In this document: one piece after another, positions 1 through 64,000 of the stretch
Layout of the letters: every line of letters begins with the position of its first letter
Numbering within the stretch: position 1 is the first letter of the stretch
Source of the DNA: Escherichia coli
GTDB lineage: Bacteria > Pseudomonadota > Gammaproteobacteria > Enterobacterales > Enterobacteriaceae
Assembly (NCBI RefSeq): GCF_048403405.1
Contig: NZ_CP183129.1
Length of the DNA stretch: 64,000 nucleotides
Reading direction: 5' to 3' (one strand)
The notes under the pieces: generated by a model
What the model was told of the DNA's origin: nothing
The model's input: the letters and a program-made list of their open reading frames with translations, nothing else
Database searches by the model: none
Position numbers and translations under genes: made by a program

Positions 1-1
1 T

Positions 2-784
2 TTTGCTTGAGTTGGCTAGTTTTCGGATGAAATCAATGTCATTACCTTTATAAAAAACAGCCTTTGTATCTGTAGATACTAGCCAGTTTCGCTCAACTGC
101 TTTCTGTTTATCAAGGCGATAAAGCATGCTGGTTTGTTCAAGGCCTAAATATACATCCCAACTAAGAAATACTTCGGTTTTCTTTTCTCGGCAAGCTATA
201 AAAAGAGTAGGAGTAACCGCTTCTCCAAATGGAGTTCTGATATAATCATCACTTTCTAACGATAAAATTACATTTTTCGAATCATCAATTGGCGATGTAG
301 TAATGGATGTGTGCCATTTTCCTACATCTGTGGCTTTCTCTAATTTTGATTCAGCTTGAGCGATTTTATCCTGTGGGAATAGTTTATCGTAGCAGTTTAG
401 TCTGGCTTCTTTATCATTTTCTGCACGACATTTAGATATCTCAGAAAGATTTGGTTGCTGAGCCTCTGTTGTTACTGGCTTTTCCGTTTTAGATTTTGAG
501 TTTACAGATGGAGTAAATGTTGGAGAAAAGAAACGATCATAACAAGATAAACGTCTATCATCATCTTTCTCATCAGGGCATTGATCTCTGCTTTCGAATT
601 TTTCAGCAACTTTCGTTCGAGTCGGTTGTATTGACTTATCGTAACAAGAAAGTCTGTCTTTATTATTTTCTATTGCTCGGCACTGGAGTACTGCATTGAA
701 GTTCTTATGTTCAGTTGCTGCTTGAACAGGCAGTACACTAATTGATATAAATGATGCACCTATAGAAAAAATTATATTTTTCAT
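2..784 (-). CDS. Secreted protein with three C-x(8-10)-RL-x-CYD repeats; start at 784, C-terminus runs off the window start (partial)
   Basis: Manual minus-strand translation from ATG at 784-782 is open to position 2 (about 261 codons); N-terminal signal-peptide-like MKNIIFSIGASFISISVLPVQA; repeats QCRAIENNKDRLSCYDK / QCPDEKDDDRRLSCYDRF / KCRAENDKEARLNCYDKLF; AT-rich. Absent from ORF track because no stop lies in the window. Confidence 0.6.
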   Translation of the reverse strand, partial: MKNIIFSIGASFISISVLPVQAATEHKNFNAVLQCRAIENNKDRLSCYDKSIQPTRTKVAEKFESRDQCPDEKDDDRRLSCYDRFFSPTFTPSVNSKSKTEKPVTTEAQQPNLSEISKCRAENDKEARLNCYDKLFPQDKIAQAESKLEKATDVGKWHTSITTSPIDDSKNVILSLESDDYIRTPFGEAVTPTLFIACREKKTEVFLSWDVYLGLEQTSMLYRLDKQKAVERNWLVSTDTKAVFYKGNDIDFIRKLANSSK

Positions 785-788
785 TTTA

Positions 789-1121
789 TTATCCCTTTGG
801 TTTAGTAAGAAATACTAAAATTCCGATAATGATATCGCCAATAACCCATAAGCTTCCAATGGTAATTAAACCTAAGCCTGTACCAATAACTGCACCGGCT
901 TTTTCGGCATCGGATGTGGCATTATTTATTATTTCACTAGTGCCTCCTAGTCCAACTAAAAGCGTATAGATCATAAAAATATTAAATAATATAAAAACCC
1001 ACTTAATGATCCGTCCAAAAAATGAACGCTTAAGTTTTTGCAGTTGTTTACCACAAGCAGGGCAATACAATGCTGAATCGCTCACCTCTTTCTGGCATTC
1101 AGGACATTTGATTAATGCCAT
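789..1121 (-). CDS. Small zinc-ribbon (CPxC...CPxC) membrane protein, hypothetical
   Basis: ORF track 110 aa; N-terminal CPECQ...CPACG zinc-ribbon motif followed by two hydrophobic helices; AT-rich; stop 4 nt before the start of the 2..784 gene. Confidence 0.6.
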   Translation of the reverse strand: MALIKCPECQKEVSDSALYCPACGKQLQKLKRSFFGRIIKWVFILFNIFMIYTLLVGLGGTSEIINNATSDAEKAGAVIGTGLGLITIGSLWVIGDIIIGILVFLTKPKG

Positions 1122-1383
1122 GTAATCCGCCTCCTTTGGATTAATACGAGTTGATATTTGTTACAAAACATTTTGATTTTATCAGATTTATTTTTATTGA
1201 TAAGTGTCAATTGATTAGCTGGTATAGAGTGAGGCATATAGAAGGGCTGGTCTGTATCAGTATGTGATGCAAAAATCCCACAGTTTCATGGAATTTTTGC
1301 ATTTAGAGCTGTGAGATAGGGTGCCTTATCGACCTTACCCTGGCAACCGATTGACGGGGGATTACTCCCCCGTCGCGGTTTCC

Positions 1384-1524
1384 TTACTGCTTACACTGTA
1401 AGAACGCCGCAAACTCCGCTCCCCAGAAGCTCATCCGTATTTCACACAGCGAACCGTGCAGCATCCAGATGATGAGGATTACCGTCACGCAGAACGTGAT
1501 GGCCGTAAGCGATTTTTGCGACAT
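1384..1524 (-). CDS. Hok/Gef-family type I toxin (small membrane peptide)
   Basis: Manual translation MSQKSLTAITFCVTVILIIWMLHGSLCEIRMSFWGAEFAAFLQCKQ (46 aa); AAGGAG Shine-Dalgarno upstream; SLCE(I/L) and E-x-AAFLxCK motifs resemble HokA-like proteins (from memory); strong hairpin GACGGGGG-AGTAAT-CCCCCGTC downstream. Below ORF-track size cutoff. Confidence 0.55.
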   Translation of the reverse strand: MSQKSLTAITFCVTVILIIWMLHGSLCEIRMSFWGAEFAAFLQCKQ

Positions 1525-1714
1525 AGCGCTTGCTCCTTTTTCGGGGAGGCGCTAACCTATCACTTGCTTAGGGTAGACGGTTAGGGCCTCGGTTAAACAA
1601 AAGTGTTTTCCGGGGCCTTTCCACATCCGGCCATCGGGTATTCCCTCCGACCATCAGCCGAAAGGCACCCGCGCGTAATCTATCGCTTTTTTGTTACTCC
1701 GGCAATTCTGCCTG

Positions 1715-1975
1715 TTAATTCTGAGGTAAAGGCAAACTCATCTGATTGTTTCCCCTGTGTGAAGCTGGCAGCTCATGCCACGGGATACCTTCTGAAGAGT
1801 GAACGCCGGAGGCGTGTTTTGATGTGAATTTATGGAAGGCTTCCAGTGTTGAGAAGCATACGCCGCATTCCAGATTGTTACACTGGTAATACTTTTGCCG
1901 CACGGTGTTTGAATCATTTTCCGGACGACTGGTGCGGATACGGGCAGATGCGCCACAAAGCGGACAACGGAACAT
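1715..1975 (-). CDS. ogr: Late gene transcriptional activator Ogr (zinc-finger)
   Basis: Starts MFRCPLCGASARIRTSR...YYQCNNLECG, matching the P2 Ogr/phage 186 B pattern; lies immediately downstream of D. Confidence 0.85.
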   Translation of the reverse strand: MFRCPLCGASARIRTSRPENDSNTVRQKYYQCNNLECGVCFSTLEAFHKFTSKHASGVHSSEGIPWHELPASHRGNNQMSLPLPQN

Positions 1976-2017
1976 AGCGACCTCCCTTAACGTGGTGCTG
2001 CCGCTATTCTAAGTTGC

Positions 2018-3127
2018 TCACTCTGTTTCCGCTATCCATTCCGGGATTTTTGCCTCAAGCTCAAGCTGCGTGGTAAAGCCGCTGTTATCAATAGTGTGCT
2101 CGGCTTTTGCAATGATCCAGTCCTGATTATCAATCTCGCTTTTAAATCCTGTTACCGTACCATGCATTTCGGGGTAGAGTTCTGCACGTCCACGCGCCAG
2201 CGTGATGGAGAATGATGCGGCTCCGCGTTGTAGTTGCTGCCACTTTGCCGCCGCTGCGCGTCTTGCTGCCTGTTCGTTCTGATAGGTCTTGCGTAACACA
2301 AACACATTGCCTTCCGCGCCTTCCATATAATCACCTTCACGGCTGCTGCTTTTCTCCTTTTGGGGTTTTGGTGGTTTGCGGCGTTTCACGCTGACTTTTT
2401 TCTTTTCCCCGTAATTAAGATCAAGCCAGTAGGCGCGTACCCCCGTATACGCCTCGCGGTCAGCAATACGGAACTGATGGCGATCGCCGCTGCTGCGTGT
2501 AATGGCGAACGAGGGCAACGGCTGGCCCTGTGCGTTCACGCCACCACCTGGCATGATGAATAACAGATTGCCGCTTTTTACCGTGGTGATTGCGCCCAGC
2601 ATTTCCGCCATGCGCGTAAGGAAGGACATGTCGCTTTCTTCGGTCTGGTCGGCGTGGTCGATTTCGATATCCATCAGCATTTCGCTGATTTGTGGTTTCA
2701 GACCATACCGATGAGCGATGGCGGATACCACACGCTCAACGGTCACATCATGCCAGGACACCTCACGTTTAACGTTAAATTCATCCCGAAAATCTGCGCT
2801 TCTGGCTGAAACAGTCAGCCTGTCCGGCGGTCCTTCGTGAGCGATTTCATCAACAATGTAAGTGCCTTTTTCTGTCAGCGGTTCTCCTTTCCAGCCAATG
2901 AGAACCGTCAGGCGCGCGCCCCGTGGCGGTAGCTGCAACTGACCATCCGCATCATCCAGCGTGATGGTGAGCTGGTCCGCCTCAAATCCCCGGTTGTCGG
3001 TCAGTGACAGGCTCATCAGGCGCTCTGCCACGCCTGACAGCGTTTTACCCTCCGCGAGAATATCAAAATCCGGCATTTTCACGGGGTCTGTGCCCTGACT
3101 GAGCAATTGCATGGTGGTGTCGGTCAT
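2018..3127 (-). CDS. D: Tail protein D (late control gene D)
   Basis: ORF track frame 2018..3259; start trimmed to ATG at 3127 (MTDTTMQLLSQGTDPVKMPDFDILAEG...) preceded by a GGGAGGGAA ribosome-binding site; P2 gpD-like length and sequence. Confidence 0.85.
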   Translation of the reverse strand: MTDTTMQLLSQGTDPVKMPDFDILAEGKTLSGVAERLMSLSLTDNRGFEADQLTITLDDADGQLQLPPRGARLTVLIGWKGEPLTEKGTYIVDEIAHEGPPDRLTVSARSADFRDEFNVKREVSWHDVTVERVVSAIAHRYGLKPQISEMLMDIEIDHADQTEESDMSFLTRMAEMLGAITTVKSGNLLFIMPGGGVNAQGQPLPSFAITRSSGDRHQFRIADREAYTGVRAYWLDLNYGEKKKVSVKRRKPPKPQKEKSSSREGDYMEGAEGNVFVLRKTYQNEQAARRAAAAKWQQLQRGAASFSITLARGRAELYPEMHGTVTGFKSEIDNQDWIIAKAEHTIDNSGFTTQLELEAKIPEWIAETE

Positions 3128-3284
3128 CTGTTCCCTCCCTGTGCGGCATGGTCGCATGTGCGTGCGGAGGGGGTTACTGCTTTTTGTTGTCGCCGGGTCG
3201 GGAGAACGGCGCAGGGGTGAGATTACGCGCGTGGTGGGTGATGATTGTTGCCGAATCATTTAACGGATACAAGGGGCTGAAGCT

Positions 3285-4469
3285 ATGAGTGAAACTCGTT
3301 TTCATGGTGCCCGTGTTACGGAAAATACCGACCTGGTAACAGCGATTAACGATGTTGATTCCAGCGTTATCGGTATCGTGGCAACGGCGGATGATGCGGA
3401 CGCGAAGCTGTTCCCGCTGAATAAGCCCACACTGCTGACCCGCGTCAATGACGTGCTGGGAAAATGCGGGACAACGGGGACGCTTTATCGTGCGCTTAAG
3501 GCCATCGCAGACCAGGTGAGCACAAAGGTGATCGTCGTTCGCGTGGCTGAACACAAAGAAGAAGACGGAAAGACGCAGGATCAACTGGTTATCGGTGGTT
3601 CTGAGGATGACGGCAGCTATACGGGGATGTATGCGCTGCTTGTTGCAGAGCAGGATGAAAGCATCGGATACCGTCCGCGTATTCTGGCCGCGCCGGAGCT
3701 GGACACGGAGGCTGTAACAAAATCCCTGTGCGTGATTGCAGGTAAACTGCGCGCGTTTGTGTATGCCTCATGTCACGGCTGTAACACGATGGCTGAGGCG
3801 ATTACCTACCGCCAGAAATTCAACGAACGTGAGGTGATGCTCTTATGGCCGGACTTCATCGCCTACAACCCGAAAAGTGGCAAAAACGAAACGTTCCCCG
3901 CGCCTGCCTATGCGTGCGGCCTTCGTGCGTACATTGACCATGAGCAGGGCTGGCACAAATCGCTGTCCAACGTTCCGGTTAAAAATGTGCTGGGAATGTC
4001 CAGGCATGTGTTCTGGTCGTTGCAGGCCGAAGACAGCGATGCCAACAGCCTCAACAACAAAGAAATCACGACCATTATTCGTCGCAACGGGTTCCGCTTC
4101 TGGGGCAACCGCACACCGGAAACGAACGCCTACATCTTTGAGGTGTATACCCGAACCGCACAGGTGCTGGCTGATTCAATTGCGGAAGCGCAGTTTGAAA
4201 CCATCGACAGTCCACTGACACCTGCGAACGTGAAGGATGTTATCAGCGCCATCAGGGCAAAACTGGATTCGCTGGTTACTGCCGGGAAACTGATTGGTGT
4301 GGAGTGCTGGTATGACGTGGTGGATAACGGCACCACGAATTTACGTCAGGGACGTGTGCGTATTCGCTACAAATATACGCCTGTTCCCCCGCTGGAAGAC
4401 ATGGAGCTTTACCAGACGTTTACTGATGAATTCTTTGGTCCCGCATTTGCGGTGCTGGGAGGTGCCTGA
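3285..4469 (+). CDS. FI: Tail sheath protein FI
   Basis: 394 aa; GIVATADDADAKLFPLNKP...DGFRFWGNRT...YTPVPPLE motifs as in P2 gpFI. Confidence 0.9.
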   Translation: MSETRFHGARVTENTDLVTAINDVDSSVIGIVATADDADAKLFPLNKPTLLTRVNDVLGKCGTTGTLYRALKAIADQVSTKVIVVRVAEHKEEDGKTQDQLVIGGSEDDGSYTGMYALLVAEQDESIGYRPRILAAPELDTEAVTKSLCVIAGKLRAFVYASCHGCNTMAEAITYRQKFNEREVMLLWPDFIAYNPKSGKNETFPAPAYACGLRAYIDHEQGWHKSLSNVPVKNVLGMSRHVFWSLQAEDSDANSLNNKEITTIIRRNGFRFWGNRTPETNAYIFEVYTRTAQVLADSIAEAQFETIDSPLTPANVKDVISAIRAKLDSLVTAGKLIGVECWYDVVDNGTTNLRQGRVRIRYKYTPVPPLEDMELYQTFTDEFFGPAFAVLGGA

Positions 4470-4981
4470 TGGCTGTACCAAAACATCTTCGCTTTTTTAC
4501 GTTGTTTGTGGATGGTGAAAACGAAGTGGGTAAAGTGACATCCGTCACGCCGCCCAAACTGACGCGCAAAACCGACAGCTATCGTGGTGGTGGCATGATG
4601 GGGGCGGTAAGTATTGATCTCGGTCTGGACGACTCCGCGCTTGATGCGAGTTTTGTCATGGGGGGAGCTGTTCGTGCGCTGTTCCTTAAATATGGCGGCA
4701 CGATTGACGGCACGCTGCTGCGTTTTGCGGGTGAATACTACACCGATGCAGAAAGCGATCTGTATGAAATCGAGATGCGCGGGCGTGTGACGGAAATTGA
4801 TATGGGGGAAGCCAAACAGGGCGAAGCCACATCACACACTTACGCTGTCAAAAACACCTACTACAAGCTGAGCGTTAACGATCGCCCGCTGTGGGAAATC
4901 GACCTGTTGAACCACATCTACCGGAAGGACGGCAAGGACATTGTGCCTGACCGTATCCGTTCCGCGCTTGGGCTTGGCTGA
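4469..4981 (+). CDS. FII: Tail tube protein FII
   Basis: 170 aa, directly follows FI; P2 gpFII-like. Confidence 0.9.
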   Translation: MAVPKHLRFFTLFVDGENEVGKVTSVTPPKLTRKTDSYRGGGMMGAVSIDLGLDDSALDASFVMGGAVRALFLKYGGTIDGTLLRFAGEYYTDAESDLYEIEMRGRVTEIDMGEAKQGEATSHTYAVKNTYYKLSVNDRPLWEIDLLNHIYRKDGKDIVPDRIRSALGLG

Positions 4982-5036
4982 TAAGTAATATGCAGGCGGC
5001 GCAGTGCGTCGCCTCTGACTGAAAAGGAGACAACTG

Positions 5037-5411
5037 ATGAAAGACATCGATACTGAAACCCGGAATAACACCGTGGCGGATGATGTGACGGCAGGTGAGG
5101 ATATGGCTGTCGAACGTGGCGTAAAACTGACCCGACCAATTGAGCGTGGTGGCGAAAAAATCACGTATGTGGAGATCACCGGGGCTATTGAGCAGGCTGG
5201 ATCCCTGCGTGGTCTGTCGCTGTCTGATGTGCTGAATCTGAAAGCGGATACCATGTTTACGCTGTTGCCTCGCGTGACCTCGCCACGACTGGATGAAGTG
5301 ATGATTAAAAAAATGTCGTCACGCGATTTTATTCAGTTGTGCGCTGTGGCTGTAAATTTTATGAGCGAGCCAGACTCTGGCGCGAAGAGCGTGCAGGAGA
5401 CGGCAGCGTAA
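5037..5411 (+). CDS. E: Tail assembly chaperone E (zero-frame product)
   Basis: ORF between tube and tape-measure genes, the position of P2 gene E. Confidence 0.75.
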   Translation: MKDIDTETRNNTVADDVTAGEDMAVERGVKLTRPIERGGEKITYVEITGAIEQAGSLRGLSLSDVLNLKADTMFTLLPRVTSPRLDEVMIKKMSSRDFIQLCAVAVNFMSEPDSGAKSVQETAA

Positions 5412-5575
5412 TCACCCTGGTGTGCTTTGAGCACATCGAAGATCTGGTGGCGGATATTGCCGCCATTTTTAACTGGTCGCCCGCCGAAATCTTCATGATG
5501 ACGCCCGGCGAAGTGGTTAGCTGGCGCGAGCGGGCGGCACTTCGCAGCGGGAATGCAGATAATGAAGACTCTTGA
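5037..5575 (+). CDS. E+E' fusion by programmed -1 ribosomal frameshift
   Basis: The -1 frame is open from 5309 to 5575 and overlaps the E frame; an A7 run (5307-5313) in ATT-AAA-AAA-ATG is a plausible slippery site; 3' end overlaps the T start, as in P2 E/E' and lambda G/GT. Confidence 0.55.
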
Positions 5576-8369
5576 TATCCGGGTCGCTTTCAGCGCCGTT
5601 GACAGGCTGACCCGGCCTGCCGAAAACGCCCGCCGCCTGATGGGGCAGTTTGGTGACTCCATCCAGCGAACGCAGGGGGCGATCAAAAATCTCGAGCGTC
5701 AGGCGCGTTCATTTGAGCGCGCCCGTGACGCTGTCAGTAAAGCGGATGCTGGCATCGTGAAAGCACGACGCCAGCTTAACGCCCTTAATCAGTTACAACG
5801 CACGGGTACAGTGCTCAGCGAAAAACAACAAAAGCTGATGCAGCAGTTAAGCACCCGGCTTGAACGCCTGAATGAATCGCGCACACGGGAAATTCAGAAA
5901 ATGCGGGAGCTTGGCGGAGAGCTGAAACGCCACGGCATTTCCCTGACAGGCAGCGATAACACCATCCAGCAGGCCATCAGACGCACCGAACAGTACAACA
6001 ACCAGCTTGAACGCGAACGGCAGGCGCTTGCGCGTGTAACGCGGGCGCGTGAGCGGTATTCGCGCGCGCAGGAAACAGCGGGAAAACTGAAAACAGGTGG
6101 TGCGCTGGCAATTGGTGCGGCAGCGGCGGGCGGCTATGCTGCCGGGCGTTTTTTGCAGCCTGCGATCGGGTTCGGCAAAGAGATGTCCCGCGTTCAGGCA
6201 CTGACGCGAATCGACCAGAACAGCCCGCAGTTTAAGGCGCTGCGTGAGCAGGCGTTAAAACTTGGCTCTGAAACGCAGTTCACCGCAGGCGATGCCGCCA
6301 GTGGACAGGCATTTCTTGCAATGGCTGGCTTCACTCCGCAGGCCATTCAGGCTGCGCTTCCCGGCGTGCTGAGCATGGCAACGGCTGGCGGTATGGATCT
6401 CGGCGAGACGGCAGATATTGGCTCAAATATCCTGACGCAGTTCGGCCTTTCTGCTGACCAGATGGACCGGGTCGGTGACACACTCACCGCAGCGTTTACC
6501 CGTACCAACACTGACCTTCGCGCACTGGGCGAAACCATGAAATATGCAGGTCCGGTGGCGGGTAAGCTGGGAATATCGCTGGAGCAGGCCGCAGCGATGG
6601 CTGGCGTGCTGGCGAATATGGGCATCAGAGGGAGTGATGCCGGGACGGCAATGCGTGCCAGCCTGGCTCGTCTGGCATCACCGCCAAAGGCGGCGGCAGA
6701 AGCTCTGAAAGAGCTGGGCGTGTCCGTCTCGGATGCCGGGGGCAAAATGCGCCCGATGGAGGATGTGCTGGCCGACCTTTATAAAGCCACCCGTAAATAC
6801 GGGGAAGTTGACCGGGTATCGTTCTTTAAGGACATTGCCGGAGAAGAGGCTTTCACATCGTTTATGGCGCTCGTTGATGCAGCGGGTGACGGTTCCTTAC
6901 CCAAACTGAGAAAAGAACTTGAAGGCGCGCGCGGTGAGGCTGAACGCACAGCAAAGGTTATGGCCAACAACCTTGACGGCGATCTGAAATCACTCGGCAG
7001 TGCATGGGAAGGGTTGCGCATCCGCATTGCAGATCTGATTGACGGTCCGCTGCGTTCTGTCACGCAGTGGCTCACGCGGGTGGTCTCAAAAGTGACGGCA
7101 CTGGCGCAGGCCCATCCGGCACTGACGCGCCAGTTACTGATAGCGGGAGGTGCACTGCTGGCGACAACAGCAACGGTTGGTTCGTTGTCTCTGGTTATTG
7201 GGGTGCTTCACGGGAAGCTGGCTACGTTACGTCTCGGTTTTTCTCTCCTGACCGGATCAATGAATGCTGTCAGGGGCCTGCCAGCACTATGGGGAATGGT
7301 GACGGGTTCCGTTTCTTTACTGGGAGGCGCTATCGGGGCGCTGATCAGTCCGGTTGGTCTTATCGTGGCTGCGCTTGCCGGAGCTGCCGTTCTTATCTGG
7401 AAATACTGGGATCCCATCAGGGCATTTTTTGCCGGGGTGTTCAGCGGGATTATGGAAAGGCTGACCCCGTTGCGCGAAACCTTTGAACGGTTTGGTCCTG
7501 TTTTTGACGCAATCGGAAGCGGGATCAGCCAGGTGTTTAACTGGTTTAAATCGCTGCTGTCACCGATGGAGTCCAGCAAGGAAACGCTGGATAAATGTAC
7601 CAGTGCTGGCGAGATATTCGGTAACGTTCTTGGCGGTGCGTTACAGCTTGTTCTGACACCTGCAAAAATGCTACTGGATACGCTGGCGTGGATACTTGAA
7701 AAACTTGGCGTCCTTCCGGATGAAGCGGAAAAGGCGCGCAAGAAAATCGAAGACGCACAGCGTGCGGCCATTCTTCAGGACAAGGTTGCCTTGCTTCAGG
7801 GGGACCTTGCGAAAATCAATCCGCCGAAGCCTGTGGAAAATGGCAATGGCACCGGAGGTGATAAACCCAAAGACAACAAACCGCTCACAGACAGCAATAC
7901 CGGGACGCTACGCAGACTCAGCAAAATTGCTGATAACACAGGTAAGCTGGTTGATGAGACGAAAAAACGCATTGGCCCTGGCGATATTGTCTTTAAGAAC
8001 CTGCCCCGCGCACTTGCTGTTCGTGGGGAGTGGCAGGAGCGGAAGATTGCGCAGGTCAGTAAGCCTGCCCCCGCAATTAATATCACACCCGTAGTCCCGG
8101 CTCCGCTGCCTCCGGCGCTGGTCCCTGTTGTTGCGGCCAGCTCCCGCCCGGTGGCGGAGGCCATACGATCGCCAGTGGCATCAGTTCCTGCAGCTTCCCG
8201 TAATCGGGAGCCTGCTGTCTCCAGATTTGGCGGTGAAATTCATGTTCATCTGCATAACGTTGTTACGCAGAATCCCCGCGAACTGGCGAAACTGGTCGGT
8301 GAAATGGTCAGGGCAGAGATGGAACGGCGCGCCCGTGCCGGACGTGGCAGTTTTTACGATAAAGATTGA
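5553..8369 (+). CDS. T: Tail tape measure protein T
   Basis: 938 aa; coiled-coil-rich N-terminal part, Gly/Ala-rich hydrophobic middle; position after E/E'. Alternative start ATG at 5562. Confidence 0.85.
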   Translation: MQIMKTLDIRVAFSAVDRLTRPAENARRLMGQFGDSIQRTQGAIKNLERQARSFERARDAVSKADAGIVKARRQLNALNQLQRTGTVLSEKQQKLMQQLSTRLERLNESRTREIQKMRELGGELKRHGISLTGSDNTIQQAIRRTEQYNNQLERERQALARVTRARERYSRAQETAGKLKTGGALAIGAAAAGGYAAGRFLQPAIGFGKEMSRVQALTRIDQNSPQFKALREQALKLGSETQFTAGDAASGQAFLAMAGFTPQAIQAALPGVLSMATAGGMDLGETADIGSNILTQFGLSADQMDRVGDTLTAAFTRTNTDLRALGETMKYAGPVAGKLGISLEQAAAMAGVLANMGIRGSDAGTAMRASLARLASPPKAAAEALKELGVSVSDAGGKMRPMEDVLADLYKATRKYGEVDRVSFFKDIAGEEAFTSFMALVDAAGDGSLPKLRKELEGARGEAERTAKVMANNLDGDLKSLGSAWEGLRIRIADLIDGPLRSVTQWLTRVVSKVTALAQAHPALTRQLLIAGGALLATTATVGSLSLVIGVLHGKLATLRLGFSLLTGSMNAVRGLPALWGMVTGSVSLLGGAIGALISPVGLIVAALAGAAVLIWKYWDPIRAFFAGVFSGIMERLTPLRETFERFGPVFDAIGSGISQVFNWFKSLLSPMESSKETLDKCTSAGEIFGNVLGGALQLVLTPAKMLLDTLAWILEKLGVLPDEAEKARKKIEDAQRAAILQDKVALLQGDLAKINPPKPVENGNGTGGDKPKDNKPLTDSNTGTLRRLSKIADNTGKLVDETKKRIGPGDIVFKNLPRALAVRGEWQERKIAQVSKPAPAINITPVVPAPLPPALVPVVAASSRPVAEAIRSPVASVPAASRNREPAVSRFGGEIHVHLHNVVTQNPRELAKLVGEMVRAEMERRARAGRGSFYDKD

Positions 8370-8375
8370 GGAGTC

Positions 8376-8870
8376 ATGGTCATGATGATGATCTACGGCA
8401 TGTTTGTTTTTGAGCTGCGCACACTGCCGCATCAGCAGTTACAGCAAAACAAAAGCTGGCGGCATGTGAAAAATGAACGCGTTAACCGTTCAGCAAGCTG
8501 GCAGTATATAGGTGCAGGTGATGATCGCATTGTGCTTTCCGGCGTGCTTTATCCTGAAATTACAGGTGGCGAAGTGTCGCTTTCGTTGCTGACCACGCAG
8601 GCATATACAGGACGCCCCTGGCCTCTGATTGATGGTGTCGGGCAGATTTACGGCATGTATGTGCTGACTGAAACGAATACGACCCGTTCCGAGTTTGATC
8701 GCTACGGTAAGGCGAAAAAGATAGAATTTTCACTGACCCTTGAACGCTGTGATGAGGATTTGCGGGAGCGCCTGCAATCCTCATCATTCAGCGATATGCT
8801 GTCCGGCTTCAAAGATAAGGTGACATCATCTCTTAACAGCGCGGCCAGTTCAGTTAAAGGGCTGTTCTGA
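8376..8870 (+). CDS. U: Tail protein U
   Basis: 164 aa; MMMIYGMFVFELRT... resembles P2 gpU. Confidence 0.85.
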   Translation: MVMMMIYGMFVFELRTLPHQQLQQNKSWRHVKNERVNRSASWQYIGAGDDRIVLSGVLYPEITGGEVSLSLLTTQAYTGRPWPLIDGVGQIYGMYVLTETNTTRSEFDRYGKAKKIEFSLTLERCDEDLRERLQSSSFSDMLSGFKDKVTSSLNSAASSVKGLF

Positions 8871-8883
8871 TTTAACACAAAAA

Positions 8884-8912
8884 CCGCTAATGGTCAGATT
8901 AGCGGTTATTTT
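8884..8912. terminator. Bidirectional intrinsic terminator between convergent U and invertase genes
   Basis: Hairpin CCGCTAA-tggtcaga-TTAGCGG flanked by T-rich tracts on both strands. Confidence 0.5.
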
Positions 8913-9493
8913 GTTTCCTGACTCTTCTCTATTGTTCCGATTGATTCTCCTGCGGGGTGGTAACGATAAATCGTCGATATACCAATGCCGTAAATTATTG
9001 CCAGTTGTTTTCTGTCGTGCCCGTTTTTGATCAGCCTTGCTATTTGCTCATGCTGTTCTTTTGTCAGCTTCGGTCGACGTCCGCCTGTGCGCCCCCGTGC
9101 GCGTGCTGCCGCCAGTCCGGCCAGTGTACGTTCAACAATTAATTCACGTTCCATTTCAGCCAGGGCACCCATCACGTGGAAGAAAAAACGCCCCATTGGA
9201 GAAGATGTATCTATGCTGTCGGTCAGACTGCGAAAATTAATTCCTCGCTCCCGTAGTTCCCCGACGAGAGAAATCAGATGTTTCATGCTTCGCCCGAGGC
9301 GATCCAGTTTCCAGACAACCAGCGTGTCACCTTTTTGAAGGCGCTTTAAAGCGCGTTTTAATCCCGGTCGGTCTGTCTTTGTCCCGCTTAATTTATCTTC
9401 AAATATTTGTTCACATCCTGCACAAACAAGAGCGTTTCGTTGCAGGTCTGTATTCTGGTCATTTGTTGATACCCTTACATAGCCAATCAGCAC
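8906..9493 (-). CDS. Site-specific DNA invertase, Gin/Pin/Cin/Hin serine recombinase family
   Basis: (V)LIGYVRVSTNDQNTDLQRNALVCAGCEQIFEDKLSGTKTDRPGLKRALKRL... is near-identical in pattern to Mu Gin / e14 Pin; start trimmed to GTG at 9493. Confidence 0.9.
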   Translation of the reverse strand: MLIGYVRVSTNDQNTDLQRNALVCAGCEQIFEDKLSGTKTDRPGLKRALKRLQKGDTLVVWKLDRLGRSMKHLISLVGELRERGINFRSLTDSIDTSSPMGRFFFHVMGALAEMERELIVERTLAGLAAARARGRTGGRRPKLTKEQHEQIARLIKNGHDRKQLAIIYGIGISTIYRYHPAGESIGTIEKSQETK

Positions 9494-9547
9494 GCTGAAT
9501 CTCCCGTCCAAAAGCGCAAATCATGCCATGCAGGCCGGAAACGGCCA

Positions 9548-9580
9548 TTATCTAAAACCTCGGTTTACAGGAAACGGTAA
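9548..9580. other. gix-like inversion crossover site (right)
   Basis: TTATCTAAAACC-TC-GGTTTACAGGAA matches the gix/cix-type 26-bp site; an inverted copy lies at 12614-12646. Confidence 0.8.
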
Positions 9581-10581
9581 ACAAGGCTGGTAACGCCGTC
9601 CAAAAGACAGGCGATATCTTGTCCGGTGGGCTTACTTTTGAAAACGACTCAATCCTTGCCTGGATTCGGAATACTGACTGGGCAAAGATTGGTTTTAAAA
9701 ATGATGCCGACAGCGATACTGATTCATACATGTGGTTTGAAACAGGCGACAACGGCAATGAATATTTCAAATGGAGAAGCAAACAAAGCACCACAACAAA
9801 AGACCTGATGAATCTTAAATGGGATGCTTTGTCTGTTCTTGTTAAAGCCCTTTTCAGCAGTGAAGTAAAAATATCGACAGTCAATGCACTGAGGATATTT
9901 AATTCATCTTTTGGTGCTATTTTTCGCCGTTCTGAAGAATGCCTGCATATCATCCCGACACGAGAGAATGAGGGAGAAAATGGTGATATAGGGCCACTAC
10001 GCCCCTTTACGCTTAATCTCAGAACTGGTCGGATAAGCATGGGGCATGGTCTTGATGTTACAGGGGATATATTTGCAAACCGTTTTGCAATTAACAGTAG
10101 TACCGGCATGTGGATTCATATGCGTGACCAGAATGTTATTTTGGGACGCAATGCGGTATCCACCGATGGTGCACAGGCATTACTTCGTCAGGACCATGCT
10201 GATCGCAAATTTATGATTGGTGGGCTGGGAAATAAGCAATTTGGCATCTACATGATTAATAACTCAAGGACAGCTAATGGCACCGATGGTCAGGCGTACA
10301 TGGATAATAACGGGAACTGGCTTTGCGGTTCGCAAGTTATTCCCGGCAACTATGGCAATTTTGATTCCAGATATGTGAAAGATGTTCGACTTGGTTCACA
10401 GCAATATTATGGAGTGAACAACTGGCAAACATGGAATTTCCAGTGCCCGTCAGGTCATGTATTGTCTGGTATTAATGTTCAGGATACAGGGTCCAACTCT
10501 GCCGATAATATAGCGGGCGTTTATTACAGACCCGTTCAAAAGTATATAAATGGCACCTGGTATAATATAGCGAGCGTTTAA
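9559..10581 (+). CDS. Alternative tail-fiber C-terminal variable cassette (promoterless, silent in this orientation)
   Basis: Frame opens inside the crossover site and encodes LGLQETVN, the same peptide encoded at the other site within H; C-terminus [12 protein letters not shown] parallels the H C-terminus [12 protein letters not shown]. Confidence 0.75.
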
Positions 10582-10582
10582 T

Positions 10583-11110
10583 ATGATGCACTTAAAGAAC
10601 ATAAAAGCGGGTAATGCTAAAACACTGGAACAGTATGAGTTAACAAAGAAGCACGGAGTCATCTGGCTTTACTCTGAGGACGAAAAAAACTGGTATGAGG
10701 AAGTGAAAAACTTTCAGCCAGACACCATAAAGATTGTTTACGATGCAAATAATATTATTGTCGCCATCACTAAAGATGCCTCCACGCTTAACCCTGAAGG
10801 TTTTAGCGTCGTTGAGGTTCCAGATATTACAGCCAACCGCCGCGCTGATGATTCAGGAAAGTGGATGTTTAAGGATGGAGCTGTAGTTAAACGGATTTAT
10901 ACGGCAGACGAACAGCAACAACAGGCCGAATCACAAAAGGCCGCATTGCTTTCCGAAGCTGAATCAGTCATCCAGCCGCTGGAACGCGCTGTCAGGCTGA
11001 ATATGGCAACAGACGAGGAACGCACACGACTGGAAGCATGGGAACGCTACAGTGTTCTGGTCAGCCGTGTGGATACGGCAAATCCTGAATGGCCACAAAA
11101 GCCTGAATAA
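10583..11110 (+). CDS. Alternative tail fiber assembly protein (silent orientation)
   Basis: 175 aa; N-terminus [23 protein letters not shown] nearly identical to the active copy at 11139..11672, C-terminal part divergent. Confidence 0.8.
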
Positions 11111-11115
11111 AAATT

Positions 11116-11137
11116 AAGGCCCGCTATCGGGCCTTGT
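11116..11137. terminator. Bidirectional hairpin between the two convergent tail fiber assembly genes
   Basis: AAGGCCCG-ctat-CGGGCCTT perfect stem at the centre of the invertible segment. Confidence 0.5.
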
Positions 11138-11138
11138 C

Positions 11139-11672
11139 TCATTCAGGTTGTTCGGGAAATGTTACTGGCAGGCTGGAGGTGTCTGTAGATTCGACTTTCT
11201 GCGCATAGAGCATCCACTCGGTTAATTTTGGTTTATTCTCGTCGGAAATGATGCCCAGCCGTAGCTGTGAGTCCCATAGCTGGGTTTTATCCCTGACAAG
11301 TTGCAACAGGCTTTGCTTTTCATTTTCCGCCTGCTGCCTCTGCTCTTCCTCGGTATAAGTTCGCTTTACCACTACGCCATCTTTGAACATCCATTTACCC
11401 GAAATGTCAGCACGGCGATTTGCTGTAATATCAGGTAATTCAACGACGCTTGCGCCTTCCGGATTAATTGCTGAAACATCCTTTTCAATACAAATAATAA
11501 CGCCGTTATGGTCATAGACCATTTTTAAAGTGTCTGGCTGGAAATTCTTTTGTTCCTCATACCAGTTTTTTCCATCCTCTGAATAAAGCCATTTGATGTT
11601 AAATTGTTTCGTTAGCTGGTATTGCTCTTTTGTTTTAGGGTTGCCAGCAGTAATGTTTTTTAAGTGCATCAT
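11139..11672 (-). CDS. G: Tail fiber assembly protein (P2 G-like), active orientation
   Basis: 177 aa, immediately downstream of H. Confidence 0.85.
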
Positions 11673-11674
11673 CG

Positions 11675-13777
11675 TTAAATACTCCCCGCGTTATACCACG
11701 TCCCATTAATGCAATACTGAATTGGCCTTGCCTGAGTTGTATCAATTAATTCATCACGGTTTCCGTTAACTGAACCCGTAACGACATAACCTGACCTGTC
11801 AGACCAGCCGGGACCATTCCATGTCTGAACAGATGACAGACCGCCAAGGCGAATACCTGTAATAAACCTTGAGTTACATTCTGCCTGCGTGTATGCACCA
11901 ACATCTCCCGCTGAGGGTTTGCGGGTCGTGGTGTAAAACTCTGACCAGTCAGCTTCAAAGCCATAACCATCACGCGCTGAACGATAAAAAATGCCGCCGT
12001 TCCTGTAATTCACGCGGAACTGTACAGCAGGGCAACTCCCCGCATTCATATTGAAATGAAGAATTAACGTTGATGCGCCGGTGATTCTGGCGCAATAAAC
12101 TCCGCTGTTCCAGTTCCAGCCAACAGCTTTATCATTTCCGACAGTGCTTCCTGTTTGCCCTAAAGCAAATGCAGGTTGTTGATTTTTCGTGTTGTAGTCT
12201 CGTCGCCAGCCAGGAGCGTAAGCATCACCATGATTGATATAAGTGAATTGAGCGTTAGTAATTCCGCCACCGCTGGACGTGCTCGGCGTGGTAACGCGTA
12301 TGGTCATTGCGCCGCGAGTGCCAATAACTTCCACCACAGCACCTGCAAGACAAATATTTCCGCAACCTGTATCTGTAATGACCTTATTATTTGCATAAGC
12401 CCATGAGCCTTTGCACATCCAGTAAGGATGGTTAAATGCTCCCTGACTCTCCAGCCACGAAATAAATTGCGCGGTTGTCCAGACCTGACTATCGCCACCA
12501 ATATTCAGCCATGCGCTATATGCGCGGCAGGCACCAATATTTTTGGTGAAGGTATCTTTTCCTGGAATATCTGCGCCGTTCTGGTTTTTCTGTAATGCGC
12601 CAGAAGCCTGATTTACCGTTTCCTGTAAACCGAGGTATTCGATAACGGCAGCAACGGTCGATTTCGCAAGAATATCCCGCCCGACTTTTGTCAGGGTTGC
12701 CAGGCTGGCGACATCATTCCCCGTAAAATACGGAAACCTGTCTGCCGCAGTAGCAAGCCCGGCCAGCGCCGTCAGGGTGGCATCTTTCGGTTGCTTACCC
12801 GCAAGCGCTTTAGTCATGGTGGTCGCAAAATTCGGGTCGTTTCCCAGCGCCGCCGCTAACTCGTTCAACGTATTCAGTGCGTCAGGCGACGAGTCTACAA
12901 GTGCGGCAATCGCGGCCATCACATAAGCCGTGCTTGCGATCTGAGTATTATTAGTCCCTTTTGGCGCAGTTGGCGTTGTTGGCGTTCCGGTCAGTGCAGG
13001 ACTATTTAAGGGCGCTTTCTTGTTCGTTTCATCCATTACCGCCTTAACCGCTTTTGGCGTCGCAGCCAGCGTTTCAGATGTGCTGTTGGTGGCGCTACTG
13101 AGCTGAACTATCCCTTTTCGCGCAGTGGTAGCGTCCTGTGCGGTGTATTTGCCATTAGCCAGGTCATATGCCGCCTTAACAGCCTTTGGCGTTGCCGCAA
13201 GCGTTTCAGACGTGCTGTTAGTGGCGCTGCTAAGTTGAACAAAGCCTTTTGCGGTCAGCGAGGCGTCCGGGTGACGTCGTGAGTGTTCATGCTCTTTCAG
13301 TTTGTCATCCACGTAATCCACTGTGGCCATCACCATGGTGTTATCCACGGTAAGCGCCACGGTGGCAGTGCTGGATACGGTCAGAATGGTGCGAAATGTT
13401 TGTGCACGTCCTGACCCTTCGGCAACGGCTGGCTTGTAACTTTCGGCAGTATTGCCTACTGCGATTAAATCGCCGTGCTCATCAAACACACCAATTTCCC
13501 GGATCCAGAATCCGCCCGTTTCTGGAGGAATAACCAGCTCCGCAATAATGCGGTTCTGATGTGTTGCGTCCAGTATGACGCGATTAACAGTGTGTCGCCA
13601 CACCTCATGCACCAGACGGGTCTGCTTACTGTCTGGTGTGGGCAACGTGCCGCCACCGTCGCCCACGGCCATATGAGTCAGGCGGACAGGCTTACCATCT
13701 GGCGCGGCTGCCTGAGCTAATTTTTTTGCACCCGTATCGGTGATAACGGTTTTAAATTTTCGTGTTGTGGTACTCAT
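11675..13777 (-). CDS. H: Tail fiber protein H (constant N-terminal part 13777-12634, variable C-terminal part inside the invertible segment)
   Basis: 700 aa; conserved P2 H-like N-terminus, internal tandem repeat [22 protein letters not shown] x2; crossover site within the coding sequence. Confidence 0.9.
12614..12646. other. gix-like inversion crossover site (left), inside H
   Basis: TTACCGTTTCCTGTAAACCGAGGTATTCGATAA is the reverse complement of the 9548-9580 site, with 31 of 33 positions matching. Confidence 0.8.
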
Positions 13778-13779
13778 GC

Positions 13780-14310
13780 TTAATCGTCCGGATAAATGGT
13801 AATGACTTCACCGTCGTAAGTTGCTGCCGCCGCGAAAATATCTCCCGGGATCTCCTGAATGATATTCAGCCCTGTCATGTGGCGGCTGACCGGGCGGGCA
13901 TCAGCAATCAACCGCTCCATTTCCAGATACATTTCCTCCGTCACGCCACTGTCCAGCGTGCCGACTTCAACGGTAAATGTTCCCGGTTCTCCGCCGAACT
14001 CCCACCACTCAGACACGCGAATGAGGTATCCCAGCGGCTCAATGGCCCGGCGCAGTGCGCTGATGGTCCCTTTGTGTCGGTGTATCAGCCATGCATCACG
14101 AATCACCTGTCGCTTTGTCTCTTCCGGCCAGTTGCGATCCCAGCGGTCAACGGAAAATGCCCAGGCGAGATAAGGCAGCAAATGCACCGGGCAGGTGTCC
14201 GGTGACCACAGCGTGTTGAGGTCTACCGGGATGTCTGTAATGCGCGCTCCGACAGCTTCGGCGCAACGCATGAAACGGCTGGCTGATGGCGGTAACAGTG
14301 AATTACTCAT
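13780..14310 (-). CDS. I: Baseplate/tail protein I
   Basis: ORF track frame 13780..14343; start trimmed to MSNSLLPP as in P2 gpI. Confidence 0.8.
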   Translation of the reverse strand: MSNSLLPPSASRFMRCAEAVGARITDIPVDLNTLWSPDTCPVHLLPYLAWAFSVDRWDRNWPEETKRQVIRDAWLIHRHKGTISALRRAIEPLGYLIRVSEWWEFGGEPGTFTVEVGTLDSGVTEEMYLEMERLIADARPVSRHMTGLNIIQEIPGDIFAAAATYDGEVITIYPDD

Positions 14311-15199
14311 TGCGCCCACCTTCGCTGATGGTGAATGACTCACAGCGCGCCGCCTGTATGTCGCTGATGGCCAGATTCTGTGTGGGTTCGATTATCTCCA
14401 CGCGTTGCACACCGTGCACATGCAGTGCGGCAGCAATGGCGGACAACGCCACGTCCTGACCGATAAGCCCCTGCTCAGCCAGCCACTTCCTGAACGACGA
14501 TTCAGCCGCCGCCAGAATAGGTTCGGATTCCGGACCGGGGTAAAAGTACAGTTTTGCATTCAGCCGCCATGTCACGATTCTGGCGCTCTGTACGGTCAGG
14601 CGGTCGGCCACCGGGCGGGTATCCTCTGCATTCAGAACGGCGCGAACGGTATTAAGCAACGCCTCCGTTGCTGTGCCGTCGCCTTCAGTGGACAGGATGG
14701 AAACCGTCACATTTGCCGGAGACGGACTGATAGCCCGCGCATCACGCACCAGACCGCTGGCGCTGCGGGCAAAATACTCGTATGCACCTGACGGGCCAGC
14801 AACACTCAGGCCGTCGTACGCCCGCTGCGCCCGCAGTCTCAGCGAGGTGTCGCTCTCCATCACCGCGTCGGTGGTATCCGTTGCCGGAGTGATAACCAGG
14901 CGCTTTGTGTTCATATTGCCCGCGAGGTTGTCCAGGTCTGTCCCGGCGCTGTGGCTTAACATGCAGGCGCGTGCCCCCTCGTTAACCCGCTGGCGTAACA
15001 GCATTTCACGAAACGACATGGTTTGAGCGATAACGTTCAGGGGTTCCGATTCCAGCTCCAGCGCGGCGGAAACGGCTTCACGCTGTTCGGCGGGATAGGA
15101 CGCAATCATCATGGCTTTTGTGTCAGCCAGAATTGCTTCAAAGTCAGGCTCCGCGATGATGGCGGGTTCCGGTAACTGGGAAAGGTCAACGGCGGGCAT
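14303..15199 (-). CDS. J: Baseplate assembly protein J
   Basis: 298 aa; P2 gpJ-like, overlaps the I start. Confidence 0.85.
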   Translation of the reverse strand: MPAVDLSQLPEPAIIAEPDFEAILADTKAMMIASYPAEQREAVSAALELESEPLNVIAQTMSFREMLLRQRVNEGARACMLSHSAGTDLDNLAGNMNTKRLVITPATDTTDAVMESDTSLRLRAQRAYDGLSVAGPSGAYEYFARSASGLVRDARAISPSPANVTVSILSTEGDGTATEALLNTVRAVLNAEDTRPVADRLTVQSARIVTWRLNAKLYFYPGPESEPILAAAESSFRKWLAEQGLIGQDVALSAIAAALHVHGVQRVEIIEPTQNLAISDIQAARCESFTISEGGRNE

Positions 15200-15202
15200 G
15201 AT

Positions 15203-15553
15203 TTACTCCCTCAGCGTGATGGTTAACTCAATATTCTGCATGGTCTGCATGACAGTGCCCGACAGCGTCACCCCGGCGCGGCCTCCCGCTTTCCAGACAA
15301 CGTCGATGGCATCCAGGGCAATGCGGGGTTCCCATCGTGTCAGCGCAATCACGGCAGCACTCATGCATTGCAGACGCGTGGTGTTATTCATGGGTTCGTC
15401 AATCAAATCAGGCACAAGGCTGCCATATTCCCGTCGCATAACCCGGCTGGCCAGCGGGGTGGTCAGGATGTCCCTGACTGACTGTTTCAGGTGCTCCATA
15501 TCGTTCAGGTTTCCCGTTCCGTCCGGGTTCATTCCTGTGTAGCGGGTTGTCAC
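15203..15553 (-). CDS. W: Baseplate protein W (gp25-like)
   Basis: 116 aa, position between V and J. Confidence 0.85.
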   Translation of the reverse strand: MTTRYTGMNPDGTGNLNDMEHLKQSVRDILTTPLASRVMRREYGSLVPDLIDEPMNNTTRLQCMSAAVIALTRWEPRIALDAIDVVWKAGGRAGVTLSGTVMQTMQNIELTITLRE

Positions 15554-16131
15554 TGCGGGCCTCCTGTCGAATCGCTGCCACCTTTAACGCCACCGTGCTT
15601 ATGCGTATGCACTGTGATGCCGTTTGAGGTGAAGTTGCCGCCGCTGTGCGTGATATTGCCGCTCATCTTTCCCCCTTTTGTGACGTCAAGCGTCGCTGTT
15701 CTCAGAAGGTTTGTGCATTCCACGACGGGCGTATCCAGTGTCACGCTGACGGATGCCTGCAGGGTGGCTGTTTTCATGCCGCTGGCGCTCAGTGCGCCTG
15801 CGTCTGCGTCGTAGCGGAACACCGCGCCATCCGGCGCGCTGACCACGATTTCTTTCAGGCTTTTGCCGGGGGCCGGACTGGCATCACTCCACAGGCTGCC
15901 AATTATCATGGCGGTTTCCGGGTTGCCGCCAATGCAGGCAATTACCACCTGTTCGCCTGGTGATGGCGGCAGCCACACATTGAAGGCTCCCGCGCGCGTG
16001 GTGTTCCAGCGCAACCAGCCTGTTTCCAGTTCGCCGCTGCGAACGCGCACGCGCCAGGACTTCTCATCAACTTCAGAGATGATCCCGGTGCGGATGATAT
16101 TACTCAGCAGTCGCATGAGTTCTGCGCTCAC
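15550..16131 (-). CDS. V: Baseplate spike protein V
   Basis: 193 aa; overlapping stop/start with W. Confidence 0.85.
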   Translation of the reverse strand: MSAELMRLLSNIIRTGIISEVDEKSWRVRVRSGELETGWLRWNTTRAGAFNVWLPPSPGEQVVIACIGGNPETAMIIGSLWSDASPAPGKSLKEIVVSAPDGAVFRYDADAGALSASGMKTATLQASVSVTLDTPVVECTNLLRTATLDVTKGGKMSGNITHSGGNFTSNGITVHTHKHGGVKGGSDSTGGPQ

Positions 16132-16772
16132 CGTACAGCCTCCGCAATCCGGCCCAGCACCGTGTTATAAATCAGGCGCTCATCTGCCTGGCTGATACCC
16201 AGCAGCTCACGTACCGGGTAATCGGTGAAAATGCCCGGCGCAACCTGATCGCGCTCACCGAACTGATGAACGCGGGCAATACGTGCGGCCACGCCGCTGT
16301 AACCCACCGTCACACCGGAAGCATCTGCACGGGCTTTCAGGTAGCGGGCGGTGCGCAGTTTTACGAACATGGGGACGCGCTTTGTGCTGTCCTGGTTGAT
16401 GCGCCGGGTGCGTATTTCCAGAAAACGGTCGATGTCATCCCGGTAAAACGTGCGGATATTGTTTTTATCCTCATCCCACCCGGTAATGGTTCGCCCGTAT
16501 TTCCCCGTGTCGTGATGCCAGTTTTTCAGCGTGCGTGCTTCGTTATTCCAGATAAAGCGAATGCGTTCCTGTATCCGGGTTACGCGGCGTCTGCGTGGTG
16601 TCCACGCGGTCCCGTCCGGCGCTTTCTGTGACCGGATACGCGCCTGCTGGGCGCGGCGTAAATCCTGTGCCAGCTTTCTGGCGATGTTATTGATGGCCTG
16701 CTGATTCAGGCTGTCGCGGATGGCCTCAAAGGTTTCATCCACGCGTGTGAATGCCTTATCCATCGCTTTCAC
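16128..16772 (-). CDS. S: Tail completion / virion morphogenesis protein S
   Basis: Position between R and V; longer than P2 gpS, so start uncertain. Confidence 0.7.
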   Translation of the reverse strand: MKAMDKAFTRVDETFEAIRDSLNQQAINNIARKLAQDLRRAQQARIRSQKAPDGTAWTPRRRRVTRIQERIRFIWNNEARTLKNWHHDTGKYGRTITGWDEDKNNIRTFYRDDIDRFLEIRTRRINQDSTKRVPMFVKLRTARYLKARADASGVTVGYSGVAARIARVHQFGERDQVAPGIFTDYPVRELLGISQADERLIYNTVLGRIAEAVR

Positions 16773-17223
16773 CCCACGTCACATCCTGGAATACATGCGA
16801 CCAGTCGCCTTCGGAAGATGGCAGGCGGGGTTTTGGCTCCGGCAGGTGTTCTGCCTGCGGTGTGCCCTGACTGCTGCGCGTGATGCGAACGCGTTCCCGC
16901 AGGGGGAGCGTAAACAGGAGATCGGCGCTGTCATCGTCATTGATAACGGCGGAGAATTTGATGTCCTGATTACGCTCCGGATTGAGCAACAACTGTGGCT
17001 GATTTTCGGATAACCACGCCAGCAGCGGCAGCGTGAGGTCGTCCAGCTCCCCGGCGTAATCCATGACAAACATCACCATCTGATAGCGGTAAACAAACGA
17101 GGGCGTTTCTCCGGTCGTTTCAATGTTGCCGCTCTCCACGAAAATGGTGAATTTTTCCGGGTTGGCCTGACACCATCGGCATGAACGGGTCATGGCTTCA
17201 CGCAGGGAATCAGTTTTCAGCAT
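16756..17223 (-). CDS. R: Tail completion protein R
   Basis: 155 aa, same length as P2 gpR, position after the lysis genes. Confidence 0.75.
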   Translation of the reverse strand: MLKTDSLREAMTRSCRWCQANPEKFTIFVESGNIETTGETPSFVYRYQMVMFVMDYAGELDDLTLPLLAWLSENQPQLLLNPERNQDIKFSAVINDDDSADLLFTLPLRERVRITRSSQGTPQAEHLPEPKPRLPSSEGDWSHVFQDVTWGESDG

Positions 17224-17500
17224 GGTTGTTGTCCTCGTTGTTCAGTCGTTGCAGCCTGCGCTGTTCCAGTAATTCAATGGCCCGTTTATCCGCGTTACAG
17301 GTTTCCAGTGCATCCAGAAGGCGGTCGCCCCATATACCGAGATTTCCCCATGTGGGAGTATCAGGGAAGGGGGGAGGCGTTACCGGTATGGTCAGCGTCT
17401 GCGGTATAAGCCGGACTGACGGCGCTGGCAGTGGCGCGTTCTGCGTGCCTGCGCAGCCTGTCAGTAAAACGAGCGTCAGGCAAAGCGTGGGCGCATTCAT
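17210..17500 (-). CDS. lysC: o-spanin (LysC/Rz1-like outer-membrane lipoprotein) embedded in the lysB frame region
   Basis: Lipobox LLTGC after the signal sequence MNAPTLCLTLVLLTGCAG; Pro-rich; overlaps the 3' part of lysB in another frame. Confidence 0.65.
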   Translation of the reverse strand: MNAPTLCLTLVLLTGCAGTQNAPLPAPSVRLIPQTLTIPVTPPPFPDTPTWGNLGIWGDRLLDALETCNADKRAIELLEQRRLQRLNNEDNNHAEN

Positions 17501-17768
17501 CTTTTGCAATATCGTTGCGTAGCTGTTCACGTCTTGCCTCTCCGTCCTGATTGCGTTGCTGATTTTCCACGCGGAGTTGCGCCAGCACCTGCTGCATATC
17601 CTGTACCCCGGCGCTGATGATATTCAGGGTGTCGGCGGTACGTTTCAGGGTGCTGGCCTGCGCTTCGTTTCTGGCGTTCTCCCGGCCCAGCGACCATGAC
17701 AGACGCATGGATGTTCCCCATGCGGCAATCAGAAGGAAAGCGACACCCAGCGTGGGCCAGAGCTTCAT
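17361..17768 (-). CDS. lysB: i-spanin (LysB/Rz-like)
   Basis: Start trimmed to MKLWPTLGVAFLLIAAWG (N-terminal transmembrane helix) followed by a coiled-coil region. Confidence 0.7.
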   Translation of the reverse strand: MKLWPTLGVAFLLIAAWGTSMRLSWSLGRENARNEAQASTLKRTADTLNIISAGVQDMQQVLAQLRVENQQRNQDGEARREQLRNDIAKDECAHALPDARFTDRLRRHAERATASAVSPAYTADADHTGNASPLP

Positions 17769-18157
17769 GCGGGATAGGCTCCGTGTGGTAACTGAAAATG
17801 CGGTCCGTCTTTCAGGGTCTTCCAGTCGCCGCCCCATTCCACCGGAATATTCAGCTCCCGGCTGGCCTGTCTGAATGCTGCTGCGATTTTTTCGTACAGC
17901 GGCCATTCCCATGACACCTGGCTGCCGATATAAGCCACAACATCCACGGCATGTCCCGTAAGGTGGCGGCTGTTCATGGTCTGGCTCTTACCTGTGGCCA
18001 CAAGTTGCTTCTGGCGGTAACGGCTGCGCAACCCTTCGGTGATACCAAAATCCACTTCCGAAATTTCCAGTGCCCGTCGGGTCACTTTCACCAGATCAGG
18101 ATTTACACCCTGCAAATTCTTTTCGCTCCGGCTGCTGAATTTAAATGTGTTGCTCAT
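17765..18157 (-). CDS. Endolysin, peptidase M15-type (L-alanyl-D-glutamate / D-Ala-D-Ala peptidase fold)
   Basis: 130 aa with HxxxxxxD...H metal-binding pattern typical of M15 phage endolysins; not the P2 K lysozyme type. Confidence 0.7.
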   Translation of the reverse strand: MSNTFKFSSRSEKNLQGVNPDLVKVTRRALEISEVDFGITEGLRSRYRQKQLVATGKSQTMNSRHLTGHAVDVVAYIGSQVSWEWPLYEKIAAAFRQASRELNIPVEWGGDWKTLKDGPHFQLPHGAYPA

Positions 18158-18477
18158 TCGTCCTTCTCCTTCACCCTGCGATTAAAGGCCGCAATAACCT
18201 TGTCGCGTGCTTTCTCTGCGCCCATAAAACCGATTGATGCGCCGATAAACGTCACGGCATCTTCAGGAAACCCGAAGAAGCGCAACGACCCGGCCACGGC
18301 CATGGCAAGAACGCCGCACGCCAGCGATCCCGTTACGGTCTGAACCAGTGTTCGTCCGTCATAAAGACTCATCAGCGCGGAAATGCTGACCGCCGCGCCT
18401 ACTGCATACACCGTTGGCAGGTGGTCAAAGAGCCACGCAATAACCTGCTCTGTGATCCCTGTTTGAATGGTGCTCAC
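18154..18477 (-). CDS. Holin (multi-transmembrane small protein)
   Basis: GTG start at 18477 preceded by GGGGGGAG; three hydrophobic helices; immediately follows the X stop and precedes the endolysin. Confidence 0.6.
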   Translation of the reverse strand: MSTIQTGITEQVIAWLFDHLPTVYAVGAAVSISALMSLYDGRTLVQTVTGSLACGVLAMAVAGSLRFFGFPEDAVTFIGASIGFMGAEKARDKVIAAFNRRVKEKDE

Positions 18478-18479
18478 TG

Positions 18480-18686
18480 CTACTCCCCCCACAACTGAAT
18501 CATTTCTCGTTTCTTCTTCTCCGGCTCCGGCATCTCCACGTCCTGCCCGGCGTCCAGAAATACCTGCTGACAGAGTCCGGGGTTGGCATCCAGCACCTTT
18601 TCGGTGGCGCCCTGCGTCGTGCCGTAGTACCGGAAACAGAGCGAATCCACGGTGTCGCCTTCCAGTGCCTTCACTTTCATCAGCAC
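18480..18686 (-). CDS. X: Tail protein X (LysM-like)
   Basis: 68 aa, ...GDTVDSLCFRYYG...ANPGL... as in P2 gpX. Confidence 0.8.
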   Translation of the reverse strand: MLMKVKALEGDTVDSLCFRYYGTTQGATEKVLDANPGLCQQVFLDAGQDVEMPEPEKKKREMIQLWGE

Positions 18687-19183
18687 AGCTCCGCAAAAAT
18701 TCGCGGGCGGCGCAGAATGTCAGAGATGGCCCAGCTCACATCGCGCCACAAATCCGATGTCTGTATATCCAGTGCGTCCGCCCGGCGGTCGCCCTTATCC
18801 GTTGTGTCCGCATCGCGGTAACGCTCCAGAATCAGGGCGCGCGTGGCGGTATAAACCGCATTGCGCCAGTGCCAGAGATTGACGCTTTCTCCGTTAATTA
18901 CGGGTGCCGGAACATCGGCCAGCGTCTGATGGCCAGCCGCCTGCTGTTCCTGCTGCCATGCTTCCAGCTCGCGGGTAACGTGAGCCACCGCCCCGGTGGC
19001 GGTATGCAGCAGGCGGGAGGTGGTCACGCGCCCCGGCAGTCGTACCGCCAGACGCAGCTCACGCAGCACAATATCCGGCCAGAATGCACCCGCTGAAATA
19101 CGGGTATCACCATCATCGGTATCGGTGATGTCGTCCTCTGCGGGGCCGGGGTTGGTTCTGGCAACCATACTCATGGGGTTCAC
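18680..19183 (-). CDS. L: Head completion/stabilization protein L
   Basis: 167 aa, position between M and X. Confidence 0.8.
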   Translation of the reverse strand: MNPMSMVARTNPGPAEDDITDTDDGDTRISAGAFWPDIVLRELRLAVRLPGRVTTSRLLHTATGAVAHVTRELEAWQQEQQAAGHQTLADVPAPVINGESVNLWHWRNAVYTATRALILERYRDADTTDKGDRRADALDIQTSDLWRDVSWAISDILRRPRIFAELC

Positions 19184-19275
19184 TCCTGAAAAAATCGGGC
19201 GGTGGGTGCGCGGTGTAAACGGTCACGGAGTCAAACCGGAACACCGCGCACGCCGCCCGCTGACGGGGTCAGTCG

Positions 19276-20076
19276 TTAACCGCGCTTCGCCTTCTGCGTC
19301 GCGGTGGTTTTTCGTGTTGCAGGCTTCCGCGTTGTCTTTTTACTTTTGCTGCTTTCGTCCTGCGCCTGCGGTGCGCTGGCGTCTTCTGGTTCGGCTGCGG
19401 AATCGGCTTTTTTCAGGGCGCGGGAAAGGGTTGCAATCTCGCGTTTCACACCTGCGTTCGGGTTCAGGTGCATCGCTTCGCGCAGCAGCTTCAGTGATAA
19501 GGCCATGTTGTCTGCATCGGTCAGACCACGACGGGCAAAGGCGCACGCCTTGCATAATTTGGCGCGCACTTCGTCCGGCATATCCTGGTTGGCGACAATT
19601 TCCCAAAGTGTGTCCAGTGGTTCGATAAAGGCGGACAAATCCGCGTCGGCATCCGTCCCGGCCTGCGTCAGTACCGGGTTGCAGATTTCTTCGGTCAGTA
19701 CCGTGGCAGCAGTACGGCCAAAGTTATCCGGCATGATGAGGTTGTGACGGACCACATACGCACCAATACGCAGCGCAAGCGGAAGATCGCCGCAGTCAAT
19801 TGCCCACACCATCAGCGTGGCAATCACTTCATCCTGCTGCCCGCCGTCAGCCTCCAGCGTTCCCTCAATCCAGCCGGAAAAATCCGGCAACAACTCTTTT
19901 TTGATGGCGGCTTTCGCGCTTCTGGCCTGTACGCCCTTAAGCCGGGCCTGTGCCAGACGCAGACGATACAGCACCTCTTCATGCGCGGTACGCGCGGCGT
20001 GGTCCACGCCTTCATTCGCCCGGCCTGCGCGCTGTGCCATCACGTTCTGCCAGTGTTGCTGTGCAGGAGTAATCAT
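19276..20076 (-). CDS. M: Terminase small (endonuclease) subunit M
   Basis: 266 aa, position after the major capsid gene; basic C-terminal tail. Confidence 0.8.
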   Translation of the reverse strand: MITPAQQHWQNVMAQRAGRANEGVDHAARTAHEEVLYRLRLAQARLKGVQARSAKAAIKKELLPDFSGWIEGTLEADGGQQDEVIATLMVWAIDCGDLPLALRIGAYVVRHNLIMPDNFGRTAATVLTEEICNPVLTQAGTDADADLSAFIEPLDTLWEIVANQDMPDEVRAKLCKACAFARRGLTDADNMALSLKLLREAMHLNPNAGVKREIATLSRALKKADSAAEPEDASAPQAQDESSKSKKTTRKPATRKTTATQKAKRG

Positions 20077-20121
20077 TTGTTCTCTCCGTTACTGGCGGGC
20101 ATGATGCCCGCCGTGAGTTGA

Positions 20122-21174
20122 TTAGCTGTCGGCGAACTTCAGGCCAGTGACCATCGCGCACTTGCCATAGTCTTCAACGACATAAGCGTCATTGATGGAC
20201 TGGTAGGTGGCGATGCGGTTGTATTCCGGCTCGTCTTTCATCAGACGACGCATTGAACCTTTCTGCCAGTAAATCGACAGGTTGTTGAACGAGGTGATCA
20301 GCATCGTTGCATCCGGGAAGAACGGCGCAAGGAACACACCCAGCCCGCCAATGGTGCGCGATGACAGGATGAGCTGCCCGGCGAGTAATTCCGCATTGGG
20401 ATTCTGGCCGCTGATGCTGTTCAGCACGGGCAGACGCAGCGAGTTAAACAGGTTGCGCCCCATAATCACCACGAGGTCGTCAGCTTCCTTGTGCCATTCA
20501 TCCAGCAGGGATGAGCGTGCGTCCTGAACCAGTGCATCAGCATTCGCATACTTACCCGCGTGCGCCACGGTGTTGTCCATGTTGCGGGAGGTCAGCGTCA
20601 CGTCATTCATTACGCGCGCGCTGGCATTGGTTCTGATGTGCTTCAGCCACCCCACGTTAACGTCCTGAAGCAGCTTGTTGGTGCTGAAGTTGGACTCATC
20701 CGCGTGAGACGTGCCGTTGAAACCGATCATGATGCGGTCAAGCGCCACCTGCCGGGCAATCTGTGTGCTGACGCGTGACTGAAAATCAGGGTGTGCCGCC
20801 CAGGCATCAAGCTGCGGATACGAAATAAACGTGTCGTAGTTCACCTGTTCGCACTGATATTTGCGGTTTTTCAGATCAACCACGTTATTCGGGTTACGGC
20901 GTTTTGTGCCGTCATAACTGGTATTCGTGCGCGCAATCGGCCCGGTGGTGTCCAGGAGGATTTTTTCGCCTTTCTGGTCGGTCACACCGAACACGTTAAT
21001 TTTTTTTGTAAATTCAGTGCTCTCCTTTACTGCGTTTTCAAAACGCTGCTGCACCGAGGGTTCCACGGTAAATCGCGATACCAGTGCAGATACCGGGATG
21101 TTGTTAAGCGACGCCTGCTGCGCCATATAGCAACCCAGCTTGTTGCGGGTAATATCTGACATCACCAGATTCAT
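20122..21174 (-). CDS. N: Major capsid protein N
   Basis: 350 aa; KFTVEPSV...NKYECEQVN...IDYVVEDY motifs as in P2 gpN. Confidence 0.9.
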   Translation of the reverse strand: MNLVMSDITRNKLGCYMAQQASLNNIPVSALVSRFTVEPSVQQRFENAVKESTEFTKKINVFGVTDQKGEKILLDTTGPIARTNTSYDGTKRRNPNNVVDLKNRKYQCEQVNYDTFISYPQLDAWAAHPDFQSRVSTQIARQVALDRIMIGFNGTSHADESNFSTNKLLQDVNVGWLKHIRTNASARVMNDVTLTSRNMDNTVAHAGKYANADALVQDARSSLLDEWHKEADDLVVIMGRNLFNSLRLPVLNSISGQNPNAELLAGQLILSSRTIGGLGVFLAPFFPDATMLITSFNNLSIYWQKGSMRRLMKDEPEYNRIATYQSINDAYVVEDYGKCAMVTGLKFADS

Positions 21175-21197
21175 AAAAAATTTGCTCCTTTGTCTTA

Positions 21198-22067
21198 TCA
21201 GAAGTCAGCCAGTTGATCGGAGGCTGCGCCTGTTGCGGTGAACCGGTTCTGCGGATCGCCGTCCTGCGTGCGCAGTTTTTCCTTCAGTGCTGTCAGCTCT
21301 GTGGTCAGTAAAGTGATTTTCTGGCTGTCCTGCTGATGGCGGGTTTCCAGCGCATTAAAACGGTCGATAATGTCGGCCTGTGACGTTGCGACACCTTCCA
21401 CCGCTTCCTGAATACGGGAGAAACTGGCGTCATCCGCTTTGCGGCCACGGCCAATAATCCCCATAACGCGGTTAAACCACTGGGTGCCTTCTTCCTGACG
21501 TTGTTCGGTGAGTTCGATAAGTTCTGACTCCATAGCGGCGGTAAACATCGCCACGTCTCCCTGCTGACAGTTGAATGTCATCAGTTGCATACGTTGTTGT
21601 GCCGCAAAGGCCAGACGTTCCGTGCCCAGGCTGGCGGGGGTGTCGGTCATTGCCAGCCCGCGCAGGTAAGGGCCTCCCGTGATGGTTGACTGTGGTTCCA
21701 GCTCAATACTGGAGTAAATTTTTTTACCATCGTTAAGCAGGGACATCATGCGAGCGGTCGGCTCAATTTCGGCATACAGTGCCGTGCGACCTGCCAGCGG
21801 GCCATCGGTTATGTCTTCGGTGCTCAACCCCACAACATCGCCCATAGCGGAAAACTCGCTACCGGGGAGTGGTGACAGGATGTGCTCAATATTCACACGT
21901 GCACCATAAACGGACGGGTTATAACTGGTGGCGGCAGCTTTCAGCATGTCGCCGTTGATTTCGCGCCCGTCTGCCGTTACACCGGAGACAGCCACGCGAA
22001 ACTTTTTGCGGGATGTCTTTTTTTCATTAGCCATAGTTTTTGCCCCTCTGACTGGTTCTTCAGTCAT
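21198..22067 (-). CDS. O: Capsid scaffolding protein O
   Basis: 289 aa, first gene of the O operon, divergent from P. Confidence 0.85.
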   Translation of the reverse strand: MTEEPVRGAKTMANEKKTSRKKFRVAVSGVTADGREINGDMLKAAATSYNPSVYGARVNIEHILSPLPGSEFSAMGDVVGLSTEDITDGPLAGRTALYAEIEPTARMMSLLNDGKKIYSSIELEPQSTITGGPYLRGLAMTDTPASLGTERLAFAAQQRMQLMTFNCQQGDVAMFTAAMESELIELTEQRQEEGTQWFNRVMGIIGRGRKADDASFSRIQEAVEGVATSQADIIDRFNALETRHQQDSQKITLLTTELTALKEKLRTQDGDPQNRFTATGAASDQLADF

Positions 22068-22188
22068 GATGGCAAAGCGTAACAGGCTGATACAAAGGGC
22101 TTTTGTTGTAAGAAAACAGTCAGAACAGGGGGTTAAGGAGAACGGTTTCGCGCGCGGGTAATCTTCCTGTAATTACTCAGGGGGAGCA

Positions 22189-23940
22189 ATGATTCAGGAC
22201 GCTTTTGTGCGCCAGCGTGCGCGACAACTTTACTGGCAGGGTTATCCGCCCGCAGAAATATCACGTCTGATGGGAATAAACCCGAACACGATTTATGCGT
22301 GGAAAAAACGCGACCAGTGGGATGAAACGCCACCCGTGCAGCGTGTCACGCAGTCCATCGATGCGCGCCTCATCCAGCTTACTGAAAAACAGAATAAAAC
22401 AGGCGGTGACTTTAAGGAAATAGACCTGCTGACCCGGCAACTTAAAAAGCTGCATGATGGCCAGCCGGATGTGATGGCCGCAGGAAAGAAAGGCCGGGCG
22501 AAAAAACTCAAAAATCATTTCACGCCGGAACAGATTGCCGCACTGCGGGAAAAAATCATCAGCAGGCTGGAGTGGCATCAGCGGGGCTGGTTTGACTCCC
22601 TGACCCTTTGCAGGGAAGCCGGGATACGTAACAGGATGATCCTGAAATCCCGACAGATTGGGGCGACCTGGTATTTTGCACAGGAAGCACTGCTGATGGC
22701 GCTGCGTGACGATGTGGTGCAACCTTATCAGCGTAACCAGATTTTTTTGTCTGCGTCGCGTCGTCAGGCGTTCCAGTTTAAAAGCATTATTCAGAAGGCC
22801 GCGGCTGAAGTTGATGTGGAGCTGAAAGGGGGCGATAAAATCATCCTCTCCAACGGCGCAGAGCTGCATTTTCTCGGCACTTCTGCTGCGTCGGCACAGT
22901 CCTATACGGGCAATTTTTATTTTGATGAATTCTTCTGGGTCAGTCGCTTTGCTGAACTGCGCAAGGTGGCTGGCGCTATGGCAACCCTCAGCGGACTGCG
23001 GCGCACCTACTTCTCCACGCCATCCACCGAAACGCACGAGGCATACGCCTACTGGAACGGCGACCGCTGGAACGAGAAAAAGGCCACGCATAAACGCCAG
23101 CGTTTTTCTGTGGACTGGAAAACGCTGCATAACGGGCTTATCTGCCCTGACCGGACGTGGCGGCAAATTGTCACGCTGGAAGATGTGGTTAATCACGGCT
23201 GGAAACACACCGATATTGATGAAATTCGTGATGAAAACACCGAAGACGAGTTCCTCAATCTCTATATGTGTGAGTTTGTCCGCGAAGGGGAATCGGCATT
23301 TAACCTGAATATCCTGATTGGCTGCGGTGTTGACGGATACGACGACTGGAAAGACTGGAAACCTTTTGCTCCCCGCCCGATGGGGAATCGCCCGGTATGG
23401 ATTGGGTATGACGCAAACGGCAGCAGTGGCAACGGCGACAGCGGCGCTGTGTCCGTGGTGGTTCCTCCGGCTGTTCCTGGTGGCCGTTTTCGAACGGTGG
23501 AGACGCGACGCGTTCAGGGGCTGGAGTTTGAAGAACAGGCCAGAGTCATTGAAGAGTTCACGTGTCGCTACAACGTGGAACACATCGGCATTGATGTGAC
23601 GGGCGGGAACGGGGAGGCTGTTTATCAGATAGTGAAACGGTTTTTCCCTGCCGCTATTCCGTACACCTTCACGCTGTCATCAAAACGGTCGCTGGTACTG
23701 AAAATGCTGCAAATAATGCGTGCCGGGCGGTGGGAATACGATCGCGCCGAACGCGAGCTGGTCGCGGCCTTTAACGCCGTGCGTAAGGTGAAAACACCGG
23801 GCGGCTTTATCACTTACGAAACGGACCGCGCGAGGGGGATCAGCCACGGCGACCTTGCGTGGGCAACCATGCTTGCTGTCATTAACGAACCAATTGGCGG
23901 CGAAGGAGAAAACGAGCGTTTCACGGTTATGGAGTTCTGA
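22189..23940 (+). CDS. P: Terminase large (ATPase) subunit P
   Basis: 583 aa; N-terminus ...RARQLYWQGYPPAEISRLMGINPNTIYAWKKRDQWD as in P2 gpP. Confidence 0.9.
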   Translation: MIQDAFVRQRARQLYWQGYPPAEISRLMGINPNTIYAWKKRDQWDETPPVQRVTQSIDARLIQLTEKQNKTGGDFKEIDLLTRQLKKLHDGQPDVMAAGKKGRAKKLKNHFTPEQIAALREKIISRLEWHQRGWFDSLTLCREAGIRNRMILKSRQIGATWYFAQEALLMALRDDVVQPYQRNQIFLSASRRQAFQFKSIIQKAAAEVDVELKGGDKIILSNGAELHFLGTSAASAQSYTGNFYFDEFFWVSRFAELRKVAGAMATLSGLRRTYFSTPSTETHEAYAYWNGDRWNEKKATHKRQRFSVDWKTLHNGLICPDRTWRQIVTLEDVVNHGWKHTDIDEIRDENTEDEFLNLYMCEFVREGESAFNLNILIGCGVDGYDDWKDWKPFAPRPMGNRPVWIGYDANGSSGNGDSGAVSVVVPPAVPGGRFRTVETRRVQGLEFEEQARVIEEFTCRYNVEHIGIDVTGGNGEAVYQIVKRFFPAAIPYTFTLSSKRSLVLKMLQIMRAGRWEYDRAERELVAAFNAVRKVKTPGGFITYETDRARGISHGDLAWATMLAVINEPIGGEGENERFTVMEF

Positions 23941-24986
23941 TGAGCAGAAAAAATAAAAAAGTGCGCATGAGTTCACGCATTGATCTCGCTGATGCGCTCA
24001 GGAAAGAATCATCGCTCAGTGCATTCACATTTGATGGTCCTTATCGCCTGACCGGGCATGACCTGCTGGACAATATGTACTGTGCTGATAACGGGCGGTG
24101 GTATGAAACCCCGGTGGACTGGTACGGTCTGGCAAGAGCCGCCCGGCAAACGTCCTGGCATCAGTCTGCGCTTTACTTTAAGCGCAATGTATTACTCGGT
24201 TGCTACATCCCGCACCCGCTGCTTTCCCGGCAGGATTTCTCGGCGCTGGCGCTGGACTGGTTTGTGTTCGGTAACGCATTCCTTGAGCTTCGGAGCAATA
24301 TGCTCGGCGAACCGCTTAAATTACGGCACGCCCTGGCGAAATACATGCGACGCGGAAGCGATCTTGAATCATGGTGGTATGTGCAGGATGGCAAGGACGC
24401 GTTCCAGTTTCGCCCTGGCAAAGTGTGCCACCTGATGAATCCGGATATTAACCAGGAAATCTACGGCATGCCGGAATATCTTGGCGCATTACTCTCGGCC
24501 AGCCTTTCTCATTCGGCGGACATGTTCAGAAAACTGTACTACGACAACGGATCCCACGCCGGGTGCATCATCTACATCGGTGCAGCGCAGGTAAACCGCG
24601 AAAGCATGGACTCCCTGAAAGAAACGTTACAGGGTGCGCGTGGTGGTGGTGCATTTAAAAACGTGCTCATTCATGCGCCCAACGGGGGCAAAGAAGGGGT
24701 GCAAATTTTGCCGTTCCAGCAGATCACCGCAAAAGATGAGTTCATGAATGTTAAGGCGGCATCCCGTGATGATGTGCTGGCTGCGCACCGCGTTCCGCCG
24801 CAACTGATGGGGGCGATGCCGGGCGAAAAAAGTGCGTTTGGTGATGTGGAGAAGGCCGCGCGGGTTTACGCAATTAACGAGCTGATGCCCGTCATGGAGG
24901 CCATGAAGCACATCAATGACTGGCTTGGCGAAGAGGTGATCCGCTTTAACCCTTACGCACTGTTAGACACCCAGCCCACATCCTGA
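23940..24986 (+). CDS. Q: Portal protein Q
   Basis: 348 aa; ...NGRWYETPVDWYGLA...RVPPQLMG...GDVEKAARV...EEVIRFNPYALL as in P2 gpQ. Confidence 0.9.
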   Translation: MSRKNKKVRMSSRIDLADALRKESSLSAFTFDGPYRLTGHDLLDNMYCADNGRWYETPVDWYGLARAARQTSWHQSALYFKRNVLLGCYIPHPLLSRQDFSALALDWFVFGNAFLELRSNMLGEPLKLRHALAKYMRRGSDLESWWYVQDGKDAFQFRPGKVCHLMNPDINQEIYGMPEYLGALLSASLSHSADMFRKLYYDNGSHAGCIIYIGAAQVNRESMDSLKETLQGARGGGAFKNVLIHAPNGGKEGVQILPFQQITAKDEFMNVKAASRDDVLAAHRVPPQLMGAMPGEKSAFGDVEKAARVYAINELMPVMEAMKHINDWLGEEVIRFNPYALLDTQPTS

Positions 24987-25013
24987 CGCGCTTCGCTTGT
25001 CTGCTGCTTCGCC

Positions 25014-25036
25014 GGGGCATAAAAAATTTATGCCCC
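25014..25036 (+). terminator. Hairpin downstream of Q
   Basis: GGGGCATAAA-aaa-TTTATGCCCC inverted repeat just after the Q stop. Confidence 0.4.
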
Positions 25037-25289
25037 GACTCTCCAGCTCCTGTATCAGTCAGATAATTTCACGACGCTTTCCTGCTGATTGCCATCATCG
25101 ACAGTCAGACTCTTACGCAATCCCACCGCGTTGACTGCATGTTCTCGCCGTCTCAGTGCGATTTTGACGGCCTTACCTTTCACCCCATCAAATCAAAAGC
25201 CCTCACGTCTTTTTCACGCTCAGCGTGAGAAATACAGCCATTCTGTTGTGTCTCTGCGACATCGTTCAGGGGATGCTATTTACCCCCTG

Positions 25290-25325
25290 AAACGCGGGCT
25301 GTTCCCCCGTCACCTGCGCGCAGAA
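25290..25325. other. Candidate cos (cohesive-end) region
   Basis: Lies between portal Q and the accessory region, where P2-family cos sits; GC-rich 19-mer ending CAC followed by TGCGCGC resembles the remembered P2 cos end. Low confidence. Confidence 0.3.
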
Positions 25326-25537
25326 AAAGCGCGTTTTTTTGTGCACGCACGGATCCTTGACGGATCCAGCCGCCATGCGGGCCGGAAGGGTAAAAAGTCG
25401 TTCAAAAAAATTGTGCAAATTTGTGCACTTTTGTGCAGGTAAGCATGCCTATATATTTGACCGTGGCTTGCCTTTGATGTAGTTTATACGTCACAAAAAC
25501 CACAAAACGTGGTTATGATTTCTATGAGGGGGTTGAT

Positions 25538-25573
25538 ATGAAAAAAATGTATGATGAATTTGATGGTTTCTAA
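25538..25573 (+). CDS. Candidate 11-codon mini-ORF (MKKMYDEFDGF) upstream of the AT-rich cassette
   Basis: GAGGGGG ribosome-binding site 6 nt upstream of ATG; followed within 20 nt by a strong intrinsic terminator; TATGAT -10-like hexamer at 25513-25518. Confidence 0.35.
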   Translation: MKKMYDEFDGF

Positions 25574-25593
25574 GCTACGTTGACCTCTAATGA

Positions 25594-25620
25594 GGCGGGG
25601 ATTTGCTCCCCGCCTTTTTT
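25594..25620 (+). terminator. Intrinsic terminator / candidate attenuator hairpin
   Basis: GGCGGGGA-tttgc-TCCCCGCC stem followed by T6, 15 nt upstream of the next gene start. Confidence 0.6.
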
Positions 25621-25634
25621 ATGGATGAAATAGG

Positions 25635-26132
25635 ATGAACCCAATAACACTACAAATCATCAGCAATGCTATTGTTCTGCTTGGCGTTTTGGTTGCCATT
25701 GGAACCATTATCTACAATGTGCGTACCGCAAAAAAAACTCAAACGGCCAACTTTCTTTTTGAGAGTCGGCAAGATATGCAATATATAGAGTCATTGCATA
25801 CCCTGAAACAAGTGCATCGTTCAGGCAAATCATTTCGTTCTTATGTTTTTCCTTGTGATGGTTGCATAATAACAGATGAAGAAATGGCCGAGCGTCGAAA
25901 ATTTCAATATATTTTAAATTTTTACGAGCGAGTTGCTGTAAGTATTCGTGAAGGTATTTATGATGAAAAAATGATAAAAAGAACATCTTACACAACAGTT
26001 GTAGAGACATATGATATTGCCGAGCCATTAATTAAAGCAATCAGAGAAAGCATTAATTCGGATACTACATATCAAGAATTCGAATGGTTAGTAAGAAGAT
26101 GGAAAGCTAATCCTTTACGGAAAAACAAATAA
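25635..26132 (+). CDS. Hypothetical protein, single N-terminal transmembrane helix plus ~130-aa soluble domain (unassigned family)
   Basis: 165-aa ORF in strongly AT-rich DNA, where long open frames are unlikely by chance; N-terminal hydrophobic helix ITLQIISNAIVLLGVLVAIGTIIY. Confidence 0.75.
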   Translation: MNPITLQIISNAIVLLGVLVAIGTIIYNVRTAKKTQTANFLFESRQDMQYIESLHTLKQVHRSGKSFRSYVFPCDGCIITDEEMAERRKFQYILNFYERVAVSIREGIYDEKMIKRTSYTTVVETYDIAEPLIKAIRESINSDTTYQEFEWLVRRWKANPLRKNK

Positions 26133-26171
26133 TGTTTTACCCTTTAATTTACAAGTAACACAGGGGGAAGT

Positions 26172-27014
26172 GTGACACAGAATCCGTTTTCATTTTATGA
26201 CTTTTTGGGCTATCTAATTCCAGGTGGGTTATTCCTGTTTATCCTTTTTTTGTTTTCTATTGAAATTAACCCTGTTTATATAGAAGGTATTCTTAACCAT
26301 ATCCTGAAATATAAAGAAATAATAAGTGTATTTATATATGTGGCATTAATCGTTCTATCATATATTTCAGGTCACTTCATATCTATTCTATCATCCTGTT
26401 TAATTGAAAAATACATGAACAGTAAACTTGGGTATCCTTCAATTTATCTGTTTTCTAAAAGAAGCTCCCTGAAAATAAAACGACATAATACTAAGTTCAG
26501 TATAGTTAATTTTATTCGTGGAGTTTTTTTATTTCCTGTATCAGCTTTTGATAAAGCAGAACATCATAAAACCACACTGCATTCTATACTTATTAAAGTC
26601 TTTTGGCCGCAAATACGAGATGGTTATATAAATGTTTTTTCTGTATCTACGCTATATCGACGTAAGGGCTTGAGGGGCAATCTTTTTCGCCTTGCTTATC
26701 ATTATGTGTATGAACATTCTAAAAATCATCAGGTGAAAATGCAAAACTATGTTGCTTTGTATGGTTTTTGTAGAAACATTACATTTGTTTTTCTCGCTTC
26801 AGTCTGGTTGCTTATGTTCCTGCTCCTTCTATCCTTTTTAATAGATATAAATATCAGACTGTTACCTTTTTGTTTTCTTCTCTTGTTTTGTATTGCTGTA
26901 TCCCGAGTATTTTATTATGGTTTTGTTAAGTATTATCGCCGCTATTCTCTTGAGGTTTTAATGGCATTTGCGGTACTTCAGCACGATAAAAAAACTTCGG
27001 CAATTTCATCATGA
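26172..27014 (+). CDS. Hypothetical polytopic inner-membrane protein (unassigned family)
   Basis: 280-aa ORF, GTG start after CAGGGGGAAG ribosome-binding site; several long hydrophobic segments at the N- and C-termini; AT-rich; 39 nt downstream of the preceding gene. Confidence 0.75.
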   Translation: MTQNPFSFYDFLGYLIPGGLFLFILFLFSIEINPVYIEGILNHILKYKEIISVFIYVALIVLSYISGHFISILSSCLIEKYMNSKLGYPSIYLFSKRSSLKIKRHNTKFSIVNFIRGVFLFPVSAFDKAEHHKTTLHSILIKVFWPQIRDGYINVFSVSTLYRRKGLRGNLFRLAYHYVYEHSKNHQVKMQNYVALYGFCRNITFVFLASVWLLMFLLLLSFLIDINIRLLPFCFLLLFCIAVSRVFYYGFVKYYRRYSLEVLMAFAVLQHDKKTSAISS

Positions 27015-27023
27015 TTTGAAACA

Positions 27024-27046
27024 TTGGCACCCTGTTAGCAAGGGTG
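27024..27046. terminator. Hairpin between the convergent cassette and parR-like gene
   Basis: GGCACCCT-gttagca-AGGGTGCC perfect stem. Confidence 0.4.
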
Positions 27047-27097
27047 CCAGAATGATGTGTTGGTCTGTATTTTATTAGTTCACATACAATTATCAGA

Positions 27098-27412
27098 TTA
27101 TTCTGGGAATAAGGTCTGAATATTCTTTTTTATTCTATAAAAATTGCATTCAACTCCGCTAGGCTGATTATCCTGGTATGTTTCCTTGATGCTAACGGTA
27201 TTGAAGGGGAGGTTGTCCTCTGGCCATTCGGCCATCCAGTAGGCAAATGCTGGGTTGCGCTTTATGAGCGCTAGCCCAGCCAGAAAGGCCGCGCGTTGCG
27301 CGCGGCTGCGTTCGGAGGCTGGTAGGCTATCGAGGTAATTGCACGCCTCCTGTTCACTCTTGACGGCGGCGGGCTTCAGATAGAAACTTATCCGTCTGGT
27401 TGGTGTCGTCAT
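27098..27412 (-). CDS. ParR/StbB-like partition adaptor
   Basis: Start trimmed to MTTPTRRISFYLKP...; YLDSLPASERSRAQRAAFLAGLAL resembles the R1 ParR motif as remembered; lies directly downstream of the ParM-like gene. Confidence 0.65.
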   Translation of the reverse strand: MTTPTRRISFYLKPAAVKSEQEACNYLDSLPASERSRAQRAAFLAGLALIKRNPAFAYWMAEWPEDNLPFNTVSIKETYQDNQPSGVECNFYRIKKNIQTLFPE

Positions 27413-27416
27413 TGGT

Positions 27417-28376
27417 TTACTCCTTGTCCATTGCGTACAGCCCATTAACCAGAGCAAACTGTGGCACCCCGTCCGCGATGAAAGTCGCATTAACTCCGCA
27501 GACTTCGCGGATAGCGGGTGCCACAATCTCCGCCCCTCCACCGACAACCATCACCCGCCCGTAACCCGAAAAAACCGCCAGCGCGCGGATCACGCGTTGT
27601 TTCAGTGTTTCTTCCTTTTCACGAATAACCGCCATCAGGCTGGCGTAATGCGCGTCATTGTGGATGTGCTGGCGCAGCCAGGCTTCATCATGGCGATGTT
27701 CGATAATGGTATTGGCGATGTGGTGACTGGTGCGCATACCGTTAGTGGCCATCACCGACAGTACGGCATCGGCCATCAGGGAAACGCCTACGTGTGGATC
27801 GCAAAACACCTGGCTGATACCTGCCAGTTGCCCTTGAACCTTTGCCACATCCAGCGTGGTTCCGCCTAAATCCACAATCAGCAGGGATTCAAACGGACTC
27901 ATGTCAGCCAGTGCTTTAAAGCCAGCCGGAATGGATTCAGGCATAACCCGCACGTTACGGATAGTGAATGCTTCGCCGTTCTGGTACTCCACCGAGCGCA
28001 TAACGTTCGCTTTTTTGCGGTTGATGTTGGCCATGTCCGGCTGTGCGTTTGTCTCGAAATACTCGCTCAGTGGCAGGGTGACAACCACATCCACCTCTTG
28101 TGGCGTGATGCCTGATTTGACCAGCGCGTGATGAATGGCGATTACATTCACATCGCTGTACTGGTATTGCGTGTCGGTCGTCTGGACAAAGCGATCGCTG
28201 ACCGGATCAAAACCATAGCGCACGCCATCAAGCATGTAGTTCGCGGGCTGCATGCCACCGAACGGCGCAGACCATTCCGACTTGAAGCTGTTCGGGCTGA
28301 TGGCGTTGCGGCGTTCGCCATTCTCAGTCCATGCCAGCTTGATGTTGGTGGAGCCGTCGTCGATACAAATTTTCAT
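27417..28376 (-). CDS. ParM/StbA-like actin-type partition ATPase
   Basis: 319 aa; IDDGSTNIKL, ISPNSF, QYSDVNV..HHAL, RKKAN, PESIPAG, LIVDLGGTTLD, GVSL, VVGGGAE and LVNG motifs as in plasmid R1 ParM (from memory). Confidence 0.8.
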   Translation of the reverse strand: MKICIDDGSTNIKLAWTENGERRNAISPNSFKSEWSAPFGGMQPANYMLDGVRYGFDPVSDRFVQTTDTQYQYSDVNVIAIHHALVKSGITPQEVDVVVTLPLSEYFETNAQPDMANINRKKANVMRSVEYQNGEAFTIRNVRVMPESIPAGFKALADMSPFESLLIVDLGGTTLDVAKVQGQLAGISQVFCDPHVGVSLMADAVLSVMATNGMRTSHHIANTIIEHRHDEAWLRQHIHNDAHYASLMAVIREKEETLKQRVIRALAVFSGYGRVMVVGGGAEIVAPAIREVCGVNATFIADGVPQFALVNGLYAMDKE

Positions 28377-28402
28377 GTCGATTTTCCTTATGTTGGTTAA
28401 TT

Positions 28403-28520
28403 AACCGTTTACGGGATTTTTAAATCCCGCTTTCGCCTGTTTTGTGCGCGCTTCATATATCGCGGCGCGTTTTTTGCTCATTTACGGGATTTGTGAATCC
28501 CGTTTCTGTCTGTTTTTTGT
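28403..28520. repeat. Two ~40-bp direct repeats, each with an internal palindrome (candidate parC-like centromere/operator)
   Basis: TTTACGGGATTT(T/G)T(A/G)AATCCCG...CTGTTTT occurs at 28403-28445 and 28477-28520, upstream of the ParM-like start and overlapping the 3' end of gene A. Confidence 0.45.
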
Positions 28521-31293
28521 TTCCACTGGTCAGGCCAGTCCTCAGCAGGTTTGCTTTGCGGCGGGCGCGTTCAGTGGTTTCTCTGATTCTCTGTGCGTGC
28601 TCTGCGTCACGAATGGCGCGCAGCATGTCAGAAAGCACGGTAACGGGTGTTTTCATGGTGTTCTGGACCTGCTGAAGTGTGGATGCCAGGCGTGCGGCGG
28701 CTTCGGGGTCTGATGCCCCGAGCTGTGCCAGATAGCTGGAGACCGGGTTATGGCGGATCTCCGTGCTGCTTACGCCGTGATTACGGCTCAGGCGCTGCCA
28801 GAGCTGCGTGATTCGGCTGTCCGGGCGGGCATCCGGTTTGCGTACAATTTCAAATCCCTGCGGTGCAATGATGCTGCCGTCAACGTACAGACTGCCGCCC
28901 CGTAACAGGTGCTGCATCTGTTGTTCACCGATATGCAGGCCGAGAGATTCAGCAGACTCCCGCCATTCTTTAGCGAGTAATTCGTGGTTATCAGGCAAAG
29001 GCCGCTGCTGTTTGCGGCTCTGTGTCCAGCTCTGCATTTCATCGCTGCTGTTTTTTGCCTGTTTGTCACGAAGCGAACGCATCAGCGCCCGGCGTTCGTG
29101 TCGTTTCAGTGAGCGCATCCATTCGTTCACTTCAACGCCGTTAGGGAGCTGCGGCCACGGTGCTGGCCGTTCTTCCGGCTGTTCTGTCCCGTTGTTGTCC
29201 GTTTCCTGTACACGGGGACAGTTATTGCCACGAGTCCAAGGGGCGGCAGGGCCGCCCTGAAGGTCAAAACCATTTTCGCGGGCGCTGTCTTCCGCTTCCG
29301 GTTTGCGTCTTACCAGCTTCCAGTTATCCGGATGCGTGCACACACGGGAGGATTCCCCGATGAGTGGTGACCAGATCCCGTAAATCTGTACGCTCTGTTC
29401 GCCGTAATCGTTCATCTCATCGGCGAGGTCGTAGGCGGTGCGAATCAGGTAGTCTTTGCGTGGAACAAGTACGCCGCCCTGTTTCTCTATGTAGGTGGCA
29501 AAACATCCGGCATCAGCGGCGGCAAGAACCGCATCCATTGCGTCATCCTTCAGCCGTTGCGGGCCTTCCGGGTTGCGTGCCATCTGGCTGGCAAGGCGGC
29601 GCAGTTCACGCCATACCTGGCGGGAGGGGATGCCAAAGAACTGGAACTGGCGGACCCGGTGAAGGCGCGCCCAGCCGATGGCGCGTTCCACGCTCTCGGC
29701 CATTGATTTTCCGGTTTCGTGGTCAACGCGTGGCTTGCCCGTTTTCGGGTCGATGCCATCCACGGCACGGCTGTCCAGGTTTTTCCCGATGTAGGTGGCG
29801 ATGTAGCTGGTCGGTGTGCCTTTTGAGCCGTCGACGTACTCCGCCTTAAAGCGTGGGGTAATATCATCACCCAGCTCGTGACGATCTTCCTGAATGGCAA
29901 TATCGCGGGTGTGGGACACAATAGTGTCGATTTCTTCCGGATGAGCAAAGACCATCATATGCCAGTGCACGGTGCCGTCATGGTGAGGCTCCACCGTGCG
30001 GATGCCATACCAGCGCAGGCCGTCGCGGTTCAGTTTCTTGCGGACCGCCGCAAAAAACGTGTTAACCAGGTAATCGCTGGAGTCGCGCATGGTGGCCCCG
30101 TTCCATTTGGGATTCGGATGACCGTTCTCTGTTGTGGCGTGGTATTTTGACGGGCAGGTGACAGTCAGAAACACCGCTCTGTCGCCACGGGCTTCGGCCA
30201 GAAGTTCCAGCCCCTTCATGGTGGCCATCATTTCTGCCTTACGGTGAACCGGGTTACTTACTCCCGCGTAATACACTGTCTCGAGATCAATCGTGAACCC
30301 ATCTTCGTTTTCCAGCATGAAACTTTTCAGGAAATCGCGTGTTTTCTCGCGCTGTGCGCGAAACTCGCTTAATGCGTCCTGGCTCAGATAGGGCGATGTT
30401 TTTCTGGAAACCAGACAGGCGGCGCGGAGTTGTTCTTCTCTCCACTCGCAACGTAACAGCCACAGTTTGCGTTTCCACCATTCCGCACAGGTCAGGCGAA
30501 GGATTGCGCCCGGCAGCAGCTCCGTGTCCGGTTCGTTCCTCCGGTCTTTATCTGTTGTCAGTGCGTCATAATGTGGAGGCATGATGTGCAGGTGTAACGC
30601 CATGCGGGCCAGCATCTGATACGCCTTCAGCGTTACATCCATGGTCAGTTCGCCATCGGTCGCGCCAAAGCCATCGCAGAGTTTTTCGAAGGTGCTGCTG
30701 AACATCGCCGCCGTCATGGTGGCCAGCGTCTGTATCTGGTGTTTGTTGAGCTGCGGCAGGTAAAGCAAATCGTCCAGGCGTTCGCGTCCGGCAAGGGAGC
30801 GATAACCAGGTGTCAGCCAGCGCCCGTCAGTGCGATCCAGACGTTCGAATATTTTGCGCAGGGTTCCGCGTGCATAGCGTTCCGCCTGCCAGGTCTTTTT
30901 GCCTTTCTGACGATCGGCTTCCTGCTTCTTGCGCAGGAAAGAGAGGTGGCGGCTCAGAGGTTCTCGCAGATAACCGGGAAGCGCCTTCAGTGTGGCAAAG
31001 GCACGGGCTACCGGGTCTTGTTCTGTTGCCCGGCGCTTACTGATGATGCTCTGTGCCAGCTTTTCACGCTGTCCGGCTTCCTCAAGGGATGCCATGAGTT
31101 TTTTACCCATGGCGGATTGTGCGAAAAAGGCTTCTTCCTTCGCTTCCTGTTCTTCCTGTGCCCTTTTGTCCGCCTCAAGGTAGTAACGGATGGCGCGTTG
31201 CAGGTCGGTTTCAGTTTCCTGCCTGCGCTCCGTAAATCTGGCCGGATCAATAGCTGGTCGTGGTTCATTCCAGCTCCATGCAAACGCACTCAT
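28453..31293 (-). CDS. A: Replication initiation protein A (rolling-circle HUH endonuclease)
   Basis: Long ORF with HWHMMVF HUH-like motif and P2 gpA-like region; start trimmed to MSAFAWS, abutting the upstream gene stop. Confidence 0.85.
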   Translation of the reverse strand: MSAFAWSWNEPRPAIDPARFTERRQETETDLQRAIRYYLEADKRAQEEQEAKEEAFFAQSAMGKKLMASLEEAGQREKLAQSIISKRRATEQDPVARAFATLKALPGYLREPLSRHLSFLRKKQEADRQKGKKTWQAERYARGTLRKIFERLDRTDGRWLTPGYRSLAGRERLDDLLYLPQLNKHQIQTLATMTAAMFSSTFEKLCDGFGATDGELTMDVTLKAYQMLARMALHLHIMPPHYDALTTDKDRRNEPDTELLPGAILRLTCAEWWKRKLWLLRCEWREEQLRAACLVSRKTSPYLSQDALSEFRAQREKTRDFLKSFMLENEDGFTIDLETVYYAGVSNPVHRKAEMMATMKGLELLAEARGDRAVFLTVTCPSKYHATTENGHPNPKWNGATMRDSSDYLVNTFFAAVRKKLNRDGLRWYGIRTVEPHHDGTVHWHMMVFAHPEEIDTIVSHTRDIAIQEDRHELGDDITPRFKAEYVDGSKGTPTSYIATYIGKNLDSRAVDGIDPKTGKPRVDHETGKSMAESVERAIGWARLHRVRQFQFFGIPSRQVWRELRRLASQMARNPEGPQRLKDDAMDAVLAAADAGCFATYIEKQGGVLVPRKDYLIRTAYDLADEMNDYGEQSVQIYGIWSPLIGESSRVCTHPDNWKLVRRKPEAEDSARENGFDLQGGPAAPWTRGNNCPRVQETDNNGTEQPEERPAPWPQLPNGVEVNEWMRSLKRHERRALMRSLRDKQAKNSSDEMQSWTQSRKQQRPLPDNHELLAKEWRESAESLGLHIGEQQMQHLLRGGSLYVDGSIIAPQGFEIVRKPDARPDSRITQLWQRLSRNHGVSSTEIRHNPVSSYLAQLGASDPEAAARLASTLQQVQNTMKTPVTVLSDMLRAIRDAEHAQRIRETTERARRKANLLRTGLTSGNKKQTETGFTNPVNEQKTRRDI

Positions 31294-31679
31294 GGCTGGT
31301 ATCCCGTCACGCGCTGCCACTCCTGCGAGAAGAGGGCGGAAAGGCGGTTAAATTCAGCGGTGTATTCACTCAGCGAGGCACACCCGCCAGCAGTGCGATG
31401 CGCCAGCATTGCTGCAAATACGGAGGCCGGAGAGTCGTAATACGCCAGCAGTGATTCGCCGTGCGGTGTCAGGCAGTGCAACGCCAGTCCGTGTGGTGTG
31501 AAGTCCACGCGGTAGCAGTCGTCTACTGTGAAATAAAGGGTGTCTGCATTCTCCGGTTTTGTGGTGCGTGCTCTGTTGTCACGACCACGGATGTAGAGAT
31601 CAAATAACCCCTGAAGAACGGGAGCCAGACGGGTGTCCTGTGTGCGCACCCATCTTGTGAAGTCATGAGCGTCAATCAT
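31290..31679 (-). CDS. Hypothetical early-region protein (position of P2 B / orf80-83)
   Basis: 129-aa ORF ending at the A start. Confidence 0.55.
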   Translation of the reverse strand: MIDAHDFTRWVRTQDTRLAPVLQGLFDLYIRGRDNRARTTKPENADTLYFTVDDCYRVDFTPHGLALHCLTPHGESLLAYYDSPASVFAAMLAHRTAGGCASLSEYTAEFNRLSALFSQEWQRVTGYQP

Positions 31680-31751
31680 GCTGCAATTCTCTTTACTACA
31701 GATGTGCGAAGGCCTCCCGCCGCAAGGTGCAGAAAAGGCCCGGAACAGGAA

Positions 31752-31982
31752 TTAATGGAGTTTGTTTTGCTGCTGGATGAGCTGTTGAAGCTCGTGCAGA
31801 TCATCCGCCAGATAGCTGAAAACAGAGGCGGAATAAATGTTTGATAGTGCGTGGCTGCGCTCATGCAGCATATTGATGTGCATGATTTGCGCGACGCGTG
31901 ATGCGCGGGAAAGTCTGCGGTTGATTTCAGTCTGGATGTGACGACGCTCCGCGATAGCGCGGTGCTGTTTGCGGTCTGCCAT
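31752..31982 (-). CDS. Hypothetical small protein
   Basis: 76-aa ORF in the early operon; no family recognised. Confidence 0.4.
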   Translation of the reverse strand: MADRKQHRAIAERRHIQTEINRRLSRASRVAQIMHINMLHERSHALSNIYSASVFSYLADDLHELQQLIQQQNKLH

Positions 31983-32161
31983 GGTGTGGCCTCTTTGCTC
32001 GGTGATAGAAATAACTCACCATCCAGAGTTGAGAATCTCGGGGTGGCGAGACGTACAGGGTTCTCAACACCGGAGAGCAAAGAATCCGGCCCGACCGAAG
32101 TCGGCCCCGTACGCCCCGCCATAATTCTGACGCGAAAAAGACGTGGCAATACAGTACGCAC

Positions 32162-32186
32162 AAAAAAACCGCTTGCGCGGTTATGC
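32162..32186 (-). terminator. Intrinsic terminator on minus strand
   Basis: Minus-strand hairpin AACCGC-GCAA-GCGGTT followed by T7. Confidence 0.45.
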
Positions 32187-32304
32187 GCTTTGCTCTGTAT
32201 CGGGTTGAGAATCCCGGCACCCGTTTTATGAGGTGCAGCGGAAATGTAACCTGACCGATTGAGGCATGGCAAGCGGTTTTTTTGTGTGTGCATGTTCTGG
32301 TTTC

Positions 32305-32604
32305 TTACTGGTTCAGAAAAAAATCAAAAACGTTATCGATGCGTTGCAGCAGCTCTTGCTGCATTGCTTCCGGCGTTTCCGGTTCGCCAGGTGCCCCCAG
32401 CGTTGCGCAGAAATCAGCGATTTCATGATGGAGCGTGAGGCGAATGGCAGGAGCCGTGGTTCTGGCGTGCTCCAGCTGATCCAGCAGTGCCAGCACAGCA
32501 GACGGCGAGAGCATTGCGCGAAATGCCAGTAATTTTTGAGGCGTTGCCATTCGTTGCAGGGCAAATGCCAGTTCGCGTAGCTTCTGGTGGTTGATGGTGC
32601 TCAT
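32305..32604 (-). CDS. Hypothetical early-region protein
   Basis: 99-aa ORF overlapping its neighbour by 4 nt. Confidence 0.55.
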   Translation of the reverse strand: MSTINHQKLRELAFALQRMATPQKLLAFRAMLSPSAVLALLDQLEHARTTAPAIRLTLHHEIADFCATLGAPGEPETPEAMQQELLQRIDNVFDFFLNQ

Positions 32605-32846
32605 GCTCTGGCTTCCTTCAGTAGCTGGTTAAACATGTTGGTAAGTGGATTGCCGCACCCGAACGGCATCGGGTTTATCTGGTAAGAAAAGCGACCGCCT
32701 GTTTTGCGCTCTTTTCTTATGACTGAACCGCTGCGCCAGAGTCGGCGTAACTCCGCATTAATGGCTGTGGTTGGGGTATTCAGTGCTGCGGCGATTTCTC
32801 CACCGCTACACCCCGGATTGGCAGCGATATAATCCAGAATGGTCAT
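32601..32846 (-). CDS. Hypothetical early-region protein (possible winged-helix DNA-binding)
   Basis: 81-aa ORF, operon-style overlaps on both sides. Confidence 0.55.
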   Translation of the reverse strand: MTILDYIAANPGCSGGEIAAALNTPTTAINAELRRLWRSGSVIRKERKTGGRFSYQINPMPFGCGNPLTNMFNQLLKEARA

Positions 32847-33046
32847 CTGCGTGACTCCTGTACCTGTCGGATAAGGTTCACCTGCACCACATTCGTGGCG
32901 CAGAAGTAAGTGCCGTCAGTGAGATAGATGTGATGTGCATCCTTTTCTGAACGGTGTTTGTCGATTGTGGTAATCAGGCGTTCGTCGACTTCGTATTCAC
33001 GTCCTCTGGAGGTAAAACGAACGACAGGAAAATGCTTAATTGCCAT
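32843..33046 (-). CDS. Hypothetical early-region protein
   Basis: 67-aa ORF. Confidence 0.5.
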   Translation of the reverse strand: MAIKHFPVVRFTSRGREYEVDERLITTIDKHRSEKDAHHIYLTDGTYFCATNVVQVNLIRQVQESRR

Positions 33047-33132
33047 TACGCCTCCTTGGCGTATGCGAATACCTCCGCGAATGCGGATTGTTTTTACATT
33101 TTCTTATTTAACCTGTGGTTTTATTTGCTCTG

Positions 33133-33246
33133 TTATTCGCCAGTGAAAAAGCGTTCAATCTTTTTTACTGAATGAATAATTCGCATAATCCCAATGGCGC
33201 AGGCCACAGAAATAATCAGAACAAGCCATGAGATAAATATACTCAT
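33133..33246 (-). CDS. Small hydrophobic peptide (37 aa), translationally coupled
   Basis: Manual translation MSIFISWLVLIISVACAIGIMRIIHSVKKIERFFTGE; its ATG overlaps the TGA stop of the upstream 80-aa gene (ATGA); below ORF-track cutoff. Confidence 0.4.
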   Translation of the reverse strand: MSIFISWLVLIISVACAIGIMRIIHSVKKIERFFTGE

Positions 33247-33485
33247 GCGATATTCCCCAGCTTATACGGTTCAATATGTTCCCCGCATTCTGCGGCACAG
33301 ATTAGCTCGGAAAGTTCGTTAAGTGCATCCAGATCATCAGCGTAAAAAGCCACGTCATACAGACTCCGGATTGCCCTGGTCAATGAGTCACGGGCTGCAC
33401 GTTCAGCATGAGAGCCTGATGCACTTAAGCGAAAATAAAAACGCTCAAGTGCTTTGTTGATGAGTGTTTTATATTCTTTGCCCAT
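33243..33485 (-). CDS. Hypothetical early-region protein
   Basis: 80-aa ORF. Confidence 0.55.
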   Translation of the reverse strand: MGKEYKTLINKALERFYFRLSASGSHAERAARDSLTRAIRSLYDVAFYADDLDALNELSELICAAECGEHIEPYKLGNIA

Positions 33486-33496
33486 TGCAACACCCT

Positions 33497-33784
33497 TTAA
33501 TCTGCTTTCTGAATTTCAGCTTCTGAATCCATGCAAATAATTTCGATATAGGGTTCATTGCCATTAGCCTGGCGCGCTTTTTCAGCTTTGCTAATGATTT
33601 CTCGTACGGTCTGGTACGGAAGTTCCACAAGCAGTCGCGTGCCGTTCAGATAAACGTAAGTGGCTTCGTCGGCTCCGTTTTTACCCGCCGGAGCCACTCC
33701 ATCAATAGCGGATGCGCGTAATAACAGTTCACCGCGAAAATCAATAAAACGGATAAATACACCTTGTGCATGGTCTTTGGTCAT
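33497..33784 (-). CDS. Hypothetical early-region protein
   Basis: ORF track frame 33497..33844, start trimmed to the internal Met (MTKDHAQ) to avoid overlap with the upstream gene. Confidence 0.5.
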   Translation of the reverse strand: MTKDHAQGVFIRFIDFRGELLLRASAIDGVAPAGKNGADEATYVYLNGTRLLVELPYQTVREIISKAEKARQANGNEPYIEIICMDSEAEIQKAD

Positions 33785-33794
33785 AAAGCACCTG

Positions 33795-34136
33795 TTATAA
33801 ATCAGCCTGTTTAATAAAACTTTGTCCGCGAAGCAGACGATCAACCGTGCGTAGTGCTTCGTATAATGTGAAATCCTGCCCGAACTGATTTTCGCCGCTG
33901 CTTAGAGCAAAAATGCGGTTTCCAGTAAACGGGTTGCGTGGGCATTTGTGGACCACGATTCCAGCTTTCTCAATCAGCCAGGCATGCTCGCCGATTTGTT
34001 TTACTGGGTAGCCATCCGGCGTTGCGTGTGTATCACTCAGGCTGTAGCGGATGTTGCTGCGTGATGCACTGGTAGCGAAACGATTAGCGTGACGTTCAGC
34101 ACCATTACGAAAGCGTGAATTACGTTGCTGTTTCAT
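33795..34136 (-). CDS. Hypothetical early-region protein
   Basis: 113-aa ORF. Confidence 0.5.
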   Translation of the reverse strand: MKQQRNSRFRNGAERHANRFATSASRSNIRYSLSDTHATPDGYPVKQIGEHAWLIEKAGIVVHKCPRNPFTGNRIFALSSGENQFGQDFTLYEALRTVDRLLRGQSFIKQADL

Positions 34137-34388
34137 GTTAAAGACTCTGTACAGATTTAATTATTCCGGCATAGCGGCCGAACTCAAAATATTTGCGATT
34201 AAATCGCATCGCATTGTTTTCACGTTGTGCGGACTGCTGGTTCATTTTCGTTTGCCTCCGCACATGAGAATTACGCCGCTTAAGAGGTAACCGAAGTTAA
34301 TTGATAGTATTACAATTAACATAAGGTCCAATTTGTCCATGCCACACATAATTACCCTCATTGCAGTAGTTGTGGTTTATCAGGTTTC

Positions 34389-34595
34389 TCACCCGATAAA
34401 CCAGATAACAAACGCTATAAACATCGCCCCAATAGCTGCCGGGAAAAGCCCTTTGGTATAAGCGGCGATATATTCAATGCTGAGTTCAATAAAGCGTTCT
34501 TCATGTCCCGTTAACTTACGAAACAAATAGATCGCTATTACGCCTATCTCAATAAAAACAAGGGTCAGAATGGCGCTGATGATATGGCTGGTCAT
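34389..34595 (-). CDS. Small membrane protein (two transmembrane helices)
   Basis: 68 aa, hydrophobic; immediately downstream of cox. Confidence 0.5.
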   Translation of the reverse strand: MTSHIISAILTLVFIEIGVIAIYLFRKLTGHEERFIELSIEYIAAYTKGLFPAAIGAMFIAFVIWFIG

Positions 34596-34601
34596 TTATG
34601 A

Positions 34602-34889
34602 CTAAAGCCCCAGCCACAACAACCATGCATCGCGGCGTTCTTTCGGTTGCTCAAAAAACGCTTTGCGCATGCCTTCGTTAAATGCTGGCAGATATACCCA
34701 GTTTTCTGATGCACGCGTCTTTACTGAACCTGGTTTCACAAAGTCAATTGTCGGTAGCTTTGCTGCGTCAATCATGGTTCTGACTGTGGATTCCTTGCGG
34801 CCGATCATCTTGGCGAATAGTTGATATGGCACCGCTTCAAGTGGATATGGTGCTACCTGAATGAAGCCCCCAAGCTCTGATTCGCTCAT
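34602..34889 (-). CDS. cox: Cox (excisionase / early-promoter repressor)
   Basis: 95 aa; ...PYQLFAKMIG...WVYLPA...WLLWLGL resembles P2 Cox; divergent from C. Confidence 0.8.
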   Translation of the reverse strand: MSESELGGFIQVAPYPLEAVPYQLFAKMIGRKESTVRTMIDAAKLPTIDFVKPGSVKTRASENWVYLPAFNEGMRKAFFEQPKERRDAWLLWLGL

Positions 34890-34954
34890 TGTGGTAATCT
34901 CCCTAATTCGTTCGAATGGCTCAAAATGGCTTATATCGGCTTATTTGAGTGTTT

Positions 34955-35010
34955 TTATGTTTGTGCCCGATGTGGCATGTTGCGATGGAGGATATGCCCG
35001 ATATGGCATC
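34955..35010. promoter_or_regulatory. Immunity switch region with direct-repeat operator candidates
   Basis: GTGCCCGATGTGGCATG and ATGCCCGATATGGCATC direct repeats about 32 bp apart between divergent cox and C (P2 C binds direct repeats). Confidence 0.4.
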
Positions 35011-35323
35011 TTTGTCAAGCATGGGTGAAAAATTTCGCCTGATTCGTGAAGCAGAAGGTATGACCCGCCAGGAGTTTGCGGATTGTGTTGGGCTGCCTTA
35101 TGGGACGGTAACTAACTATGAGGTGAGGGGGAAGCAAGTAACAGAGGGTGCCTTACTTAAGGTTACGAAACACCCTAAATTTAAGAAATATGCTTATTGG
35201 TTATCAACAGATGAAACGATGCCGGAGGTTGGGCAAATTTCTCCGGCTCTCTCTCTTGATGGTTCCTGCAATTCGGAGGGAGATCGTGTTTCAACCGAAA
35301 CAATCCAAAAATTATCCCGCTGA
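35003..35323 (+). CDS. C: Immunity repressor C (helix-turn-helix)
   Basis: ...MTRQEFADCVGLPYGTVTNYE... helix-turn-helix region as in P2 C; start ambiguous among 35003, 35021 or upstream Met codons. Confidence 0.8.
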   Translation: MASLSSMGEKFRLIREAEGMTRQEFADCVGLPYGTVTNYEVRGKQVTEGALLKVTKHPKFKKYAYWLSTDETMPEVGQISPALSLDGSCNSEGDRVSTETIQKLSR

Positions 35324-35419
35324 GGCCAGAAAACTGGTTAGACCTGCTTTTTGTCTGGTCTGATTATTGCTGGAAAGAGGCTGGAGAAATTGTAGAGCGG
35401 TTCATTGGAGGGCTTCGCA

Positions 35420-36424
35420 ATGTCGATTAAGAAGCTCGAAGATGGTCGTTATTTGCTGGACATCAGGCCGAACGGACGCAAGGGAAAGCGCGTGCGTAAG
35501 GTATTTGACAAAAAATCGGTAGCGGTGGCCACTGAACGCTACATCATGGCGAACGCTGAAAAGCGGGAATATATACAGGGCTACCGTGATCGTCGAACGC
35601 TAAATGATTTGCTTGAGTTGTGGTGGATGTATCACGGCCAGCACAGGCGTAAGGCAGAAGAAGACCGAAAACAACTGCGCAACATAATCAATGAGCTTGG
35701 CGCTGATATGCAGGCTGTGGATCTTGATAAGCTAAAAATTATCGCGTGGCGTTCTCAAAAGATAGCTGATGGATTGAAACCGTCATCTGCTAACAGATAC
35801 ATGAATCGGTTATCCGGAATGTTTACCGTACTGAAGAAAATAGGCCTCTGGGATGCAGAACATCCGGTAAGGGGAATTTCTATTCTTTATGTATCTCCAC
35901 GAGAAATGGCTTTCCTGTCCCAGAAGGAAGTGGCGTTATTGCTCGATACACTGGAGGGCGATTACTGGCGTGTTGCGCTTTTGTGTTTAAGCACGGGGGC
36001 GCGCTGGAGTGAAGCCTGTAAGCTTCGTGGTGAACAGATAGTTCATAACCGTGTAACGTTTCTTGAAACCAAAAATGGCCGAAAGAGAACAGTGCCAATT
36101 TCGCAGGCAGTTTGTGAGGCGATCAAAACCAGAGAAACAGGCGGCTTGTTTGAGGTGAAGTACCGGGAATTCTGCTTGGCGCTGAAAAGAGTTAAGCCCG
36201 ATTTGCCAAAAGGCCAGGCTGCACATGTGCTGCGGCATACGTTCGCCAGCCATTTTGTGATGAACGGAGGAAACATTATTGCGCTTCAGAAGATTCTTGG
36301 CCACGCAACCATTCAGCAAACAATGGCATATGCACATTTTGCACCGGATTACCTGCAGGATGCGGTGGCCCTTAATCCGCTGAAAGGTGGCGTGAGTGTC
36401 CACGCAGTGTCCACGGGGGATTAA
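35420..36424 (+). CDS. int: Tyrosine integrase (P2 Int-like)
   Basis: MSIKKLEDGRYLLDIRPNGRKGKRVRKVFDKK...LSTGARWSEA...HVLRHTFASHF...MAYAHFAPDYLQDA closely parallels P2 Int. Confidence 0.9.
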   Translation: MSIKKLEDGRYLLDIRPNGRKGKRVRKVFDKKSVAVATERYIMANAEKREYIQGYRDRRTLNDLLELWWMYHGQHRRKAEEDRKQLRNIINELGADMQAVDLDKLKIIAWRSQKIADGLKPSSANRYMNRLSGMFTVLKKIGLWDAEHPVRGISILYVSPREMAFLSQKEVALLLDTLEGDYWRVALLCLSTGARWSEACKLRGEQIVHNRVTFLETKNGRKRTVPISQAVCEAIKTRETGGLFEVKYREFCLALKRVKPDLPKGQAAHVLRHTFASHFVMNGGNIIALQKILGHATIQQTMAYAHFAPDYLQDAVALNPLKGGVSVHAVSTGD

Positions 36425-36582
36425 TTTTATATAGCCTGAAACGGCTTAAAGGGCGATACTGAATAACAATTTTTCAGTATTGCCCGTCTAAATGGTTATG
36501 TTGTTATCTGTATGATTATGAATGTTTTTTCAGATTAAACAGCAGTTTGCAAATGGGCGTTTGTTAATAAAGGAGCCTTAGA

Positions 36583-37740
36583 TTGTCAGAGACTGAAAAA
36601 TGGTTAAAAATCCTTGTTGATGAAAATATGCCTTATGCCCGCGACTTATTTAGCCGTTTGGGTGAGGTGACCGCGGTTCCCGGGCGTCCAATTCCCGTGG
36701 CTCAACTGGCAGACGCGGATGCGATGATGGTGCGTTCGGTCACGAAAGTGAATGAATCTTTGCTGGCAGGAAAACCCATTAAATTTGTTGGCACTGCCAC
36801 CGCGGGGACCGACCATGTCGATGAAGCGTGGTTAAAGCAGGCGGGAATTGGTTTTTCCGCGGCACCTGGCTGTAATGCGATTGCGGTGGTGGAATATGTT
36901 TTCTCCTCACTGCTGATGCTTGCCGAACGCGATGGATTTTCACTGCACGAGCGTACCGTGGGGATCGTGGGCGTTGGTAACGTTGGTCGCCGTTTACAGG
37001 CGCGACTGGAAGCGTTAGGGATTACAACCTTGCTTTGCGATCCGCCCCGCGCCGACCGTGGGGATGAGGGGGATTTCCGCTCGCTGGATGAATTAGTTCA
37101 GCATGCGGATATTCTGACTTTCCATACGCCACTCTTTAAAGATGGTCCGTACAAAACGCTGCATCTGGCGGATGAAAAACTGATCCGCAGCCTGAAGCCG
37201 GGAGCGATTCTGATTAACGCCTGCCGTGGCGCAGTTGTCGATAATACCGCCCTGCTGACCTGCCTGAACGAAGGCCAGAAGTTAAGCGTAGTGCTGGATG
37301 TCTGGGAAGGCGAACCGGAACTTAACGTGGAATTGCTGAAAAAAGTGGATATCGGCACGCCGCATATCGCAGGCTATACCCTGGAAGGTAAAGCACGCGG
37401 TACTACGCAAGTGTTTGAAGCTTATAGCAAGTTTATTGGGCATGAACAGCACGTTGCGCTGGATACATTACTGCCCGCGCCAGAGTTTGGTCGCATTACG
37501 CTGCATGGCCCGCTCGATCAGCCAACGCTGAAAAGGCTGGTGCATTTGGTGTATGATGTGCGCCGCGATGACGCACCGCTGCGTAAAGTCGCCGGGATAC
37601 CGGGTGAGTTCGATAAACTGCGCAAAAACTATCTTGAGCGCCGTGAATGGTCATCTCTGTATGTGATTTGTGATGACGCCAGCGCGGCATCATTGCTGTG
37701 TAAACTGGGTTTTAACGCCGTTCATCATCCGGCACGTTAA
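36583..37740 (+). CDS. pdxB: Erythronate-4-phosphate dehydrogenase
   Basis: Full-length match to E. coli PdxB pattern ([15 protein letters not shown]...); exact start codon uncertain. Confidence 0.9.
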
Positions 37741-37805
37741 TCTCTTCTTCATGCTCTCTGCTGTAATATTGGCAGGGAGCTTTGCTATTTCTGGAGTAAA
37801 CCACC

Positions 37806-38819
37806 ATGTCTGAAGGCTGGAACATTGCCGTCCTGGGCGCAACTGGCGCTGTGGGCGAAGCCCTGCTTGAAACGCTGGCTGAACGTCAGTTCCCGGTTGG
37901 GGAAATTTATGCACTGGCACGTAACGAAAGCGCAGGCGAACAACTGCGCTTTGGTGGTAAGACAATCACCGTGCAGGATGCTGCTGAATTCGACTGGACG
38001 CAGGCGCAGCTGGCGTTTTTTGTCGCAGGCAAAGAAGCTACCGCTGCCTGGGTTGAAGAAGCGACCAACTCAGGTTGTCTGGTGATCGACAGCAGCGGAT
38101 TGTTTGCTCTCGAACCTGACGTACCGCTGGTGGTGCCGGAAGTAAACCCGTTTGTACTGACCGATTACCGCAACCGGAATGTCATCGCCGTACCGGACAG
38201 TCTGACCAGCCAACTGCTGGCGGCACTGAAACCGTTAATCGATCAGGGCGGTTTGTCGCGTATCAGCGTTACCAGCCTGATTTCAGCCTCCGCCCAGGGC
38301 AAAAAAGCGGTCGATGCGTTAGCGGGGCAGAGTGCGAAATTACTCAATGGCATTCCGATTGACGAAGAAGATTTCTTCGGGCGTCAGCTGGCGTTCAACA
38401 TGCTGCCGTTACTGCCGGATAGCGAAGGTAGCGTGCGTGAAGAACGTCGTATCGTTGACGAAGTACGCAAAATCCTGCAGGACGAAGGGCTGATGATTTC
38501 GGCAAGCGTCGTCCAGGCACCGGTATTCTACGGTCATGCCCAGATGGTCAACTTTGAAGCACTGCGTCCGCTGGCAGCAGAAGAAGCGCGTGATGCGTTT
38601 GCTCAGGGCGAAGATATTGTGCTCTCTGAAGAGAACGAATTCCCGACTCAGGTGGGGGATGCTTCTGGTACGCCGCATCTTTCCGTTGGCTGCGTACGTA
38701 ATGACTACGGTATGCCGGAGCAAGTTCAGTTCTGGTCGGTGGCCGATAACGTTCGCTTTGGCGGCGCGCTGATGGCAGTAAAAATCGCCGAGAAACTGGT
38801 GCAGGAGTATCTGTACTAA
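37806..38819 (+). CDS. usg: Usg protein (aspartate-semialdehyde dehydrogenase paralog)
   Basis: 337 aa, conserved position between pdxB and truA. Confidence 0.9.
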
Positions 38820-39631
38820 TGTCCGACCAGCAACAACCGCCAGTTTATAAAATTGCGCTGGGCATTGAGTACGACGGCAGTAAGTATTACGGCTGGCAAC
38901 GGCAGAACGAAGTCCGCAGTGTGCAGGAGAAGCTGGAAAAGGCGCTCTCCCAGGTGGCGAACGAACCGATCACCGTCTTCTGCGCCGGGCGTACTGACGC
39001 AGGTGTACACGGCACCGGGCAGGTTGTGCATTTCGAAACGACCGCGCAGCGCAAAGACGCTGCGTGGACGTTGGGCGTAAATGCGAATTTACCTGGTGAC
39101 ATCGCCGTGCGTTGGGTTAAAGCTGTACCTGATGATTTTCATGCCCGATTTAGCGCCACGGCTCGCCGTTATCGCTACATCATCTACAATCATCGGCTGC
39201 GCCCGGCGGTATTGAGTAAAGGGGTAACCCATTTTTACGAACCGCTGGACGCTGAACGGATGCATCGGGCCGCGCAATGCTTGCTGGGCGAGAATGATTT
39301 CACCTCGTTCCGTGCGGTGCAGTGCCAGTCCCGAACCCCGTGGCGCAACGTTATGCATATTAATGTCACGCGTCACGGTCCTTATGTGGTGGTAGATATC
39401 AAAGCGAATGCCTTTGTACATCATATGGTCAGGAATATTGTCGGCAGCCTGATGGAAGTCGGTGCCCACAACCAGCCGGAGAGCTGGATAGCAGAGTTGC
39501 TGGCGGCAAAGGACAGAACGCTGGCGGCAGCAACGGCAAAAGCGGAAGGGCTGTATCTGGTCGCGGTGGATTACCCTGACCGGTATGATCTTCCAAAACC
39601 GCCAATGGGCCCGCTATTTCTGGCGGACTAA
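38819..39631 (+). CDS. truA: tRNA pseudouridine(38-40) synthase
   Basis: 270 aa, conserved TruA sequence and position. Confidence 0.95.
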
Positions 39632-39713
39632 CAAGAATAATGCTCGGAACATTTCAGGCTGTAGCCAACGTAGTTACAGCCTGAAAGATGACGAGTACAA
39701 GGCATAGGCTAAT

Positions 39714-40373
39714 ATGGACCTGATTTATTTCCTCATCGATTTTATCCTGCACATTGACGTGCATCTGGCAGAACTGGTCGCGGAGTATGGCGTCTGGGTT
39801 TATGCCATTTTGTTCTTAATTTTGTTCTGTGAAACCGGTCTGGTGGTAACGCCGTTTTTACCGGGTGATTCATTGCTGTTTGTTGCCGGTGCGTTGGCAT
39901 CACTGGAAACCAACGATCTCAACGTCCATATGATGGTGGTGCTGATGCTGATCGCCGCGATTGTGGGTGACGCGGTGAACTACACCATTGGACGGTTATT
40001 TGGTGACAAACTGTTCAGTAATCCGGATTCGAAAATCTTTCGTCGCAGTTATCTTGATAAGACTCATCAGTTTTACGAGAAACATGGCGGCAAAACGATT
40101 ATTCTCGCCCGTTTTGTGCCGATCGTCAGAACGTTCGCGCCGTTCGTTGCGGGAATGGGCCACATGTCGTATCGTCATTTCGCCGCTTTTAACGTCATCG
40201 GCGCGTTGCTATGGGTACTGATTTTTACCTACGCGGGTTATTTCTTCGGAACGCTCCCCTTCATTCAGAGCAACCTTAAACTGATGATTGTTGGCATTAT
40301 TTTTGTTTCAATATTGCCAGGTGTTTTCGAATTTATTCGCCACAAACGCGCTGCGGCACGCGCCGCAAAATAA
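39714..40373 (+). CDS. dedA: DedA family inner-membrane protein
   Basis: 219 aa, hydrophobic; conserved position. Confidence 0.9.
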
Positions 40374-40528
40374 AAAGTAACTCCGCGGTTCGACCACTTT
40401 TTTATCCAAAGTTTCGGGCTGTTATGTTTTAATGTGCAACATTCATGGTCTGTTGGGGGCAAAAATGGCATTATGCGTCCCCAAAGATAAAACTGGCATC
40501 GAACCAGGTTCAGACAGAAAGGTCCCTA

Positions 40529-41443
40529 ATGAGCTGGATTGAACGAATTAAAAGCAACATTACTCCCACCCGCAAGGCGAGCATTCCTGAAGGGGTGTGG
40601 ACTAAGTGTGATAGCTGCGGTCAGGTTTTATACCGCGCTGAGCTGGAACGTAATCTTGAGGTCTGTCCGAAGTGTGACCATCACATGCGTATGACAGCGC
40701 GTAATCGCCTGCATAGCCTGTTAGATGAAGGAAGCCTTGTGGAGCTGGGTAGCGAGCTTGAGCCGAAAGATGTGCTGAAGTTTCGTGACTCCAAGAAGTA
40801 TAAAGACCGTCTGGCATCTGCGCAGAAAGAAACCGGCGAAAAAGATGCGCTGGTGGTGATGAAAGGCACCCTGTATGGAATGCCGGTTGTCGCTGCGGCA
40901 TTCGAGTTTGCCTTTATGGGCGGTTCCATGGGGTCTGTGGTAGGTGCACGTTTCGTGCGTGCCGTTGAGCAGGCGCTGGAAGATAACTGCCCACTGATCT
41001 GCTTCTCCGCCTCTGGTGGCGCACGTATGCAGGAAGCACTGATGTCGCTGATGCAGATGGCGAAAACCTCTGCGGCGCTGGCAAAAATGCAGGAGCGCGG
41101 CTTGCCGTACATCTCCGTGCTGACCGACCCGACCATGGGTGGTGTTTCTGCAAGTTTCGCCATGCTGGGCGATCTCAACATCGCTGAACCGAAAGCGTTA
41201 ATCGGCTTTGCCGGTCCGCGTGTTATCGAACAGACCGTTCGCGAAAAACTGCCGCCAGGATTCCAGCGCAGTGAATTCCTGATCGAGAAAGGCGCGATCG
41301 ACATGATCGTCCGTCGTCCGGAAATGCGCCTGAAACTGGCGAGCATTCTGGCGAAGTTGATGAATCTGCCAGCGCCGAATCCTGAAGCGCCGCGTGAAGG
41401 CGTAGTGGTGCCACCGGTACCAGATCAGGAACCTGAGGCCTGA
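40529..41443 (+). CDS. accD: Acetyl-CoA carboxylase carboxyltransferase beta subunit
   Basis: Start trimmed to MSWIERIK; zinc-finger CDSCG...CPKCDHH. Confidence 0.95.
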
Positions 41444-41512
41444 TAACTGATAAGGGCAGGGCCACTGGCTCTGCCCTTTTGCTATTCTCACCGTAACGAA
41501 TCAGCGGATACC

Positions 41513-42781
41513 ATGATTATCAAACGCACTCCTCAAGCCGCGTCGCCTCTGGCTTCGTGGCTTTCTTATCTGGAAAACCTGCACAGTAAAACTATCGATC
41601 TCGGCCTTGAGCGCGTGAGCCAGGTCGCGGCGCGTCTTGGCGTCCTGAAACCTGCGCCATTTGTGTTTACCGTTGCGGGTACGAATGGCAAAGGCACCAC
41701 TTGCCGTACGCTGGAGTCGATTCTGATGGCGGCAGGGTACAAAGTGGGCGTCTACAGTTCGCCGCATCTGGTGCGTTATACCGAGCGCGTACGTGTGCAG
41801 GGCCAGGAATTGCCGGAATCGGCCCACACCGCCTCTTTTGCGGAGATTGAATCGGCACGCGGTGATATTTCCCTGACCTATTTCGAGTACGGTACGCTGT
41901 CGGCGTTGTGGCTGTTCAAGCAGGCACAACTTGACGTGGTGATTCTGGAAGTAGGGCTGGGCGGTCGTCTGGACGCAACCAATATTGTCGATGCCGATGT
42001 CGCGGTAGTAACCAGTATTGCGCTGGATCATACCGACTGGCTGGGGCCAGATCGCGAAAGTATTGGTCGCGAGAAAGCAGGTATCTTTCGCAGCGAAAAA
42101 CCGGCAATTGTCGGTGAGCCGGAAATGCCTTCTACCATTGCTGATGTGGCGCAGGAAAAAAGTGCACTGTTACAACGTCGGGGCGTTGAGTGGAACTATT
42201 CCGTCACCGATCATGACTGGGCGTTTAGCGATGCTCACGGCACGCTGGAAAATCTGCCGTTGCCGCTTGTCCCGCAACCGAATGCCGCAACGGCGCTGGC
42301 GGCACTGCGTGCCAGCGGGCTGGAGGTCAGTGAAAATGCCATTCGCGACGGGATTGCCAGCGCAATTTTGCCGGGACGTTTCCAGATTGTGAGCGAGTCG
42401 CCACGTGTTATTTTTGATGTCGCGCATAATCCACATGCGGCGGAATATCTCACCGGGCGTATGAAAGCGCTACCGAAAAACGGGCGCGTGCTGGCGGTTA
42501 TCGGTATGCTACATGATAAAGATATTGCCGGAACTCTGGCCTGGTTGAAAAGCGTGGTTGATGACTGGTATTGTGCGCCACTGGAAGGGCCGCGCGGTGC
42601 CACGGCAGAACAACTGCTTGAGCATTTGGGTAACGGCAAATCATTTGATAGCGTGGCGCAGGCATGGGATGCCGCAATGGCGGACGCTAAAGCGGAAGAT
42701 ACCGTGCTGGTGTGTGGTTCGTTCCACACGGTCGCACATGTCATGGAAGTGATTGACGCGAGGAGAAGCGGTGGCAAGTAA
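41513..42781 (+). CDS. folC: Dihydrofolate synthase / folylpolyglutamate synthase
   Basis: 422 aa, GTNGKGTT P-loop. Confidence 0.95.
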   Translation: MIIKRTPQAASPLASWLSYLENLHSKTIDLGLERVSQVAARLGVLKPAPFVFTVAGTNGKGTTCRTLESILMAAGYKVGVYSSPHLVRYTERVRVQGQELPESAHTASFAEIESARGDISLTYFEYGTLSALWLFKQAQLDVVILEVGLGGRLDATNIVDADVAVVTSIALDHTDWLGPDRESIGREKAGIFRSEKPAIVGEPEMPSTIADVAQEKSALLQRRGVEWNYSVTDHDWAFSDAHGTLENLPLPLVPQPNAATALAALRASGLEVSENAIRDGIASAILPGRFQIVSESPRVIFDVAHNPHAAEYLTGRMKALPKNGRVLAVIGMLHDKDIAGTLAWLKSVVDDWYCAPLEGPRGATAEQLLEHLGNGKSFDSVAQAWDAAMADAKAEDTVLVCGSFHTVAHVMEVIDARRSGGK

Positions 42782-43421
42782 GTTTCAGAATCGGTTAGTG
42801 GGCACGATCGTGCTGGTGGCGCTGGGGGTGATTGTACTTCCAGGGCTGCTGGACGGGCAGAAAAAACATTATCAGGATGAGTTCGCGGCTATCCCGCTGG
42901 TGCCGAAAGCGGGCGATCGCGATGAGCCTGATATGATGCCAGCCGCCACCCAGGCGTTGCCGACGCAGCCGCCGGAAGGCGCAGCGGAAGAGGTGCGGGC
43001 AGGTGATGCCGCAGCACCGTCGCTCGATCCGGCCACTATTGCAGCCAATAACACCGAGTTTGAACCGGAACCTGCACCGGTCGTCCCACCGAAGCCGAAA
43101 CCGGTGGAGCCGCCTAAGCCGAAGGTTGAAGCACCACCTGCGCCGAAGCCGGTCGTGGAAGAAAAAGCAGCGCCAACGGGTAAAGCCTATGTTGTACAAC
43201 TGGGCGCACTGAAAAATGCCGATAAAGTGAATGAGATTGTCGGTAAGCTGCGCGGTGCCGGTTATCGGGTTTATACGTCGCCATCCACGCCAGTGCAGGG
43301 TAAAATTACCCGTATTCTGGTTGGGCCAGATGCCTCGAAAGATAAGCTGAAAGGTTCGCTGGGTGAGTTGAAGCAACTTTCTGGCTTAAGTGGCGTGGTA
43401 ATGGGCTATACGCCGAATTAA
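42771..43421 (+). CDS. dedD: Cell division protein DedD (SPOR domain)
   Basis: GTG start (VASKFQNRLVGTIVLVALG); Pro/Lys-rich linker; overlaps the folC stop. Confidence 0.9.
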   Translation: MASKFQNRLVGTIVLVALGVIVLPGLLDGQKKHYQDEFAAIPLVPKAGDRDEPDMMPAATQALPTQPPEGAAEEVRAGDAAAPSLDPATIAANNTEFEPEPAPVVPPKPKPVEPPKPKVEAPPAPKPVVEEKAAPTGKAYVVQLGALKNADKVNEIVGKLRGAGYRVYTSPSTPVQGKITRILVGPDASKDKLKGSLGELKQLSGLSGVVMGYTPN

Positions 43422-43430
43422 TACGGTCTT

Positions 43431-43612
43431 GCCTGATGCGACGCTGGCGCGTCTTATCAGTCCTACGCAGGAGTAGAACCGTAGGTCGAATAAGGCGTTC
43501 ACGCCGCATCCGACAGCCGTTGCCTGATGCGACGCTGGCGCGTCTTATCAGGCCTGCGCAGGGGTAGAACCGTAGGTCGAATAAGGCGTTCACGCCGCAT
43601 CCGACACGCATT
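43431..43612. repeat. Tandem REP/BIME-type extragenic palindromic repeats (two ~90-bp units)
   Basis: GCCTGATGCGACGCTGGCGCGTCTTATCAGGCCT... unit repeated at 43431-43520 and 43522-43611. Confidence 0.7.
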
Positions 43613-43698
43613 GCCCGATGCCGCAAAGGCATAAAAAGTCGATGGCGTTGAATATTTTTTCAGCGCCATTTTTATTGATGCGTGGGAAGGAAATCCCT

Positions 43699-43714
43699 AC
43701 GCAAACGTTTTCTT
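43699..43714. promoter_or_regulatory. PurR operator (PUR box) upstream of cvpA-purF
   Basis: ACGCAAACGTTTTCTT matches the PUR box consensus; -10-like TTAGAAT follows. Confidence 0.5.
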
Positions 43715-43770
43715 TTTCTGTTAGAATGCGCCCCGAACAGGATGACAGGGCGTAAAATCGTGGAACACAT

Positions 43771-44259
43771 ATGGTCTGGATTGATTACGCCATAATCGCG
43801 GTGATTGCTTTTTCCTCTCTGGTTAGCCTGATCCGCGGCTTTGTTCGTGAAGCGTTATCGCTGGTGACATGGGGTTGTGCTTTCTTTGTTGCCAGTCATT
43901 ACTACACTTACCTGTCAGTCTGGTTTACGGGCTTTGAAGACGAACTGGTTCGAAATGGGATTGCCATCGCGGTACTGTTTATCGCTACCCTGATTGTTGG
44001 TGCTATCGTGAACTTCGTGATAGGCCAGTTGGTGGAGAAAACGGGGTTGTCAGGCACCGATCGGGTGCTGGGCGTCTGTTTCGGTGCGTTGCGCGGTGTG
44101 TTGATTGTTGCCGCCATTCTCTTCTTTCTCGACTCCTTTACCGGGGTGTCGAAAAGCGAAGACTGGAGCAAATCACAGCTGATCCCGCAGTTCAGTTTTA
44201 TCATCAGATGGTTTTTTGATTATCTGCAAAGCTCGTCAAGTTTCTTGCCCAGAGCGTAA
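43771..44259 (+). CDS. cvpA: Colicin V production membrane protein
   Basis: 162 aa, hydrophobic; upstream of purF. Confidence 0.9.
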   Translation: MVWIDYAIIAVIAFSSLVSLIRGFVREALSLVTWGCAFFVASHYYTYLSVWFTGFEDELVRNGIAIAVLFIATLIVGAIVNFVIGQLVEKTGLSGTDRVLGVCFGALRGVLIVAAILFFLDSFTGVSKSEDWSKSQLIPQFSFIIRWFFDYLQSSSSFLPRA

Positions 44260-44295
44260 GTGCTCTGAGATGTGGCTTAACGAGGAAAAAGACGT

Positions 44296-45813
44296 ATGTG
44301 CGGTATTGTCGGTATCGCCGGTGTTATGCCGGTTAACCAGTCGATTTATGATGCCTTAACGGTGCTTCAGCATCGCGGTCAGGATGCCGCCGGCATCATC
44401 ACCATAGATGCCAATAACTGCTTCCGTTTGCGTAAAGCGAACGGGCTGGTGAGCGATGTATTTGAAGCTCGCCATATGCAGCGTTTGCAGGGCAATATGG
44501 GCATTGGTCATGTGCGTTACCCTACGGCTGGCAGCTCCAGCGCCTCTGAAGCGCAGCCGTTTTACGTTAACTCTCCGTATGGCATTACGCTTGCCCACAA
44601 CGGCAATCTGACCAACGCTCACGAGTTGCGTAAAAAACTGTTTGAAGAAAAACGCCGCCACATCAACACCACTTCCGACTCGGAAATTCTGCTTAATATC
44701 TTCGCCAGCGAGCTGGACAACTTCCGCCACTACCCGCTGGAAGCCGACAATATTTTCGCTGCCATTGCTGCCACAAACCGCTTAATCCGCGGCGCGTATG
44801 CCTGCGTGGCGATGATTATCGGCCATGGTATGGTTGCTTTCCGCGATCCTAACGGGATTCGTCCGCTCGTACTGGGAAAACGTGATATTGACGAGAACCG
44901 CACAGAATATATGGTCGCTTCCGAAAGCGTTGCGCTCGATACACTAGGCTTTGATTTCCTGCGTGACGTCGCGCCGGGCGAAGCGATTTACATCACTGAA
45001 GAAGGGCAGTTGTTTACCCGTCAATGTGCTGACAATCCGGTCAGCAATCCGTGCCTGTTTGAGTATGTATACTTTGCTCGCCCGGACTCGTTCATCGACA
45101 AAATTTCCGTTTACAGCGCGCGTGTGAATATGGGCACGAAGCTGGGCGAGAAAATTGCCCGCGAATGGGAAGATCTGGATATCGACGTGGTGATCCCGAT
45201 CCCGGAAACCTCGTGTGATATCGCGCTGGAAATTGCTCGTATTCTGGGCAAACCGTACCGTCAGGGCTTCGTTAAAAACCGCTATGTAGGCCGTACCTTC
45301 ATCATGCCGGGTCAGCAACTGCGTCGTAAGTCCGTGCGCCGTAAACTGAACGCCAACCGCGCCGAGTTCCGCGATAAAAACGTCCTGCTGGTCGACGACT
45401 CCATCGTCCGTGGCACCACTTCTGAGCAGATTATCGAGATGGCACGCGAAGCCGGAGCGAAGAAAGTGTACCTCGCTTCTGCGGCACCGGAGATTCGCTT
45501 CCCGAACGTTTATGGTATTGATATGCCGAGCGCCACGGAACTGATTGCTCACGGTCGCGAAGTAGATGAAATTCGCCAGATCATCGGTGCTGACGGGTTG
45601 ATTTTCCAGGATCTGAACGATCTGATCGAAGCCGTTCGCGCTGAAAACCCGGATATTCAGCAGTTTGAGTGTTCGGTGTTCAACGGCGTCTACGTCACCA
45701 AGGATGTTGATCAGGGCTACCTCGATTTCCTCGATACGTTACGTAATGACGACGCCAAAGCAGTGCAACGTCAGAACGAAGTGGAAAATCTCGAAATGCA
45801 TAACGAAGGATGA
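44296..45813 (+). CDS. purF: Amidophosphoribosyltransferase
   Basis: 505 aa, N-terminal MCGIVGI. Confidence 0.95.
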
Positions 45814-45907
45814 TGCCTTCGCTCAGGGTGCCGGTCTGGCACCCTGACTTGCAACTCCCGCCGAAATCCTGCAAAGTCTGCCTGCAAGTCTGACAGGGCA
45901 ACTATTT

Positions 45908-46477
45908 ATGAAACGACTTATTGTGGGCATCAGCGGTGCCAGCGGCGCGATTTATGGCGTGCGCTTATTACAGGTTCTGCGCGATGTCGCAGATGTTGAA
46001 ACGCATCTGGTAATGAGCCAGGCCGCGCGCCAGACCTTATCTCTTGAAACGGATTTTTCCCTGCGCGAAGTGCAGGCATTAGCCGATGTGACGCACGATG
46101 CGCGCGATATTGCTGCCAGCATTTCTTCCGGTTCTTTCCAGACACTGGGGATGGTGATTTTACCCTGTTCAATCAAAACCCTGTCCGGCATTGTCCATAG
46201 CTATACTGATGGCTTACTGACCCGTGCGGCAGATGTGGTGCTGAAAGAGCGTCGCCCGTTGGTGCTCTGCGTACGTGAAACACCATTGCACTTAGGCCAT
46301 CTGCGTTTAATGACTCAGGCAGCAGAAATCGGTGCGGTGATTATGCCTCCCGTTCCGGCGTTTTATCATCGCCCGCAATCCCTTGATGATGTGATAAATC
46401 AGACGGTTAACCGTGTACTCGATCAATTCGCCATAACGCTTCCTGAAGATCTCTTTGCCCGCTGGCAGGGCGCATAA
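45908..46477 (+). CDS. ubiX: Flavin prenyltransferase
   Basis: 189 aa, MKRLIVGISGASGAIYG. Confidence 0.9.
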   Translation: MKRLIVGISGASGAIYGVRLLQVLRDVADVETHLVMSQAARQTLSLETDFSLREVQALADVTHDARDIAASISSGSFQTLGMVILPCSIKTLSGIVHSYTDGLLTRAADVVLKERRPLVLCVRETPLHLGHLRLMTQAAEIGAVIMPPVPAFYHRPQSLDDVINQTVNRVLDQFAITLPEDLFARWQGA

Positions 46478-46489
46478 CTCCGCTGTTGC

Positions 46490-46516
46490 CCTGTTTCAGG
46501 GCAATTTTGCAACCGC
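46490..46516 (+). terminator. Intrinsic terminator after ubiX
   Basis: TTGCCCTG-ttt-CAGGGCAA followed by TTTTG. Confidence 0.4.
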
Positions 46517-46658
46517 GATCAAATCCTCGACATTTTGTTCCTTTCGATGAATCGAAACGCTGCGATTCAACCGCCATACCTGCTATCTTCAACTTCAGGA
46601 CAATAATGCAACGTCTTATTAACATATTTAACGTTGAATGTTACTGCTGTCGTAAAGA

Positions 46659-46675
46659 TGGCATAAGACCTGCAT
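46659..46675 (+). promoter_or_regulatory. Candidate sigma-54 promoter of argT
   Basis: TGGCAT-N5-CTGCA with GG and GC elements spaced as in the -24/-12 consensus. Confidence 0.45.
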
Positions 46676-46742
46676 GAAAGAGCCTGCAAACACACAACAC
46701 AATACACAACATAAAAAAGCCATTTTCACTTGAGGGTTATGT

Positions 46743-47525
46743 ATGAAGAAGTCGATTCTCGCTCTGTCTTTGTTAGTCGGTCTCTCCGCAGCGGCTTCCA
46801 GCTATGCGGCGCTACCGGAGACGGTACGTATCGGAACTGATACCACCTATGCGCCGTTCTCATCGAAAGATGCCAAAGGTGACTTTGTTGGCTTTGATAT
46901 CGATCTCGGTAACGAGATGTGCAAACGGATGCAGGTGAAATGTACCTGGGTTGCCAGTGACTTTGACGCGCTGATCCCCTCACTGAAAGCGAAAAAAATC
47001 GACGCCATTATTTCGTCGCTTTCCATTACCGATAAACGTCAGCAGGAGATTGCTTTCTCCGACAAGCTGTACGCCGCAGATTCTCGTTTGATTGCCGCCA
47101 AAGGTTCGCCGATTCAGCCAACGCTGGATTCACTGAAAGGTAAACATGTGGGTGTGCTGCAGGGATCAACCCAGGAAGCTTACGCTAACGAGACCTGGCG
47201 TAGCAAAGGCGTGGATGTGGTGGCCTATGCCAACCAGGATTTGGTCTATTCCGATCTGGCTGCAGGACGTCTGGATGCCGCACTGCAGGATGAAGTGGCG
47301 GCCAGCGAAGGTTTCCTCAAGCAACCAGCCGGTAAAGAGTTCGCTTTTGCTGGCTCATCAGTGAAAGACAAAAAATACTTCGGTGACGGTACCGGTGTAG
47401 GGCTACGTAAAGATGATGCCGAACTGACGGCTGCCTTCAATAAGGCGCTTGGCGAGCTGCGTCAGGACGGCACCTACGACAAGATGGCGAAAAAGTATTT
47501 TGACTTTAATGTCTACGGTGACTGA
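46743..47525 (+). CDS. argT: Lysine/arginine/ornithine periplasmic binding protein
   Basis: 260 aa with signal peptide; paralog of the downstream hisJ. Confidence 0.9.
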
Positions 47526-47745
47526 TACGTCGCAGGGAAGCTGTACCTGATGGAATGATCATCATGGTGCACGCCAGGTTTGTTGCACTATCGTGGTGCA
47601 TTGAAATGCATACTTAAGCATTTTTAATGAAAAATAATACGTCTAACGGGGCGGGATATTTTGCCTTGATGGTCAATTTTATGGCACGATAAGTGTAACA
47701 AACCTGTAAATATTCCCTATAAAAAGACTGTCAGTTGAGGACATT

Positions 47746-48528
47746 ATGAAAAAACTGGTGCTATCGCTCTCTCTGGTTCTGGCCTTCTCCAGCGCAACTG
47801 CGGCATTTGCTGCGATTCCGCAAAACATCCGCATCGGTACCGACCCGACCTATGCGCCATTTGAATCAAAAAATTCACAAGGCGAACTGGTTGGCTTCGA
47901 TATCGATCTGGCGAAGGAGTTGTGCAAGCGCATCAATACGCAATGTACGTTTGTCGAAAACCCACTGGATGCGTTAATCCCGTCCTTAAAAGCGAAGAAG
48001 ATTGACGCCATCATGTCATCGCTTTCCATTACGGAAAAACGTCAGCAAGAAATAGCCTTCACCGACAAACTGTACGCTGCCGATTCTCGTCTGGTGGTGG
48101 CGAAAAATTCCGACATTCAGCCGACAGTCGAGTCGCTGAAAGGCAAACGGGTAGGCGTATTGCAGGGCACCACCCAGGAGACGTTCGGTAACGAACACTG
48201 GGCACCAAAAGGCATTGAAATCGTCTCTTATCAGGGGCAGGACAACATTTATTCTGACCTGACTGCCGGACGTATTGATGCCGCGTTCCAGGATGAGGTC
48301 GCTGCCAGCGAAGGTTTCCTCAAACAACCCGTCGGTAAAGATTACAAATTCGGTGGCCCGTCTGTTAAAGATGAAAAACTGTTTGGCGTAGGGACCGGCA
48401 TGGGCCTGCGTAAAGAAGATAACGAACTGCGCGAGGCTCTGAACAAAGCCTTTGCCGAAATGCGCGCTGACGGTACTTACGAGAAATTAGCGAAAAAGTA
48501 CTTCGATTTTGATGTTTATGGTGGTTAA
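47746..48528 (+). CDS. hisJ: Histidine periplasmic binding protein
   Basis: 260 aa with signal peptide. Confidence 0.95.
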
Positions 48529-48617
48529 TCGCCATCGGTGAAAGAAAGTCCGCTCCCTTCGGGTAACCGGAGGGAGACAAGAGGCGGTAATTCACCACAC
48601 ACGACAGGACAGGCAGC

Positions 48618-49304
48618 ATGTTGTATGGGTTTTCAGGTGTTATTTTACAGGGGGCGCTCGTCACGCTGGAGCTGGCTATCAGCTCTGTAGTGCTCGCTGT
48701 AATCATCGGTTTAATTGGCGCTGGCGGTAAGCTCTCGCAAAATCGGCTTTCGGGGCTGATTTTCGAAGGGTACACCACGCTGATTCGAGGCGTGCCGGAC
48801 TTGGTGTTGATGCTGCTAATTTTCTACGGTTTGCAGATTGCACTAAACACGGTGACGGAGGCGATGGGCGTCGGGCAGATTGATATTGATCCGATGGTCG
48901 CAGGTATTATCACTCTCGGTTTTATCTACGGTGCTTACTTTACCGAAACGTTCCGTGGCGCGTTTATGGCTGTGCCGAAAGGGCATATAGAGGCGGCGAC
49001 GGCGTTCGGTTTTACTCGTGGGCAAGTGTTTCGGCGGATCATGTTTCCGGCGATGATGCGTTACGCCCTGCCAGGCATTGGCAACAACTGGCAGGTGATC
49101 CTCAAATCTACCGCTCTGGTTTCGTTACTTGGCCTGGAAGATGTGGTCAAAGCCACGCAGCTGGCAGGCAAAAGTACCTGGGAACCGTTCTATTTCGCCA
49201 TCGTCTGTGGCGTGATTTACCTGGTTTTCACCACTGTTTCCAATGGTGTGCTGCTGTTCCTTGAGCGCCGCTACTCCGTGGGTGTGAAGAGGGCTGACCT
49301 GTGA
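48618..49304 (+). CDS. hisQ: Histidine ABC transporter permease
   Basis: 228 aa, hydrophobic. Confidence 0.95.
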   Translation: MLYGFSGVILQGALVTLELAISSVVLAVIIGLIGAGGKLSQNRLSGLIFEGYTTLIRGVPDLVLMLLIFYGLQIALNTVTEAMGVGQIDIDPMVAGIITLGFIYGAYFTETFRGAFMAVPKGHIEAATAFGFTRGQVFRRIMFPAMMRYALPGIGNNWQVILKSTALVSLLGLEDVVKATQLAGKSTWEPFYFAIVCGVIYLVFTTVSNGVLLFLERRYSVGVKRADL

Positions 49305-50017
49305 TCGAAATCTTACATGAATACTGGAAACCGTTGTTGTGGACCGACGGTTATCGCTTTACTGGCGTGGCGATCACTCTGTGGCTGCTTATTTTGTCGG
49401 TAGTGATAGGCGGAGTTCTGGCGCTGTTTCTGGCGATTGGTCGCGTCTCAAGTAATAAATACATCCAGTTTCCAATCTGGTTATTTACCTATATTTTTCG
49501 CGGTACGCCGCTGTATGTTCAGTTGCTGGTGTTCTATTCTGGCATGTATACGCTGGAGATTGTTAAGGGGACCGAGTTCCTTAACGCCTTTTTTCGCAGT
49601 GGCCTGAACTGTACCGTGCTGGCGCTGACGCTTAACACCTGTGCTTACACCACCGAGATTTTTGCCGGAGCGATCCGTTCAGTGCCGCATGGGGAAATCG
49701 AAGCCGCCAGAGCCTATGGCTTCTCGACCTTTAAAATGTATCGCTGCATTATTTTGCCTTCTGCGCTGCGTATTGCGTTACCGGCATACAGCAACGAAGT
49801 GATCCTGATGCTGCACTCTACTGCGTTGGCATTTACTGCCACGGTGCCGGATCTGCTGAAAATAGCCCGCGATATTAACGCCGCCACGTATCAACCTTTT
49901 ACCGCCTTCGGCATTGCCGCGGTGCTCTATTTAATCATCTCTTATGTCCTGATCAGCCTCTTTCGCAGAGCGGAAAAACGCTGGTTGCAGCATGTGAAAC
50001 CTTCTTCAACGCACTGA
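49301..50017 (+). CDS. hisM: Histidine ABC transporter permease
   Basis: 238 aa, overlaps the hisQ stop. Confidence 0.95.
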
Positions 50018-50024
50018 GAATACG

Positions 50025-50798
50025 ATGTCCGAGAATAAATTAAACGTTATCGATTTGCACAAACGCTACGGCGAACACGAAGTGCTGAAAGGGGTTTCAC
50101 TGCAAGCGAATGCCGGAGATGTAATTAGCATCATCGGATCGTCGGGATCGGGGAAAAGTACCTTTCTGCGCTGCATTAACTTCCTCGAAAAACCGAGCGA
50201 AGGATCGATCGTGGTCAATGGCCAGACGATCAATCTGGTGCGCGACAAAGATGGTCAACTCAAAGTCGCCGATAAAAATCAGCTGCGCTTACTGCGCACA
50301 CGCCTGACGATGGTATTCCAGCACTTCAATCTCTGGAGCCATATGACGGTGCTGGAAAACGTCATGGAAGCGCCGATTCAGGTGTTGGGCCTGAGCAAGC
50401 AGGAAGCGCGCGAGCGGGCGGTGAAGTATCTGGCAAAAGTCGGGATAGACGAGCGTGCGCAGGGGAAATATCCGGTGCATCTTTCCGGCGGTCAGCAACA
50501 GCGTGTTTCCATCGCAAGGGCGCTGGCAATGGAACCGGAAGTTTTACTATTTGATGAACCTACCTCGGCGCTCGATCCTGAACTGGTAGGCGAAGTGTTA
50601 CGTATTATGCAGCAACTGGCAGAAGAGGGGAAAACCATGGTGGTAGTGACTCACGAAATGGGCTTTGCTCGCCATGTTTCTACTCACGTCATTTTCCTCC
50701 ATCAGGGGAAAATAGAAGAAGAGGGCGCGCCAGAACAGTTATTCGGTAACCCGCAAAGTCCTCGTCTGCAACAGTTCCTTAAAGGTTCGCTGAAATAA
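50025..50798 (+). CDS. hisP: Histidine ABC transporter ATP-binding protein
   Basis: 257 aa; Walker [10 protein letters not shown], signature LSGGQQQR. Confidence 0.95.
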
Positions 50799-50993
50799 TT
50801 TCCTCTCCGGTGGCTAACGCTGCCGGAGTATTTCATGGGGAATTTGCGAGTCCGCTTCCGCTGAAATGTAAAAGTTGCAGTCCGCTAAAAATAGTTCTGA
50901 ATTCGCTGTCCAAAGATAAAAACTGCCTGCTGCATTGGGTGTAAATCGTGGTTATTGTCGCGTCATCTTAAATTTGAGGGGTGACGGAACGCC

Positions 50994-51884
50994 ATGACAA
51001 TATCGACAACTTCCACGCCGCATGATGCGGTATTTAAATCTTTTTTACGCCATCCAGACACCGCGCGGGATTTTATTGATATTCATCTTCCCGCGCCGCT
51101 GCGCAAACTGTGTGATTTAACAACACTTAAACTGGAACCAAACAGTTTTATTGATGAAGACCTGCGGCAATATTATTCCGACCTCTTGTGGTCTGTGAAA
51201 ACGCAGGAGGGAGCGGGTTATATTTATGTGGTGATAGAGCACCAAAGTAAGCCAGAGGAATTAATGGCTTTTCGCATGATGCGCTATTCCATTGCGGCGA
51301 TGCAAAACCATCTTGATGCGGGCTATAAAGAGCTTCCATTAGTGATCCCGATGCTGTTTTATCATGGTTGCAGAAGCCCTTATCCATATTCACTCTGCTG
51401 GCTTGATGAATTTGCCGAGCCTGCGATTGCCCGCCAAATTTATTCATCGGCTTTTCCGCTGGTGGATATTACCGTGGTGCCGGATGACGAGATTATGCAA
51501 CATCGCAAAATGGCGCTGTTGGAGTTAATTCAGAAACATATTCGTCAGCGCGATCTGTTGGGATTAGTCGACCAAATTGTTTCGCTGCTAGTTACAGGGA
51601 ACACTAATGACAGACAGCTAAAAGCCCTGTTTAATTACGTATTACAAACGGGGGATGCCCAGCGTTTCCGTGCATTTATTGGTGAGATAGCGGAACGCGC
51701 ACCACAAGAAAAGGAGAAACTGATGACTATTGCTGACAGATTACGTGAAGAAGGCGCAATGCAGGGCAAACACGAAGAAGCCCTGCGTATTGCTCAGGAG
51801 ATGCTGGAAAAAGGATTTGACTACGAAGTCATCCTGACGCTGACCCGACTTTCGCCAGACGATCTTATCGCGCAAAACCACTAA
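50994..51884 (+). CDS. rpnB: Rpn-family recombination-promoting nuclease (transposase_31-like, YfcI)
   Basis: 296 aa; conserved position after hisP. Confidence 0.8.
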
Positions 51885-51931
51885 TCCTGTAACACCGGGA
51901 ATTAACTGGCGGATGTTTGCAGTAGACCACA

Positions 51932-52825
51932 TCAGCGAACAACATCCGCCAGCGCCTCTTCTAAATCGTACCAGCGAAACGCAAAACCCGCTTCTTCCAA
52001 CCGTTTAGGCAAGGCGCGTTGACCGCCTAATACCAGTACTGAAGATTCGCCCATTAACAGTCGAATAGCGGTCGCGGGGACGCGCAAAATGGCCGGGCGA
52101 TGCAGCGCATGACCGAGCGCATGGGCAAATTGTTCATTGCGTACCGGGTAGGGCGAAACCATATTAAATGGCCCGCGCAGCTCGTTATCGAGCAGCCAGA
52201 GAATGCCGTTGACCATATCATCAATATGAATCCAGGCCAGATACTGCCGACCGGAACCAATCGGCCCGCCCAGGCCAAGACGAAACGGCGGCAGCATTTT
52301 ACCGAGAATACCGCCATCCGGTGCCAGCACTACGCCGGTACGCAGCAGGCACACTCGCGTTTTGTCACTTTGTGCCCGACAGGCAATTTCTTCCCAGCGG
52401 GCGCAGAGTTTATGAGTAAATTCGTTATGCGGCGGTTCCTCTTCGGTAACCACCACTTCACCTAAGTCGCCATAATAGCCCGTTGCCGAGCCGGAAATGA
52501 GTACCGACGGCGGCGTGTCGCTGGCATTAATCAAATCGACCAGTTTTTGCGTGATATTCCAGCGGCTTTGGCAGAGACGCTCTTTTTGCTCGTGAGTCCA
52601 GCGTTTATCAGCAATCGGTTCTCCGGCCAGGTTGATTACCGCATCAACGCCGTTGAGGTTACTTTGATCGGCAAGCCCTTGCCATAGTGTCACCCGAGGG
52701 CCGAGAACGGAACTGGCTTTCTGCGGGTTACGCGTCACTACCGTGATTTGATGGCCCAGATCCAGCAAACGCGGAATCAAATGGCGACCAATTAATCCCG
52801 TCCCTCCGGTGATCACTATCTTCAT
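51932..52825 (-). CDS. yfcH: Epimerase-family protein YfcH (NAD-binding)
   Basis: 297 aa; [13 protein letters not shown] Rossmann motif. Confidence 0.85.
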
Positions 52826-52845
52826 GCAGCCTCCCGATATGGCGG

Positions 52846-53208
52846 TTAACGCTGCCAGCTTAAGGTCATGGATACCGAATCGGCGTAGCGCAGCGCGTGC
52901 AGTTTATCGATCTCCACTTCAGCATACGTCACCCAGTGATGTTCACGTGCGATATCGAGCACATTCTGAGTTAATTTTTCCAGCAAAGAGAAACGGTTAT
53001 TCTCTACATGCTGAATAATGTTTTTCGTTACGGTGCGATAATTCAGCGCATCGTTGATATCTTCGCTAGTGCGCGCTTTATCGGCGGGGTAGTGGATCGT
53101 CACATTGATAACAATATCCTGACGGTTGTTAATTTCTTCTTCCTTAATTCCGATAAACGTACGTAAACGAAGGTTCTTTATACGAATAATAGCGGCAGGT
53201 TGTGCCAT
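52846..53208 (-). CDS. folX: Dihydroneopterin triphosphate 2'-epimerase
   Basis: 120 aa. Confidence 0.9.
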
Positions 53209-53264
53209 TGCAGGTTCTCCGTTGTTTTACTTAGAATGAAATAATACACGAGAACCTGTTTCTG

Positions 53265-54741
<1,477 letters not shown>

Positions 54742-54744
54742 TGA

Positions 54745-55299
54745 GTGATGAAACTGATGTTTGCATCGGACATTCATGGGTCGTTACCGGCGACGGAACG
54801 TGTTCTGGAGTTGTTTGCCCAAAGCGGTGCCCAGTGGCTGGTGATCCTTGGCGACGTGTTGAATCACGGCCCGCGTAATGCTTTACCGGAGGGTTACGCG
54901 CCAGCCAAAGTCGCTGAACGGCTTAATGAAGTGGCACATAAGGTTATCGCTGTGCGCGGCAACTGCGACAGCGAAGTGGATCAAATGCTGCTGCATTTCC
55001 CGATAACCGCGCCGTGGCAACAGGTATTACTGGAAAAACAACGTCTGTTTTTGACGCATGGTCATCTTTTTGGCCCGGAAAACCTACCTGCTTTAAACCA
55101 GAACGATGTGCTGGTGTACGGTCATACCCATCTGCCAGTGGCAGAACAGCGGGGGGAGATTTTCCACTTCAACCCCGGCTCGGTGAGTATTCCGAAAGGC
55201 GGTAATCCGGCGAGTTATGGCATGCTGGATAATGACGTACTTAGTGTAATCGCACTCAATGATCAAAGTATCATTGCGCAGGTCGCGATTAATCCGTAA
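54745..55299 (+). CDS. yfcE: Metallophosphoesterase YfcE
   Basis: 184 aa; DIHG...GDVLNHGPRN...GHTH motifs. Confidence 0.85.
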   Translation: MMKLMFASDIHGSLPATERVLELFAQSGAQWLVILGDVLNHGPRNALPEGYAPAKVAERLNEVAHKVIAVRGNCDSEVDQMLLHFPITAPWQQVLLEKQRLFLTHGHLFGPENLPALNQNDVLVYGHTHLPVAEQRGEIFHFNPGSVSIPKGGNPASYGMLDNDVLSVIALNDQSIIAQVAINP

Positions 55300-55356
55300 T
55301 TTACCCACAACTCAAAATGCGCCGTAAGAGCGCCAGAAAAAGAAGGTTTCCTGATA

Positions 55357-55899
55357 ATGGAACAGCGTCGTTTGGCAAGTACTGAATGGGTGGATATTGT
55401 CAATGAAGAGAACGAAGTCATTGCACAAGCCAGCCGGGAACAAATGCGGGCACAGTGTCTGCGTCATCGTGCAACTTACATCGTCGTGCATGATGGCATG
55501 GGCAAAATTCTGGTCCAGCGTCGTACCGAGACAAAAGACTTTTTACCCGGCATGTTAGATGCGACCGCAGGCGGTGTGGTCCAGGCCGATGAGCAACTGC
55601 TGGAATCCGCGCGTCGCGAAGCGGAAGAAGAGTTGGGCATTGCCGGTGTCCCCTTTGCCGAGCACGGGCAGTTCTATTTCGAAGATAAAAATTGCCGTGT
55701 CTGGGGCGCGTTGTTCAGTTGCGTCTCTCACGGTCCCTTCGCCCTACAGGAAGATGAAGTCAGTGAAGTTTGCTGGTTGACGCCGGAAGAAATCACCGCA
55801 CGCTGCGATGAGTTCACTCCAGACTCGCTGAAAGCGCTGGCGTTGTGGATGAAGCGCAATGCCAAAAATGAAGCCGTAGAGACTGAAACGGCAGAATGA
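55357..55899 (+). CDS. yfcD: Nudix hydrolase YfcD
   Basis: 180 aa; Nudix box region REAEEELG. Confidence 0.85.
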
Positions 55900-55931
55900 A
55901 AAAAGAGCCGCAATTGCGGCTCTTAACATTT

Positions 55932-57452
55932 TTAGTGGTAGCCCATCAACTGAGCGCCGATCACTACGACGCTGGACATAATAAACAGCAGTCCAAGCAG
56001 GGTCGCGCCCACCTTCAGCCAGTTACGGAAGTCCACCCGGCACACACCGAGCGTCGCCATTAACGAAGCTGAGGTTGGGTAAATGATGTGGCTGAAGCCA
56101 TCACCAAACTGGAACGCCAGCACGGTAACCTGACGGTTAACACCGACCAGATCGCCAAGCGGTGCCAGTAACGGCATGGTTAACGCCGCCTGACCAGAAC
56201 CGGACGTCACGAAGAAATTAAATACTGCCTGGAAGAGCAACATAAACCAGGCCGCGACCGCATTGTCCAGACCGCTAATGGCATTGGCAATGCTGTTGAG
56301 GATGGTATTTAACACGCTGGCATCACCCGCTTCACCATTACCGACCAGCAGCAAAATCCCTTTGGCGAAACCCACCAGCAGGGCAGGGGCGATCATCATT
56401 CGCGCCCCTTCGGTAAAGGATGAAGCCATGGTATTAACCGTCATGCCGTTAAGGCGGAAAACAACGCCGATGATGCCAATCACCAGACCCATGGTGAAGA
56501 ACTGGCTGGCAATTTCTGGAATAAACCAGGCATTAACGATCACGCCCCAAATCACCCAGACCATTACGGCGGTCAGGACAATCAATACCAGCCAGTCACC
56601 AAAGGTAAACGGACGTTGTTCAACATCCGCCTGCTTTTCACGAAAGAAGCGGTCGGACTCATGCACGCGTGACAGAAGAGGATTCTTTTTCACTCGTGAG
56701 GCGTACACCATGGTAAAGATCAGGCCAATCAGAGTGGCGATAACCCACACCACGATGCGCAACCCGGAGCCAGAAAGCACCGGAACGCCGGCAATCCCCT
56801 GAGCAACAACCACACAAAACGGGTTCATCCACGAACTGGCAAAACCGATTTGCGTGGCGATATAGGTCACCAGGACGGTGGTAATACTGTCATAGCCTAG
56901 CCGGACCATTAGCGGTGCGATGATAATGGCAAAGGCGACGGCCTCTTCTCCCATACCAAATACCGCGCCGCCAAGTGAAAACAGAATAAAGAGCGCAGGA
57001 ATAAAGAGAATTTCATTTCCGCGGGTATGGCGAATAAGCGCCAGGATACCGTTATCAATGGTTCCTGTACGCATCACAATGCCAAACGCGCCGCCAATCA
57101 CCAGCATAAACATGATGATGCCAACGGCTGTCCCGTATTTCGATCCTGAGGTTAACCCTTCAAACGGGAAGTTCATCAGACCCGGGCGTTCATCGCCCGT
57201 CGTGAACAGCTGTACGCGGTGATACTCAGGTTCGCCTGCTTCGTTAGTCAGAATGCGAAAAGAGTGTGGATCTACGACTTTGCGAGTTTTTGTTTGACCA
57301 TCAACCTGATACTGCACTTCCTGACTGTCAAACATCCCCACCGGAACTACCCAGGTGGCAAGGCTGGTTAAAATAGCAACAAAAAAGATAATCACCAACG
57401 TATCGGGCATTGCCCATCTTCTTGTTGGTTTAGATTCAGTGATTGCGGACAT
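55932..57452 (-). CDS. yfcC: Putative transporter YfcC (C4-dicarboxylate anaerobic carrier family)
   Basis: Start trimmed to MSAITESKPTRR; polytopic membrane protein. Confidence 0.85.
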   Translation of the reverse strand: MSAITESKPTRRWAMPDTLVIIFFVAILTSLATWVVPVGMFDSQEVQYQVDGQTKTRKVVDPHSFRILTNEAGEPEYHRVQLFTTGDERPGLMNFPFEGLTSGSKYGTAVGIIMFMLVIGGAFGIVMRTGTIDNGILALIRHTRGNEILFIPALFILFSLGGAVFGMGEEAVAFAIIIAPLMVRLGYDSITTVLVTYIATQIGFASSWMNPFCVVVAQGIAGVPVLSGSGLRIVVWVIATLIGLIFTMVYASRVKKNPLLSRVHESDRFFREKQADVEQRPFTFGDWLVLIVLTAVMVWVIWGVIVNAWFIPEIASQFFTMGLVIGIIGVVFRLNGMTVNTMASSFTEGARMMIAPALLVGFAKGILLLVGNGEAGDASVLNTILNSIANAISGLDNAVAAWFMLLFQAVFNFFVTSGSGQAALTMPLLAPLGDLVGVNRQVTVLAFQFGDGFSHIIYPTSASLMATLGVCRVDFRNWLKVGATLLGLLFIMSSVVVIGAQLMGYH

Positions 57453-57641
57453 AGCGCAAATATTCCCTTGCACAAAACAAAGTGGTAAGTATGCAAAGTG
57501 AGATGGCGCAATTCATTGATGCAGCGCAGCTAAGCAAGATAATCAGAAAGGATTAATGCAAATTAAGAGAATAAAAAACCGGAAATAGTGACTATTTCCG
57601 GTTCAGATATCCGCAGCGCAAAGCTGCGGATGATGACGAGA

Positions 57642-59786
57642 TTACTGCTGCTGTGCAGACTGAATCGCAGTCAGCGCGATGGTGTAGACGATATCGTCAA
57701 CCAGTGCGCCACGGGACAGGTCGTTAACCGGTTTGCGCATACCTTGCAGCATCGGCCCGATGGAGATCAGGTCGGCAGAACGCTGTACCGCTTTGTAGGT
57801 GGTGTTACCGGTGTTCAGATCCGGGAAGATGAACACGGTAGCGCGACCTGCAACCGGAGAGTTCGGCGCTTTGGATTTCGCAACGTCAGCCATTACCGCA
57901 GCGTCGTACTGCAGCGGACCGTCGATCATCAGGTCAGGACGTTTTTCCTGCGCCAGACGAGTTGCTTCGCGAACTTTTTCTACGTCGCTACCAGCACCAG
58001 AAGTCCCGGTGGAGTAGGAGAGCATAGCAACGCGCGGTTCGATACCGAAGGCCGCAGCGGAATCAGCGGACTGAATCGCGATTTCTGCCAGCTGTTCTGC
58101 GGTCGGATCCGGGTTGATCGCACAGTCACCGTAAACGTAAACCTGTTCCGGCAGCAGCATGAAGAACACGGAAGATACCAGGGAGCTGCCCGGTGCAGTT
58201 TTGATCAGCTGCAGCGGCGGACGGATGGTGTTTGCGGTGGTGTGAACAGCACCGGAAACCAGACCATCAACTTCATCCTGTTCCAGCATCAGCGTACCGA
58301 GAACCACGTTGTCTTCCAGCTGTTCGCGGGCAACGGTTTCGGTCATGCCTTTGTTCTTACGCAGTTCGACCAGACGACCAACATAGCTTTCGCGAACCAC
58401 TTCTGGATCAACGATTTCAATGCCTGCACCCAGTTCTACACCCTGAGACGCTGCAACACGGTTGATCTCTGCCGGATTACCCAGCAGTACGCAAGTTGCG
58501 ATACCACGTTCAGCACAGATAGCGGCTGCTTTAACGGTACGCGGTTCGTCACCTTCCGGCAGAACGATACGTTTGCCCGCTTTGCGCGCAAGTTCAGTCA
58601 GCTGATAACGGAACGCTGGCGGAGACAGACGACGGCTGCGCTCAGAAGTGGCAGTCAGAGAATCGATCCAGTCAGCGTTGATGTAGTTAGCAACGTATTC
58701 CTGAACTTTCTCGATACGCTCGTGATCGTCAACCGGAACTTCCAGGTTGAAGCTCTGCAGGCTCAGAGAAGTCTGCCAGGTGTTGGTGTTCACCATAAAT
58801 ACCGGCAGGCCGGTAGCGAAAGCACGTTCGCACAGTTTAGAAATGCGCGCGTCCATTTCGTAGCCGCCAGTCAGCAGCAGGGCACCGATTTCTACGCCGT
58901 TCATGGCAGCCAGGCAAGCGGCAACCAGCACGTCAGGACGGTCTGCGGAAGTCACCAGCAGAGAACCGGCACGGAAGTGCTCCAGCATGTGCGGAATGCT
59001 GCGTGCGCAGAAAGTGACGGATTTAACGCGGCGAGTATTGATGTCGCCTTCGTTGATGATGGTCGCATTCAGGTGGCGAGCCATATCGATCGCACGAGTC
59101 GCGATCAGGTCAAAGCTCCACGGAACCGCGCCGAGAACCGGCAGCGGGCTGGATTCTTGCAGCTTCGCCGGATCAACATTGTTTACTTTAGCTTTGGAAG
59201 AGTCGTCGAAAATCTCGGACAGATCCGGGCGAGTACGACCCTGTTCATCAACCGGTGCGTTCAGTTTGTTAACGATAACGCCGGTGATGTTGGTGTTTTT
59301 GGCACCGCCGAAGCTGTTGCGGGTCAGTTCGATACGCTCTTTCAGCTGTTCCGGGGTGTCAGTGCCCTGAGACATAACGAAGACGATTTCCGCATTCAGC
59401 GTTTTAGCGATTTCGTAGTTCAGAGACTGGGCAAACTGGTGCTTACGTGTCGGGACCAGACCTTCAACCAGAACGACTTCAGCGTCTTTGGTGTTAGCGT
59501 GGTAGTTTGCGACGATCTCTTCCATCAGCACATCTTTCTGATTGCTGGAAAGCAGACCTTCAACGTAGCTCATTTTCAGCGGTTCAGCGGCCGTCGTGGT
59601 GGAAGAGTTCGCACGCACGATAGTGGTAGTCTGATCGGGCGCATCGCCACCGGTACGCGGCTGAGCGATAGGTTTGAAAACGCTCAGACGAACGCCTTTG
59701 CGTTCCATTGCACGGATCACGCCAAGGCTGACGCTGGTCAGACCGACGCTGGTTCCGGTAGGGATCAGCATAATAATACGGGACAC
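57642..59786 (-). CDS. pta: Phosphate acetyltransferase
   Basis: 714 aa, [32 protein letters not shown]. Confidence 0.95.
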
Positions 59787-59860
59787 GGTTTATCCTCTTT
59801 CGTTACCGCCGATTTGGCGGGTTACAAAACAGCACCGCCAGCTGAGCTGGCGGTGTGAAA

Positions 59861-61063
59861 TCAGGCAGTCAGGCGGCTCGCGTCTTGCGCGATAACCAGT
59901 TCTTCGTTGGTTGGGATAACCACCGCAGGACGGGTACCTTCTTTGTTGATGAAACCAGATTTGCCGAAACGTGCAGCCAGGTTGCGTTCATGATCAACTT
60001 CAAAGCCCAGCACGCCCAGTTTGCCCAGAGACAGCTCACGAACCATCGCGGCATTTTCACCGATACCACCGGTGAATACAACAGCGTCCAGACGACCATC
60101 CATCAGCGCAGTGTAGGCACCGATGTATTTCGCCAGGCGGTGGCAGTAAACGTCCATTGCGCGCTTCGCGTCTTCTTTCGTCGCGTAGTTGTCTTCAACA
60201 TAGCGGCAGTCGCTGGTCACTTCGGTCAGACCCAGCAGGCCAGACTCTTTGGTCAGCAGTTTGTTGATTGCGTCAACGCTCATGCCCAGGGTGTCGTGCA
60301 GGTGGAAGATGATCGCCGGATCGATATCACCAGAACGGGTACCCATGACCAGACCTTCCAGCGGGGTCAGGCCCATAGAGGTGTCAACGCATTTACCGTT
60401 GCGGATAGCAGAAACGGAACCACCGTTGCCCAGGTGGCAGGTGATGATGTTCAGTTCTTCTACCGGTTTGTTCAGCATTTTTGCCGCTTCCTGGGTTACA
60501 TAGAAGTGGCTGGTGCCGTGCGCGCCGTAACGACGGATGCCGTGCTCTTTGTACAGGTTGTACGGCAGGGCGTAGAGGTAAGACTCTTCCGGCATAGTCT
60601 GGTGGAACGCGGTGTCAAATACAGCAACGTTTTTGTCTTTCAGCTGTGGGAAAGATTTCAGAGCTTCTTCGATACCGATCAGGTGAGCCGGGTTGTGCAG
60701 CGGTGCAAAAGAAGCTGCATCTTTGATACCCTGAATAACAGACTCATCGATCACTACGGAGCTGGTATACTTTTCGCCGCCGTGTACGATACGGTGACCG
60801 ATAGCAGTCAGCTGCGCAGACAGTTCTGGTTTTTGTGCCAGAATAGTATTAACGATAAAGTTGAGCGCTTCGCTGTGAGCGGCGCCTGCACCTAAAGCCG
60901 CTTCCTGTTTATTGCCGTCCATTTTCCATTTGATACGTGCTTCGGGCAGGTGGAAACATTCGGCTAAACCAGAAAGGTACTCTTCACCATTTACTGCATC
61001 GATGATGGCAAATTTCAGTGAAGAACTACCGCAGTTCAGAACCAGTACTAACTTACTCGACAT
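59861..61063 (-). CDS. ackA: Acetate kinase
   Basis: 400 aa, [20 protein letters not shown]. Confidence 0.95.
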
Positions 61064-61400
61064 GGAAGTACCTATAATTGATACGTGGCTAAAAAAACGT
61101 CAGGGAGCCATAGAGCGTAGCGCATGATGACACCGACATTTATGATTAACATCATGCACTGCAAATTTTTTTTGCATGATGGAAGAAATATCTTGAGTCT
61201 ATGCCATTTTGCGTAATTTTCAGCCAATGGCATAATGTATATGAATTTGACGACTCAATGAATATGTACTACTTAGGCCTTCAGGCTGCTAAAGGATACC
61301 TGATAGTGGGTATGGAAGACAAAATGTTTTGAACGTTGTCCCGCTGAGTTGTGAATTTGCACAAATTTTTGAATCTTTATATGTGAAGTTGAGGTGAAGC

Positions 61401-61856
61401 ATGTCAACGCCGGATAATCGTTCTGTTAATTTTTTTAGCTTGTTTCGCCGGGGACAGCATTACTCAAAGACGTGGCCGATGGAAAAACGCCTTGCCCCGG
61501 TCTTTGTCGAAAATCGCGTTATCAAGATGACGCGTTATGCGATCCGTTTTATGCCGCCGATCGCCGTATTTACTCTCTGCTGGCAGATTGCCCTGGGCGG
61601 TCAGCTTGGGCCGGCAGTTGCCACTGCGCTGTTCGCTTTAAGTTTACCCATGCAGGGATTGTGGTGGCTGGGCAAACGTTCTGTAACGCCATTACCCCCT
61701 GCAATCCTTAACTGGTTTTATGAAGTTCGCGGTAAATTGCAGGAGTCTGGACAGGTGTTGGCACCCGTTGAAGGCAAGCCTGATTACCAGGCATTAGCTG
61801 ACACGCTTAAGCGCGCATTCAAACAACTGGATAAAACTTTCCTTGATGATTTGTAA
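61401..61856 (+). CDS. yfbV: UPF0208 membrane protein YfbV
   Basis: 151 aa. Confidence 0.85.
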
Positions 61857-61860
61857 TTGA

Positions 61861-62433
<573 letters not shown>

Positions 62434-62443
62434 GGAGGCCCGC

Positions 62444-63094
62444 GTGCGGTGCAAAGGTTTTCTGTTTGATCTTGATGGAACGCTGGTGGATTCCCTGCCT
62501 GCAGTAGAACGGGCGTGGAGCAACTGGGCCAGACGTCATGGGTTAGCGCCGGAAGAGGTGCTGGCTTTTATTCACGGTAAACAGGCGATCACCTCTCTGC
62601 GCCATTTTATGGCGGGCAAATCCGAGGCTGATATTGCCGCCGAGTTTACGCGTCTGGAGCAAATCGAGGCCACGGAAACCGAGGGTATTACCGCGCTTCC
62701 GGGGGCAATCGCCTTACTCAATCATTTGAATAAAGCAGGTATTCCGTGGGCCATTGTGACTTCTGGCTCCATGCCGGTAGCGCGAGCGCGCCATAAAGTA
62801 GCTGGGCTTCCCGCACCAGAGGTGTTTGTAACCGCTGAGCGAGTGAAGCGCGGAAAACCAGAACCTGATGCGTATCTGTTAGGCGCGCAGCTGCTTGGGC
62901 TTGCGCCGCAGGAGTGTGTGGTGGTGGAAGATGCTCCCGCTGGCGTGCTTTCTGGCCTGGCGGCGGGTTGTCATGTCATTGCGGTTAACGCTCCGGCAGA
63001 TACCCCGCGCCTGAATGAGGTCGATTTGGTCCTCCACAGTCTGGAGCAAATTACTGTGACCAAACAGCCAAATGGCGATGTTATTATTCAGTGA
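62444..63094 (+). CDS. yfbT: HAD-family sugar phosphatase YfbT
   Basis: 216 aa; FDLDGTLVDS HAD motif I. Confidence 0.85.
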   Translation: MRCKGFLFDLDGTLVDSLPAVERAWSNWARRHGLAPEEVLAFIHGKQAITSLRHFMAGKSEADIAAEFTRLEQIEATETEGITALPGAIALLNHLNKAGIPWAIVTSGSMPVARARHKVAGLPAPEVFVTAERVKRGKPEPDAYLLGAQLLGLAPQECVVVEDAPAGVLSGLAAGCHVIAVNAPADTPRLNEVDLVLHSLEQITVTKQPNGDVIIQ

Positions 63095-63111
63095 AACACC
63101 TGATCATGATT

Positions 63112-63137
63112 TAGCCCCGTCTCGTCGGGGCTTTTTT
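63112..63137 (+). terminator. Intrinsic terminator after yfbT
   Basis: AGCCCCG-tctcgt-CGGGGCT followed by T5. Confidence 0.5.
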
Positions 63138-63180
63138 ATGGCAGAATCAAGTCATCCCCCTCAATTAACAAGGATAAGTT

Positions 63181-64000
63181 GTGAACGGTGAATTGATTTG
63201 GGTTCTTTCATTACTGGCCGTTGCCATCGTCTTGTTTGCGACGGGCAGAGTGCGTATGGATGCGGTCGCTTTGTTTGTTATTGTCGCGTTTGCATTAAGC
63301 GGAACGCTGACGGTCCCCGAAGTATTTTCCGGCTTTTCCGATCCTAACGTTGTCCTGATTGCCGCCTTGTTCATTATTGGCGATGGTTTGGTCCGTACCG
63401 GTGTTGCCACTGTAATGGGGACATGGCTGGTCAAAGTGGCGGGCAACAGTGAAATCAAAATGTTGGTTTTGTTGATGCTGACCGTCGCGGGGCTTGGCGC
63501 GTTTATGAGTTCAACCGGCGTTGTCGCTATCTTTATTCCTGTGGTGTTAAGCGTTGCCATGCGTATGCAAACGTCGCCGTCGCGCCTGATGATGCCGTTA
63601 AGTTTTGCCGGGCTGATAAGCGGCATGATGACGCTGGTGGCGACGCCGCCGAACCTGGTAGTCAACAGTGAATTGCTGCGTGAAGGCTATCATGGTTTTA
63701 GTTTCTTTAGCGTAACACCTATTGGCCTGGTCGTGCTGGTGCTGGGTATTTTGTATATGTTAGTGATGCGTTTCATGCTGAAAGGGGATACCCAGACCCC
63801 GCAGCGCGAAGGCTGGACGCGTCGAACCTTTCGCGATCTTATCCGTGAATATCGACTGACCGGGCGTGCGCGTCGTCTGGCTATTCGCCCCGGTTCGCCA
63901 ATGATTGGTCAACGGCTGGACGATCTCAAACTACGTGAGCGTTATGGCGCTAACGTCATCGGTGTTGAACGCTGGCGGCGTTTTCGTCGCGTTATCGTGA
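63181..64000 (+). CDS. yfbS: Putative transporter YfbS, N-terminal part (3' end beyond window)
   Basis: GTG start; manual translation [37 protein letters not shown]... continues open to the window end; the ORF track only shows an antisense ORF here. Confidence 0.85.

Follow-up and report, generated by a model that had tools for sequence, protein, structure and literature searches.

The locus raises the question why a phage that integrates into the Escherichia coli chromosome should keep, directly behind its replication gene, the genes of a plasmid segregation machine. The DNA analysed was a 64-kb stretch of contig NZ_CP183129.1 (hereafter the window), in which an earlier note, made from the sequence alone, had pointed to an actin-type ATPase gene and a small adaptor gene downstream of gene A of a P2-family prophage. 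In our view the pair, together with two repeats in front of it, is probably (at about 0.6) a complete type II cassette (ParM/ParR/centromere), which is fixed in the replication module of P88-like phages (Xuanwuvirus) and segregates free circular phage genomes. The three genes concerned are the following:

27417..28376, minus strand: parM, actin-type segregation ATPase of 319 aa (Pfam, PDB and PHROG matches)
27098..27412, minus strand: parR (stbB-like), small ribbon-helix-helix adaptor of 104 aa, putatively centromere-binding (Pfam Plasmid_stab_B)
28453..31293, minus strand: gene A, rolling-circle replication endonuclease of 946 aa (RefSeq; 'replication endonuclease' in NZ_CP019051)

The ATPase was matched by the Pfam models StbA_N (E 2e-81) and ParM C-terminal domain (E 1.6e-68), which were decisive, the NCBIfam ParM model PRK13917 giving a weak match only (E 3.8e-4). 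The structure of R1 ParM (PDB 1MWK) aligned with residues 2-316 of the 319 (E 3e-92), and the protein was assigned to PHROG 691, 'partition protein' (2.4e-89). Its identity to the ParM of an IncFII plasmid was 46%, and the motifs DDGSTNIK, (M)PESIPAG, DLGGTTLD and GGGAE were identical to those of R1 ParM in the alignments, the nucleotide-binding and hydrolysis motifs being intact. By these matches the ATPase is a ParM/StbA protein and not a member of another actin/Hsp70-fold family. The gene is under strong purifying selection, with a dN/dS of 0.05-0.15 and 83 intact copies out of 85.

The adaptor gene begins 4 nt past the parM stop codon (ATG at 27412). Its product matched the Pfam family Plasmid_stab_B (StbB/ParR family; E 9.4e-29) and PHROG 2515, also a 'partition protein' (1.5e-54), and more weakly the ParR/StbB structure of pB171 (2JD3; E 0.012 with the single sequence, 0.005 with a profile). 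With the StbB of an IncFII plasmid it shared 35% identity and an aligned C-terminal KKN..L motif, the phage tail (K)NIxxxFPE lying opposite KKNAMKLIN of the plasmid protein. At least seven ParR alleles were distinguished, which have residues 1 to approximately 65 and the tail NIxxxFPE in common and differ in a hypervariable linker that is unrelated between alleles; the allele in the window was 57% identical to the ParR of P88. The N-terminal 18 residues were essentially invariant, as was the predicted DNA-reading strand RRISFYLKP across the alleles. Since the C-terminal tail survives every linker exchange, it appears to be needed. In R1 the C-terminal tail of ParR holds ParM, and by analogy that of the phage ParR would do the same. 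Thus the profile check proposed in the earlier note matched both a ParM/StbA ATPase and a ParR-like adaptor, encoded where the note had placed them, and the contrary case of a non-ParM ATPase without a ParR partner does not apply. Judged by its proteins, the module belongs to the type II ParMRC family.

The host element was described in the earlier note as an integrated P2-family prophage, which agrees with its surroundings. The window was approximately 98% identical to the flk-pdxB region of E. coli CRE1540 (100% over the module), and the prophage is integrated at flk|pdxB, because its integrase gene (int) abuts pdxB in this interval. Both the integrase and cox are kept, and the attP core of P88 was absent from the window. 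Beyond parR the content of the prophages varied strongly, with at least 18 different cargo sequences across 69 loci, so the variable hotspot of the tin/old type begins after parR. The pair had been said to occupy this hotspot. It does adjoin it, but as backbone and not as cargo: in IMG/VR all 78 of the 78 assessable loci with a gene A of this type had parM directly downstream, and the G+C content of the module was 0.55, with 0.57 in A and 0.33 in the two genes beyond parR (25635-27014). Judged by its composition and alleles, the structure of parR is mosaic and the hotspot boundary extends into this gene: the 3' third of the window parR had a G+C content of 0.37 and tracked the cargo, and each cargo type was tied to a single ParR allele.

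Of the 5,426 complete genomes of E. coli, 1,303 (approximately 24%) had a match to the module, O157:H7 and ST131 strains being among them. In a set of 50,697 phage records this ParM family occurred in 16, which comprised 14 of Xuanwuvirus (Peduoviridae), that is P88 and 13 others, in which the module is present and annotated, and two of phage D6; P2, Wphi, 186, Fels-2 and the other phages with a gene A homologue had no such ParM in the same set, in accordance with the earlier claim that a partition module is not part of canonical P2. P88 and other members of Xuanwuvirus (vB_EcoM-569R5, 520873, P884B11 and the Citrobacter phage phiSM) were 95.7-98.5% identical to the window at the DNA level over the matched part. 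They had 94-99% identical ParM, the same A-parM-parR-cargo-portal synteny and conserved repeats, while the window differed from P88 in the parR allele, the cargo and the integration site. In PLSDB, no ParM was found at 60-95% identity; the closest true plasmid copies had approximately 51% and the closest plasmid ParR proteins 34-41% identity, so that the phage module forms a separate lineage of the R1-type family.

The observation as such is already known, since ParM or partition protein is called in PGAP, RefSeq phages and PHROGs, and in the records of P88 and Xuanwuvirus the two genes go by the names 'plasmid segregation protein ParM' and 'partition protein'. Corresponding annotations stand in more than 1,300 of the complete E. 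coli genomes. The P88 paper did not discuss parMR (PMC5285337), the phiSM paper listed the gene just as 'fitness' cargo (PMC6456863), and no functional study of P88-like parMR was found in the open-access PMC and bioRxiv literature. Added here are the anatomy and conservation of a candidate centromere, its separation from the origin, the assignment of the module to the phage core beside the actual hotspot, and the mosaic make-up of parR.

The candidate centromere is formed by two repeats upstream of parM:

28408..28446: proximal 39-nt repeat, candidate centromere/operator half, with a palindrome at 28412-28429, in the spacer between A and parM
28481..28519: distal 39-nt repeat, candidate centromere half, with a palindrome at 28485-28502, in the 3' end of A

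The earlier description of two direct repeats of about 40 bp with internal palindromes proved accurate. The units are 82% identical and stand 73 bp apart from start to start; a perfect 7-4-7 palindrome (CGGGATT-N4-AATCCCG) is present in both. Their centres lie approximately 44 nt (proximal) and 117 nt (distal) upstream of the parM ATG, and the distal unit sits within the last ~22 codons of gene A, which accounts for the reported overlap of one repeat with the 3' end of this gene. The exact palindrome pattern occurred twice in the 64-kb window, namely in the two repeats, and a search with up to two mismatches gave three matches there against 0.24 expected by chance.

Conservation was followed in the sequence in front of parM at 85 related loci, of which 80 came from IMG/VR and the others from phage, plasmid, E. 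coli and metagenome records. In most of these the two palindromes were present and began approximately 55 and 128 nt before the parM ATG; many had one degenerate palindrome arm, and a single hybrid unit was present in one variant (L028). Variable columns made up 43-52% of the repeat units (43% in the distal one), compared to 91% of the A coding sequence just upstream, and the mean minor-allele frequency was 0.020 in the palindrome arms vs 0.20 in the loop. This conservation exceeds chance. A Hafnia-derived relative, whose parM has a dS of 0.62 to the window copy, retained both units with the identical 73-bp spacing, and its gene A stop codon falls in the loop of the distal palindrome. The distal unit is thus conserved independently of the A reading frame, and the idea that the repeats are kept merely as coding sequence for the A C-terminus was rejected. 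The changes in the arms were single and one-sided, and no compensatory changes were seen in the related copies; such a pattern of conserved arms is more readily explained by a protein-binding site than by an RNA stem. Between ParR and the repeats no covariation signal is available, since both the predicted DNA-reading strand of ParR and the palindrome arms are essentially invariant. The comparison with palindromes upstream of plasmid parM genes was uninformative, the closest plasmid ParR proteins being 34-41% identical and their parC regions consisting of direct iterons. Taken together, the position and conservation of the repeats suggest that they probably form the centromere, with an architecture different from that of R1 parC.

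Two further elements on either side of the module bear on its replication and transcription:

29218..29257, minus strand: probable ori (A nick site), GGGCGGCCCTGCCGCCCCTTGGACTCGTGGCAATAACTGT, by homology to the rep_origin of phage 186 and to Wphi
27024..27050: G+C-rich hairpin, probable end of the A-parM-parR transcript, with a 9-bp stem GGCACCCUU/AGGGUGCC (RNA fold)

The A protein was 35% identical to that of phage 186 and had homologues in 380 phage records, its last ~145 aa being specific to the P88-like lineage. Gene A of P2 and of 186 contains the replication origin, as annotated in the 186 record. The candidate ori of the window, a hairpin followed by ...CAATAACTGT, matched this annotated rep_origin and its Wphi counterpart. 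It is located approximately 700 bp from the repeats, which therefore are not the nick site, and a replication origin as an explanation of the repeats was rejected.

The gene A stop codon (28453-28455) stands 76 nt before the parM ATG on the same strand. On the minus strand of 28377-28560, which covers the A-parM spacer and the last A codons, the consensus scan found no sigma-70-like promoter, although a weak or activator-dependent one would escape it, and no terminator-like site; the two terminator-like sites that were reported on this strand both lie inside parM. The repeats as intrinsic terminators of the A transcript were rejected, because no U-tract follows their hairpins on the minus strand. 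Nor did the consensus scan detect the ParR-autoregulated promoter within parC that characterizes type II systems. The hairpin at 27024..27050 stands between the convergent parR and cargo genes. From the absence of consensus signals, parMR is probably co-transcribed with A, and with no promoter or terminator signal between A and parM and a hairpin after parR, the two genes would make up the distal end of an early operon that is silent under the repressor.

The module shares with the R1/R100/IncF ParMRC systems (stbAB/parC) the order (candidate) cis site, parM, parR, with repeats upstream of parM, a ParM that is similar from end to end, and a ParR whose Pfam family, N-terminal RHH domain and aligned C-terminal tail correspond. 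In contrast to these plasmid systems, it resides on an integrating phage of the P2 family, its ParR is only 34-35% identical to the R1/IncF proteins, and its candidate cis site consists of two 39-nt units with 7-4-7 palindromes instead of the direct A/C- or T-rich iterons of the R1-type and IncF parC sequences that were fetched; unlike in R1-type parC, no consensus promoter was found in the phage candidate. A closer parallel in lifestyle is srpMRC of the SXT/R391 elements, which is expressed only on activation and stabilises the excised replicating circle, and whose centromere comprises two ~40-bp fragments, each with a repeat pair bound by SrpR (Carraro et al., 2015; PMC4489591). Here, too, a ParM-like protein, a ParR-like protein and a centromere are found on a normally integrated element. 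However, SrpM and SrpR are distant from R1 ParM/ParR, to which the phage proteins are close, and they belong to an ICE that replicates by means of a relaxase, whereas the phage uses the A nickase; function has been demonstrated for srpMRC, while the phage module is known from its sequence. In the Corynebacterium glutamicum prophage CGP3, AlpAC/alpS consists of an actin-like filament former and an adaptor binding repeats upstream of the operon; it is induced early after excision, moves the circular phage DNA and is needed for efficient replication (Donovan et al., 2015; PMC4446434). The combination of an actin-like protein and a DNA-binding adaptor in an integrated prophage is the same, but the actin-like family, gene order, host and phage type differ. 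Two other phages with partition genes are extrachromosomal in lysogeny, unlike the window element, which is integrated and has a tyrosine integrase: D6, a P1-like phage-plasmid with a StbA-type system, whose ParM was 47% identical to that of the window, and the P2-like Burkholderia phage KS14, whose prophage is a plasmid (PMC3091744). KS14 has a RepB replicon and a serine recombinase in place of the P2-type integrase.

The preferred explanation can be laid out along the infection cycle. Monomeric circles are the product of P2 replication and the substrate of its packaging. In the P88-like phages, parM and parR would be transcribed by readthrough from gene A, as the last genes of the early (lytic/establishment) operon, and would be off in the repressed lysogen. 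After infection or excision, A-driven rolling-circle replication would make free circular genomes. Dimers of ParR would then bind both repeat units: the half-sites of each palindrome are 11 bp apart, and the spacing of the units (73 bp) corresponds to approximately 7 helical turns, which would place both on the same face of the helix. The conserved C-terminal tail of ParR would capture the ends of ParM filaments, and filament growth would push apart or position the circular phage genomes. The likely benefit would be a distribution of the circles over the whole cell and into the two daughter cells ahead of integration, packaging or lysis. In this way the module would stabilise a transient plasmid-like state, as do srpMRC of SXT/R391 and AlpAC of CGP3.

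The alternatives to this explanation are not all mutually exclusive. One concerns the cis site: the repeats may not be the centromere, but a gene-A-related or RNA element (a processing or attenuation hairpin), the site of another regulator or antisense terminators, with ParR binding elsewhere or weakly. We regard this as a doubtful alternative, albeit one with several facts on its side. A related prophage without parMR, in E. coli CUVET19-1704 (L004), has kept the distal unit within its gene A, which may leave room for an A-related role, although its retention there is expected because the unit lies within the A ORF. The two hairpins are stable when folded, at -10 to -14 kcal/mol (z -2 to -3), and on the plus strand each is followed by a T-rich tract, one of them scoring as terminator-like; on the transcribed strand, however, the U-tract is missing. 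There are also only two units, in contrast to the iteron arrays of R1-type parC, but such an arrangement, two ~40-bp units with inverted repeats upstream of parM, matches the SrpR-bound srpC. Finally, the same arm sequence is shared by the two units and recurs in a diverged genus, with variable loops and one-sided arm changes, as fits a protein site, and the nick site lies elsewhere, ~700 bp away, all of which speaks against this alternative.

Less likely than this is a facultative phage-plasmid, in which a long-term autonomous plasmid state, with A as the replicase and ParMRC for partition, would be one of two lysogenic states beside integration. The earlier note had considered that the module may stabilise an episomal form, an idea that is not new: episomal and integrated states were suggested for P88 by Pfeifer et al. 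(2021; PMC7969092). A partition cassette and a replication initiator are indeed combined on one element, the prophage of the P2-like KS14 persists as a plasmid, with RepB and ParA (PMC3091744), and an entire phage genome has been deposited as a plasmid in the circular PLSDB record NZ_CP148288.1 (34,461 bp); the assembly of the strain with this record was not among the best matches in the E. coli collection. On the other hand, a phage-sized circular contig can arise by spontaneous induction, and the identical module was integrated in another strain of the same study. The complete E. coli genomes contained 1441-1476 chromosomal copies as against two on plasmids. Extrachromosomal maintenance in lysogens, by which phage-plasmids are defined, is not the state of the window copy, which is integrated and retains its integrase and cox; A is a rolling-circle nickase, and plasmid-type copy control was not found. 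Both P88 (PMC5285337) and phiSM (PMC6456863) have been described as integrated, inducible prophages. Very improbable is a role in lysogenic conversion or conflict, where the prophage would express the module to exclude or destabilise incoming plasmids or phages, or where ParM would be co-opted for a non-segregation function. Such a role, of which exclusion had been named as an example in the earlier note, might be suggested by the P2-type defence hotspot next door and by the listing of the gene as 'fitness' cargo in the phiSM paper (PMC6456863), but PADLOC gave no match for ParM or ParR at E <= 1, and parMR has no recognisable promoter of its own. The backbone composition and the fixed linkage to A are also unlike the swapping neighbour cargo, and cross-reaction with IncF plasmids is unlikely, since ParR was 34-35% identical to the IncF ParR proteins compared and the repeats differ from IncF parC.

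For the annotation of E. coli genomes it follows that a 'plasmid segregation protein ParM' in the chromosome usually flags this prophage lineage and not plasmid DNA, and that chromosomal ParM calls can mislead phage-plasmid or plasmid classifiers. For the phages themselves, a very common and strongly conserved module makes it practicable to test why plasmid segregation genes are retained by a phage that integrates, the candidate answers being stabilisation of the excised or pre-integration circle, organisation of replication, or an episomal carrier state. As a tentative proposal with a rather low probability, P88-like phages may use ParMRC for a heritable, replicating episomal carrier state beside integration, or for the spatial organisation of rolling-circle replication and packaging. 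If true, they would form a very common link between prophages that integrate and phage-plasmids, and their centromere would be a new palindromic type that is read by a ParR of the R1 family.

The genuine variable cargo of the prophage hotspot is an AT-rich gene pair lying beyond parR (27098-27412):

25635-27014, plus strand: cargo gene pair, AT-rich (G+C 0.33)

One product is a DUF4760 protein of 165 aa (PHROG 2284), while the second is a predicted membrane protein of 280 aa (PHROG 12528), which gave a weak match to Csx27 in PADLOC (E 1.6e-5). Among the 69 related loci compared, the cargo position was taken by at least 18 different sequences, a diversity typical for a P2-type defence hotspot.

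Judged from its nucleotide sequence, parR itself is a mosaic gene. The first 60 nt are 93–100% identical to the allele of Escherichia phage P88, and from codon ~20 onward the identity goes down to about 50%; the 3' third has a G+C of 0.37, in line with the adjoining cargo. Across the related loci the two were linked, with one ParR allele per cargo type, and every allele retained the first 18 residues of the protein as well as NIxxxFPE at its C-terminus.

On the other side of the module, the A protein ends in ~145 residues (28453-28890) for which Fels-2, Klebsiella phages, P2, Wphi and 186 have no counterpart in their A proteins. With respect to the distal palindrome of the candidate centromere, the A stop codon lies at different places in the E. 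coli and Hafnia copies. In the related IMG/VR locus L028 a single hybrid repeat unit was present upstream of parM instead of two, the result of a clean 73-bp deletion between both direct repeats that left the tail of A fused with the proximal unit. E. coli CUVET19-1704 (NZ_CP115358.1) is a rare relative without parMR, where a frameshifted ead/Ea22-like gene begins 21 nt past the A stop; the distal repeat unit within A is still present there.

Further upstream within the window, an origin-like site was recognized:

29206-29257 (with the adjoining inverted repeat): ori-like site, hairpin GGGCGG/CCGCCC, then ...CAATAACTGT, conserved with 186 and Wphi

The inverted repeat directly after it, CTGT-N8-ACAG, has the LexA-box skeleton, as no other site in the window does, and is probably a coincidence, because 0.8 such matches per window are expected by chance.

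Alignment to the annotated record of E. coli strain CRE1540 also revealed a TagO-like type VI secretion-associated gene at the prophage end near ogr (~1-1980), together with two further genes:

789-1121: zinc-ribbon gene
~1384-1524: Hok/Gef family toxin gene

All three look like moron cargo, located at the opposite prophage end from the parMR-side hotspot. The tail-fibre and acetyltransferase region (8877-13040) was the sole part of the prophage not aligning with the CRE1540 prophage, which is otherwise ~98% identical, and this host-range module appears, from the alignment, to have been swapped relative to CRE1540.

A circular record of 34,461 bp deposited as an E. coli plasmid (NZ_CP148288.1, from PLSDB) consists of a complete genome of a P88-like phage, in which integrase, cox, A, parM and parR are all present; an identical copy of its module is located on the chromosome of another strain from the same study. 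In the complete E. coli genomes the module occurred as many as three times per genome; several prophages, all with this candidate centromere, therefore share one chromosome, which fits with the module being silent in lysogeny.

Follow-up and report, generated by a model that had tools for sequence, protein, structure and literature searches.

The stretch 31983-32304 of the window, by which we mean the whole 64,000 nucleotides of Escherichia coli DNA analysed here, belongs to a P88-like prophage (Xuanwuvirus, P2 family), where it lies in the early operon and probably forms a cassette of the P1 c4/P4 CI type that controls immunity and derepression by means of RNA and whose functional steps we propose on the grounds of homology with P1, P4 and Gifsy-1. 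The cassette, which is built into the operon between a 99-aa gene upstream and a 76-aa gene downstream, is a new example of an already known system and not a new system. Two features give it a modest twist: its residence in a helper-type phage and the out-of-frame overlap of its 205-aa eta-like ORF with the epsilon-like gene (the 76-aa gene). The two RNAs encoded by the cassette would most likely keep this anti-repressor gene and the replication gene A silent.

In GenBank and RefSeq relatives the stretch is devoid of CDS annotation or carries just a misc_feature, 'similar to ash family protein'. The region finds a match in 1291 of 5426 complete E. coli genomes, in 956 of them over at least 80% of the query, and the DNA adjoining the cassette is an insertion hot spot. 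An earlier note on this DNA had described a minus-strand intrinsic terminator at 32162-32186 and a GC-rich hairpin around 32090-32115 between the two flanking genes, and had raised the possibility of a small RNA or a regulatory element. All of these features were recovered at those positions. The terminator is real, with its stem at 32182-32167 followed by a U-run to 32162, the GC-rich hairpin turned out to be the central hairpin of the 88-nt C4/CI-type structure, and the idea of a small RNA or regulatory element proved correct, since two RNAs from known families are encoded here together with their target sites (Table 1). The same note had proposed a covariance-model search and a comparison with P2 and 186, the reference models for this phage family. 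The search, carried out as an Rfam scan of the whole 64-kb window, returned full-length matches above the gathering scores for C4 (RF01695; 78.5 bits versus a gathering score of 45, E = 1e-13, positions 1-87 of 87) as well as for isrK (RF01394; 63.1 bits versus a gathering score of 50, E = 4e-11, positions 1-77 of 77), and the comparison showed the cassette to be absent in both reference phages. As in the present prophage, both models match in P4, C4 on the CI RNA (74.9 bits) and isrK on the seqA region (60.8 bits), and the equivalence of P4 CI/seqA with C4/isrK has been stated before (PMC10111431).

Table 1. Features of the cassette and its surroundings; coordinates are positions in the 64,000-nucleotide window.
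Feature	Position	Strand	Details
99-aa gene	32305-32604	minus	upstream neighbour of 31983-32304
205-aa eta-like ORF	31676..32293	minus	P4 eta position and codon phase; open frame in relatives
21-nt inverted repeat, upstream arm	32269..32289	minus	partner 32156-32176; 95% complementary
Internal promoter P(isrK), sigma-70-type, predicted	32243..32272	minus	-35 TTGCCA (32272-32267), 18-nt spacer, -10 TACATT (32248-32243)
IsrK-like sRNA, 75 nt	32162..32236	minus	P4 seqA/P1 a1b1 equivalent; Rfam RF01394
IsrK hairpin 1	32236-32217	minus	
IsrK hairpin 2	32216-32201	minus	loop carries a1
Site a1	32211-32204	minus	UUCUCAAC; inside IsrK
Site b1	32196-32188	minus	AGAGCAAAG; inside IsrK
IsrK intrinsic terminator	32182-32162	minus	stem 32182-32167 AACCGC GCAA GCGGTT, U-run
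C4/CI-type antisense RNA, 88 nt	32039..32126	minus	Rfam RF01695
b' loop of C4	32085-32074	minus	AUUCUUUGCUCU
a' of C4	32068-32061	minus	GUUGAGAA; single-stranded
a2 hairpin	32015..32050	minus	C4 3' arm CUCGCCACC pairs with GGAUGGUGAG; a2 in loop
Site a2	32035-32028	minus	UUCUCAAC; direct repeat of a1
Site b2	31990..32001	minus	GAGCAAAGAG, 32000-31991 here; up to 32001 in relatives
76-aa gene	31752-31982	minus	downstream neighbour of 31983-32304
129-aa gene, phrog_3237	31290..31679	minus	start overlaps eta-like stop (ATGA); end overlaps gene A start
Replication gene A, rolling-circle initiator	28453..31320	minus	Pfam Phage_GPA, E 1e-131; last gene downstream of cassette

The C4 RNA is predicted to consist of a 17-bp outer stem, the central GC hairpin and a second hairpin with the 12-nt loop b', a fold that is identical to the Rfam consensus structure and has a minimum free energy of -47.6 kcal/mol (z = -4.9; none of 200 shuffles folds as well). 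In 14 relatives the pairing of the stems is complete (100%), and the outer stem contains compensatory pairs at alignment columns 119/190 and 129/180. The a2 hairpin corresponds to the initial part of P4 seqC, and its stem is compensated in diverged members, for instance by CTACCACC/GGTGGTAG in locus L105. Site b2 overlaps AGAGG (31994-31990), the Shine-Dalgarno sequence of the epsilon-like gene, whose ATG at 31982 follows 7 nt later, and this coverage is exact in all specificity types. The complementary segments measure 8 nt for a'/a1/a2 and 9-10 nt for b'/b1/b2, and the b'/b2 duplex reaches -14.3 kcal/mol, a value that none of 500 shuffled targets attains. In the predicted fold of the full read-through RNA the C4 loops are paired in cis with a2 and b2 and the Shine-Dalgarno sequence is sequestered, which agrees with the description of the long isoform of Gifsy-1 as 'translationally inactive' (PMC4825925). 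Cofolding of whole C4 and target molecules was uninformative, as loop-loop contacts lie outside what nested-structure folding can depict, and pairing was judged from local duplex energies and covariation.

Upstream of C4, the predicted promoter P(isrK) matches the consensus at 9 of 12 positions in a consensus scan and would initiate transcription near 32236, at the right distance from IsrK. Its hexamers occur at the same position in diverged relatives (TTGACG/TATATT, TTGACC/TATATT and TTGATT/TACACT), and P_LE of P4 (TTGCCT-17-TATAGT) occupies the equivalent place. A second promoter-like site at 32149-32121 (TTGCCA-17-AATTAT) was rejected as a promoter for C4: its -10 element coincides with the conserved 5' end of C4 (AAUUAUGG), transcripts beginning there would lack the 5' strand of the outer stem, and diverged relatives do not conserve its -35 element. 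IsrK itself is predicted to fold, in agreement with the family consensus, into two 5' hairpins and the 3' intrinsic terminator (z = -3.1), the latter also being found independently of the covariance model, and is separated from C4 by 35 nt. Terminator-like sites number 6 in 1.3 kb, versus 1.5 expected from shuffles. The downstream partner of the 21-nt inverted repeat comprises the descending arm and the U-run of the IsrK terminator, and the upstream arm is contained only in RNA started upstream of P(isrK). For such RNA the predicted minimum free energy structure features a long helix that closes the IsrK domain, with loss of the terminator hairpin. A function of the repeat as antiterminator, thermodynamically plausible in these predictions, would be a speculative and unproven side idea; the repeat was observed in the closely related P88-like group alone and is missing from P4.

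Support for pairing between the RNAs comes from related loci. These were retrieved by exact match to a 21-nt pattern taken from the central hairpin of C4, so that the sample is biased to one C4 subfamily. The 98 unique loci fall into 30 (b',a') loop specificity types, in each of which a1, b1, a2 and b2 change together with a' and b'. A complement to the loop of the own locus of at least 8 nt is found in 73% of the loci for b1 and in 87% for b2, and one of at least 7 nt in 93% for a1 and in 100% for a2, while mismatched combinations of loop and target reach those lengths in less than 1.3% of cases. At the present locus, all four target sites match their own C4 loops. In a gap-free alignment of 14 sequences, nearly all variation is confined to the six sites a', b', a1, b1, a2 and b2. 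Compensatory changes affect six of the ten b'-b2 pairs (97.9% of cells paired, as compared to about 40% when the sites are slid against each other), four of the eight a'-a2 pairs, seven of the nine b1-b' pairs and four of the eight a1-a' pairs, and the covariation score is reached by none of 500 shuffles. This four-way covariation argues for working RNA-RNA pairing, and the diversification of the specificity types with complementarity kept points to continuing selection. Loop diversity amounts to at least 23 b' loops and at least 13 a' sequences, and a' modules are shared between element classes.

The first cistron after b2, located at +125 from C4 in all P2-like relatives, is the epsilon-like 'derepression' gene (Pfam PF25738 Derepression, 32.5 bits versus a gathering score of 27, E = 7.5e-8), whose 76-aa product is 32% identical to P4 epsilon over 50 residues (E = 6e-9). 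By its location, this gene is the presumed direct target of C4. P2-like relatives invariably show the order cassette, epsilon-like gene, A, including those whose A is as little as 31% identical. In P4, the E protein is an anti-repressor that binds the C repressor of P2, and T67 of C is the site of the sos mutation that abolishes this binding (PMC2995052). The C repressor of the present phage (35018-35323) belongs to the P2-C family (37% identity) with both W64 and T67 conserved, which provides circumstantial evidence that the epsilon-like protein may bind and inactivate it. A search for LexA boxes (CTGT-N8-ACAG) gave a single match, within gene A and not above chance, and no sign of SOS control of the cassette.

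The 205-aa ORF, which the earlier note had set aside as low-complexity, is probably not noise, as it remains open in relatives and has the position and phase of P4 eta. It starts with an ATG located 11 nt beyond the stop codon of the 99-aa gene, and from there the frame spans the promoter, IsrK, the terminator, C4, a2/b2 and, in another frame, the whole epsilon-like gene before it stops at an ATGA on the start codon of the 129-aa gene. At Rfam isrK position 1 as well as at C4 position 1, its codon phase equals that of P4 eta. As measured on related, non-independent sequences, one frame is uninterrupted in 71 of the 76 distinct cassettes, in contrast to 64 and 59 distinct stop contexts in the two remaining frames; stops are likewise absent from the +1 frame of the epsilon-like gene in 58 of 60 variants. 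The start and stop junctions of the ORF are conserved even though several different genes precede it. In three of the 30 types (L036, L105 and L112) no frame stays open over the full cassette, and the eta-like ORF is therefore not universal to it. The ORF scores below threshold against Pfam Phage_ASH (PF10554; 18.6 bits, gathering score 26, E = 0.0026), against which P4 Eta scores 82 bits, and an NCBIfam search with the 205-aa ORF and the 76-aa and 129-aa proteins returned nothing meaningful. Since protein comparison with P4 Eta revealed no significant similarity outside the RNA-encoded stretches, we claim homology to Eta for position and phase only; judged by its sequence, the ORF is eta-like in these two respects and not an Ash-family protein. 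It has no Shine-Dalgarno sequence of its own and probably serves as a P4-eta-like bridging frame whose translation we predict; in P4, translation of eta from the upstream promoter prevents termination (PMC10111431). The statement of the earlier note that no convincing ORF exists holds with regard to a conserved protein product, but probably not with regard to the frame, which is kept open in relatives and bridges the cistrons like P4 eta. The conserved coding gene that the note had named as counter-evidence was encountered only as an open-frame ORF that overlaps the RNA genes rather than replacing them.

Comparison with P4 reveals a closely related layout. In the P4 immunity region, P_LE is followed by seqA, by CI RNA/seqB and by seqC inside eta/kil, and then by epsilon and the replication gene alpha. 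Both elements have in common the order of promoter, a1/b1, terminator-like hairpin with U-run, C4, a2 hairpin and b2 on the Shine-Dalgarno sequence of the next gene, a long ORF (197 aa for P4 eta) running from the stop of the upstream gene through the cassette in equal codon phase, and an epsilon-type derepression gene and a replication gene downstream. In contrast to P4, which is a satellite with the primase alpha, the host of the present cassette is a full P2-like helper-type phage with gene A. Furthermore, the first cistron after b2 is the epsilon-like gene here and kil (Icd-like) in P4, so that the eta-like ORF overlaps the target gene out of frame whereas P4 eta contains it in frame. IsrK and C4 are separated by a spacer that falls short of its P4 counterpart by 75 nt (25 codons), a homologue of P4 orf151 is absent, with no similarity between orf151 and the 129-aa protein, and the loop sequences differ, which would make the two elements heteroimmune.

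In immI of P1/P7 (c4 antisense RNA - icd - ant), the antisense RNA likewise belongs to the C4 family RF01695, with a'/b' pairing with a2/b2 (PMC12197685). Here as in P1/P7, b2 covers the ribosome-binding site of the first gene to follow and a1/b1 copies are present upstream on the transcript, an arrangement that keeps an anti-repressor off in P1/P7 and would do so here. Citron and Schuster are said to have described in 1990 both the pairing of a'/b' with the target and a1/b1 in P1/P7, and the loop sequences reportedly set immunity specificity there. Unlike P1/P7, where a separate immunity operon controls Ant, the present cassette lies in the early lytic operon just before the replication gene, regulates an epsilon-type anti-repressor of 76 aa, lacks icd and has an IsrK-type intrinsic terminator between a1/b1 and C4.

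The isrK family of Hfq-binding sRNAs (RF01394) links the cassette to Salmonella Gifsy-1 (isrK - orf45/STnc1160 - anrP), in which a short terminated IsrK and a translationally silent read-through RNA arise from one promoter, a stable processed RNA, STnc1160, is located downstream of IsrK, the regulated gene is an anti-repressor and IsrK is needed for spontaneous induction (PMC4825925). Gifsy-1 differs from the present phage in being lambdoid, its AnrP is unrelated to epsilon and its output is the antiterminator AntQ. IsrK may act here either as a P4-like cis target or as a Gifsy-1-like trans activator, and the two models differ: seqA of P4 is a cis target needed for termination (PMC10111431), while IsrK of Gifsy-1 is a trans activator for which the authors proposed binding to the mRNA itself, without treating STnc1160 as a C4 homologue (PMC4825925). 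The sites at the present locus suggest that IsrK may compete with a2/b2 for C4.

In the proposed mechanism, the internal promoter would be constitutive in the lysogen, with most transcripts ending as IsrK and the read-through RNA being processed to C4. In P1, the enzyme that processes C4 is RNase P. By pairing with a2/b2, in cis or in trans, C4 would block translation of the epsilon-like gene, and the untranslated RNA would be prematurely terminated or polar, so that the 129-aa gene and A would remain off. The a1/b1 sites of IsrK would titrate C4, making IsrK an anti-antisense RNA that would shift the balance towards expression of the anti-repressor, and the epsilon-like anti-repressor would in turn inactivate the P2-type C repressor. 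Once the early promoter Pe is active, ribosomes leaving the 99-aa gene would re-initiate on the eta-like ORF and continue without a break across the terminator, C4 and the target sites. Such translation would render Pe transcripts insensitive to the RNA immunity and would bring ribosomes to the ATGA at which the 129-aa gene begins, and then to A.

It is also conceivable, although in our estimation unlikely, that the cassette exerts termination control only, in the style of P4. C4 would then pair with a1/b1 (seqA-like) and a2/b2 (seqC-like) on the nascent transcript and bring about premature termination before A, IsrK would be a cis target or terminated leader rather than a trans regulator, and the block of epsilon-like translation would be secondary. 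P4 immunity does operate by control of early transcription termination via CI and seqA (PMC10111431), the region to which both covariance models match, and the cassette lies directly upstream of the replication gene as it does in P4; records for 186 additionally list early-operon terminators and an A gene whose translation depends on the ORF preceding it. However, the placement of b2 exactly on the Shine-Dalgarno sequence in all types is a hallmark of the P1-type translational block, and in Gifsy-1 the regulated step is translation, with a 139-fold effect as opposed to 8-fold for transcription (PMC4825925). Termination control is moreover compatible with a translational block, as loss of translation leads to Rho-dependent polarity.

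Two further explanations do without a regulatory role of the RNAs. The variation in the six short sites keeps Watson-Crick complementarity between positions 25-135 nt apart, which selection on a protein cannot explain, and we therefore consider it very improbable that a 205-aa Ash/Eta-like protein is the functional product and that the RNA-family matches merely reflect conserved coding sequence. The frame open in 71 of the 76 variants, its conserved junctions and the weak Phage_ASH match, taken with the strong match of P4 Eta to the same family, would fit such a protein, but the lack of significant similarity to P4 Eta beyond the RNA-encoded stretches, the overlap of the C-terminal third with a Pfam-supported gene in another frame, the missing NCBIfam match for the ORF and the presence of a terminator and a promoter inside it do not. 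We give equally little credence to the cassette being a decaying relic from recombination, or an origin-like or packaging-type DNA element, that is functionless in the present prophage. While prophages carry many remnants, P2 and 186 manage without the cassette and the adjoining region is an insertion hot spot, a relic would hardly be expected to give two full-length Rfam matches, to recur in nearly a thousand genomes over most of its length (956, as given above, among the 1291 matching ones), or to have four target sites that all fit the loops of their own locus; the diversified types with retained complementarity require continuing selection. The origin-like element considered in the earlier note found no support, as iterons and an AT-rich unwinding region are absent and all repeats are explained by RNA-RNA complementarity. 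The mapped ori nick site of P2 lies inside gene A.

Our search of the literature for such a cassette in P88, Xuanwuvirus or P2-like phages yielded no description. The annotation, which is now blank or reads 'ash family protein', should consist of two ncRNA genes and their target sites. The analysis ties together three separately studied systems, P1 c4, P4 CI/seqA/eta and Salmonella IsrK/STnc1160, and places the immunity and derepression module of the P4 satellite inside helper-type phages, which bears on the origins of satellites. A more far-reaching joint reading, which we put forward as a rather doubtful proposition, would hold that a large P2-like helper clade has the P4-type module (IsrK/seqA, C4/CI, the epsilon-type anti-repressor and the eta-like ORF) as its native switch for induction and replication, that satellites, lambdoid prophages and helpers share one freely recombining RNA 'immunity code', and that the 231-nt overlap of the eta-like ORF and the epsilon-like gene is a true case of dual coding, open only so that ribosomes carry read-through to A. 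If this were true, a helper and a satellite residing in one host could, given matching loops, silence or trigger one another via C4 and IsrK in trans, and the P4 left operon would have descended from helpers or been exchanged with them. If the cassette acts as proposed here, common P2-like prophages would possess a second, RNA-based layer of immunity that gates the anti-repressor and the replication gene, and this layer could explain how such prophages are induced without a 186-type SOS gene.

The window carries a P2-family prophage whose early operon runs on the minus strand, with several small genes following cox and then a MarR-type wHTH gene. The prophage DNA shares 90-93% identity with phage P88 and related members of the genus Xuanwuvirus (family Peduoviridae), prophages that are 100% identical are present in many complete E. 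coli genomes, and the region is matched in 1291 of 5426 such genomes, with at least 80% of the query covered in 956. In depositor annotations, the gap between the 99-aa and 76-aa genes is either blank or merely labelled 'similar to ash family protein'. A covariance-model search, as proposed in the earlier note, returned the Rfam families isrK and C4 within this gap, and both matches are still significant when all 64 kb are scanned. The predicted thermodynamic folds agree with the family consensus structures (z-scores of -4.9 for C4 and -3.1 for IsrK). The minus-strand terminator noticed from the sequence alone (stem 32182-32167 plus U-run) therefore ends an IsrK-like RNA, and the GC-rich hairpin noticed with it is the core of C4. 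We consider it very likely that both RNAs are functional members of their families. The Rfam scan also found a naRNA4 match (RF02564, REP-derived nucleoid-associated RNA; 75.1 bits) at 43484-43554 (+), past the prophage integrase in what looks like host chromosome.

Features of the prophage early region and pairing sites of the RNA cassette (window coordinates)
Feature	Coordinates	Strand	Remarks
Integrase	35405-36424		prophage integrase
Repressor C	34949-35323	+	
cox	34602-34889	-	
MarR-type wHTH gene	32601-32846	-	
Ead/Ea22-like gene	32305-32604	-	99 aa
Gap	31983-32304		322 bp, between 99-aa and 76-aa genes
Eta-like ORF	32293-31676	-	205 aa
Promoter-like site	32272-32243	-	TTGCCA-18-TACATT
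IsrK-like RNA (RF01394)	32236-32162	-	63.1 bits (gathering score 50), full-length
C4 antisense RNA (RF01695)	32126-32039	-	78.5 bits (gathering score 45), full-length
Epsilon-like gene	31752-31982	-	76 aa
129-aa gene	31290-31679	-	
Replication gene A	28453-31320	-	Phage_GPA, E 1e-131
b'			loop of C4 second hairpin; AUUCUUUGCUCU
a'			single-stranded in C4; GUUGAGAA
a1			loop of IsrK hairpin 2; UUCUCAAC
b1			inside IsrK; AGAGCAAAG
a2			loop of hairpin immediately 3' of C4; UUCUCAAC
b2			over Shine-Dalgarno of 76-aa gene; GAGCAAAGAG

The pairing anatomy was derived by repeat finding and duplex calculations, which display the classic C4 logic. The same strand bears two copies each of the complements of a' and b', the two exposed sequences of C4, and b2 lies over the AGAGG Shine-Dalgarno sequence of the 76-aa gene, 7 nt upstream of its start codon ATG. 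The promoter-like site is placed such that the predicted transcription start is the first base of the IsrK match, and in the predicted fold of the whole read-through RNA C4 is paired in cis with a2/b2 and the Shine-Dalgarno sequence is buried. The cassette also contains a 21-nt inverted repeat (95% complementary; 32156-32176 and 32269-32289), whose arm upstream of the IsrK promoter complements the IsrK terminator over its descending arm and U-run. In an RNA started upstream, the predicted fold swaps the terminator hairpin for the long inverted-repeat helix; from this folding model, the repeat may be an antiterminator specific for transcripts of the early promoter Pe. It is seen only in the close P88-like group and is absent from P4.

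IMG/VR was scanned with the invariant C4 central hairpin, yielding 98 unique related loci with 30 distinct b'/a' combinations (23 b' loops, 13 a' sequences). Matching complements occur at all four target sites, at constant positions, in each of the 30 types. A complement of at least 8 nt from the same locus is found for b1 in 73% and for b2 in 87% of types, and one of at least 7 nt for a1 in 93% and for a2 in 100%, while mismatched combinations attain those lengths in less than 1.3% of cases. When 14 types are aligned without gaps (257 columns, mean identity 91%), variation is confined almost wholly to the six short sites a', b', a1, b1, a2 and b2. Standard pairs fill 98% of cells, as opposed to about 40% with the partners slid by 1-3 columns; compensatory double changes affect 6 of 10 pairs in b'-b2, 4 of 8 in a'-a2, 7 of 9 in b1-b' and 4 of 8 in a1-a', and none of 500 shuffles attained the observed covariation score. 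More distant members carry compensatory changes in IsrK hairpin 1, the terminator, the C4 outer stem and the a2 hairpin, with the promoter hexamers at constant positions. Because the pairing covaries, the stems compensate and the hexamers stay put, the region can be neither a relic nor purely protein-coding.

Judging from the distribution of loop sequences, the specificity loops recombine as modules, as seen at loci L105, L112, L017, L107 and L016. The window's a' (GUUGAGAA) is also present in L105, there with another b' and an Icd-like target; AGUUCCAA serves as a' in the P2-like phage L017 and again in L112, an element whose target is Ant-like, and AUUUCCAC is common to P4-like satellites and L107.

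The 76-aa gene encodes a member of the Pfam 'Derepression' family (PF25738, above threshold) with 32% identity to epsilon (E) of satellite phage P4, an anti-repressor with the P2 C repressor as its binding partner (PMC2995052). The prophage repressor is of the P2-C type (37% identity) and retains W64 as well as T67, the residue at which the sos mutation eliminates binding of E (PMC2995052). Its listed 124-aa ORF begins at GTG; since the P2 C alignment begins only at residue 23, translation probably starts at the Met near residue 24 and yields a protein of about 101 aa. Every P2-like relative has the cassette, the epsilon-like gene (at +125), a single small gene and A in this order, even where the A protein is just 31-51% identical. 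Elements of other types carry the same cassette ahead of Ant/Bro-type anti-repressors or Icd-like genes. The stretch separating the IsrK promoter from the 99-aa gene (window ~32294-32304; relatives L002, L015, L027 and L085) is an insertion hot spot. Depending on the relative, the 99-aa gene is found upstream of C4 at a distance of about 0.5, 1.1 or 1.6 kb, and in P88 the hot spot holds genes for a serine-protease lipoprotein and a membrane protein. Directly 3' of gene A is a 319-aa ORF (27417-28376, -), whose counterparts in P88 and its relatives carry the annotation plasmid segregation protein ParM, an unusual cargo in an integrating P2-like phage.

The earlier note had dismissed the 205-aa ORF in the gap as unconvincing, a view that is probably wrong in one respect, as its frame is kept open across relatives with conserved junctions. 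This eta-like ORF begins 11 nt past the stop codon of the 99-aa gene and ahead of the internal promoter, spans IsrK, terminator, C4 and a2/b2 and then the entire epsilon-like gene in another frame, and at its end overlaps the 129-aa start codon in an ATGA. One frame is open over 272 nt in 71 of 76 distinct cassette sequences, while the other two contain 64 and 59 distinct stop contexts. In relatives the start is re-created behind different upstream genes, overlapping their stop or following it by at most 37 nt, and the ORF usually ends on ATGA. Across the epsilon-like gene (31752-31982), which the ORF overlaps full-length in the +1 frame, this frame lacks stops in 58 of 60 distinct variants (1-5 stops in the +2 frame), and the overlap is apparently maintained as a dual-frame region. 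The Phage_ASH profile reaches only 18.6 bits, below threshold, against the window ORF, and 82 bits over residues 22-146 of P4 Eta, whose residues 146-193 are Icd-like (Kil). Pfam PF10554 (Phage_ASH, 'Ash protein family') is in effect the eta-frame translation of the seqA/IsrK-CI/C4 cassette, and 'ash family protein' annotations therefore flag the RNA cassette. The corresponding stretches are 8171-8767 in P4 (L003) and 31969-32248 in the window.

The same Rfam models match the experimentally defined CI RNA of P4 (C4, 74.9 bits) and its seqA region (isrK, 60.8 bits; c4-a1b1, 44.1 bits), in line with a published survey in which the C4 and isrK profiles pick up CI and seqA relatives (PMC10111431). 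P4 shares the order of promoter, a1, b1, terminator-like hairpin, C4, a2 hairpin and b2 on the Shine-Dalgarno sequence. The start of its eta gene (197 aa) overlaps orf88 at an ATGA, and eta, like the window ORF, crosses seqA and CI in the same phase, isrK position 1 being a first and C4 position 1 a third codon base; the IsrK-to-C4 start distances of 110 nt (window) and 185 nt (P4) differ by exactly 25 codons. Unlike in P4, the eta-like ORF and the regulated cistron in the window occupy different frames, hence the 231-nt dual-frame overlap. In the published model for P4, only transcripts from the upstream promoter allow eta to be translated, in coupling with the gene ahead of it, and termination is prevented by this translation (PMC10111431). 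In Gifsy-1, one promoter yields IsrK and a translationally silent read-through mRNA, IsrK in trans raises anti-repressor translation 139-fold, and spontaneous induction requires IsrK (PMC4825925); the processed RNA STnc1160 occupies the place of C4. In the early regions of P2 and 186, to which the earlier note had pointed for comparison, neither the C4 nor the isrK model finds a match.

The sequence comparisons establish the elements, how they complement one another, their covariation and their conserved order. By analogy with these systems, the internal promoter would produce mainly IsrK in the lysogen, together with some read-through RNA maturing to C4. C4 would pair with a2/b2 and block epsilon-like translation, and polarity would keep the 129-aa gene and A silent; we regard this translational block as likely. 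IsrK, bearing the same sites, would titrate C4 and favour anti-repressor synthesis and induction, a decoy role to which we give an even chance. On Pe transcripts, translation of the eta-like ORF through the cassette would allow escape from the block, and a bypass as in P4 eta is slightly favoured over its absence. The observation on the gap is real and explained, as a further example of a known system rather than a new kind. The cassette is unannotated, common in E. coli and missing from the model phages P2 and 186. It connects P1 c4, P4 CI/seqA/eta and Salmonella IsrK/STnc1160, which have been studied apart from one another, and the immunity/derepression module of the P4 satellite is found in helper-type phages too.

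Follow-up and report, generated by a model that had tools for sequence, protein, structure and literature searches.

Phage 186 has two small, non-essential host-interference genes in its early operon: fil, whose product of 75 aa blocks cell division, and dhr, whose product of 66 aa inhibits host replication. The pair closes the first block of that operon, immediately ahead of a structured RNA (tR1), and in this sense the two are positional analogues of the small membrane protein gene described here. Homology to Fil, Dhr or the P2 protein Orf78 was rejected, as the translations show no similarity, and 186 was absent from the results of a tblastn search with the peptide against all phage records at E ≤ 10. 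A hydrophobic segment is lacking in Dhr, while Fil has a C-terminal GFLIIRIVHFVI stretch but no N-terminal transmembrane helix like that of the peptide. The early lytic operon of lambda also encodes small non-essential host-directed peptides, namely CIII, an inhibitor of FtsH, and Kil, a division inhibitor. Unlike the peptide, however, CIII and Kil are not transmembrane proteins, and they have no sequence relationship to it.

Single-helix membrane proteins provide a second set of comparisons. The small single-pass membrane modulators SidA of Caulobacter and Blr, MgtS and AcrZ of Escherichia coli are about 30–50 aa long, have one transmembrane helix and bind a larger membrane protein. They are like the peptide in size and in their single helix but without homology, and they are chromosomal stress-response genes rather than phage early genes. 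A likeness between the transmembrane core of the peptide and Blr reached 16.5 bits and was dismissed as a matter of composition only. The type I toxins TisB, DinQ, Hok/Gef and Ldr and the prophage-borne BsrG, TxpA and YonT are also small hydrophobic single-helix peptides of the inner membrane (PMC12648545, a review). A type I toxin gene is transcribed from a promoter of its own, with a structured 5′ UTR, and is paired with an antisense RNA antitoxin, whereas the peptide gene is translationally coupled within an operon and has no evident antisense RNA.

The gene and its annotation

The gene lies in a stretch of E. coli DNA of 64,000 nucleotides (the window). Its product, MSIFISWLVLIISVACAIGIMRIIHSVKKIERFFTGE, is 37 aa long, and its start codon overlaps the stop codon of an 80-aa gene upstream. 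The features of this region are the following:

33133..33246, minus strand: 37-aa small membrane protein gene (P88 gp07 / WP_000021656.1 family), with ATG, 37 codons and TAA
33243..33485, minus strand: DUF4754 gene, the coupled upstream gene, encoding an all-helical protein of 80 aa (Pfam PF15946, E = 5e-54)
33243..33246, minus strand: ATGA overlap of the DUF4754 TGA stop with the peptide ATG, in the context …ATCGCATGAGT…
33253..33258, minus strand: Shine-Dalgarno-like GGGGAA within the DUF4754 coding sequence, 6 nt 5′ of the peptide ATG
33184..33240, minus strand: predicted transmembrane segment, codons 3–21, IFISWLVLIISVACAIGIM, from hydropathy and invariant columns
33136..33183, minus strand: basic amphipathic tail, predicted to be cytoplasmic, codons 22–37, RIIHSVKKIERFFTGE, with four K/R and the A6 and T5 runs

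The first-pass annotation had described the ORF as unannotated, which is wrong, since RefSeq, phage P88 and UniRef already carry it. In E. coli CRE1540 (NZ_CP019051.1), which is 100% identical to the window in this region, the ORF is BVL39_RS28905 / WP_000021656.1. Diverged copies are annotated in other RefSeq genomes as well, and the RefSeq entries of the family include WP_000021655.1 and WP_000021668.1. In P88 the ORF is gp07, a ‘membrane protein’ (YP_009113050.1) that is 100% identical to the product in the window; further phage records label it “putative membrane protein”, and the UniRef label is ‘Prophage membrane protein’. A public protein collection has it on more than 1000 contigs of E. 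coli, Shigella and Salmonella. PGAP and the phage annotators arrived at the gene independently of each other. P88 gp07 and the RefSeq and UniRef records represent the identical gene, in the same position after DUF4754 and with the same ATGA overlap, and are annotation-only entries. The ORF is not annotated in the phage records of ΦSM (OR565851), NC_049344 and NC_049341, and the product of the ΦSM ORF is 100% identical to the peptide in the window. A literature search found no paper that mentions the family accessions, DUF4754, DUF4761 or the peptide sequence. The gene is already annotated but was never characterised, and in kind it is one of the small phage-encoded single-pass membrane peptides. 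What the analysis mainly does is to confirm a short hypothetical gene of existing annotations as real and subject to selection; its family, its predicted topology and its conserved RNA neighbor are documented below.

Start site and predicted topology

The purine motif upstream of the peptide start has an anti-Shine-Dalgarno duplex energy of −5.5 kcal/mol in the window, compared to an operon background mean of −1.5. Most deep relatives reach −6.5 to −8.5 kcal/mol, and two lineages have −3.1. The motif is kept although the C-terminus of DUF4754, which it overlaps, has diverged in amino acids.

Residues 3–21 of the peptide have a mean Kyte-Doolittle value of 2.68. The N-terminal flank consists of two uncharged residues with zero K/R, and the C-terminal flank has four K/R. 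An AlphaFold2 model, built from a small family alignment, consists of one continuous helix from residue 2 to 35 with a pLDDT of 90. The predicted topology is that of a protein with its N-terminus out, a transmembrane helix at about residues 3–21 and a basic amphipathic C-terminal helix in the cytoplasm, the tail being placed there by the positive-inside rule. In the window peptide, the single predicted N-terminal transmembrane helix contains the S-W motif and is flanked by a basic residue next to the membrane. Hydropathy, charges, predicted helix and the ATGA junction all agree with the original description of a single-helix membrane peptide whose start overlaps the stop of the 80-aa gene.

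Evidence for a real coding gene

As 5 kb of the region contain 80 ORFs of 25 aa or more, the mere presence of a 37-codon ORF is not above chance. The case for a gene comes from its evolution. Among 86 close loci, 77 have the 37-aa ORF, in eight a frameshifted tail makes the product 45 aa long, and in one the frame is shifted early; the first 33 codons are open in 85. A frame disrupted in relatives is what the first-pass annotation had said would count against the gene; with 85 of the 86 close loci intact, the ORF passed this test. Variable sites are distributed 12/8/23 over the three codon positions (42 distinct alleles; chi-square p = 0.015).

In the peptide frame, pN/pS is 0.24, compared to 0.14 for the neighboring DUF4754 gene. 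Four of the five other frames have values of 1.15–1.65. The fifth, an antisense frame, has 0.33, a low value that is expected because its third positions are in common with those of the peptide frame. An overlapping 47-aa ORF in an alternative frame (33155..33298) was rejected as non-coding, as both shifted sense frames have pN/pS within 1.15–1.65.

Deeper comparisons gave the same picture. Pairwise dN/dS of the peptide gene is 0.12–0.49, with Fisher p down to 5e-10; synonymous sites are saturated (pS 0.5–0.9) versus a pN of 0.13–0.30. In the deep relatives the peptide is 54–68% identical versus 26–40% for DUF4754, although the composition of hydrophobic segments partly inflates the peptide figures. 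The ATGA junction is kept in all 110 loci that could be parsed, including those in which DUF4754 is only 26–40% identical. The ORF is therefore very probably a real, translated small membrane protein gene.

Family and variation

The peptide had zero matching models in Pfam, PHROGs, NCBIfam and PADLOC, and its best match among the PDB sequences (E = 2.4) is not significant. A profile searched exhaustively against 1.84 billion cluster representatives matched only 18, all of them members of the peptide family or its fragments and frameshifts, with E down to 2e-19. When one genome for each of 100,044 species was scanned, the peptide was found only in Escherichia albertii. Within E. coli, the 1.25-kb region is present in 1367 of 5426 complete genomes, or about a quarter, which places the peptide among the commoner uncharacterised small membrane proteins of the species, and a diverged 41-aa type, MSVFLSWVILIISVLMAIGIMRIIEALKNIESLFTGEERRK, is found in a further 23. 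As far as these sequence searches reach, this is a tiny orphan family whose members all come from P88-like (Xuanwuvirus, Peduoviridae) prophages of Escherichia, Shigella, Salmonella and Citrobacter.

Residues M1, S6, W7, L10, G19, I23, I24, K28, I30, E31 and F34 are invariant in the main family, which has a conserved K-x-I-E-x-x-F motif in the tail. A Salmonella relative in the same ATGA-coupled position encodes a 50-aa peptide, MNCGIPVSVCFSWTVFALSIIAAIAIVRLWRAISKPDK…, in which just the S-W…A-I-x-I-V-R transmembrane core is retained, followed by an unrelated tail. Phage PhiR44_2 matches the window segment base for base except that one T is absent from the T5 run, in codons 33–34, which leads to a 45-aa product ending in …ERFSLANNRANKTTG (L118 401-538). 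The tail has two homopolymer runs where frameshift variants recur:

33145-33153, minus strand: T5 run, frameshift hot spot
about 33159-33164, minus strand: A6 run (codons 28–29), frameshift hot spot

Tail-shifted forms are found on several backgrounds, at both the T5 and the A6 run, and make up about 10% of the E. coli copies. These frameshifts may have arisen by neutral decay or as sequencing errors, or they may switch the tail by slippage. In phage Chuche, there is a stop at codon 31 of the peptide.

The retention of the core, with the tail swapped in Salmonella and frameshifted in about 10% of copies, suggests that the transmembrane helix is the functional part. The extreme C-terminus appears to be dispensable or variable, and the helix to be the constrained part of the protein. 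Because of the altered tails in about 10% of copies, the one early frameshift and the one stop at codon 31, the gene is at least partly dispensable.

The early operon

The surrounding genes are those of a P2-family prophage integrated beside pdxB. The closest named phages are PhiR44_2, Xuanwuvirus P884B11, Citrobacter phage ΦSM and P88, all of which are Peduoviridae of the genus Xuanwuvirus. The layout of the region matches that of the Pe early operon of P2 and the pR operon of 186:

35405–36424, plus strand: integrase
34949–35323, plus strand: HTH repressor
34602–34889, minus strand: Cox-family gene, divergent from the repressor
34389-34595, minus strand: another small membrane protein gene directly after cox, whose 68-aa product has two hydrophobic segments (phrog_14475)
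following the 68-aa ORF, in order: DUF4761, a 95-aa gene, DUF4754, the 37-aa ORF, the 67-aa gene
32843..33046, minus strand: 67-aa gene, next in the operon after the peptide gene (phrog_3459), with the strong Shine-Dalgarno sequence AAGGAGG
following the 67-aa gene, in order: a MarR-type winged-helix gene, an Ead/Ea22-like gene, the “derepression” gene, a 129-aa gene, gpA
31752-31982: ‘derepression protein’ gene
28453–31320: gpA replication endonuclease

The placement of the gene in an early operon, as originally proposed, is well supported by synteny with P2 and 186. From this gene order, we infer that the gene would be on the transcript of the Pe/cox early lytic operon. DUF4761 comes directly after cox in the simplest relatives. 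A consensus scan found no promoter-like site adjoining the peptide gene, and no promoter is conserved across relatives upstream of the block from DUF4761 to the peptide gene. An internal promoter for this block was considered and rejected, as the upstream stretch is a mosaic with no conserved promoter. With a repressor-controlled lytic operon and neither a promoter-like site nor a conserved promoter, the gene should be silent in the lysogen.

The stretch between cox and DUF4761 is variable in several ways. The 68-aa membrane protein gene after cox is present in ΦSM and Chuche and absent from P88. In the window, it is followed by a 250-nt non-coding gap (34137-34388, minus strand), within which a hairpin at 34194-34213 is terminator-like on both strands. 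Many relatives (for example, the loci L087, L099, L104 and L110) have reverse-oriented genes between cox and DUF4761, which raises the question of how transcription from Pe gets to the block in those cases. At one locus (L105 1-795, GCA_900536625.1), the DUF4761–DUF4754–peptide block lies beside a Mu-type transposase gene instead of int, C and cox, a neighborhood that suggests an insertion or a hybrid element.

Proposed function

Family, profile and PDB searches found no homology between the peptide and any characterised protein. The best explanation overall, which has about an even chance of being correct, is that it is a single-pass protein of the inner membrane that would be made early in the lytic cycle and work as an accessory modulator. 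In outline, ribosomes that finish DUF4754 would reinitiate at the overlapping ATGA, aided by the Shine-Dalgarno-like motif, and the peptide would insert into the inner membrane after induction or infection. Its conserved core (S6-W7…L10…A17-x-G19…R22) would then make helix-helix contacts with a membrane protein partner. Rather than forming pores, the peptide would modulate host physiology in the course of lytic development, as a non-essential accessory protein. Helix-helix recognition would fit better than a nonspecific pore, given that small and polar residues of the helix are conserved, as is the basic juxtamembrane residue. That the modulation is mediated by the transmembrane helix is a tentative reading of these features. 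If the target is a host membrane machine, the peptide would join the few early “host-takeover” peptides of phages as a transmembrane-acting member, and would also be a compact probe for that machine. A more specific and quite speculative version would make the peptide a transmembrane ‘plug’ on such an inner-membrane machine (e.g., the FtsH/HflKC protease or a divisome component), which would set the lysis-lysogeny outcome or arrest division early after induction of a P88-type prophage, and which, together with the hairpin, would close the constant first block of the operon before a variable cargo slot.

An alternative to such a modulator is that the peptide acts on its neighbor, serving as a membrane anchor or partner in a complex with DUF4754, a soluble helical protein that would dock on the amphipathic tail at the inner membrane. 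The two genes occur side by side in every case, and their 4-nt overlap in 110 of 110 parsable loci persists even where DUF4754 is 26–40% identical. The AlphaFold2 model of DUF4754 (pLDDT 90) has helices at residues 4–48 and 52–66, and a small helical protein of this sort could conceivably pack against an amphipathic helix. A fold search with this model gave generic helical bundles and designed proteins and nothing at E ≤ 0.001, and DUF4754 has no informative sequence neighbor. However, tight gene packing is the rule across the operon, and the two genes recombine independently: between loci L104 and L105 the peptides are 100% identical and the DUF4754 alleles 42% identical, while between L095 and L105 DUF4754 is 94% identical and the peptides 73%. 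The tail that would do the docking is unrelated in Salmonella and frameshifted in PhiR44_2, where that one base is the only difference in the region. The anchoring function is therefore unlikely, and an obligatory, allele-specific complex of the peptide with DUF4754 is likewise possible but not favored.

Comparison of L104, L105 and L095 also places a recombination breakpoint at the 3′ end of DUF4754, with identical peptide-plus-hairpin segments joined to 42%-identical alleles. Apparent fusions of DUF4754 to the peptide (matches of 103–128 aa) were discarded as frameshift read-throughs in other frames, mostly from raw-read assemblies.

Another possibility is that the peptide is a membrane-damaging toxin, akin to a type I toxin or a holin, that oligomerises and depolarises the inner membrane early in lytic growth. 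In its size, its single hydrophobic helix and its charged C-terminus, it does resemble TisB, DinQ, Hok-type toxins and class III holins (PMC12648545). However, no promoter of its own, long 5′ UTR or signature of an antisense RNA is evident for the gene. It does not look like an independent transcription unit, as its start overlaps the upstream stop and no promoter-like site adjoins it in the consensus scan. There is no promoter-like site on the opposite strand near the ORF, and Rfam was blank over the ORF, although a novel small RNA could escape such a search. The sole terminator-like site on the opposite strand is outside the ORF, and its wobble variants fit the sense strand only. Because of the operon coupling and the lack of antisense-RNA signals, membership among the type I toxins fails. 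A transmembrane helix followed by a charged C-terminal tail, as in holins, is present but not specific to them, and the gene is not in a lysis cassette but in the early operon, between cox and replication gene A. Furthermore, the conserved polar and small residues and the tail motif K-x-I-E-x-x-F suggest specific contacts, and early depolarisation of the host would hurt the phage’s own replication. A toxin of this kind is thus an improbable identity for the peptide.

The first-pass annotation had named host takeover and exclusion as possible roles, and of the two, exclusion is less likely. It would have the prophage make the peptide as a superinfection-exclusion or lysogenic-conversion factor that protects the lysogen, and small prophage membrane proteins of such a kind do exist. 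However, the gene is located within the C-repressed Pe operon, downstream of cox, with neither an adjoining promoter-like site nor a conserved promoter upstream of the block. No PADLOC defence model was matched, and the conversion genes of P2 (tin and others) are located elsewhere, as separate units. An exclusion function is accordingly very unlikely.

The downstream hairpin and other RNA features

Just beyond the peptide gene is a conserved RNA element:

33072..33087, minus strand (sense): RNA hairpin UCCGC-AUUC-GCGGA (33074–33087) followed by GG, 45 nt 3′ of the peptide stop

The hairpin is kept in all 115 related loci, including those with diverged flanks, with 98.9% of cells paired. A large sub-lineage has UCCGU-AUUA-ACGGA, a compensatory change from C:G to U:A. 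Rarer variants have G·U or U·G pairs, which would be mismatched on the opposite strand. A terminator-like call on that strand was therefore rejected as evidence for an antisense terminator, since the wobble variants fit only the sense strand. The hairpin is unique within the window and not a repeated element, and it is absent from the early regions of both P2 and 186, so that it is not a feature common to either of those phages. In contrast to tR1 of 186, it has no U-tract on the sense strand and is thus not a canonical terminator. Candidate roles for it are in mRNA processing or stability, in factor-dependent termination or in protein binding.

Whatever gene comes next starts 25–35 nt 3′ of the hairpin: the 67-aa gene in the window and a 137-aa gene, a 92-aa gene or others elsewhere. 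Since different genes follow at this distance, the hairpin marks the edge of a variable gene slot. Positions 33047-33073 of the window were compared to L087 2946-3696, L104 3206-3956 and L114 2967-3727. In relatives, the slot contains a 137-aa gene, sometimes together with a 109-aa gene, or genes of 92, 83 and 70 aa, or others. The slot of the window is empty, so that the 67-aa gene comes directly.

In the window, the last codons of the peptide gene can pair with sequence just past the hairpin, but this long-range helix was rejected, as it is only 72% paired and was not recovered by RNAalifold. That the amino acids are irrelevant, the ORF being a chance one or acting in cis (translation through it either keeping ribosomes on the mRNA or modulating the hairpin and the next gene), is hardly credible: short ORFs are common here, the conserved hairpin is 45 nt downstream and the pairing beyond it can form in the window, but the constraint is on amino acids and specific to the frame, the stop is too distant from the hairpin for a terminating ribosome to get to it, and the helix with its 72% pairing was absent from the RNAalifold result.

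Two more RNA elements were found further along the operon. Rfam matches above the gathering score place a C4 antisense RNA at 32039-32126 (minus strand, 78.5 bits) and the Hfq-binding RNA isrK at 32162-32236 (minus strand, 63.1 bits), within a gap that has no other annotation, immediately 5′ of the ‘derepression protein’ gene. A 205-aa ORF that overlaps both matches (31676..32293) is probably spurious. The layout recalls that of the P1 immI or Gifsy-1 isrK-type antirepressor control modules, here in a P2-family prophage.

Follow-up and report, generated by a model that had tools for sequence, protein, structure and literature searches.

The two direct repeats between the divergent cox and C genes of a P2-like Escherichia coli prophage are very probably the sites where the C repressor shuts off the lytic promoter, as judged from their position, their exchange together with C and their analogy with mapped operators. 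The repeats lie in a stretch of 64,000 nucleotides of E. coli DNA, referred to here as the window. With a probability of about 80%, the locus as a whole is best explained as a P2-type switch in which the repeats would form the C operator, bound by one C dimer per site with cooperative repression of the early promoter Pe. The region spanning 34890-35030 governs the choice between lysis and lysogeny in a P2-like prophage that is common in E. coli; apart from the internal symmetry of the candidate operator sites and the set of natural chimeras to which the locus belongs, it is an ordinary prophage switch.

Gene organization and prophage context

The cox product matches the family Phage_Cox (Pfam PF10743, E = 1.3e-22) and the structure of P2 Cox (PDB code 4LHF, E = 3.5e-26), and PGAP names the product of an identical E. 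coli locus "Cox family DNA-binding protein". The C product aligns through residues 6-88 with the P2 C structures (PDB codes 2XCJ and 2L49; phmmer, E = 4.4e-16), and shares 32% identity with P2 C, 40% with WPhi C and 75% with ev239 C. The original prediction that cox and C are divergently arranged as in P2 agrees with these structure matches and with the gene order, i.e., cox on the minus strand, and C followed by int on the plus strand. The cox-C intergenic region measures 113 bp, its P2 counterpart 114 bp, and by analogy with P2, C and int would be read as one transcript from the rightward promoter Pc. At the level of sequence, the locus has the features of a P2-type (Peduoviridae) switch, short of a confident Pc and confident Cox boxes: divergent C-int and cox genes, a gap of ~110 bp, homologues of C and Cox, a predicted Pe promoter and paired repeats.

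The prophage that hosts the switch is a Xuanwuvirus (P88-like) integrated upstream of pdxB, which starts at 36583, beyond int. From the switch down to position 1, the remainder of the window is Xuanwuvirus structural DNA, and the other prophage end lies past position 1; comparison of the int-pdxB junction with the rest of the window returned no direct repeat of at least 14 nt that could serve as an att site. The switch region recurs at 99-100% identity, with both repeats included, in PhiR44_2 (PV340564) and in Xuanwuvirus P884B11 (NC_049391), the records of which annotate genes only, without operators or promoters. The features assigned in the present analysis are collected in Table 1.

Table 1 Genes, candidate regulatory elements and exchangeable segment of the control region (window coordinates)
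Feature	Position	Strand	Basis and remarks
cox, 95 aa; excision factor and repressor on the lytic side; opens the early operon	34602..34889	-	ORF, Pfam, PDB match
Candidate Cox boxes, a tandem array of three 10-bp units (AATGGCTCAA / AATGGCTTAT / ATCGGCTTAT) that overlaps the presumed Pc	34915..34944	+	Predicted
TATATC, possible Pc -10, uncertain	34932..34937	+	Analogy with P2 Pc
Exchangeable immunity cassette: Pe, the two sites and the first ~80 codons of C	34949..35250		Sliding identity; limits from 40-column identity bins, good to a few tens of bases
Operator site 1 (candidate), C-distal, equivalent of P2 O2; GTGCC-CGATGT-GGCAT	34963..34978		About +5 to +20 of Pe
GGAGG, Shine-Dalgarno sequence of C	34987..34991	+	11 nt upstream of ATG 35003; opposite strand from Pe -10
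Pe -10 hexamer TATCCT	34989..34994	-	Consensus scan, weight matrix
Operator site 2 (candidate), C-proximal, equivalent of P2 O1; ATGCC-CGATAT-GGCAT	34994..35009		Fills the Pe spacer, holds the C start codon
C, immunity repressor, 106 aa, helix-turn-helix, P2 C homologue	35003..35323	+	PDB match, PGAP start
Pe -35 hexamer TTGACA	35013..35018	-	Consensus scan; equivalent to the annotated P2 Pe -35
int, tyrosine integrase, downstream of C	35420..36424	+	Pfam Int_N and Phage_integrase, PGAP coordinates

The repeats flank the -10 element of the predicted early promoter

The two copies of the repeat, TGCCCGATGTGGCAT at 34964-34978 and TGCCCGATATGGCAT at 34995-35009, are identical at 14 of 15 positions, can be extended without gaps to 18 nt (16/18 identical) and start 31 bp apart. 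Two direct repeats had been predicted in this interval; their existence holds, whereas their proposed length of 17 bp and spacing of ~32 bp do not, since the quoted string comprises 15 nt and the spacing is 31 bp. A version of the 17/17 type, TATGCCCGAT.TGGCAT, does occur in close relatives that carry A instead of G at 34963. A degenerate search of all 64 kb of the window returned no further copy with two or fewer mismatches, and the six matches with three mismatches correspond to the level in shuffled sequence.

Short two-copy repeats frequently arise by chance, and the pair could in principle be a functionless coincidence or a neutral local duplication. Against this, not one of 300 shuffles of the 175-nt region produced an equally good direct repeat, and most heteroimmune classes have repeat pairs at the same positions. 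In addition, variation within the class bypasses the repeats: among 15 members, none of the 30 repeat positions differs, compared with 11 of the 33 other positions in 34950-35012 (Fisher p = 4e-4). These observations leave a repeat without function hardly credible. Variation within the class does reach the outermost positions of the two 16-bp sites, 34963 and 34994, which are polymorphic, and the same set of 15 also accommodates an extra 1 bp between the two sites.

A consensus scan identified TTGACA-18-TATCCT on the minus strand, facing cox, with 10 of 12 matches to consensus, and a weight matrix assigns it 12.9 bits, whereas no other promoter in the region, on the plus or the minus strand, exceeds 7.8 bits. 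This minus-strand promoter is the predicted Pe, with a probable transcription start near 34982. Eighty loci carrying relatives of C (IMG/VR) were combined with phages and grouped at 85% identity into 29 classes, 27 of which were usable; the most conserved element across these 27 classes is TGTCAA, i.e., the plus strand of the Pe -35 hexamer. The repeats lie on either side of the Pe -10 hexamer, with repeat 2 between -35 and -10. Their nomination as C operator candidates is upheld by this placement around the predicted -10, by their exchange together with C and by their invariance within the class, and they are the best candidates in the region.

The rightward promoter is less distinct. The best plus-strand match in the weight-matrix scan, CTTATA-17-TTTTAT (34930/34953), scores 7.4 bits, and the scan gave no strong plus-strand candidate. 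TATATC is located in the second of three tandem 10-bp units, as is the annotated P2 Pc -10 TATAAT in TGTCTTATAATG; its spacer to TTCGAA is 15 bp, which is atypical. The three units agree in phase and orientation with the P2 units TGCGTTTAA / TGTCTTATAA / TGCCTTTTAG. Read as their reverse complement, these P2 units correspond to the cox-box consensus TTAAA(G/C)NC(A/C), for which a phasing of 10-11 bp has been reported (PMC3936717). On window statistics the units are weak as Cox boxes, with 10 matches to TGGCTYAW in the window versus 9 expected, and Tandem Repeats Finder detected no repeat in them.

The start codon of C lies within the proximal site

The C ORF offers ATG codons at 34985, 34994, 35003 and 35021, and a TTG at 35012. 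The overlap between the second repeat and the first possible start had led to the proposal that the true start is the downstream Met at 35021. Our data do not lend support to this proposal: ATG 35003 has GGAGG upstream, is the PGAP/RefSeq start (WP_001390705.1), and has an equivalent ATG, 11 nt upstream of GTCAA, in nine heteroimmune classes. At the position equivalent to 35021, most of these nine classes have no ATG, and Citrobacter phage Shae_phiSM has CTT. The ATG at 34985, which is the start used by PhiR44_2, has no counterpart in Chuche, L022, L037 and L074, and no Shine-Dalgarno sequence precedes it. A GAG/GGAG-rich motif (consensus gAgnAT) occupies the Shine-Dalgarno position in most of the 27 classes.

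The lone mismatch between the 15-mers, A in site 2 and G in site 1, is the one that creates ATG 35003. A C start codon within the promoter-proximal operator is a conserved design of the family rather than an anomaly, and an overlap that is a family trait provides no grounds for shifting the start of C downstream.

The repeats are exchanged together with C

Natural chimeras show with which gene the repeats are inherited. Relative to the window, Cox is 97% identical in Citrobacter phage Shae_phiSM and 98% identical in Escherichia phage Chuche, and int is ~97% identical at the DNA level, whereas C is only 48% and 41% identical, respectively. Within the cassette delimited in Table 1, identity to both phages is ~47%, and it is only there that it drops from 90-100%. 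In the alignment with the two phages, TGTCAA, GGAG..AT and ATG 35003 are kept, and the repeat positions are occupied by other, mutually similar sequences. Since the repeats are replaced along with C while Cox and int stay, they travel as part of the C cassette and not with Cox or Int.

This bears directly on the idea that the repeats serve Cox, or Int as arm-type sites, rather than C. Both proteins of P2-like phages recognise short direct repeats (PMC3936717; PMC3448106), and TGTGGCAT in site 1 resembles the P2-type arm consensus tgTGGaCa. Yet Shae_phiSM and Chuche, with nearly the same Cox and int, carry wholly different repeats; moreover, the arm consensus does not match the repeats at one or fewer mismatches, two copies of CGTGGACA are found at the int end, and units resembling Cox boxes lie elsewhere, at 34915-34944, where they are kept in both phages together with Cox. 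An assignment of the repeats to Cox or Int is on these grounds very improbable, and C is preferred as their ligand.

Each site is a pseudo-palindrome

The operators had been expected to consist of direct rather than inverted repeats. The direct repetition is real; the description is incomplete, as each unit has a dyad, ATGCC-N6-GGCAT, and a more apt description of the operator is a tandem pair of 16-bp pseudo-palindromes. Site 2 has six of eight symmetric pairs, and site 1 has five, or six in relatives with A at 34963; together, the two window sites have 11/16 symmetric pairs (column permutation p = 0.007). The variant in PhiR44_2 shows perfect 5-bp arms in both sites, as compared with G at 34963 in window site 1, and if the dyad reading is true, the class of the window would be a clean system for testing it.

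The symmetry extends to other members of the family. When the sequences of the 27 classes are anchored on the -35 hexamer, the mean symmetry of 16-mers has sharp peaks at -20 to -18 and at -52 to -50. At least six of eight symmetric pairs are present in 11 of the 27 classes at the proximal site and in 16 of the 27 at the distal site, compared with a background of 0.4% per 16-mer in flanking coding DNA; the binomial p-values of 1.6e-12 (proximal) and 2.7e-13 (distal) overstate independence because the C classes are related by descent. At least one symmetric site is found in 22 of the 27 classes, and the commonest spacing is 31-32 bp. The arm sequences vary from class to class, yet remain complementary, as in TTTCTCATATGAGAAA, GGTATCAATTGAGACC, GTAGTTAATCAACTAC and ATACTCTCTAGAGTAT. 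Among nine further phages, one of which (YpM_22) is a re-sample of the WPhi-type operator, the dyad is clear in L-413C (TAACCTATATAGGTTC), SEN5 and a P88-type phage, and weak in Pseudomonas phi3 (3-4/8 in the 16-mer scan, and 5/8 only in a by-eye count of a 17-mer). Clear 16-bp palindromes are absent in the classes nearest to P2, i.e., Kp4845-1, pro483, YpM_117 and S164, and the dyad rule thus does not hold throughout the family.

P2 C is a symmetric dimer positioned for binding in two consecutive major grooves (PMC2995052), and arms one helical turn apart fit such a dimer. Taken together with the symmetry of the sites, this suggests that each site would be bound by one symmetric C dimer, unlike the picture of non-palindromic direct repeats drawn for P2. 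Our literature search returned no mention of internal symmetry in P2-type operators, which are there termed non-palindromic direct repeats.

The only serious alternative concerns how C reads the sites, i.e., by asymmetric or symmetric contact. Under the model published for P2, a single helix per C dimer is specific (PMC2995052); the repeats would then still be C operators, with the second helix making non-specific contacts to flanking DNA and the symmetry being incidental. The classes nearest to P2, which are without clear palindromes, are in line with such a reading, as are the distal WPhi site, where only three of eight pairs are symmetric in register, and the partial character of the symmetry in the window (5-6/8 pairs). 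It does not, on the other hand, account well for symmetric 16-mers that are enriched ~100-fold at exactly the two operator positions across the 27 classes, nor for symmetry that is kept with differing arms (ATGCC/GGCAT, TTTCTCA/TGAGAAA, GGTATCA/TGAGACC and GTAGTT/AACTAC), and the one-turn distance between arms suits a symmetric dimer. We regard asymmetric contact as unlikely, and favor one symmetric dimer per site.

Palindromes could also act in RNA, as hairpins in the Pc and Pe leaders that affect translation or stability. A stem of 4-5 bp is possible at each site, and so is, in the Pc leader, pairing of one site with the other around the Shine-Dalgarno sequence. The predicted folding energies are, however, no better than those of shuffled sequences (z-scores of -0.66 and -1.42 in the Pc and Pe leaders, respectively), and from class to class the sites keep a constant register with the -35 and -10 elements of the DNA. 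Furthermore, the homologous repeats in P2 and WPhi are operators according to reporter assays with operator mutations and electrophoretic mobility shift assays (PMC1904268). A role in RNA accordingly has very little to recommend it compared with binding of C to DNA.

How far the symmetric description applies beyond the window is an evenly balanced matter: in much of the P2 C family, the "half-sites" may be 16-bp pseudo-palindromes, each bound by one dimer, with two such sites ~3 turns apart over Pe. In the family register, the P2 16-mers have six and five of eight symmetric pairs, which hints at cryptic symmetry without establishing it, and the 8-bp repeats of P2 may correspond to the half that is better preserved in each of two such degenerate 16-mers. 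Internal symmetry bears on a question left by the crystal structure of P2 C, namely how a symmetric dimer recognises "direct repeats"; should the symmetric reading be true for much of the family, this puzzle would largely dissolve.

Comparison with mapped operators

C operators have been located for only three repressors, those of P2, P2 Hy dis and WPhi (PMC1904268). The repeats are 8 bp in length and 22 bp apart in P2, and 10 bp in length and 34 bp apart in WPhi, both pairs flanking the -10 element; in Hy dis, repeats of 8 bp at a distance of 26 bp flank the -35 element (PMC1904268). A comparison with the P2 and WPhi operator regions had been named as a check on the original prediction, and it shows that the window repeats share the geometry of the mapped operators.

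Geometrically, the window switch is closest to that of WPhi, in which GTCACCAATA occurs twice, 34 bp apart, with the same placement around the Pe -10. In both systems, the spacer of Pe holds one site and the other follows the -10 hexamer, at a distance of about three helical turns; the -35 hexamer TTGACA abuts the C start, and the C-int and cox genes have, or in the window are presumed to have, convergent promoters. The proximal WPhi site is likewise pseudo-palindromic (GTCACCAATAGGTTAC, 6/8 pairs). The two systems differ in sequence, in spacing (31 bp in the window and 34 bp in WPhi) and in the length of the unit (15-16 bp and 10 bp, respectively). Moreover, symmetry is present in both window sites but not in the distal WPhi site (3/8 pairs), and the C start lies within the proximal site in the window as opposed to just beyond the -35 hexamer in WPhi.

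The annotation of the P2 record places O1 within the spacer of Pe and O2 directly downstream of the -10, with a -35 hexamer TTGACA that overlaps the C start. The window has the same architecture and positions (spacer, and downstream of -10), a gap of ~113 bp, and homologous C and Cox proteins. What sets P2 apart are its 8-bp repeats, ATCTAAAC, which are 22 bp or two turns apart and are described as non-palindromic (PMC2995052). P2 Hy dis, compared here by description, has two direct repeats to which its C-family repressor binds (PMC1904268), as predicted for the window; the Hy dis repeats flank -35 at 2.5 turns, on opposite faces of the helix, whereas those of the window flank -10 at three turns.

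Outside the P2 family, the arrangement resembles that of C.Esp1396I and of OR1-OR2 in lambda, 434 and P22, where repeated pseudo-palindromes each bind a helix-turn-helix dimer, cooperatively, over a promoter. The structure of P2 C can be superposed on that of P22 c2 and is similar to C.Esp1396I (PMC2995052). The spacing is 31 bp in the window, unlike the 15 bp from centre to centre in C.Esp1396I (PMC2995052). Unlike lambda CI and Cro, C and Cox would use separate sites, with no competition for shared operators, and by the family assignments made here C and CI are not homologues.

Proposed mechanism of the switch

In the mechanism that we propose, Pe is the strong early promoter and reads leftward into cox. 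Two C dimers, one symmetric dimer at each 16-bp site, would bind 31 bp or three turns apart and thus share one face of the helix; binding cooperatively, they would exclude RNA polymerase from Pe, which would in turn maintain lysogeny and confer class-specific immunity. C itself would be read from a weak rightward Pc, located somewhere in 34905-34962, and translated from ATG 35003. In the opposite direction of control, Cox would repress Pc by means of the three 10-bp units resembling Cox boxes that overlap the Pc region. We infer C binding, its stoichiometry and cooperativity, the transcription starts and the position of Pc from sequence features and from analogy with P2 and WPhi.

Immunity class and distribution

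Assignment to an immunity class was based on a C protein at least 95% identical together with the same operator sequence. The window belongs neither to the P2 nor to the WPhi class, as its C is 32% and 40% identical to the respective repressors and the operator sequences differ, and ECO5-type C (UTI89/NU14) is clearly different, with only 75% identity over 97 nt. A literature search with the operator 15-mers and the C N-terminus returned no paper. The window switch thus appears to represent an undescribed immunity class, relative to P2, WPhi and the ECO5 type, the classes covered by the comparison.

Phages that share Cox and Int and differ in their C-operator cassettes, i.e., those of the window, Shae_phiSM and Chuche types, constitute a natural panel for the co-evolution of repressor and operator. 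At an identity of at least 95%, the switch is present in approximately 216 of 5426 complete E. coli genomes (~4%), in every case on the chromosome, and this class now has an operator and promoter map that can be tested. In strain CRE1540, the switch is found at the same pdxB site.

Variant repressor genes and operators

In three of the compared loci (L036, L038 and L057), the gene for C, the P2-type immunity repressor, encodes one protein of ~195-211 aa in which two C-type domains are joined in frame (L036:1177-1812). The first domain is of the Chuche type and the second of the Shae_phiSM type, named after two phages whose Cox and int are nearly identical to those of the window, and the backbone of all three loci is the same Xuanwuvirus, with the same Cox and Int. 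The operator sites upstream of the fused gene are of the Chuche type only, TTTCTCAATTTAGAAA and TTTCTCACATGAGAAA, 24 bp apart. The fused two-domain C may act as a single-chain repressor with dual immunity.

A different alteration of C is found at L021:1501-1817 (window equivalent ~35104), a locus of the window's own immunity class, where a 1-bp deletion within a G run frameshifts the gene. Both operator sites are unbroken there, at a spacing of 32 bp, and the frameshift looks like the mark of either a prophage in decay or a sequencing error.

Escherichia phage S164, which represents a Peduovirus class, has perfect 6-bp inverted arms, TGTCGC...GCGACA, with 16 bp between them, spanning the -10 element of the region of Pe, the early promoter (L091:369-396). 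Direct repeats and 16-bp palindromes are absent from this Pe region, and its geometry differs from the paired pseudo-palindromic direct repeats of the window. The arm pattern of the latter, TGCC-N6-GGCA, is matched six times in the window versus 1.8 expected; two additional matches within the prophage, at 8336-8349 and 29754-29767, may be either weak distal sites for C or chance occurrences.

Extent of the prophage and flanking features

Window positions 1-36580 are prophage, with 95-97% identity to Xuanwuvirus genomes starting at position 1, and the second prophage junction lies beyond that position. At the other end int lies upstream of pdxB, and 159 bp separate the two genes. No att direct repeat of at least 14 nt was found within the window. 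The two CGTGGACA copies near this end fit the arm-site consensus of P2-type Int, tgTGGaCa (quoted in PMC3448106), and judged by this motif the pair is likely to belong to the attachment region, as arm-type sites for Int.

The hydrophobic ORF that follows cox occupies the place of orf78 in P2; it has no Pfam match, and in relatives it carries no annotation other than hypothetical.

Additional features located in the window
Feature	Coordinates	Strand	Location or basis
68-aa hydrophobic ORF	34389-34595	minus	directly downstream of cox
Two CGTGGACA copies, 11 bp apart	36397-36415	minus	3' end of int
Extra TGCC-N6-GGCA match	8336-8349		within prophage; pattern search of window
Extra TGCC-N6-GGCA match	29754-29767		within prophage; pattern search of window

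Follow-up and report, generated by a model that had tools for sequence, protein, structure and literature searches.

Among the integrating elements that replace the end of a gene are the islands found in the 5′ end of dusA, and phage 21 and e14, which enter the 3′ end of icd. In all of these, the core lies inside conserved coding sequence, the element brings with it a substitute gene end, and the host gene survives. A comparable case has been described for phiSM, a phage of Citrobacter rodentium (Shae_phiSM, OR565851; J Bacteriol 201:e00638-18). Its attP carries the 17-bp sequence ATCCTTGTTGATGAAAA, and the matching attB is found in K-12 pdxB, 6 bp in from its 5′ end (Magaziner et al. 2019, PMC6456863). 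Integration of phiSM into K-12 pdxB has been demonstrated experimentally; it takes away the pdxB start codon and native regulation, an in-frame phage TTG is found downstream of AAGGAG, and MG1655(phiSM) still grows on minimal medium (PMC6456863). In C. rodentium, the native site of the phage has been described as traF (PMC6456863). As a published case, the insertion in pdxB shows cleanly how a phage can enter conserved 5′ coding sequence and restore the start of the gene. In P2-type phages more generally, the two sides of the attP core each bear two or more direct arm repeats, with the consensus tgTGGaCa (Nilsson et al. 2011, PMC3448106).

The window, by which we mean the whole 64-kb stretch of Escherichia coli DNA analyzed here, holds a natural E. 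coli lysogen of the phiSM phage type. We are highly confident that both the kind of element and the site it occupies are known, the insertion type having already been published. With equally little doubt, it arose through Int-mediated, site-specific recombination of a temperate P2-family phage of the phiSM/P88_4B11 type into pdxB. The exchange would take place between the attP core and an identical 17–20-bp sequence spanning codons 2–8 of the host pdxB. Integration would part pdxB from its own start codon and promoter, both of which would be left beside flk past the left window edge, while the int-side phage arm would supply a Shine-Dalgarno (SD) sequence, a TTG start, and seven in-frame codons. 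The lysogen would then encode PdxB in full, with a short stretch added at its N terminus, and would still be prototrophic for vitamin B6.

The prophage is P2-like, of the phiSM/P88_4B11 type (genus Xuanwuvirus, Peduoviridae), and measures ~36.9 kb in total, with a core-to-core distance of 36,883 bp. Its in-window part occupies 1..36606, and it continues ~256 bp beyond the left window edge. Window positions 1–25000 are 96–97% identical to phages 520873, P88_4B11, phiSM, and PhiR44_2 over 80–90% of this window stretch (97% over 86% in the case of phiSM), and a near-identical lysogen (L003) carries a complete P2-type gene annotation. From that annotation and the identity to Peduoviridae, a C repressor–int operon faces att, cox is divergent, and the late genes are of P2 type. 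Mapped onto the window ORFs, the L003 annotation places cox (“Cox family DNA-binding protein”) at 34602–34889 (−) and the C-type repressor, an HTH protein, at ~35003–35323 (+); together they form a lysis-lysogeny switch at 34602..35323, upstream of int. The late-gene activator ogr is found at 1715..1975 (−; Pfam Ogr_Delta, E 5e-14).

Compared with its relatives, the prophage is most easily described through what it shares with phiSM: the 17-bp core in the pdxB 5′ end, the start made of TTG and AAGGAG, VasI-like and zinc-ribbon cargo beside attP, and an int and arm region that is 96.9% identical at the nucleotide level. The two differ in the length of the junction identity, which is 20 bp in the window prophage and was reported as 17 bp for phiSM, and in their setting, the window prophage being resident in E. 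coli whereas phiSM has its native site, described as traF, in C. rodentium. P88_4B11 (Xuanwuvirus P884B11, LR595891), PhiR44_2, and Chuche have the same integrase (92–99% nucleotide identity) and the same arm with SD and TTG. P88_4B11 differs from the window in one base of the core and in ~1.7 kb of additional genes that separate its zinc-ribbon gene from hok, and Chuche in having a DNA methyltransferase and Com instead of the VasI-like and zinc-ribbon genes. Coliphages P2 and WPhi resemble the window phage in a C-int operon transcribed towards att, a divergent cox, an Int of ~54% identity, and two direct repeats per arm, but they differ in core and target, the target of the window phage being the 5′ end of a coding sequence, which it rebuilds. 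Set against the dusA islands, phage 21, and e14, the window phage has a different integrase lineage and a different target gene, and instead of a copy of the gene end it brings just an SD, a start codon, and seven unrelated codons.

Integrase, attP arms, and the right junction

The P2-type tyrosine integrase (334 aa; Pfam Int_N, E 6e-23, and Phage_integrase, E 1e-22) is encoded at 35420..36424 (+) and ends in a TAA at 36422–36424. Int is ~54% identical in amino acids to the WPhi and P2-type Int proteins, and the gene is 97–99% identical in nucleotides to the int genes of phiSM, P88_4B11, and PhiR44_2; the stretch from int to the core is 92–99% identical to five phage records (PhiR44_2, two of P88_4B11, phiSM, and Chuche). 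Within the last codons of int, at 36397..36415, sits a pair of direct arm-type repeats CGTGGACA on the minus strand (36397–36404 and 36408–36415, with an 11-bp period), predicted to bind Int; each copy fits the P2-type consensus tgTGGaCa at 7/8 positions. The other arm, which is off-window and was read in L009, carries CGTGGACA and TGTGGTCA, which correspond to this pair in both orientation and period (11 bp). On sequence grounds, the Int/att module belongs to the P2 type, and integrase class, common core, arm repeats, and operon layout all fit this assignment.

When integrases were sampled from IMG/VR, most of the predicted prophage contigs ended at the int stop codon. In the contigs that retain some flank (L022 and L039), the core is at the same position, and the junction sequence of L022 is the same as in the window. 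A separate group of IMG/VR sequences (L049–L053, at ~2460–3980) encodes an Int that is 80–82% identical in amino acids with a different C-terminal tail; downstream of int these have ogr- and hok-like ORFs in place of a pdxB core, so that a close relative of this Int must use a different attachment site.

The attR core of the window is the 20-bp sequence AAAATCCTTGTTGATGAAAA at 36607..36626 (+), corresponding to pdxB codons 2–8, and the published 17-bp phiSM core matches exactly at 36610–36626. The first-pass annotation had recognized a prophage inserted next to pdxB and had looked for its attachment site at 36425–36582, between int and pdxB; the core begins 25 bp to the right of this interval. 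The P2-like prophage with int at the junction is borne out, but the insertion lies inside pdxB, in codons 2–8, rather than beside it. The boundaries were fixed by the alignment to an empty flk-pdxB site that the same annotation had proposed as a check. In a survey that searched window 36100–36900 against about 5,425 complete E. coli genomes, the whole int-pdxB junction was covered in 302, and in the ~5100 genomes that have no such junction, the alignment starts only at 36607 (query position 508). With a flk-side query, empty-site genomes align up to the last core base and no further. These two limits, 36607 on the right and the last core base on the flk side, identify a 20-bp duplication at the junction.

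In a K-12-like genome (L001), flk and pdxB are divergent neighbors 98 bp apart, and pdxB starts with GTG AAA ATC CTT GTT GAT GAA AAT ATG, while the window reads ...AAGGAGCCTTAGATTGTCAGAGACTGAAAAATGGTTAAAAATCCTTGTTGATGAAAATATG... across the junction. From this comparison and the limit of the empty-site alignments, host identity begins at pdxB codon 2, and 36425–36606, including the whole of the interval first considered, is therefore not host DNA. This stretch (36425..36606, +) is the int-proximal arm of attP, and in the genome records of Chuche and P88_4B11, it runs without a break into the core and on into the flk-side arm, the three together making up attP. The arm is nearly invariant across 6 sequences. 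The 20-bp core AAAATCCTTGTTGATGAAAA is common to attB (L001), attL (L002, L003, L009, L010), and attR (window, L003, L022), and is also found in the attP of phage Chuche; in P88_4B11, the attP core has one mismatch.

An insertion into the flk-pdxB intergenic region that leaves pdxB intact, with att within 36425–36582, was the model of the first reading, and has in its favor that the pdxB-frame ORF from 36583 looks intact and is separated from int by a gap of 158 bp. The gap itself is real, as the Int ORF stops at 36424 and the longest pdxB-frame ORF begins with the TTG at 36583. Yet empty-site genomes share nothing with 36425–36606, free phage genomes carry this segment as uninterrupted phage DNA, the K-12 GTG start and native upstream region sit on the flk side of the prophage, and the first 8 codons of the window pdxB ORF are unlike those of K-12. 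Aligning empty with occupied sites already refutes the model, and we give it virtually no chance; insertion into codons 2–8 of pdxB accounts for the junction.

Two further statements of the earlier annotation hold. Host synteny does continue rightward, with ORFs in K-12 order to the right of pdxB (annotated pdxB, usg, and truA in a near-identical genome), and ARAGORN found no tRNA or tmRNA gene in the 64-kb window. An insertion of the tRNA- or tmRNA-targeting type (186-type, Fels-2/phiNP-type) was considered and rejected, given the core in a protein-coding 5′ end and the ARAGORN result.

The start and transcription of pdxB in lysogens

What the int-side arm brings to pdxB is a replacement 5′ end at 36570..36606 (+). 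AAGGAG at 36570–36575 is followed after seven bases by TTG at 36583–36585, and the codons SETEKWL then lead in frame into pdxB codon 2 (KILVDEN...). The resulting chimeric pdxB spans 36583..37740 (+), with its first 24 nt derived from the phage and the remainder from the host gene, and its first 8 codons differ from K-12. The SD and TTG are kept in 6/6 related sequences, and the sole leader difference among relatives falls at codon 7, where the window has TGG (Trp) and phiSM, P88_4B11, PhiR44_2, and Chuche have GGG (Gly). Positions 1–378 of the NCBIfam PdxB model align to residues 8–385 of the window ORF. Solved PdxB structures from Salmonella, Vibrio, and Pseudomonas (3OET, 5DT9, and 2O4C) start at the same MKIL(V/I)DENMPYA, so the core lies where the coding sequence is conserved, and keeping it requires a start further upstream. 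We infer that the TTG at 36583 is the start codon in use. PGAP, on the other hand, starts the pdxB of lysogens at the internal Met9 (window 36628, L003 40741), giving a protein of 370 aa against 385 aa for the ORF from SD and TTG, which retains the conserved KILVDEN strand. The Met9 start of PGAP/RefSeq is probably a systematic start-site miscall in ~300 lysogens, such that pipelines shorten PdxB to 370 aa in these strains despite the phage-supplied start codon at hand.

As for pdxB transcription in lysogens, consensus scans of 36200–36800 and a looser scan found no sigma-70-like promoter of at least 9/12 between the int stop and the TTG; the only 9/12 match lies downstream of the TTG, and a weak 8/12 candidate (TCTAAA-18-TATGAT) is at 36487–36516. 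The promoter proposed for phiSM, with −35 TTGCAA and −10 TAAAGG (PMC6456863), corresponds in the window to 36547–36552 and 36568–36573. Its −10 overlaps the SD, and a transcript from that promoter would thus be without an SD. After int, a hairpin at 36451–36485 (13-bp stem) stands as the only strong structure, and both the MFE and centroid folds contain it; no T-run follows, it did not score as a terminator, and neither an IHF consensus nor an intrinsic terminator was found in the scans of 36200–36800. Transcription of pdxB probably comes from read-through of the C-int operon or from a weak arm promoter. Given the lack of a promoter of at least 9/12 upstream of the TTG, and a hairpin with no T-run, read-through from C-int is a plausible source of pdxB mRNA. 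Because pdxB is without its native promoter in lysogens and the arm has no good one, we also considered the stronger proposal that pdxB is transcribed mainly by the lysogenic C-int operon, reading past the U-tract-less hairpin at 36451–36485; we regard this as a tentative and rather doubtful possibility. If it were true, vitamin-B6 synthesis would be tied to the regulatory state of a prophage in ~5% of E. coli strains, and prophage read-through would replace the normal growth-rate regulation of pdxB.

These same observations bear on whether integration harms the host, i.e., whether pdxB is started at Met9 or poorly expressed and the prophage is mildly harmful rather than neutral. The PGAP call of a 370-aa PdxB in lysogens and the lack of a convincing promoter upstream of the TTG would agree with such harm. 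We nonetheless consider it unlikely, as MG1655(phiSM) grows on minimal medium (PMC6456863), AAGGAG-N7-TTG is kept and in frame in all relatives examined, residues 2–8 fall within the conserved PdxB profile and the solved structures, and the insertion is carried by 302 genomes from diverse hosts. A functional gene rebuilt from the phage-supplied start remains our preferred reading.

The left end, flk, and phage cargo

At the other end of the prophage, the second core copy falls outside the window: near-identical lysogens have it 257–276 bp to the left of position 1, and in the same kind of genomes the start codon of flk is ~380 bp to the left of that position. The left end was read in four such lysogens (C9, SWHEFF_68, O111:H11 88.0502, and UID2404240038), of which O111:H11 88.0502 and UID2404240038 are ~100% (99.9–100%), though not exactly, identical over window 1–3300. 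In all four, the left flank consists of flk, the native pdxB upstream region, GTGAAAATCCTTGTTGATGAAAA, and then new sequence, AAATGATGACTTAATTT..., which runs into the stop codon of a 297-aa gene named “TagO” by PGAP; window position 1 is 110 nt inside this gene. From these other genomes, 99.9–100% identical over the left 3.3 kb, we infer the off-window position of attL. The flk-side remnant of pdxB is a 14-codon stub (VKILVDEKNDDLIY*) with the native promoter.

The absence of flk from the left flank had been noted earlier, and flk is indeed not in the window. Nevertheless, it is not absent from the locus: judging by the near-identical lysogens, flk is cut off by the window edge, and its apparent loss is an effect of where the window was cut. 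In the same way, the search for a direct repeat shared by 36425–36582 and 1122–1714 had come up empty, and rightly so. AAAATCCTTGTTGATGAAAA is present in a single copy in the window (0.01 expected by chance), and no further core copy, such as a composite element or a left att near 1122–1714 would show, was found anywhere in the window with up to 3 mismatches allowed. The repeat could not be found in the first reading because the partner core copy is outside the window. The supposition that the prophage ends within 1122–1714 does not hold, as the prophage runs off the left window edge. For annotation of the window, the right core is thus fixed at 36607–36626, and the left window edge is inside the prophage.

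The left 1.2 kb is AT-rich, with 34–37% GC against 50–58% in the phage body. It begins with a gene for a VasI-domain protein, PGAP “TagO”, at 1..784 (−), of which the final 110 nt including the stop codon are off-window (full length 297 aa). This protein matches Pfam VasI PF11319 (E 5e-25) and PHROG 1848, which has no assigned function, and scores 75 bits against NCBIfam TIGR03360, under the 124-bit cutoff. At 789..1121 (−) follows the gene of a 110-aa protein that has a zinc ribbon at its N terminus (Pfam Zn_Ribbon_1, E 1e-7; PHROG 6586, E 2e-41, with no assigned function), which is annotated in L002, L003, and L009. Next comes a type I toxin-antitoxin locus of the hok/sok type at 1384..1670 (−), with the hok ORF at 1384–1524 (Pfam HOK_GEF, E 4e-7) and a sok-like RNA region at 1511–1670, which matches Rfam RF01794 sok with 43 bits (E 1e-7), under the gathering score of 59.

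One way to read this stretch is that the prophage ends near 1300 and that, between it and flk, the VasI-like and zinc-ribbon genes belong either to an island of their own or to the host. In about 1300 E. coli genomes whose P2-like prophages sit elsewhere in the chromosome, the match to the window starts only at ~1309, GC falls sharply to the left of ~1200, and Chuche has other genes in the slot, all of which would suit an end near 1300. Against it, the window holds no other core-like sequence at the 3 mismatches allowed, in the P88_4B11 and phiSM records the two genes fall between attP and hok/ogr, each of the proteins has a match among phage protein families, and the attP arm with its Int arm repeats and terminator hairpin directly adjoins the stop codon of the VasI-like gene. 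We consider an end near 1300 very improbable. In P88_4B11 and phiSM, the gene order is int, arm, core, arm, VasI-like gene, zinc-ribbon gene, hok, and ogr, with the same VasI-like (894-nt) and zinc-ribbon (333-nt) genes in both, while the methyltransferase and Com of Chuche occupy the slot between attP and hok/ogr, which marks it as variable cargo space. The AT-rich genes and the Hok/Gef ORF of the left flank, then, are as real as first described, but by the evidence of gene order in free phages, they and hok/sok are phage cargo beyond ogr and not a displaced host neighborhood. The AT-rich genes at the left window end fill the variable slot between attP and ogr. A “TagO” gene at the pdxB locus is accordingly a piece of phage cargo and does not point to a type VI secretion island. 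PADLOC gave no match to an anti-phage defense system for either the VasI-like or the zinc-ribbon protein.

Several other features of the prophage deserve mention. The segment at 8906–12649 looks like an invertible tail-fiber segment resembling Gin/Cin-type host-range switching: inverted repeats of 62 nt, 79% complementary, lie at 9544–9605 and 12588–12649, two opposed tail-fiber-assembly genes lie between them (10583–11110, +, and 11139–11672, −), and a recombinase-family gene (~8906–9493, −) adjoins the candidate segment. At 27098–28376 (−), the L003 annotation names a ParM-type segregation ATPase gene and a small “plasmid partitioning/stability” gene; the pair adjoins the replication endonuclease gene and is not what an integrating P2-like phage usually carries. 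After the portal gene come three cargo ORFs (25089–27014, +), in the slot that is occupied by old/tin in P2. They include a DUF4760 protein at 25635–26132 (E 2e-34) and a 280-aa protein at 26172–27014 with only a weak PADLOC match to Csx27 (E 1.6e-5), and this post-portal cargo may be an uncharacterized defense module.

Some of the records consulted also show annotation irregularities. In the phiSM record OR565851 (L007), product labels at 165–3403 look shifted by one gene, with “tagO” placed on the 333-nt zinc-ribbon ORF and “ogr” on a 1110-nt ORF of gene D size, and the ends of the record overlap within the att core. In L009/L010, PGAP splits gene D at 4518–5371 (window 2018–2871) into an 801-nt “VgrG/Pvc8 family” gene and a pseudogene fragment, and calls of this style recur in several otherwise near-identical lysogens. 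The gene D ORF of the window is intact, and is 99% identical to a 369-aa protein of strain C9.
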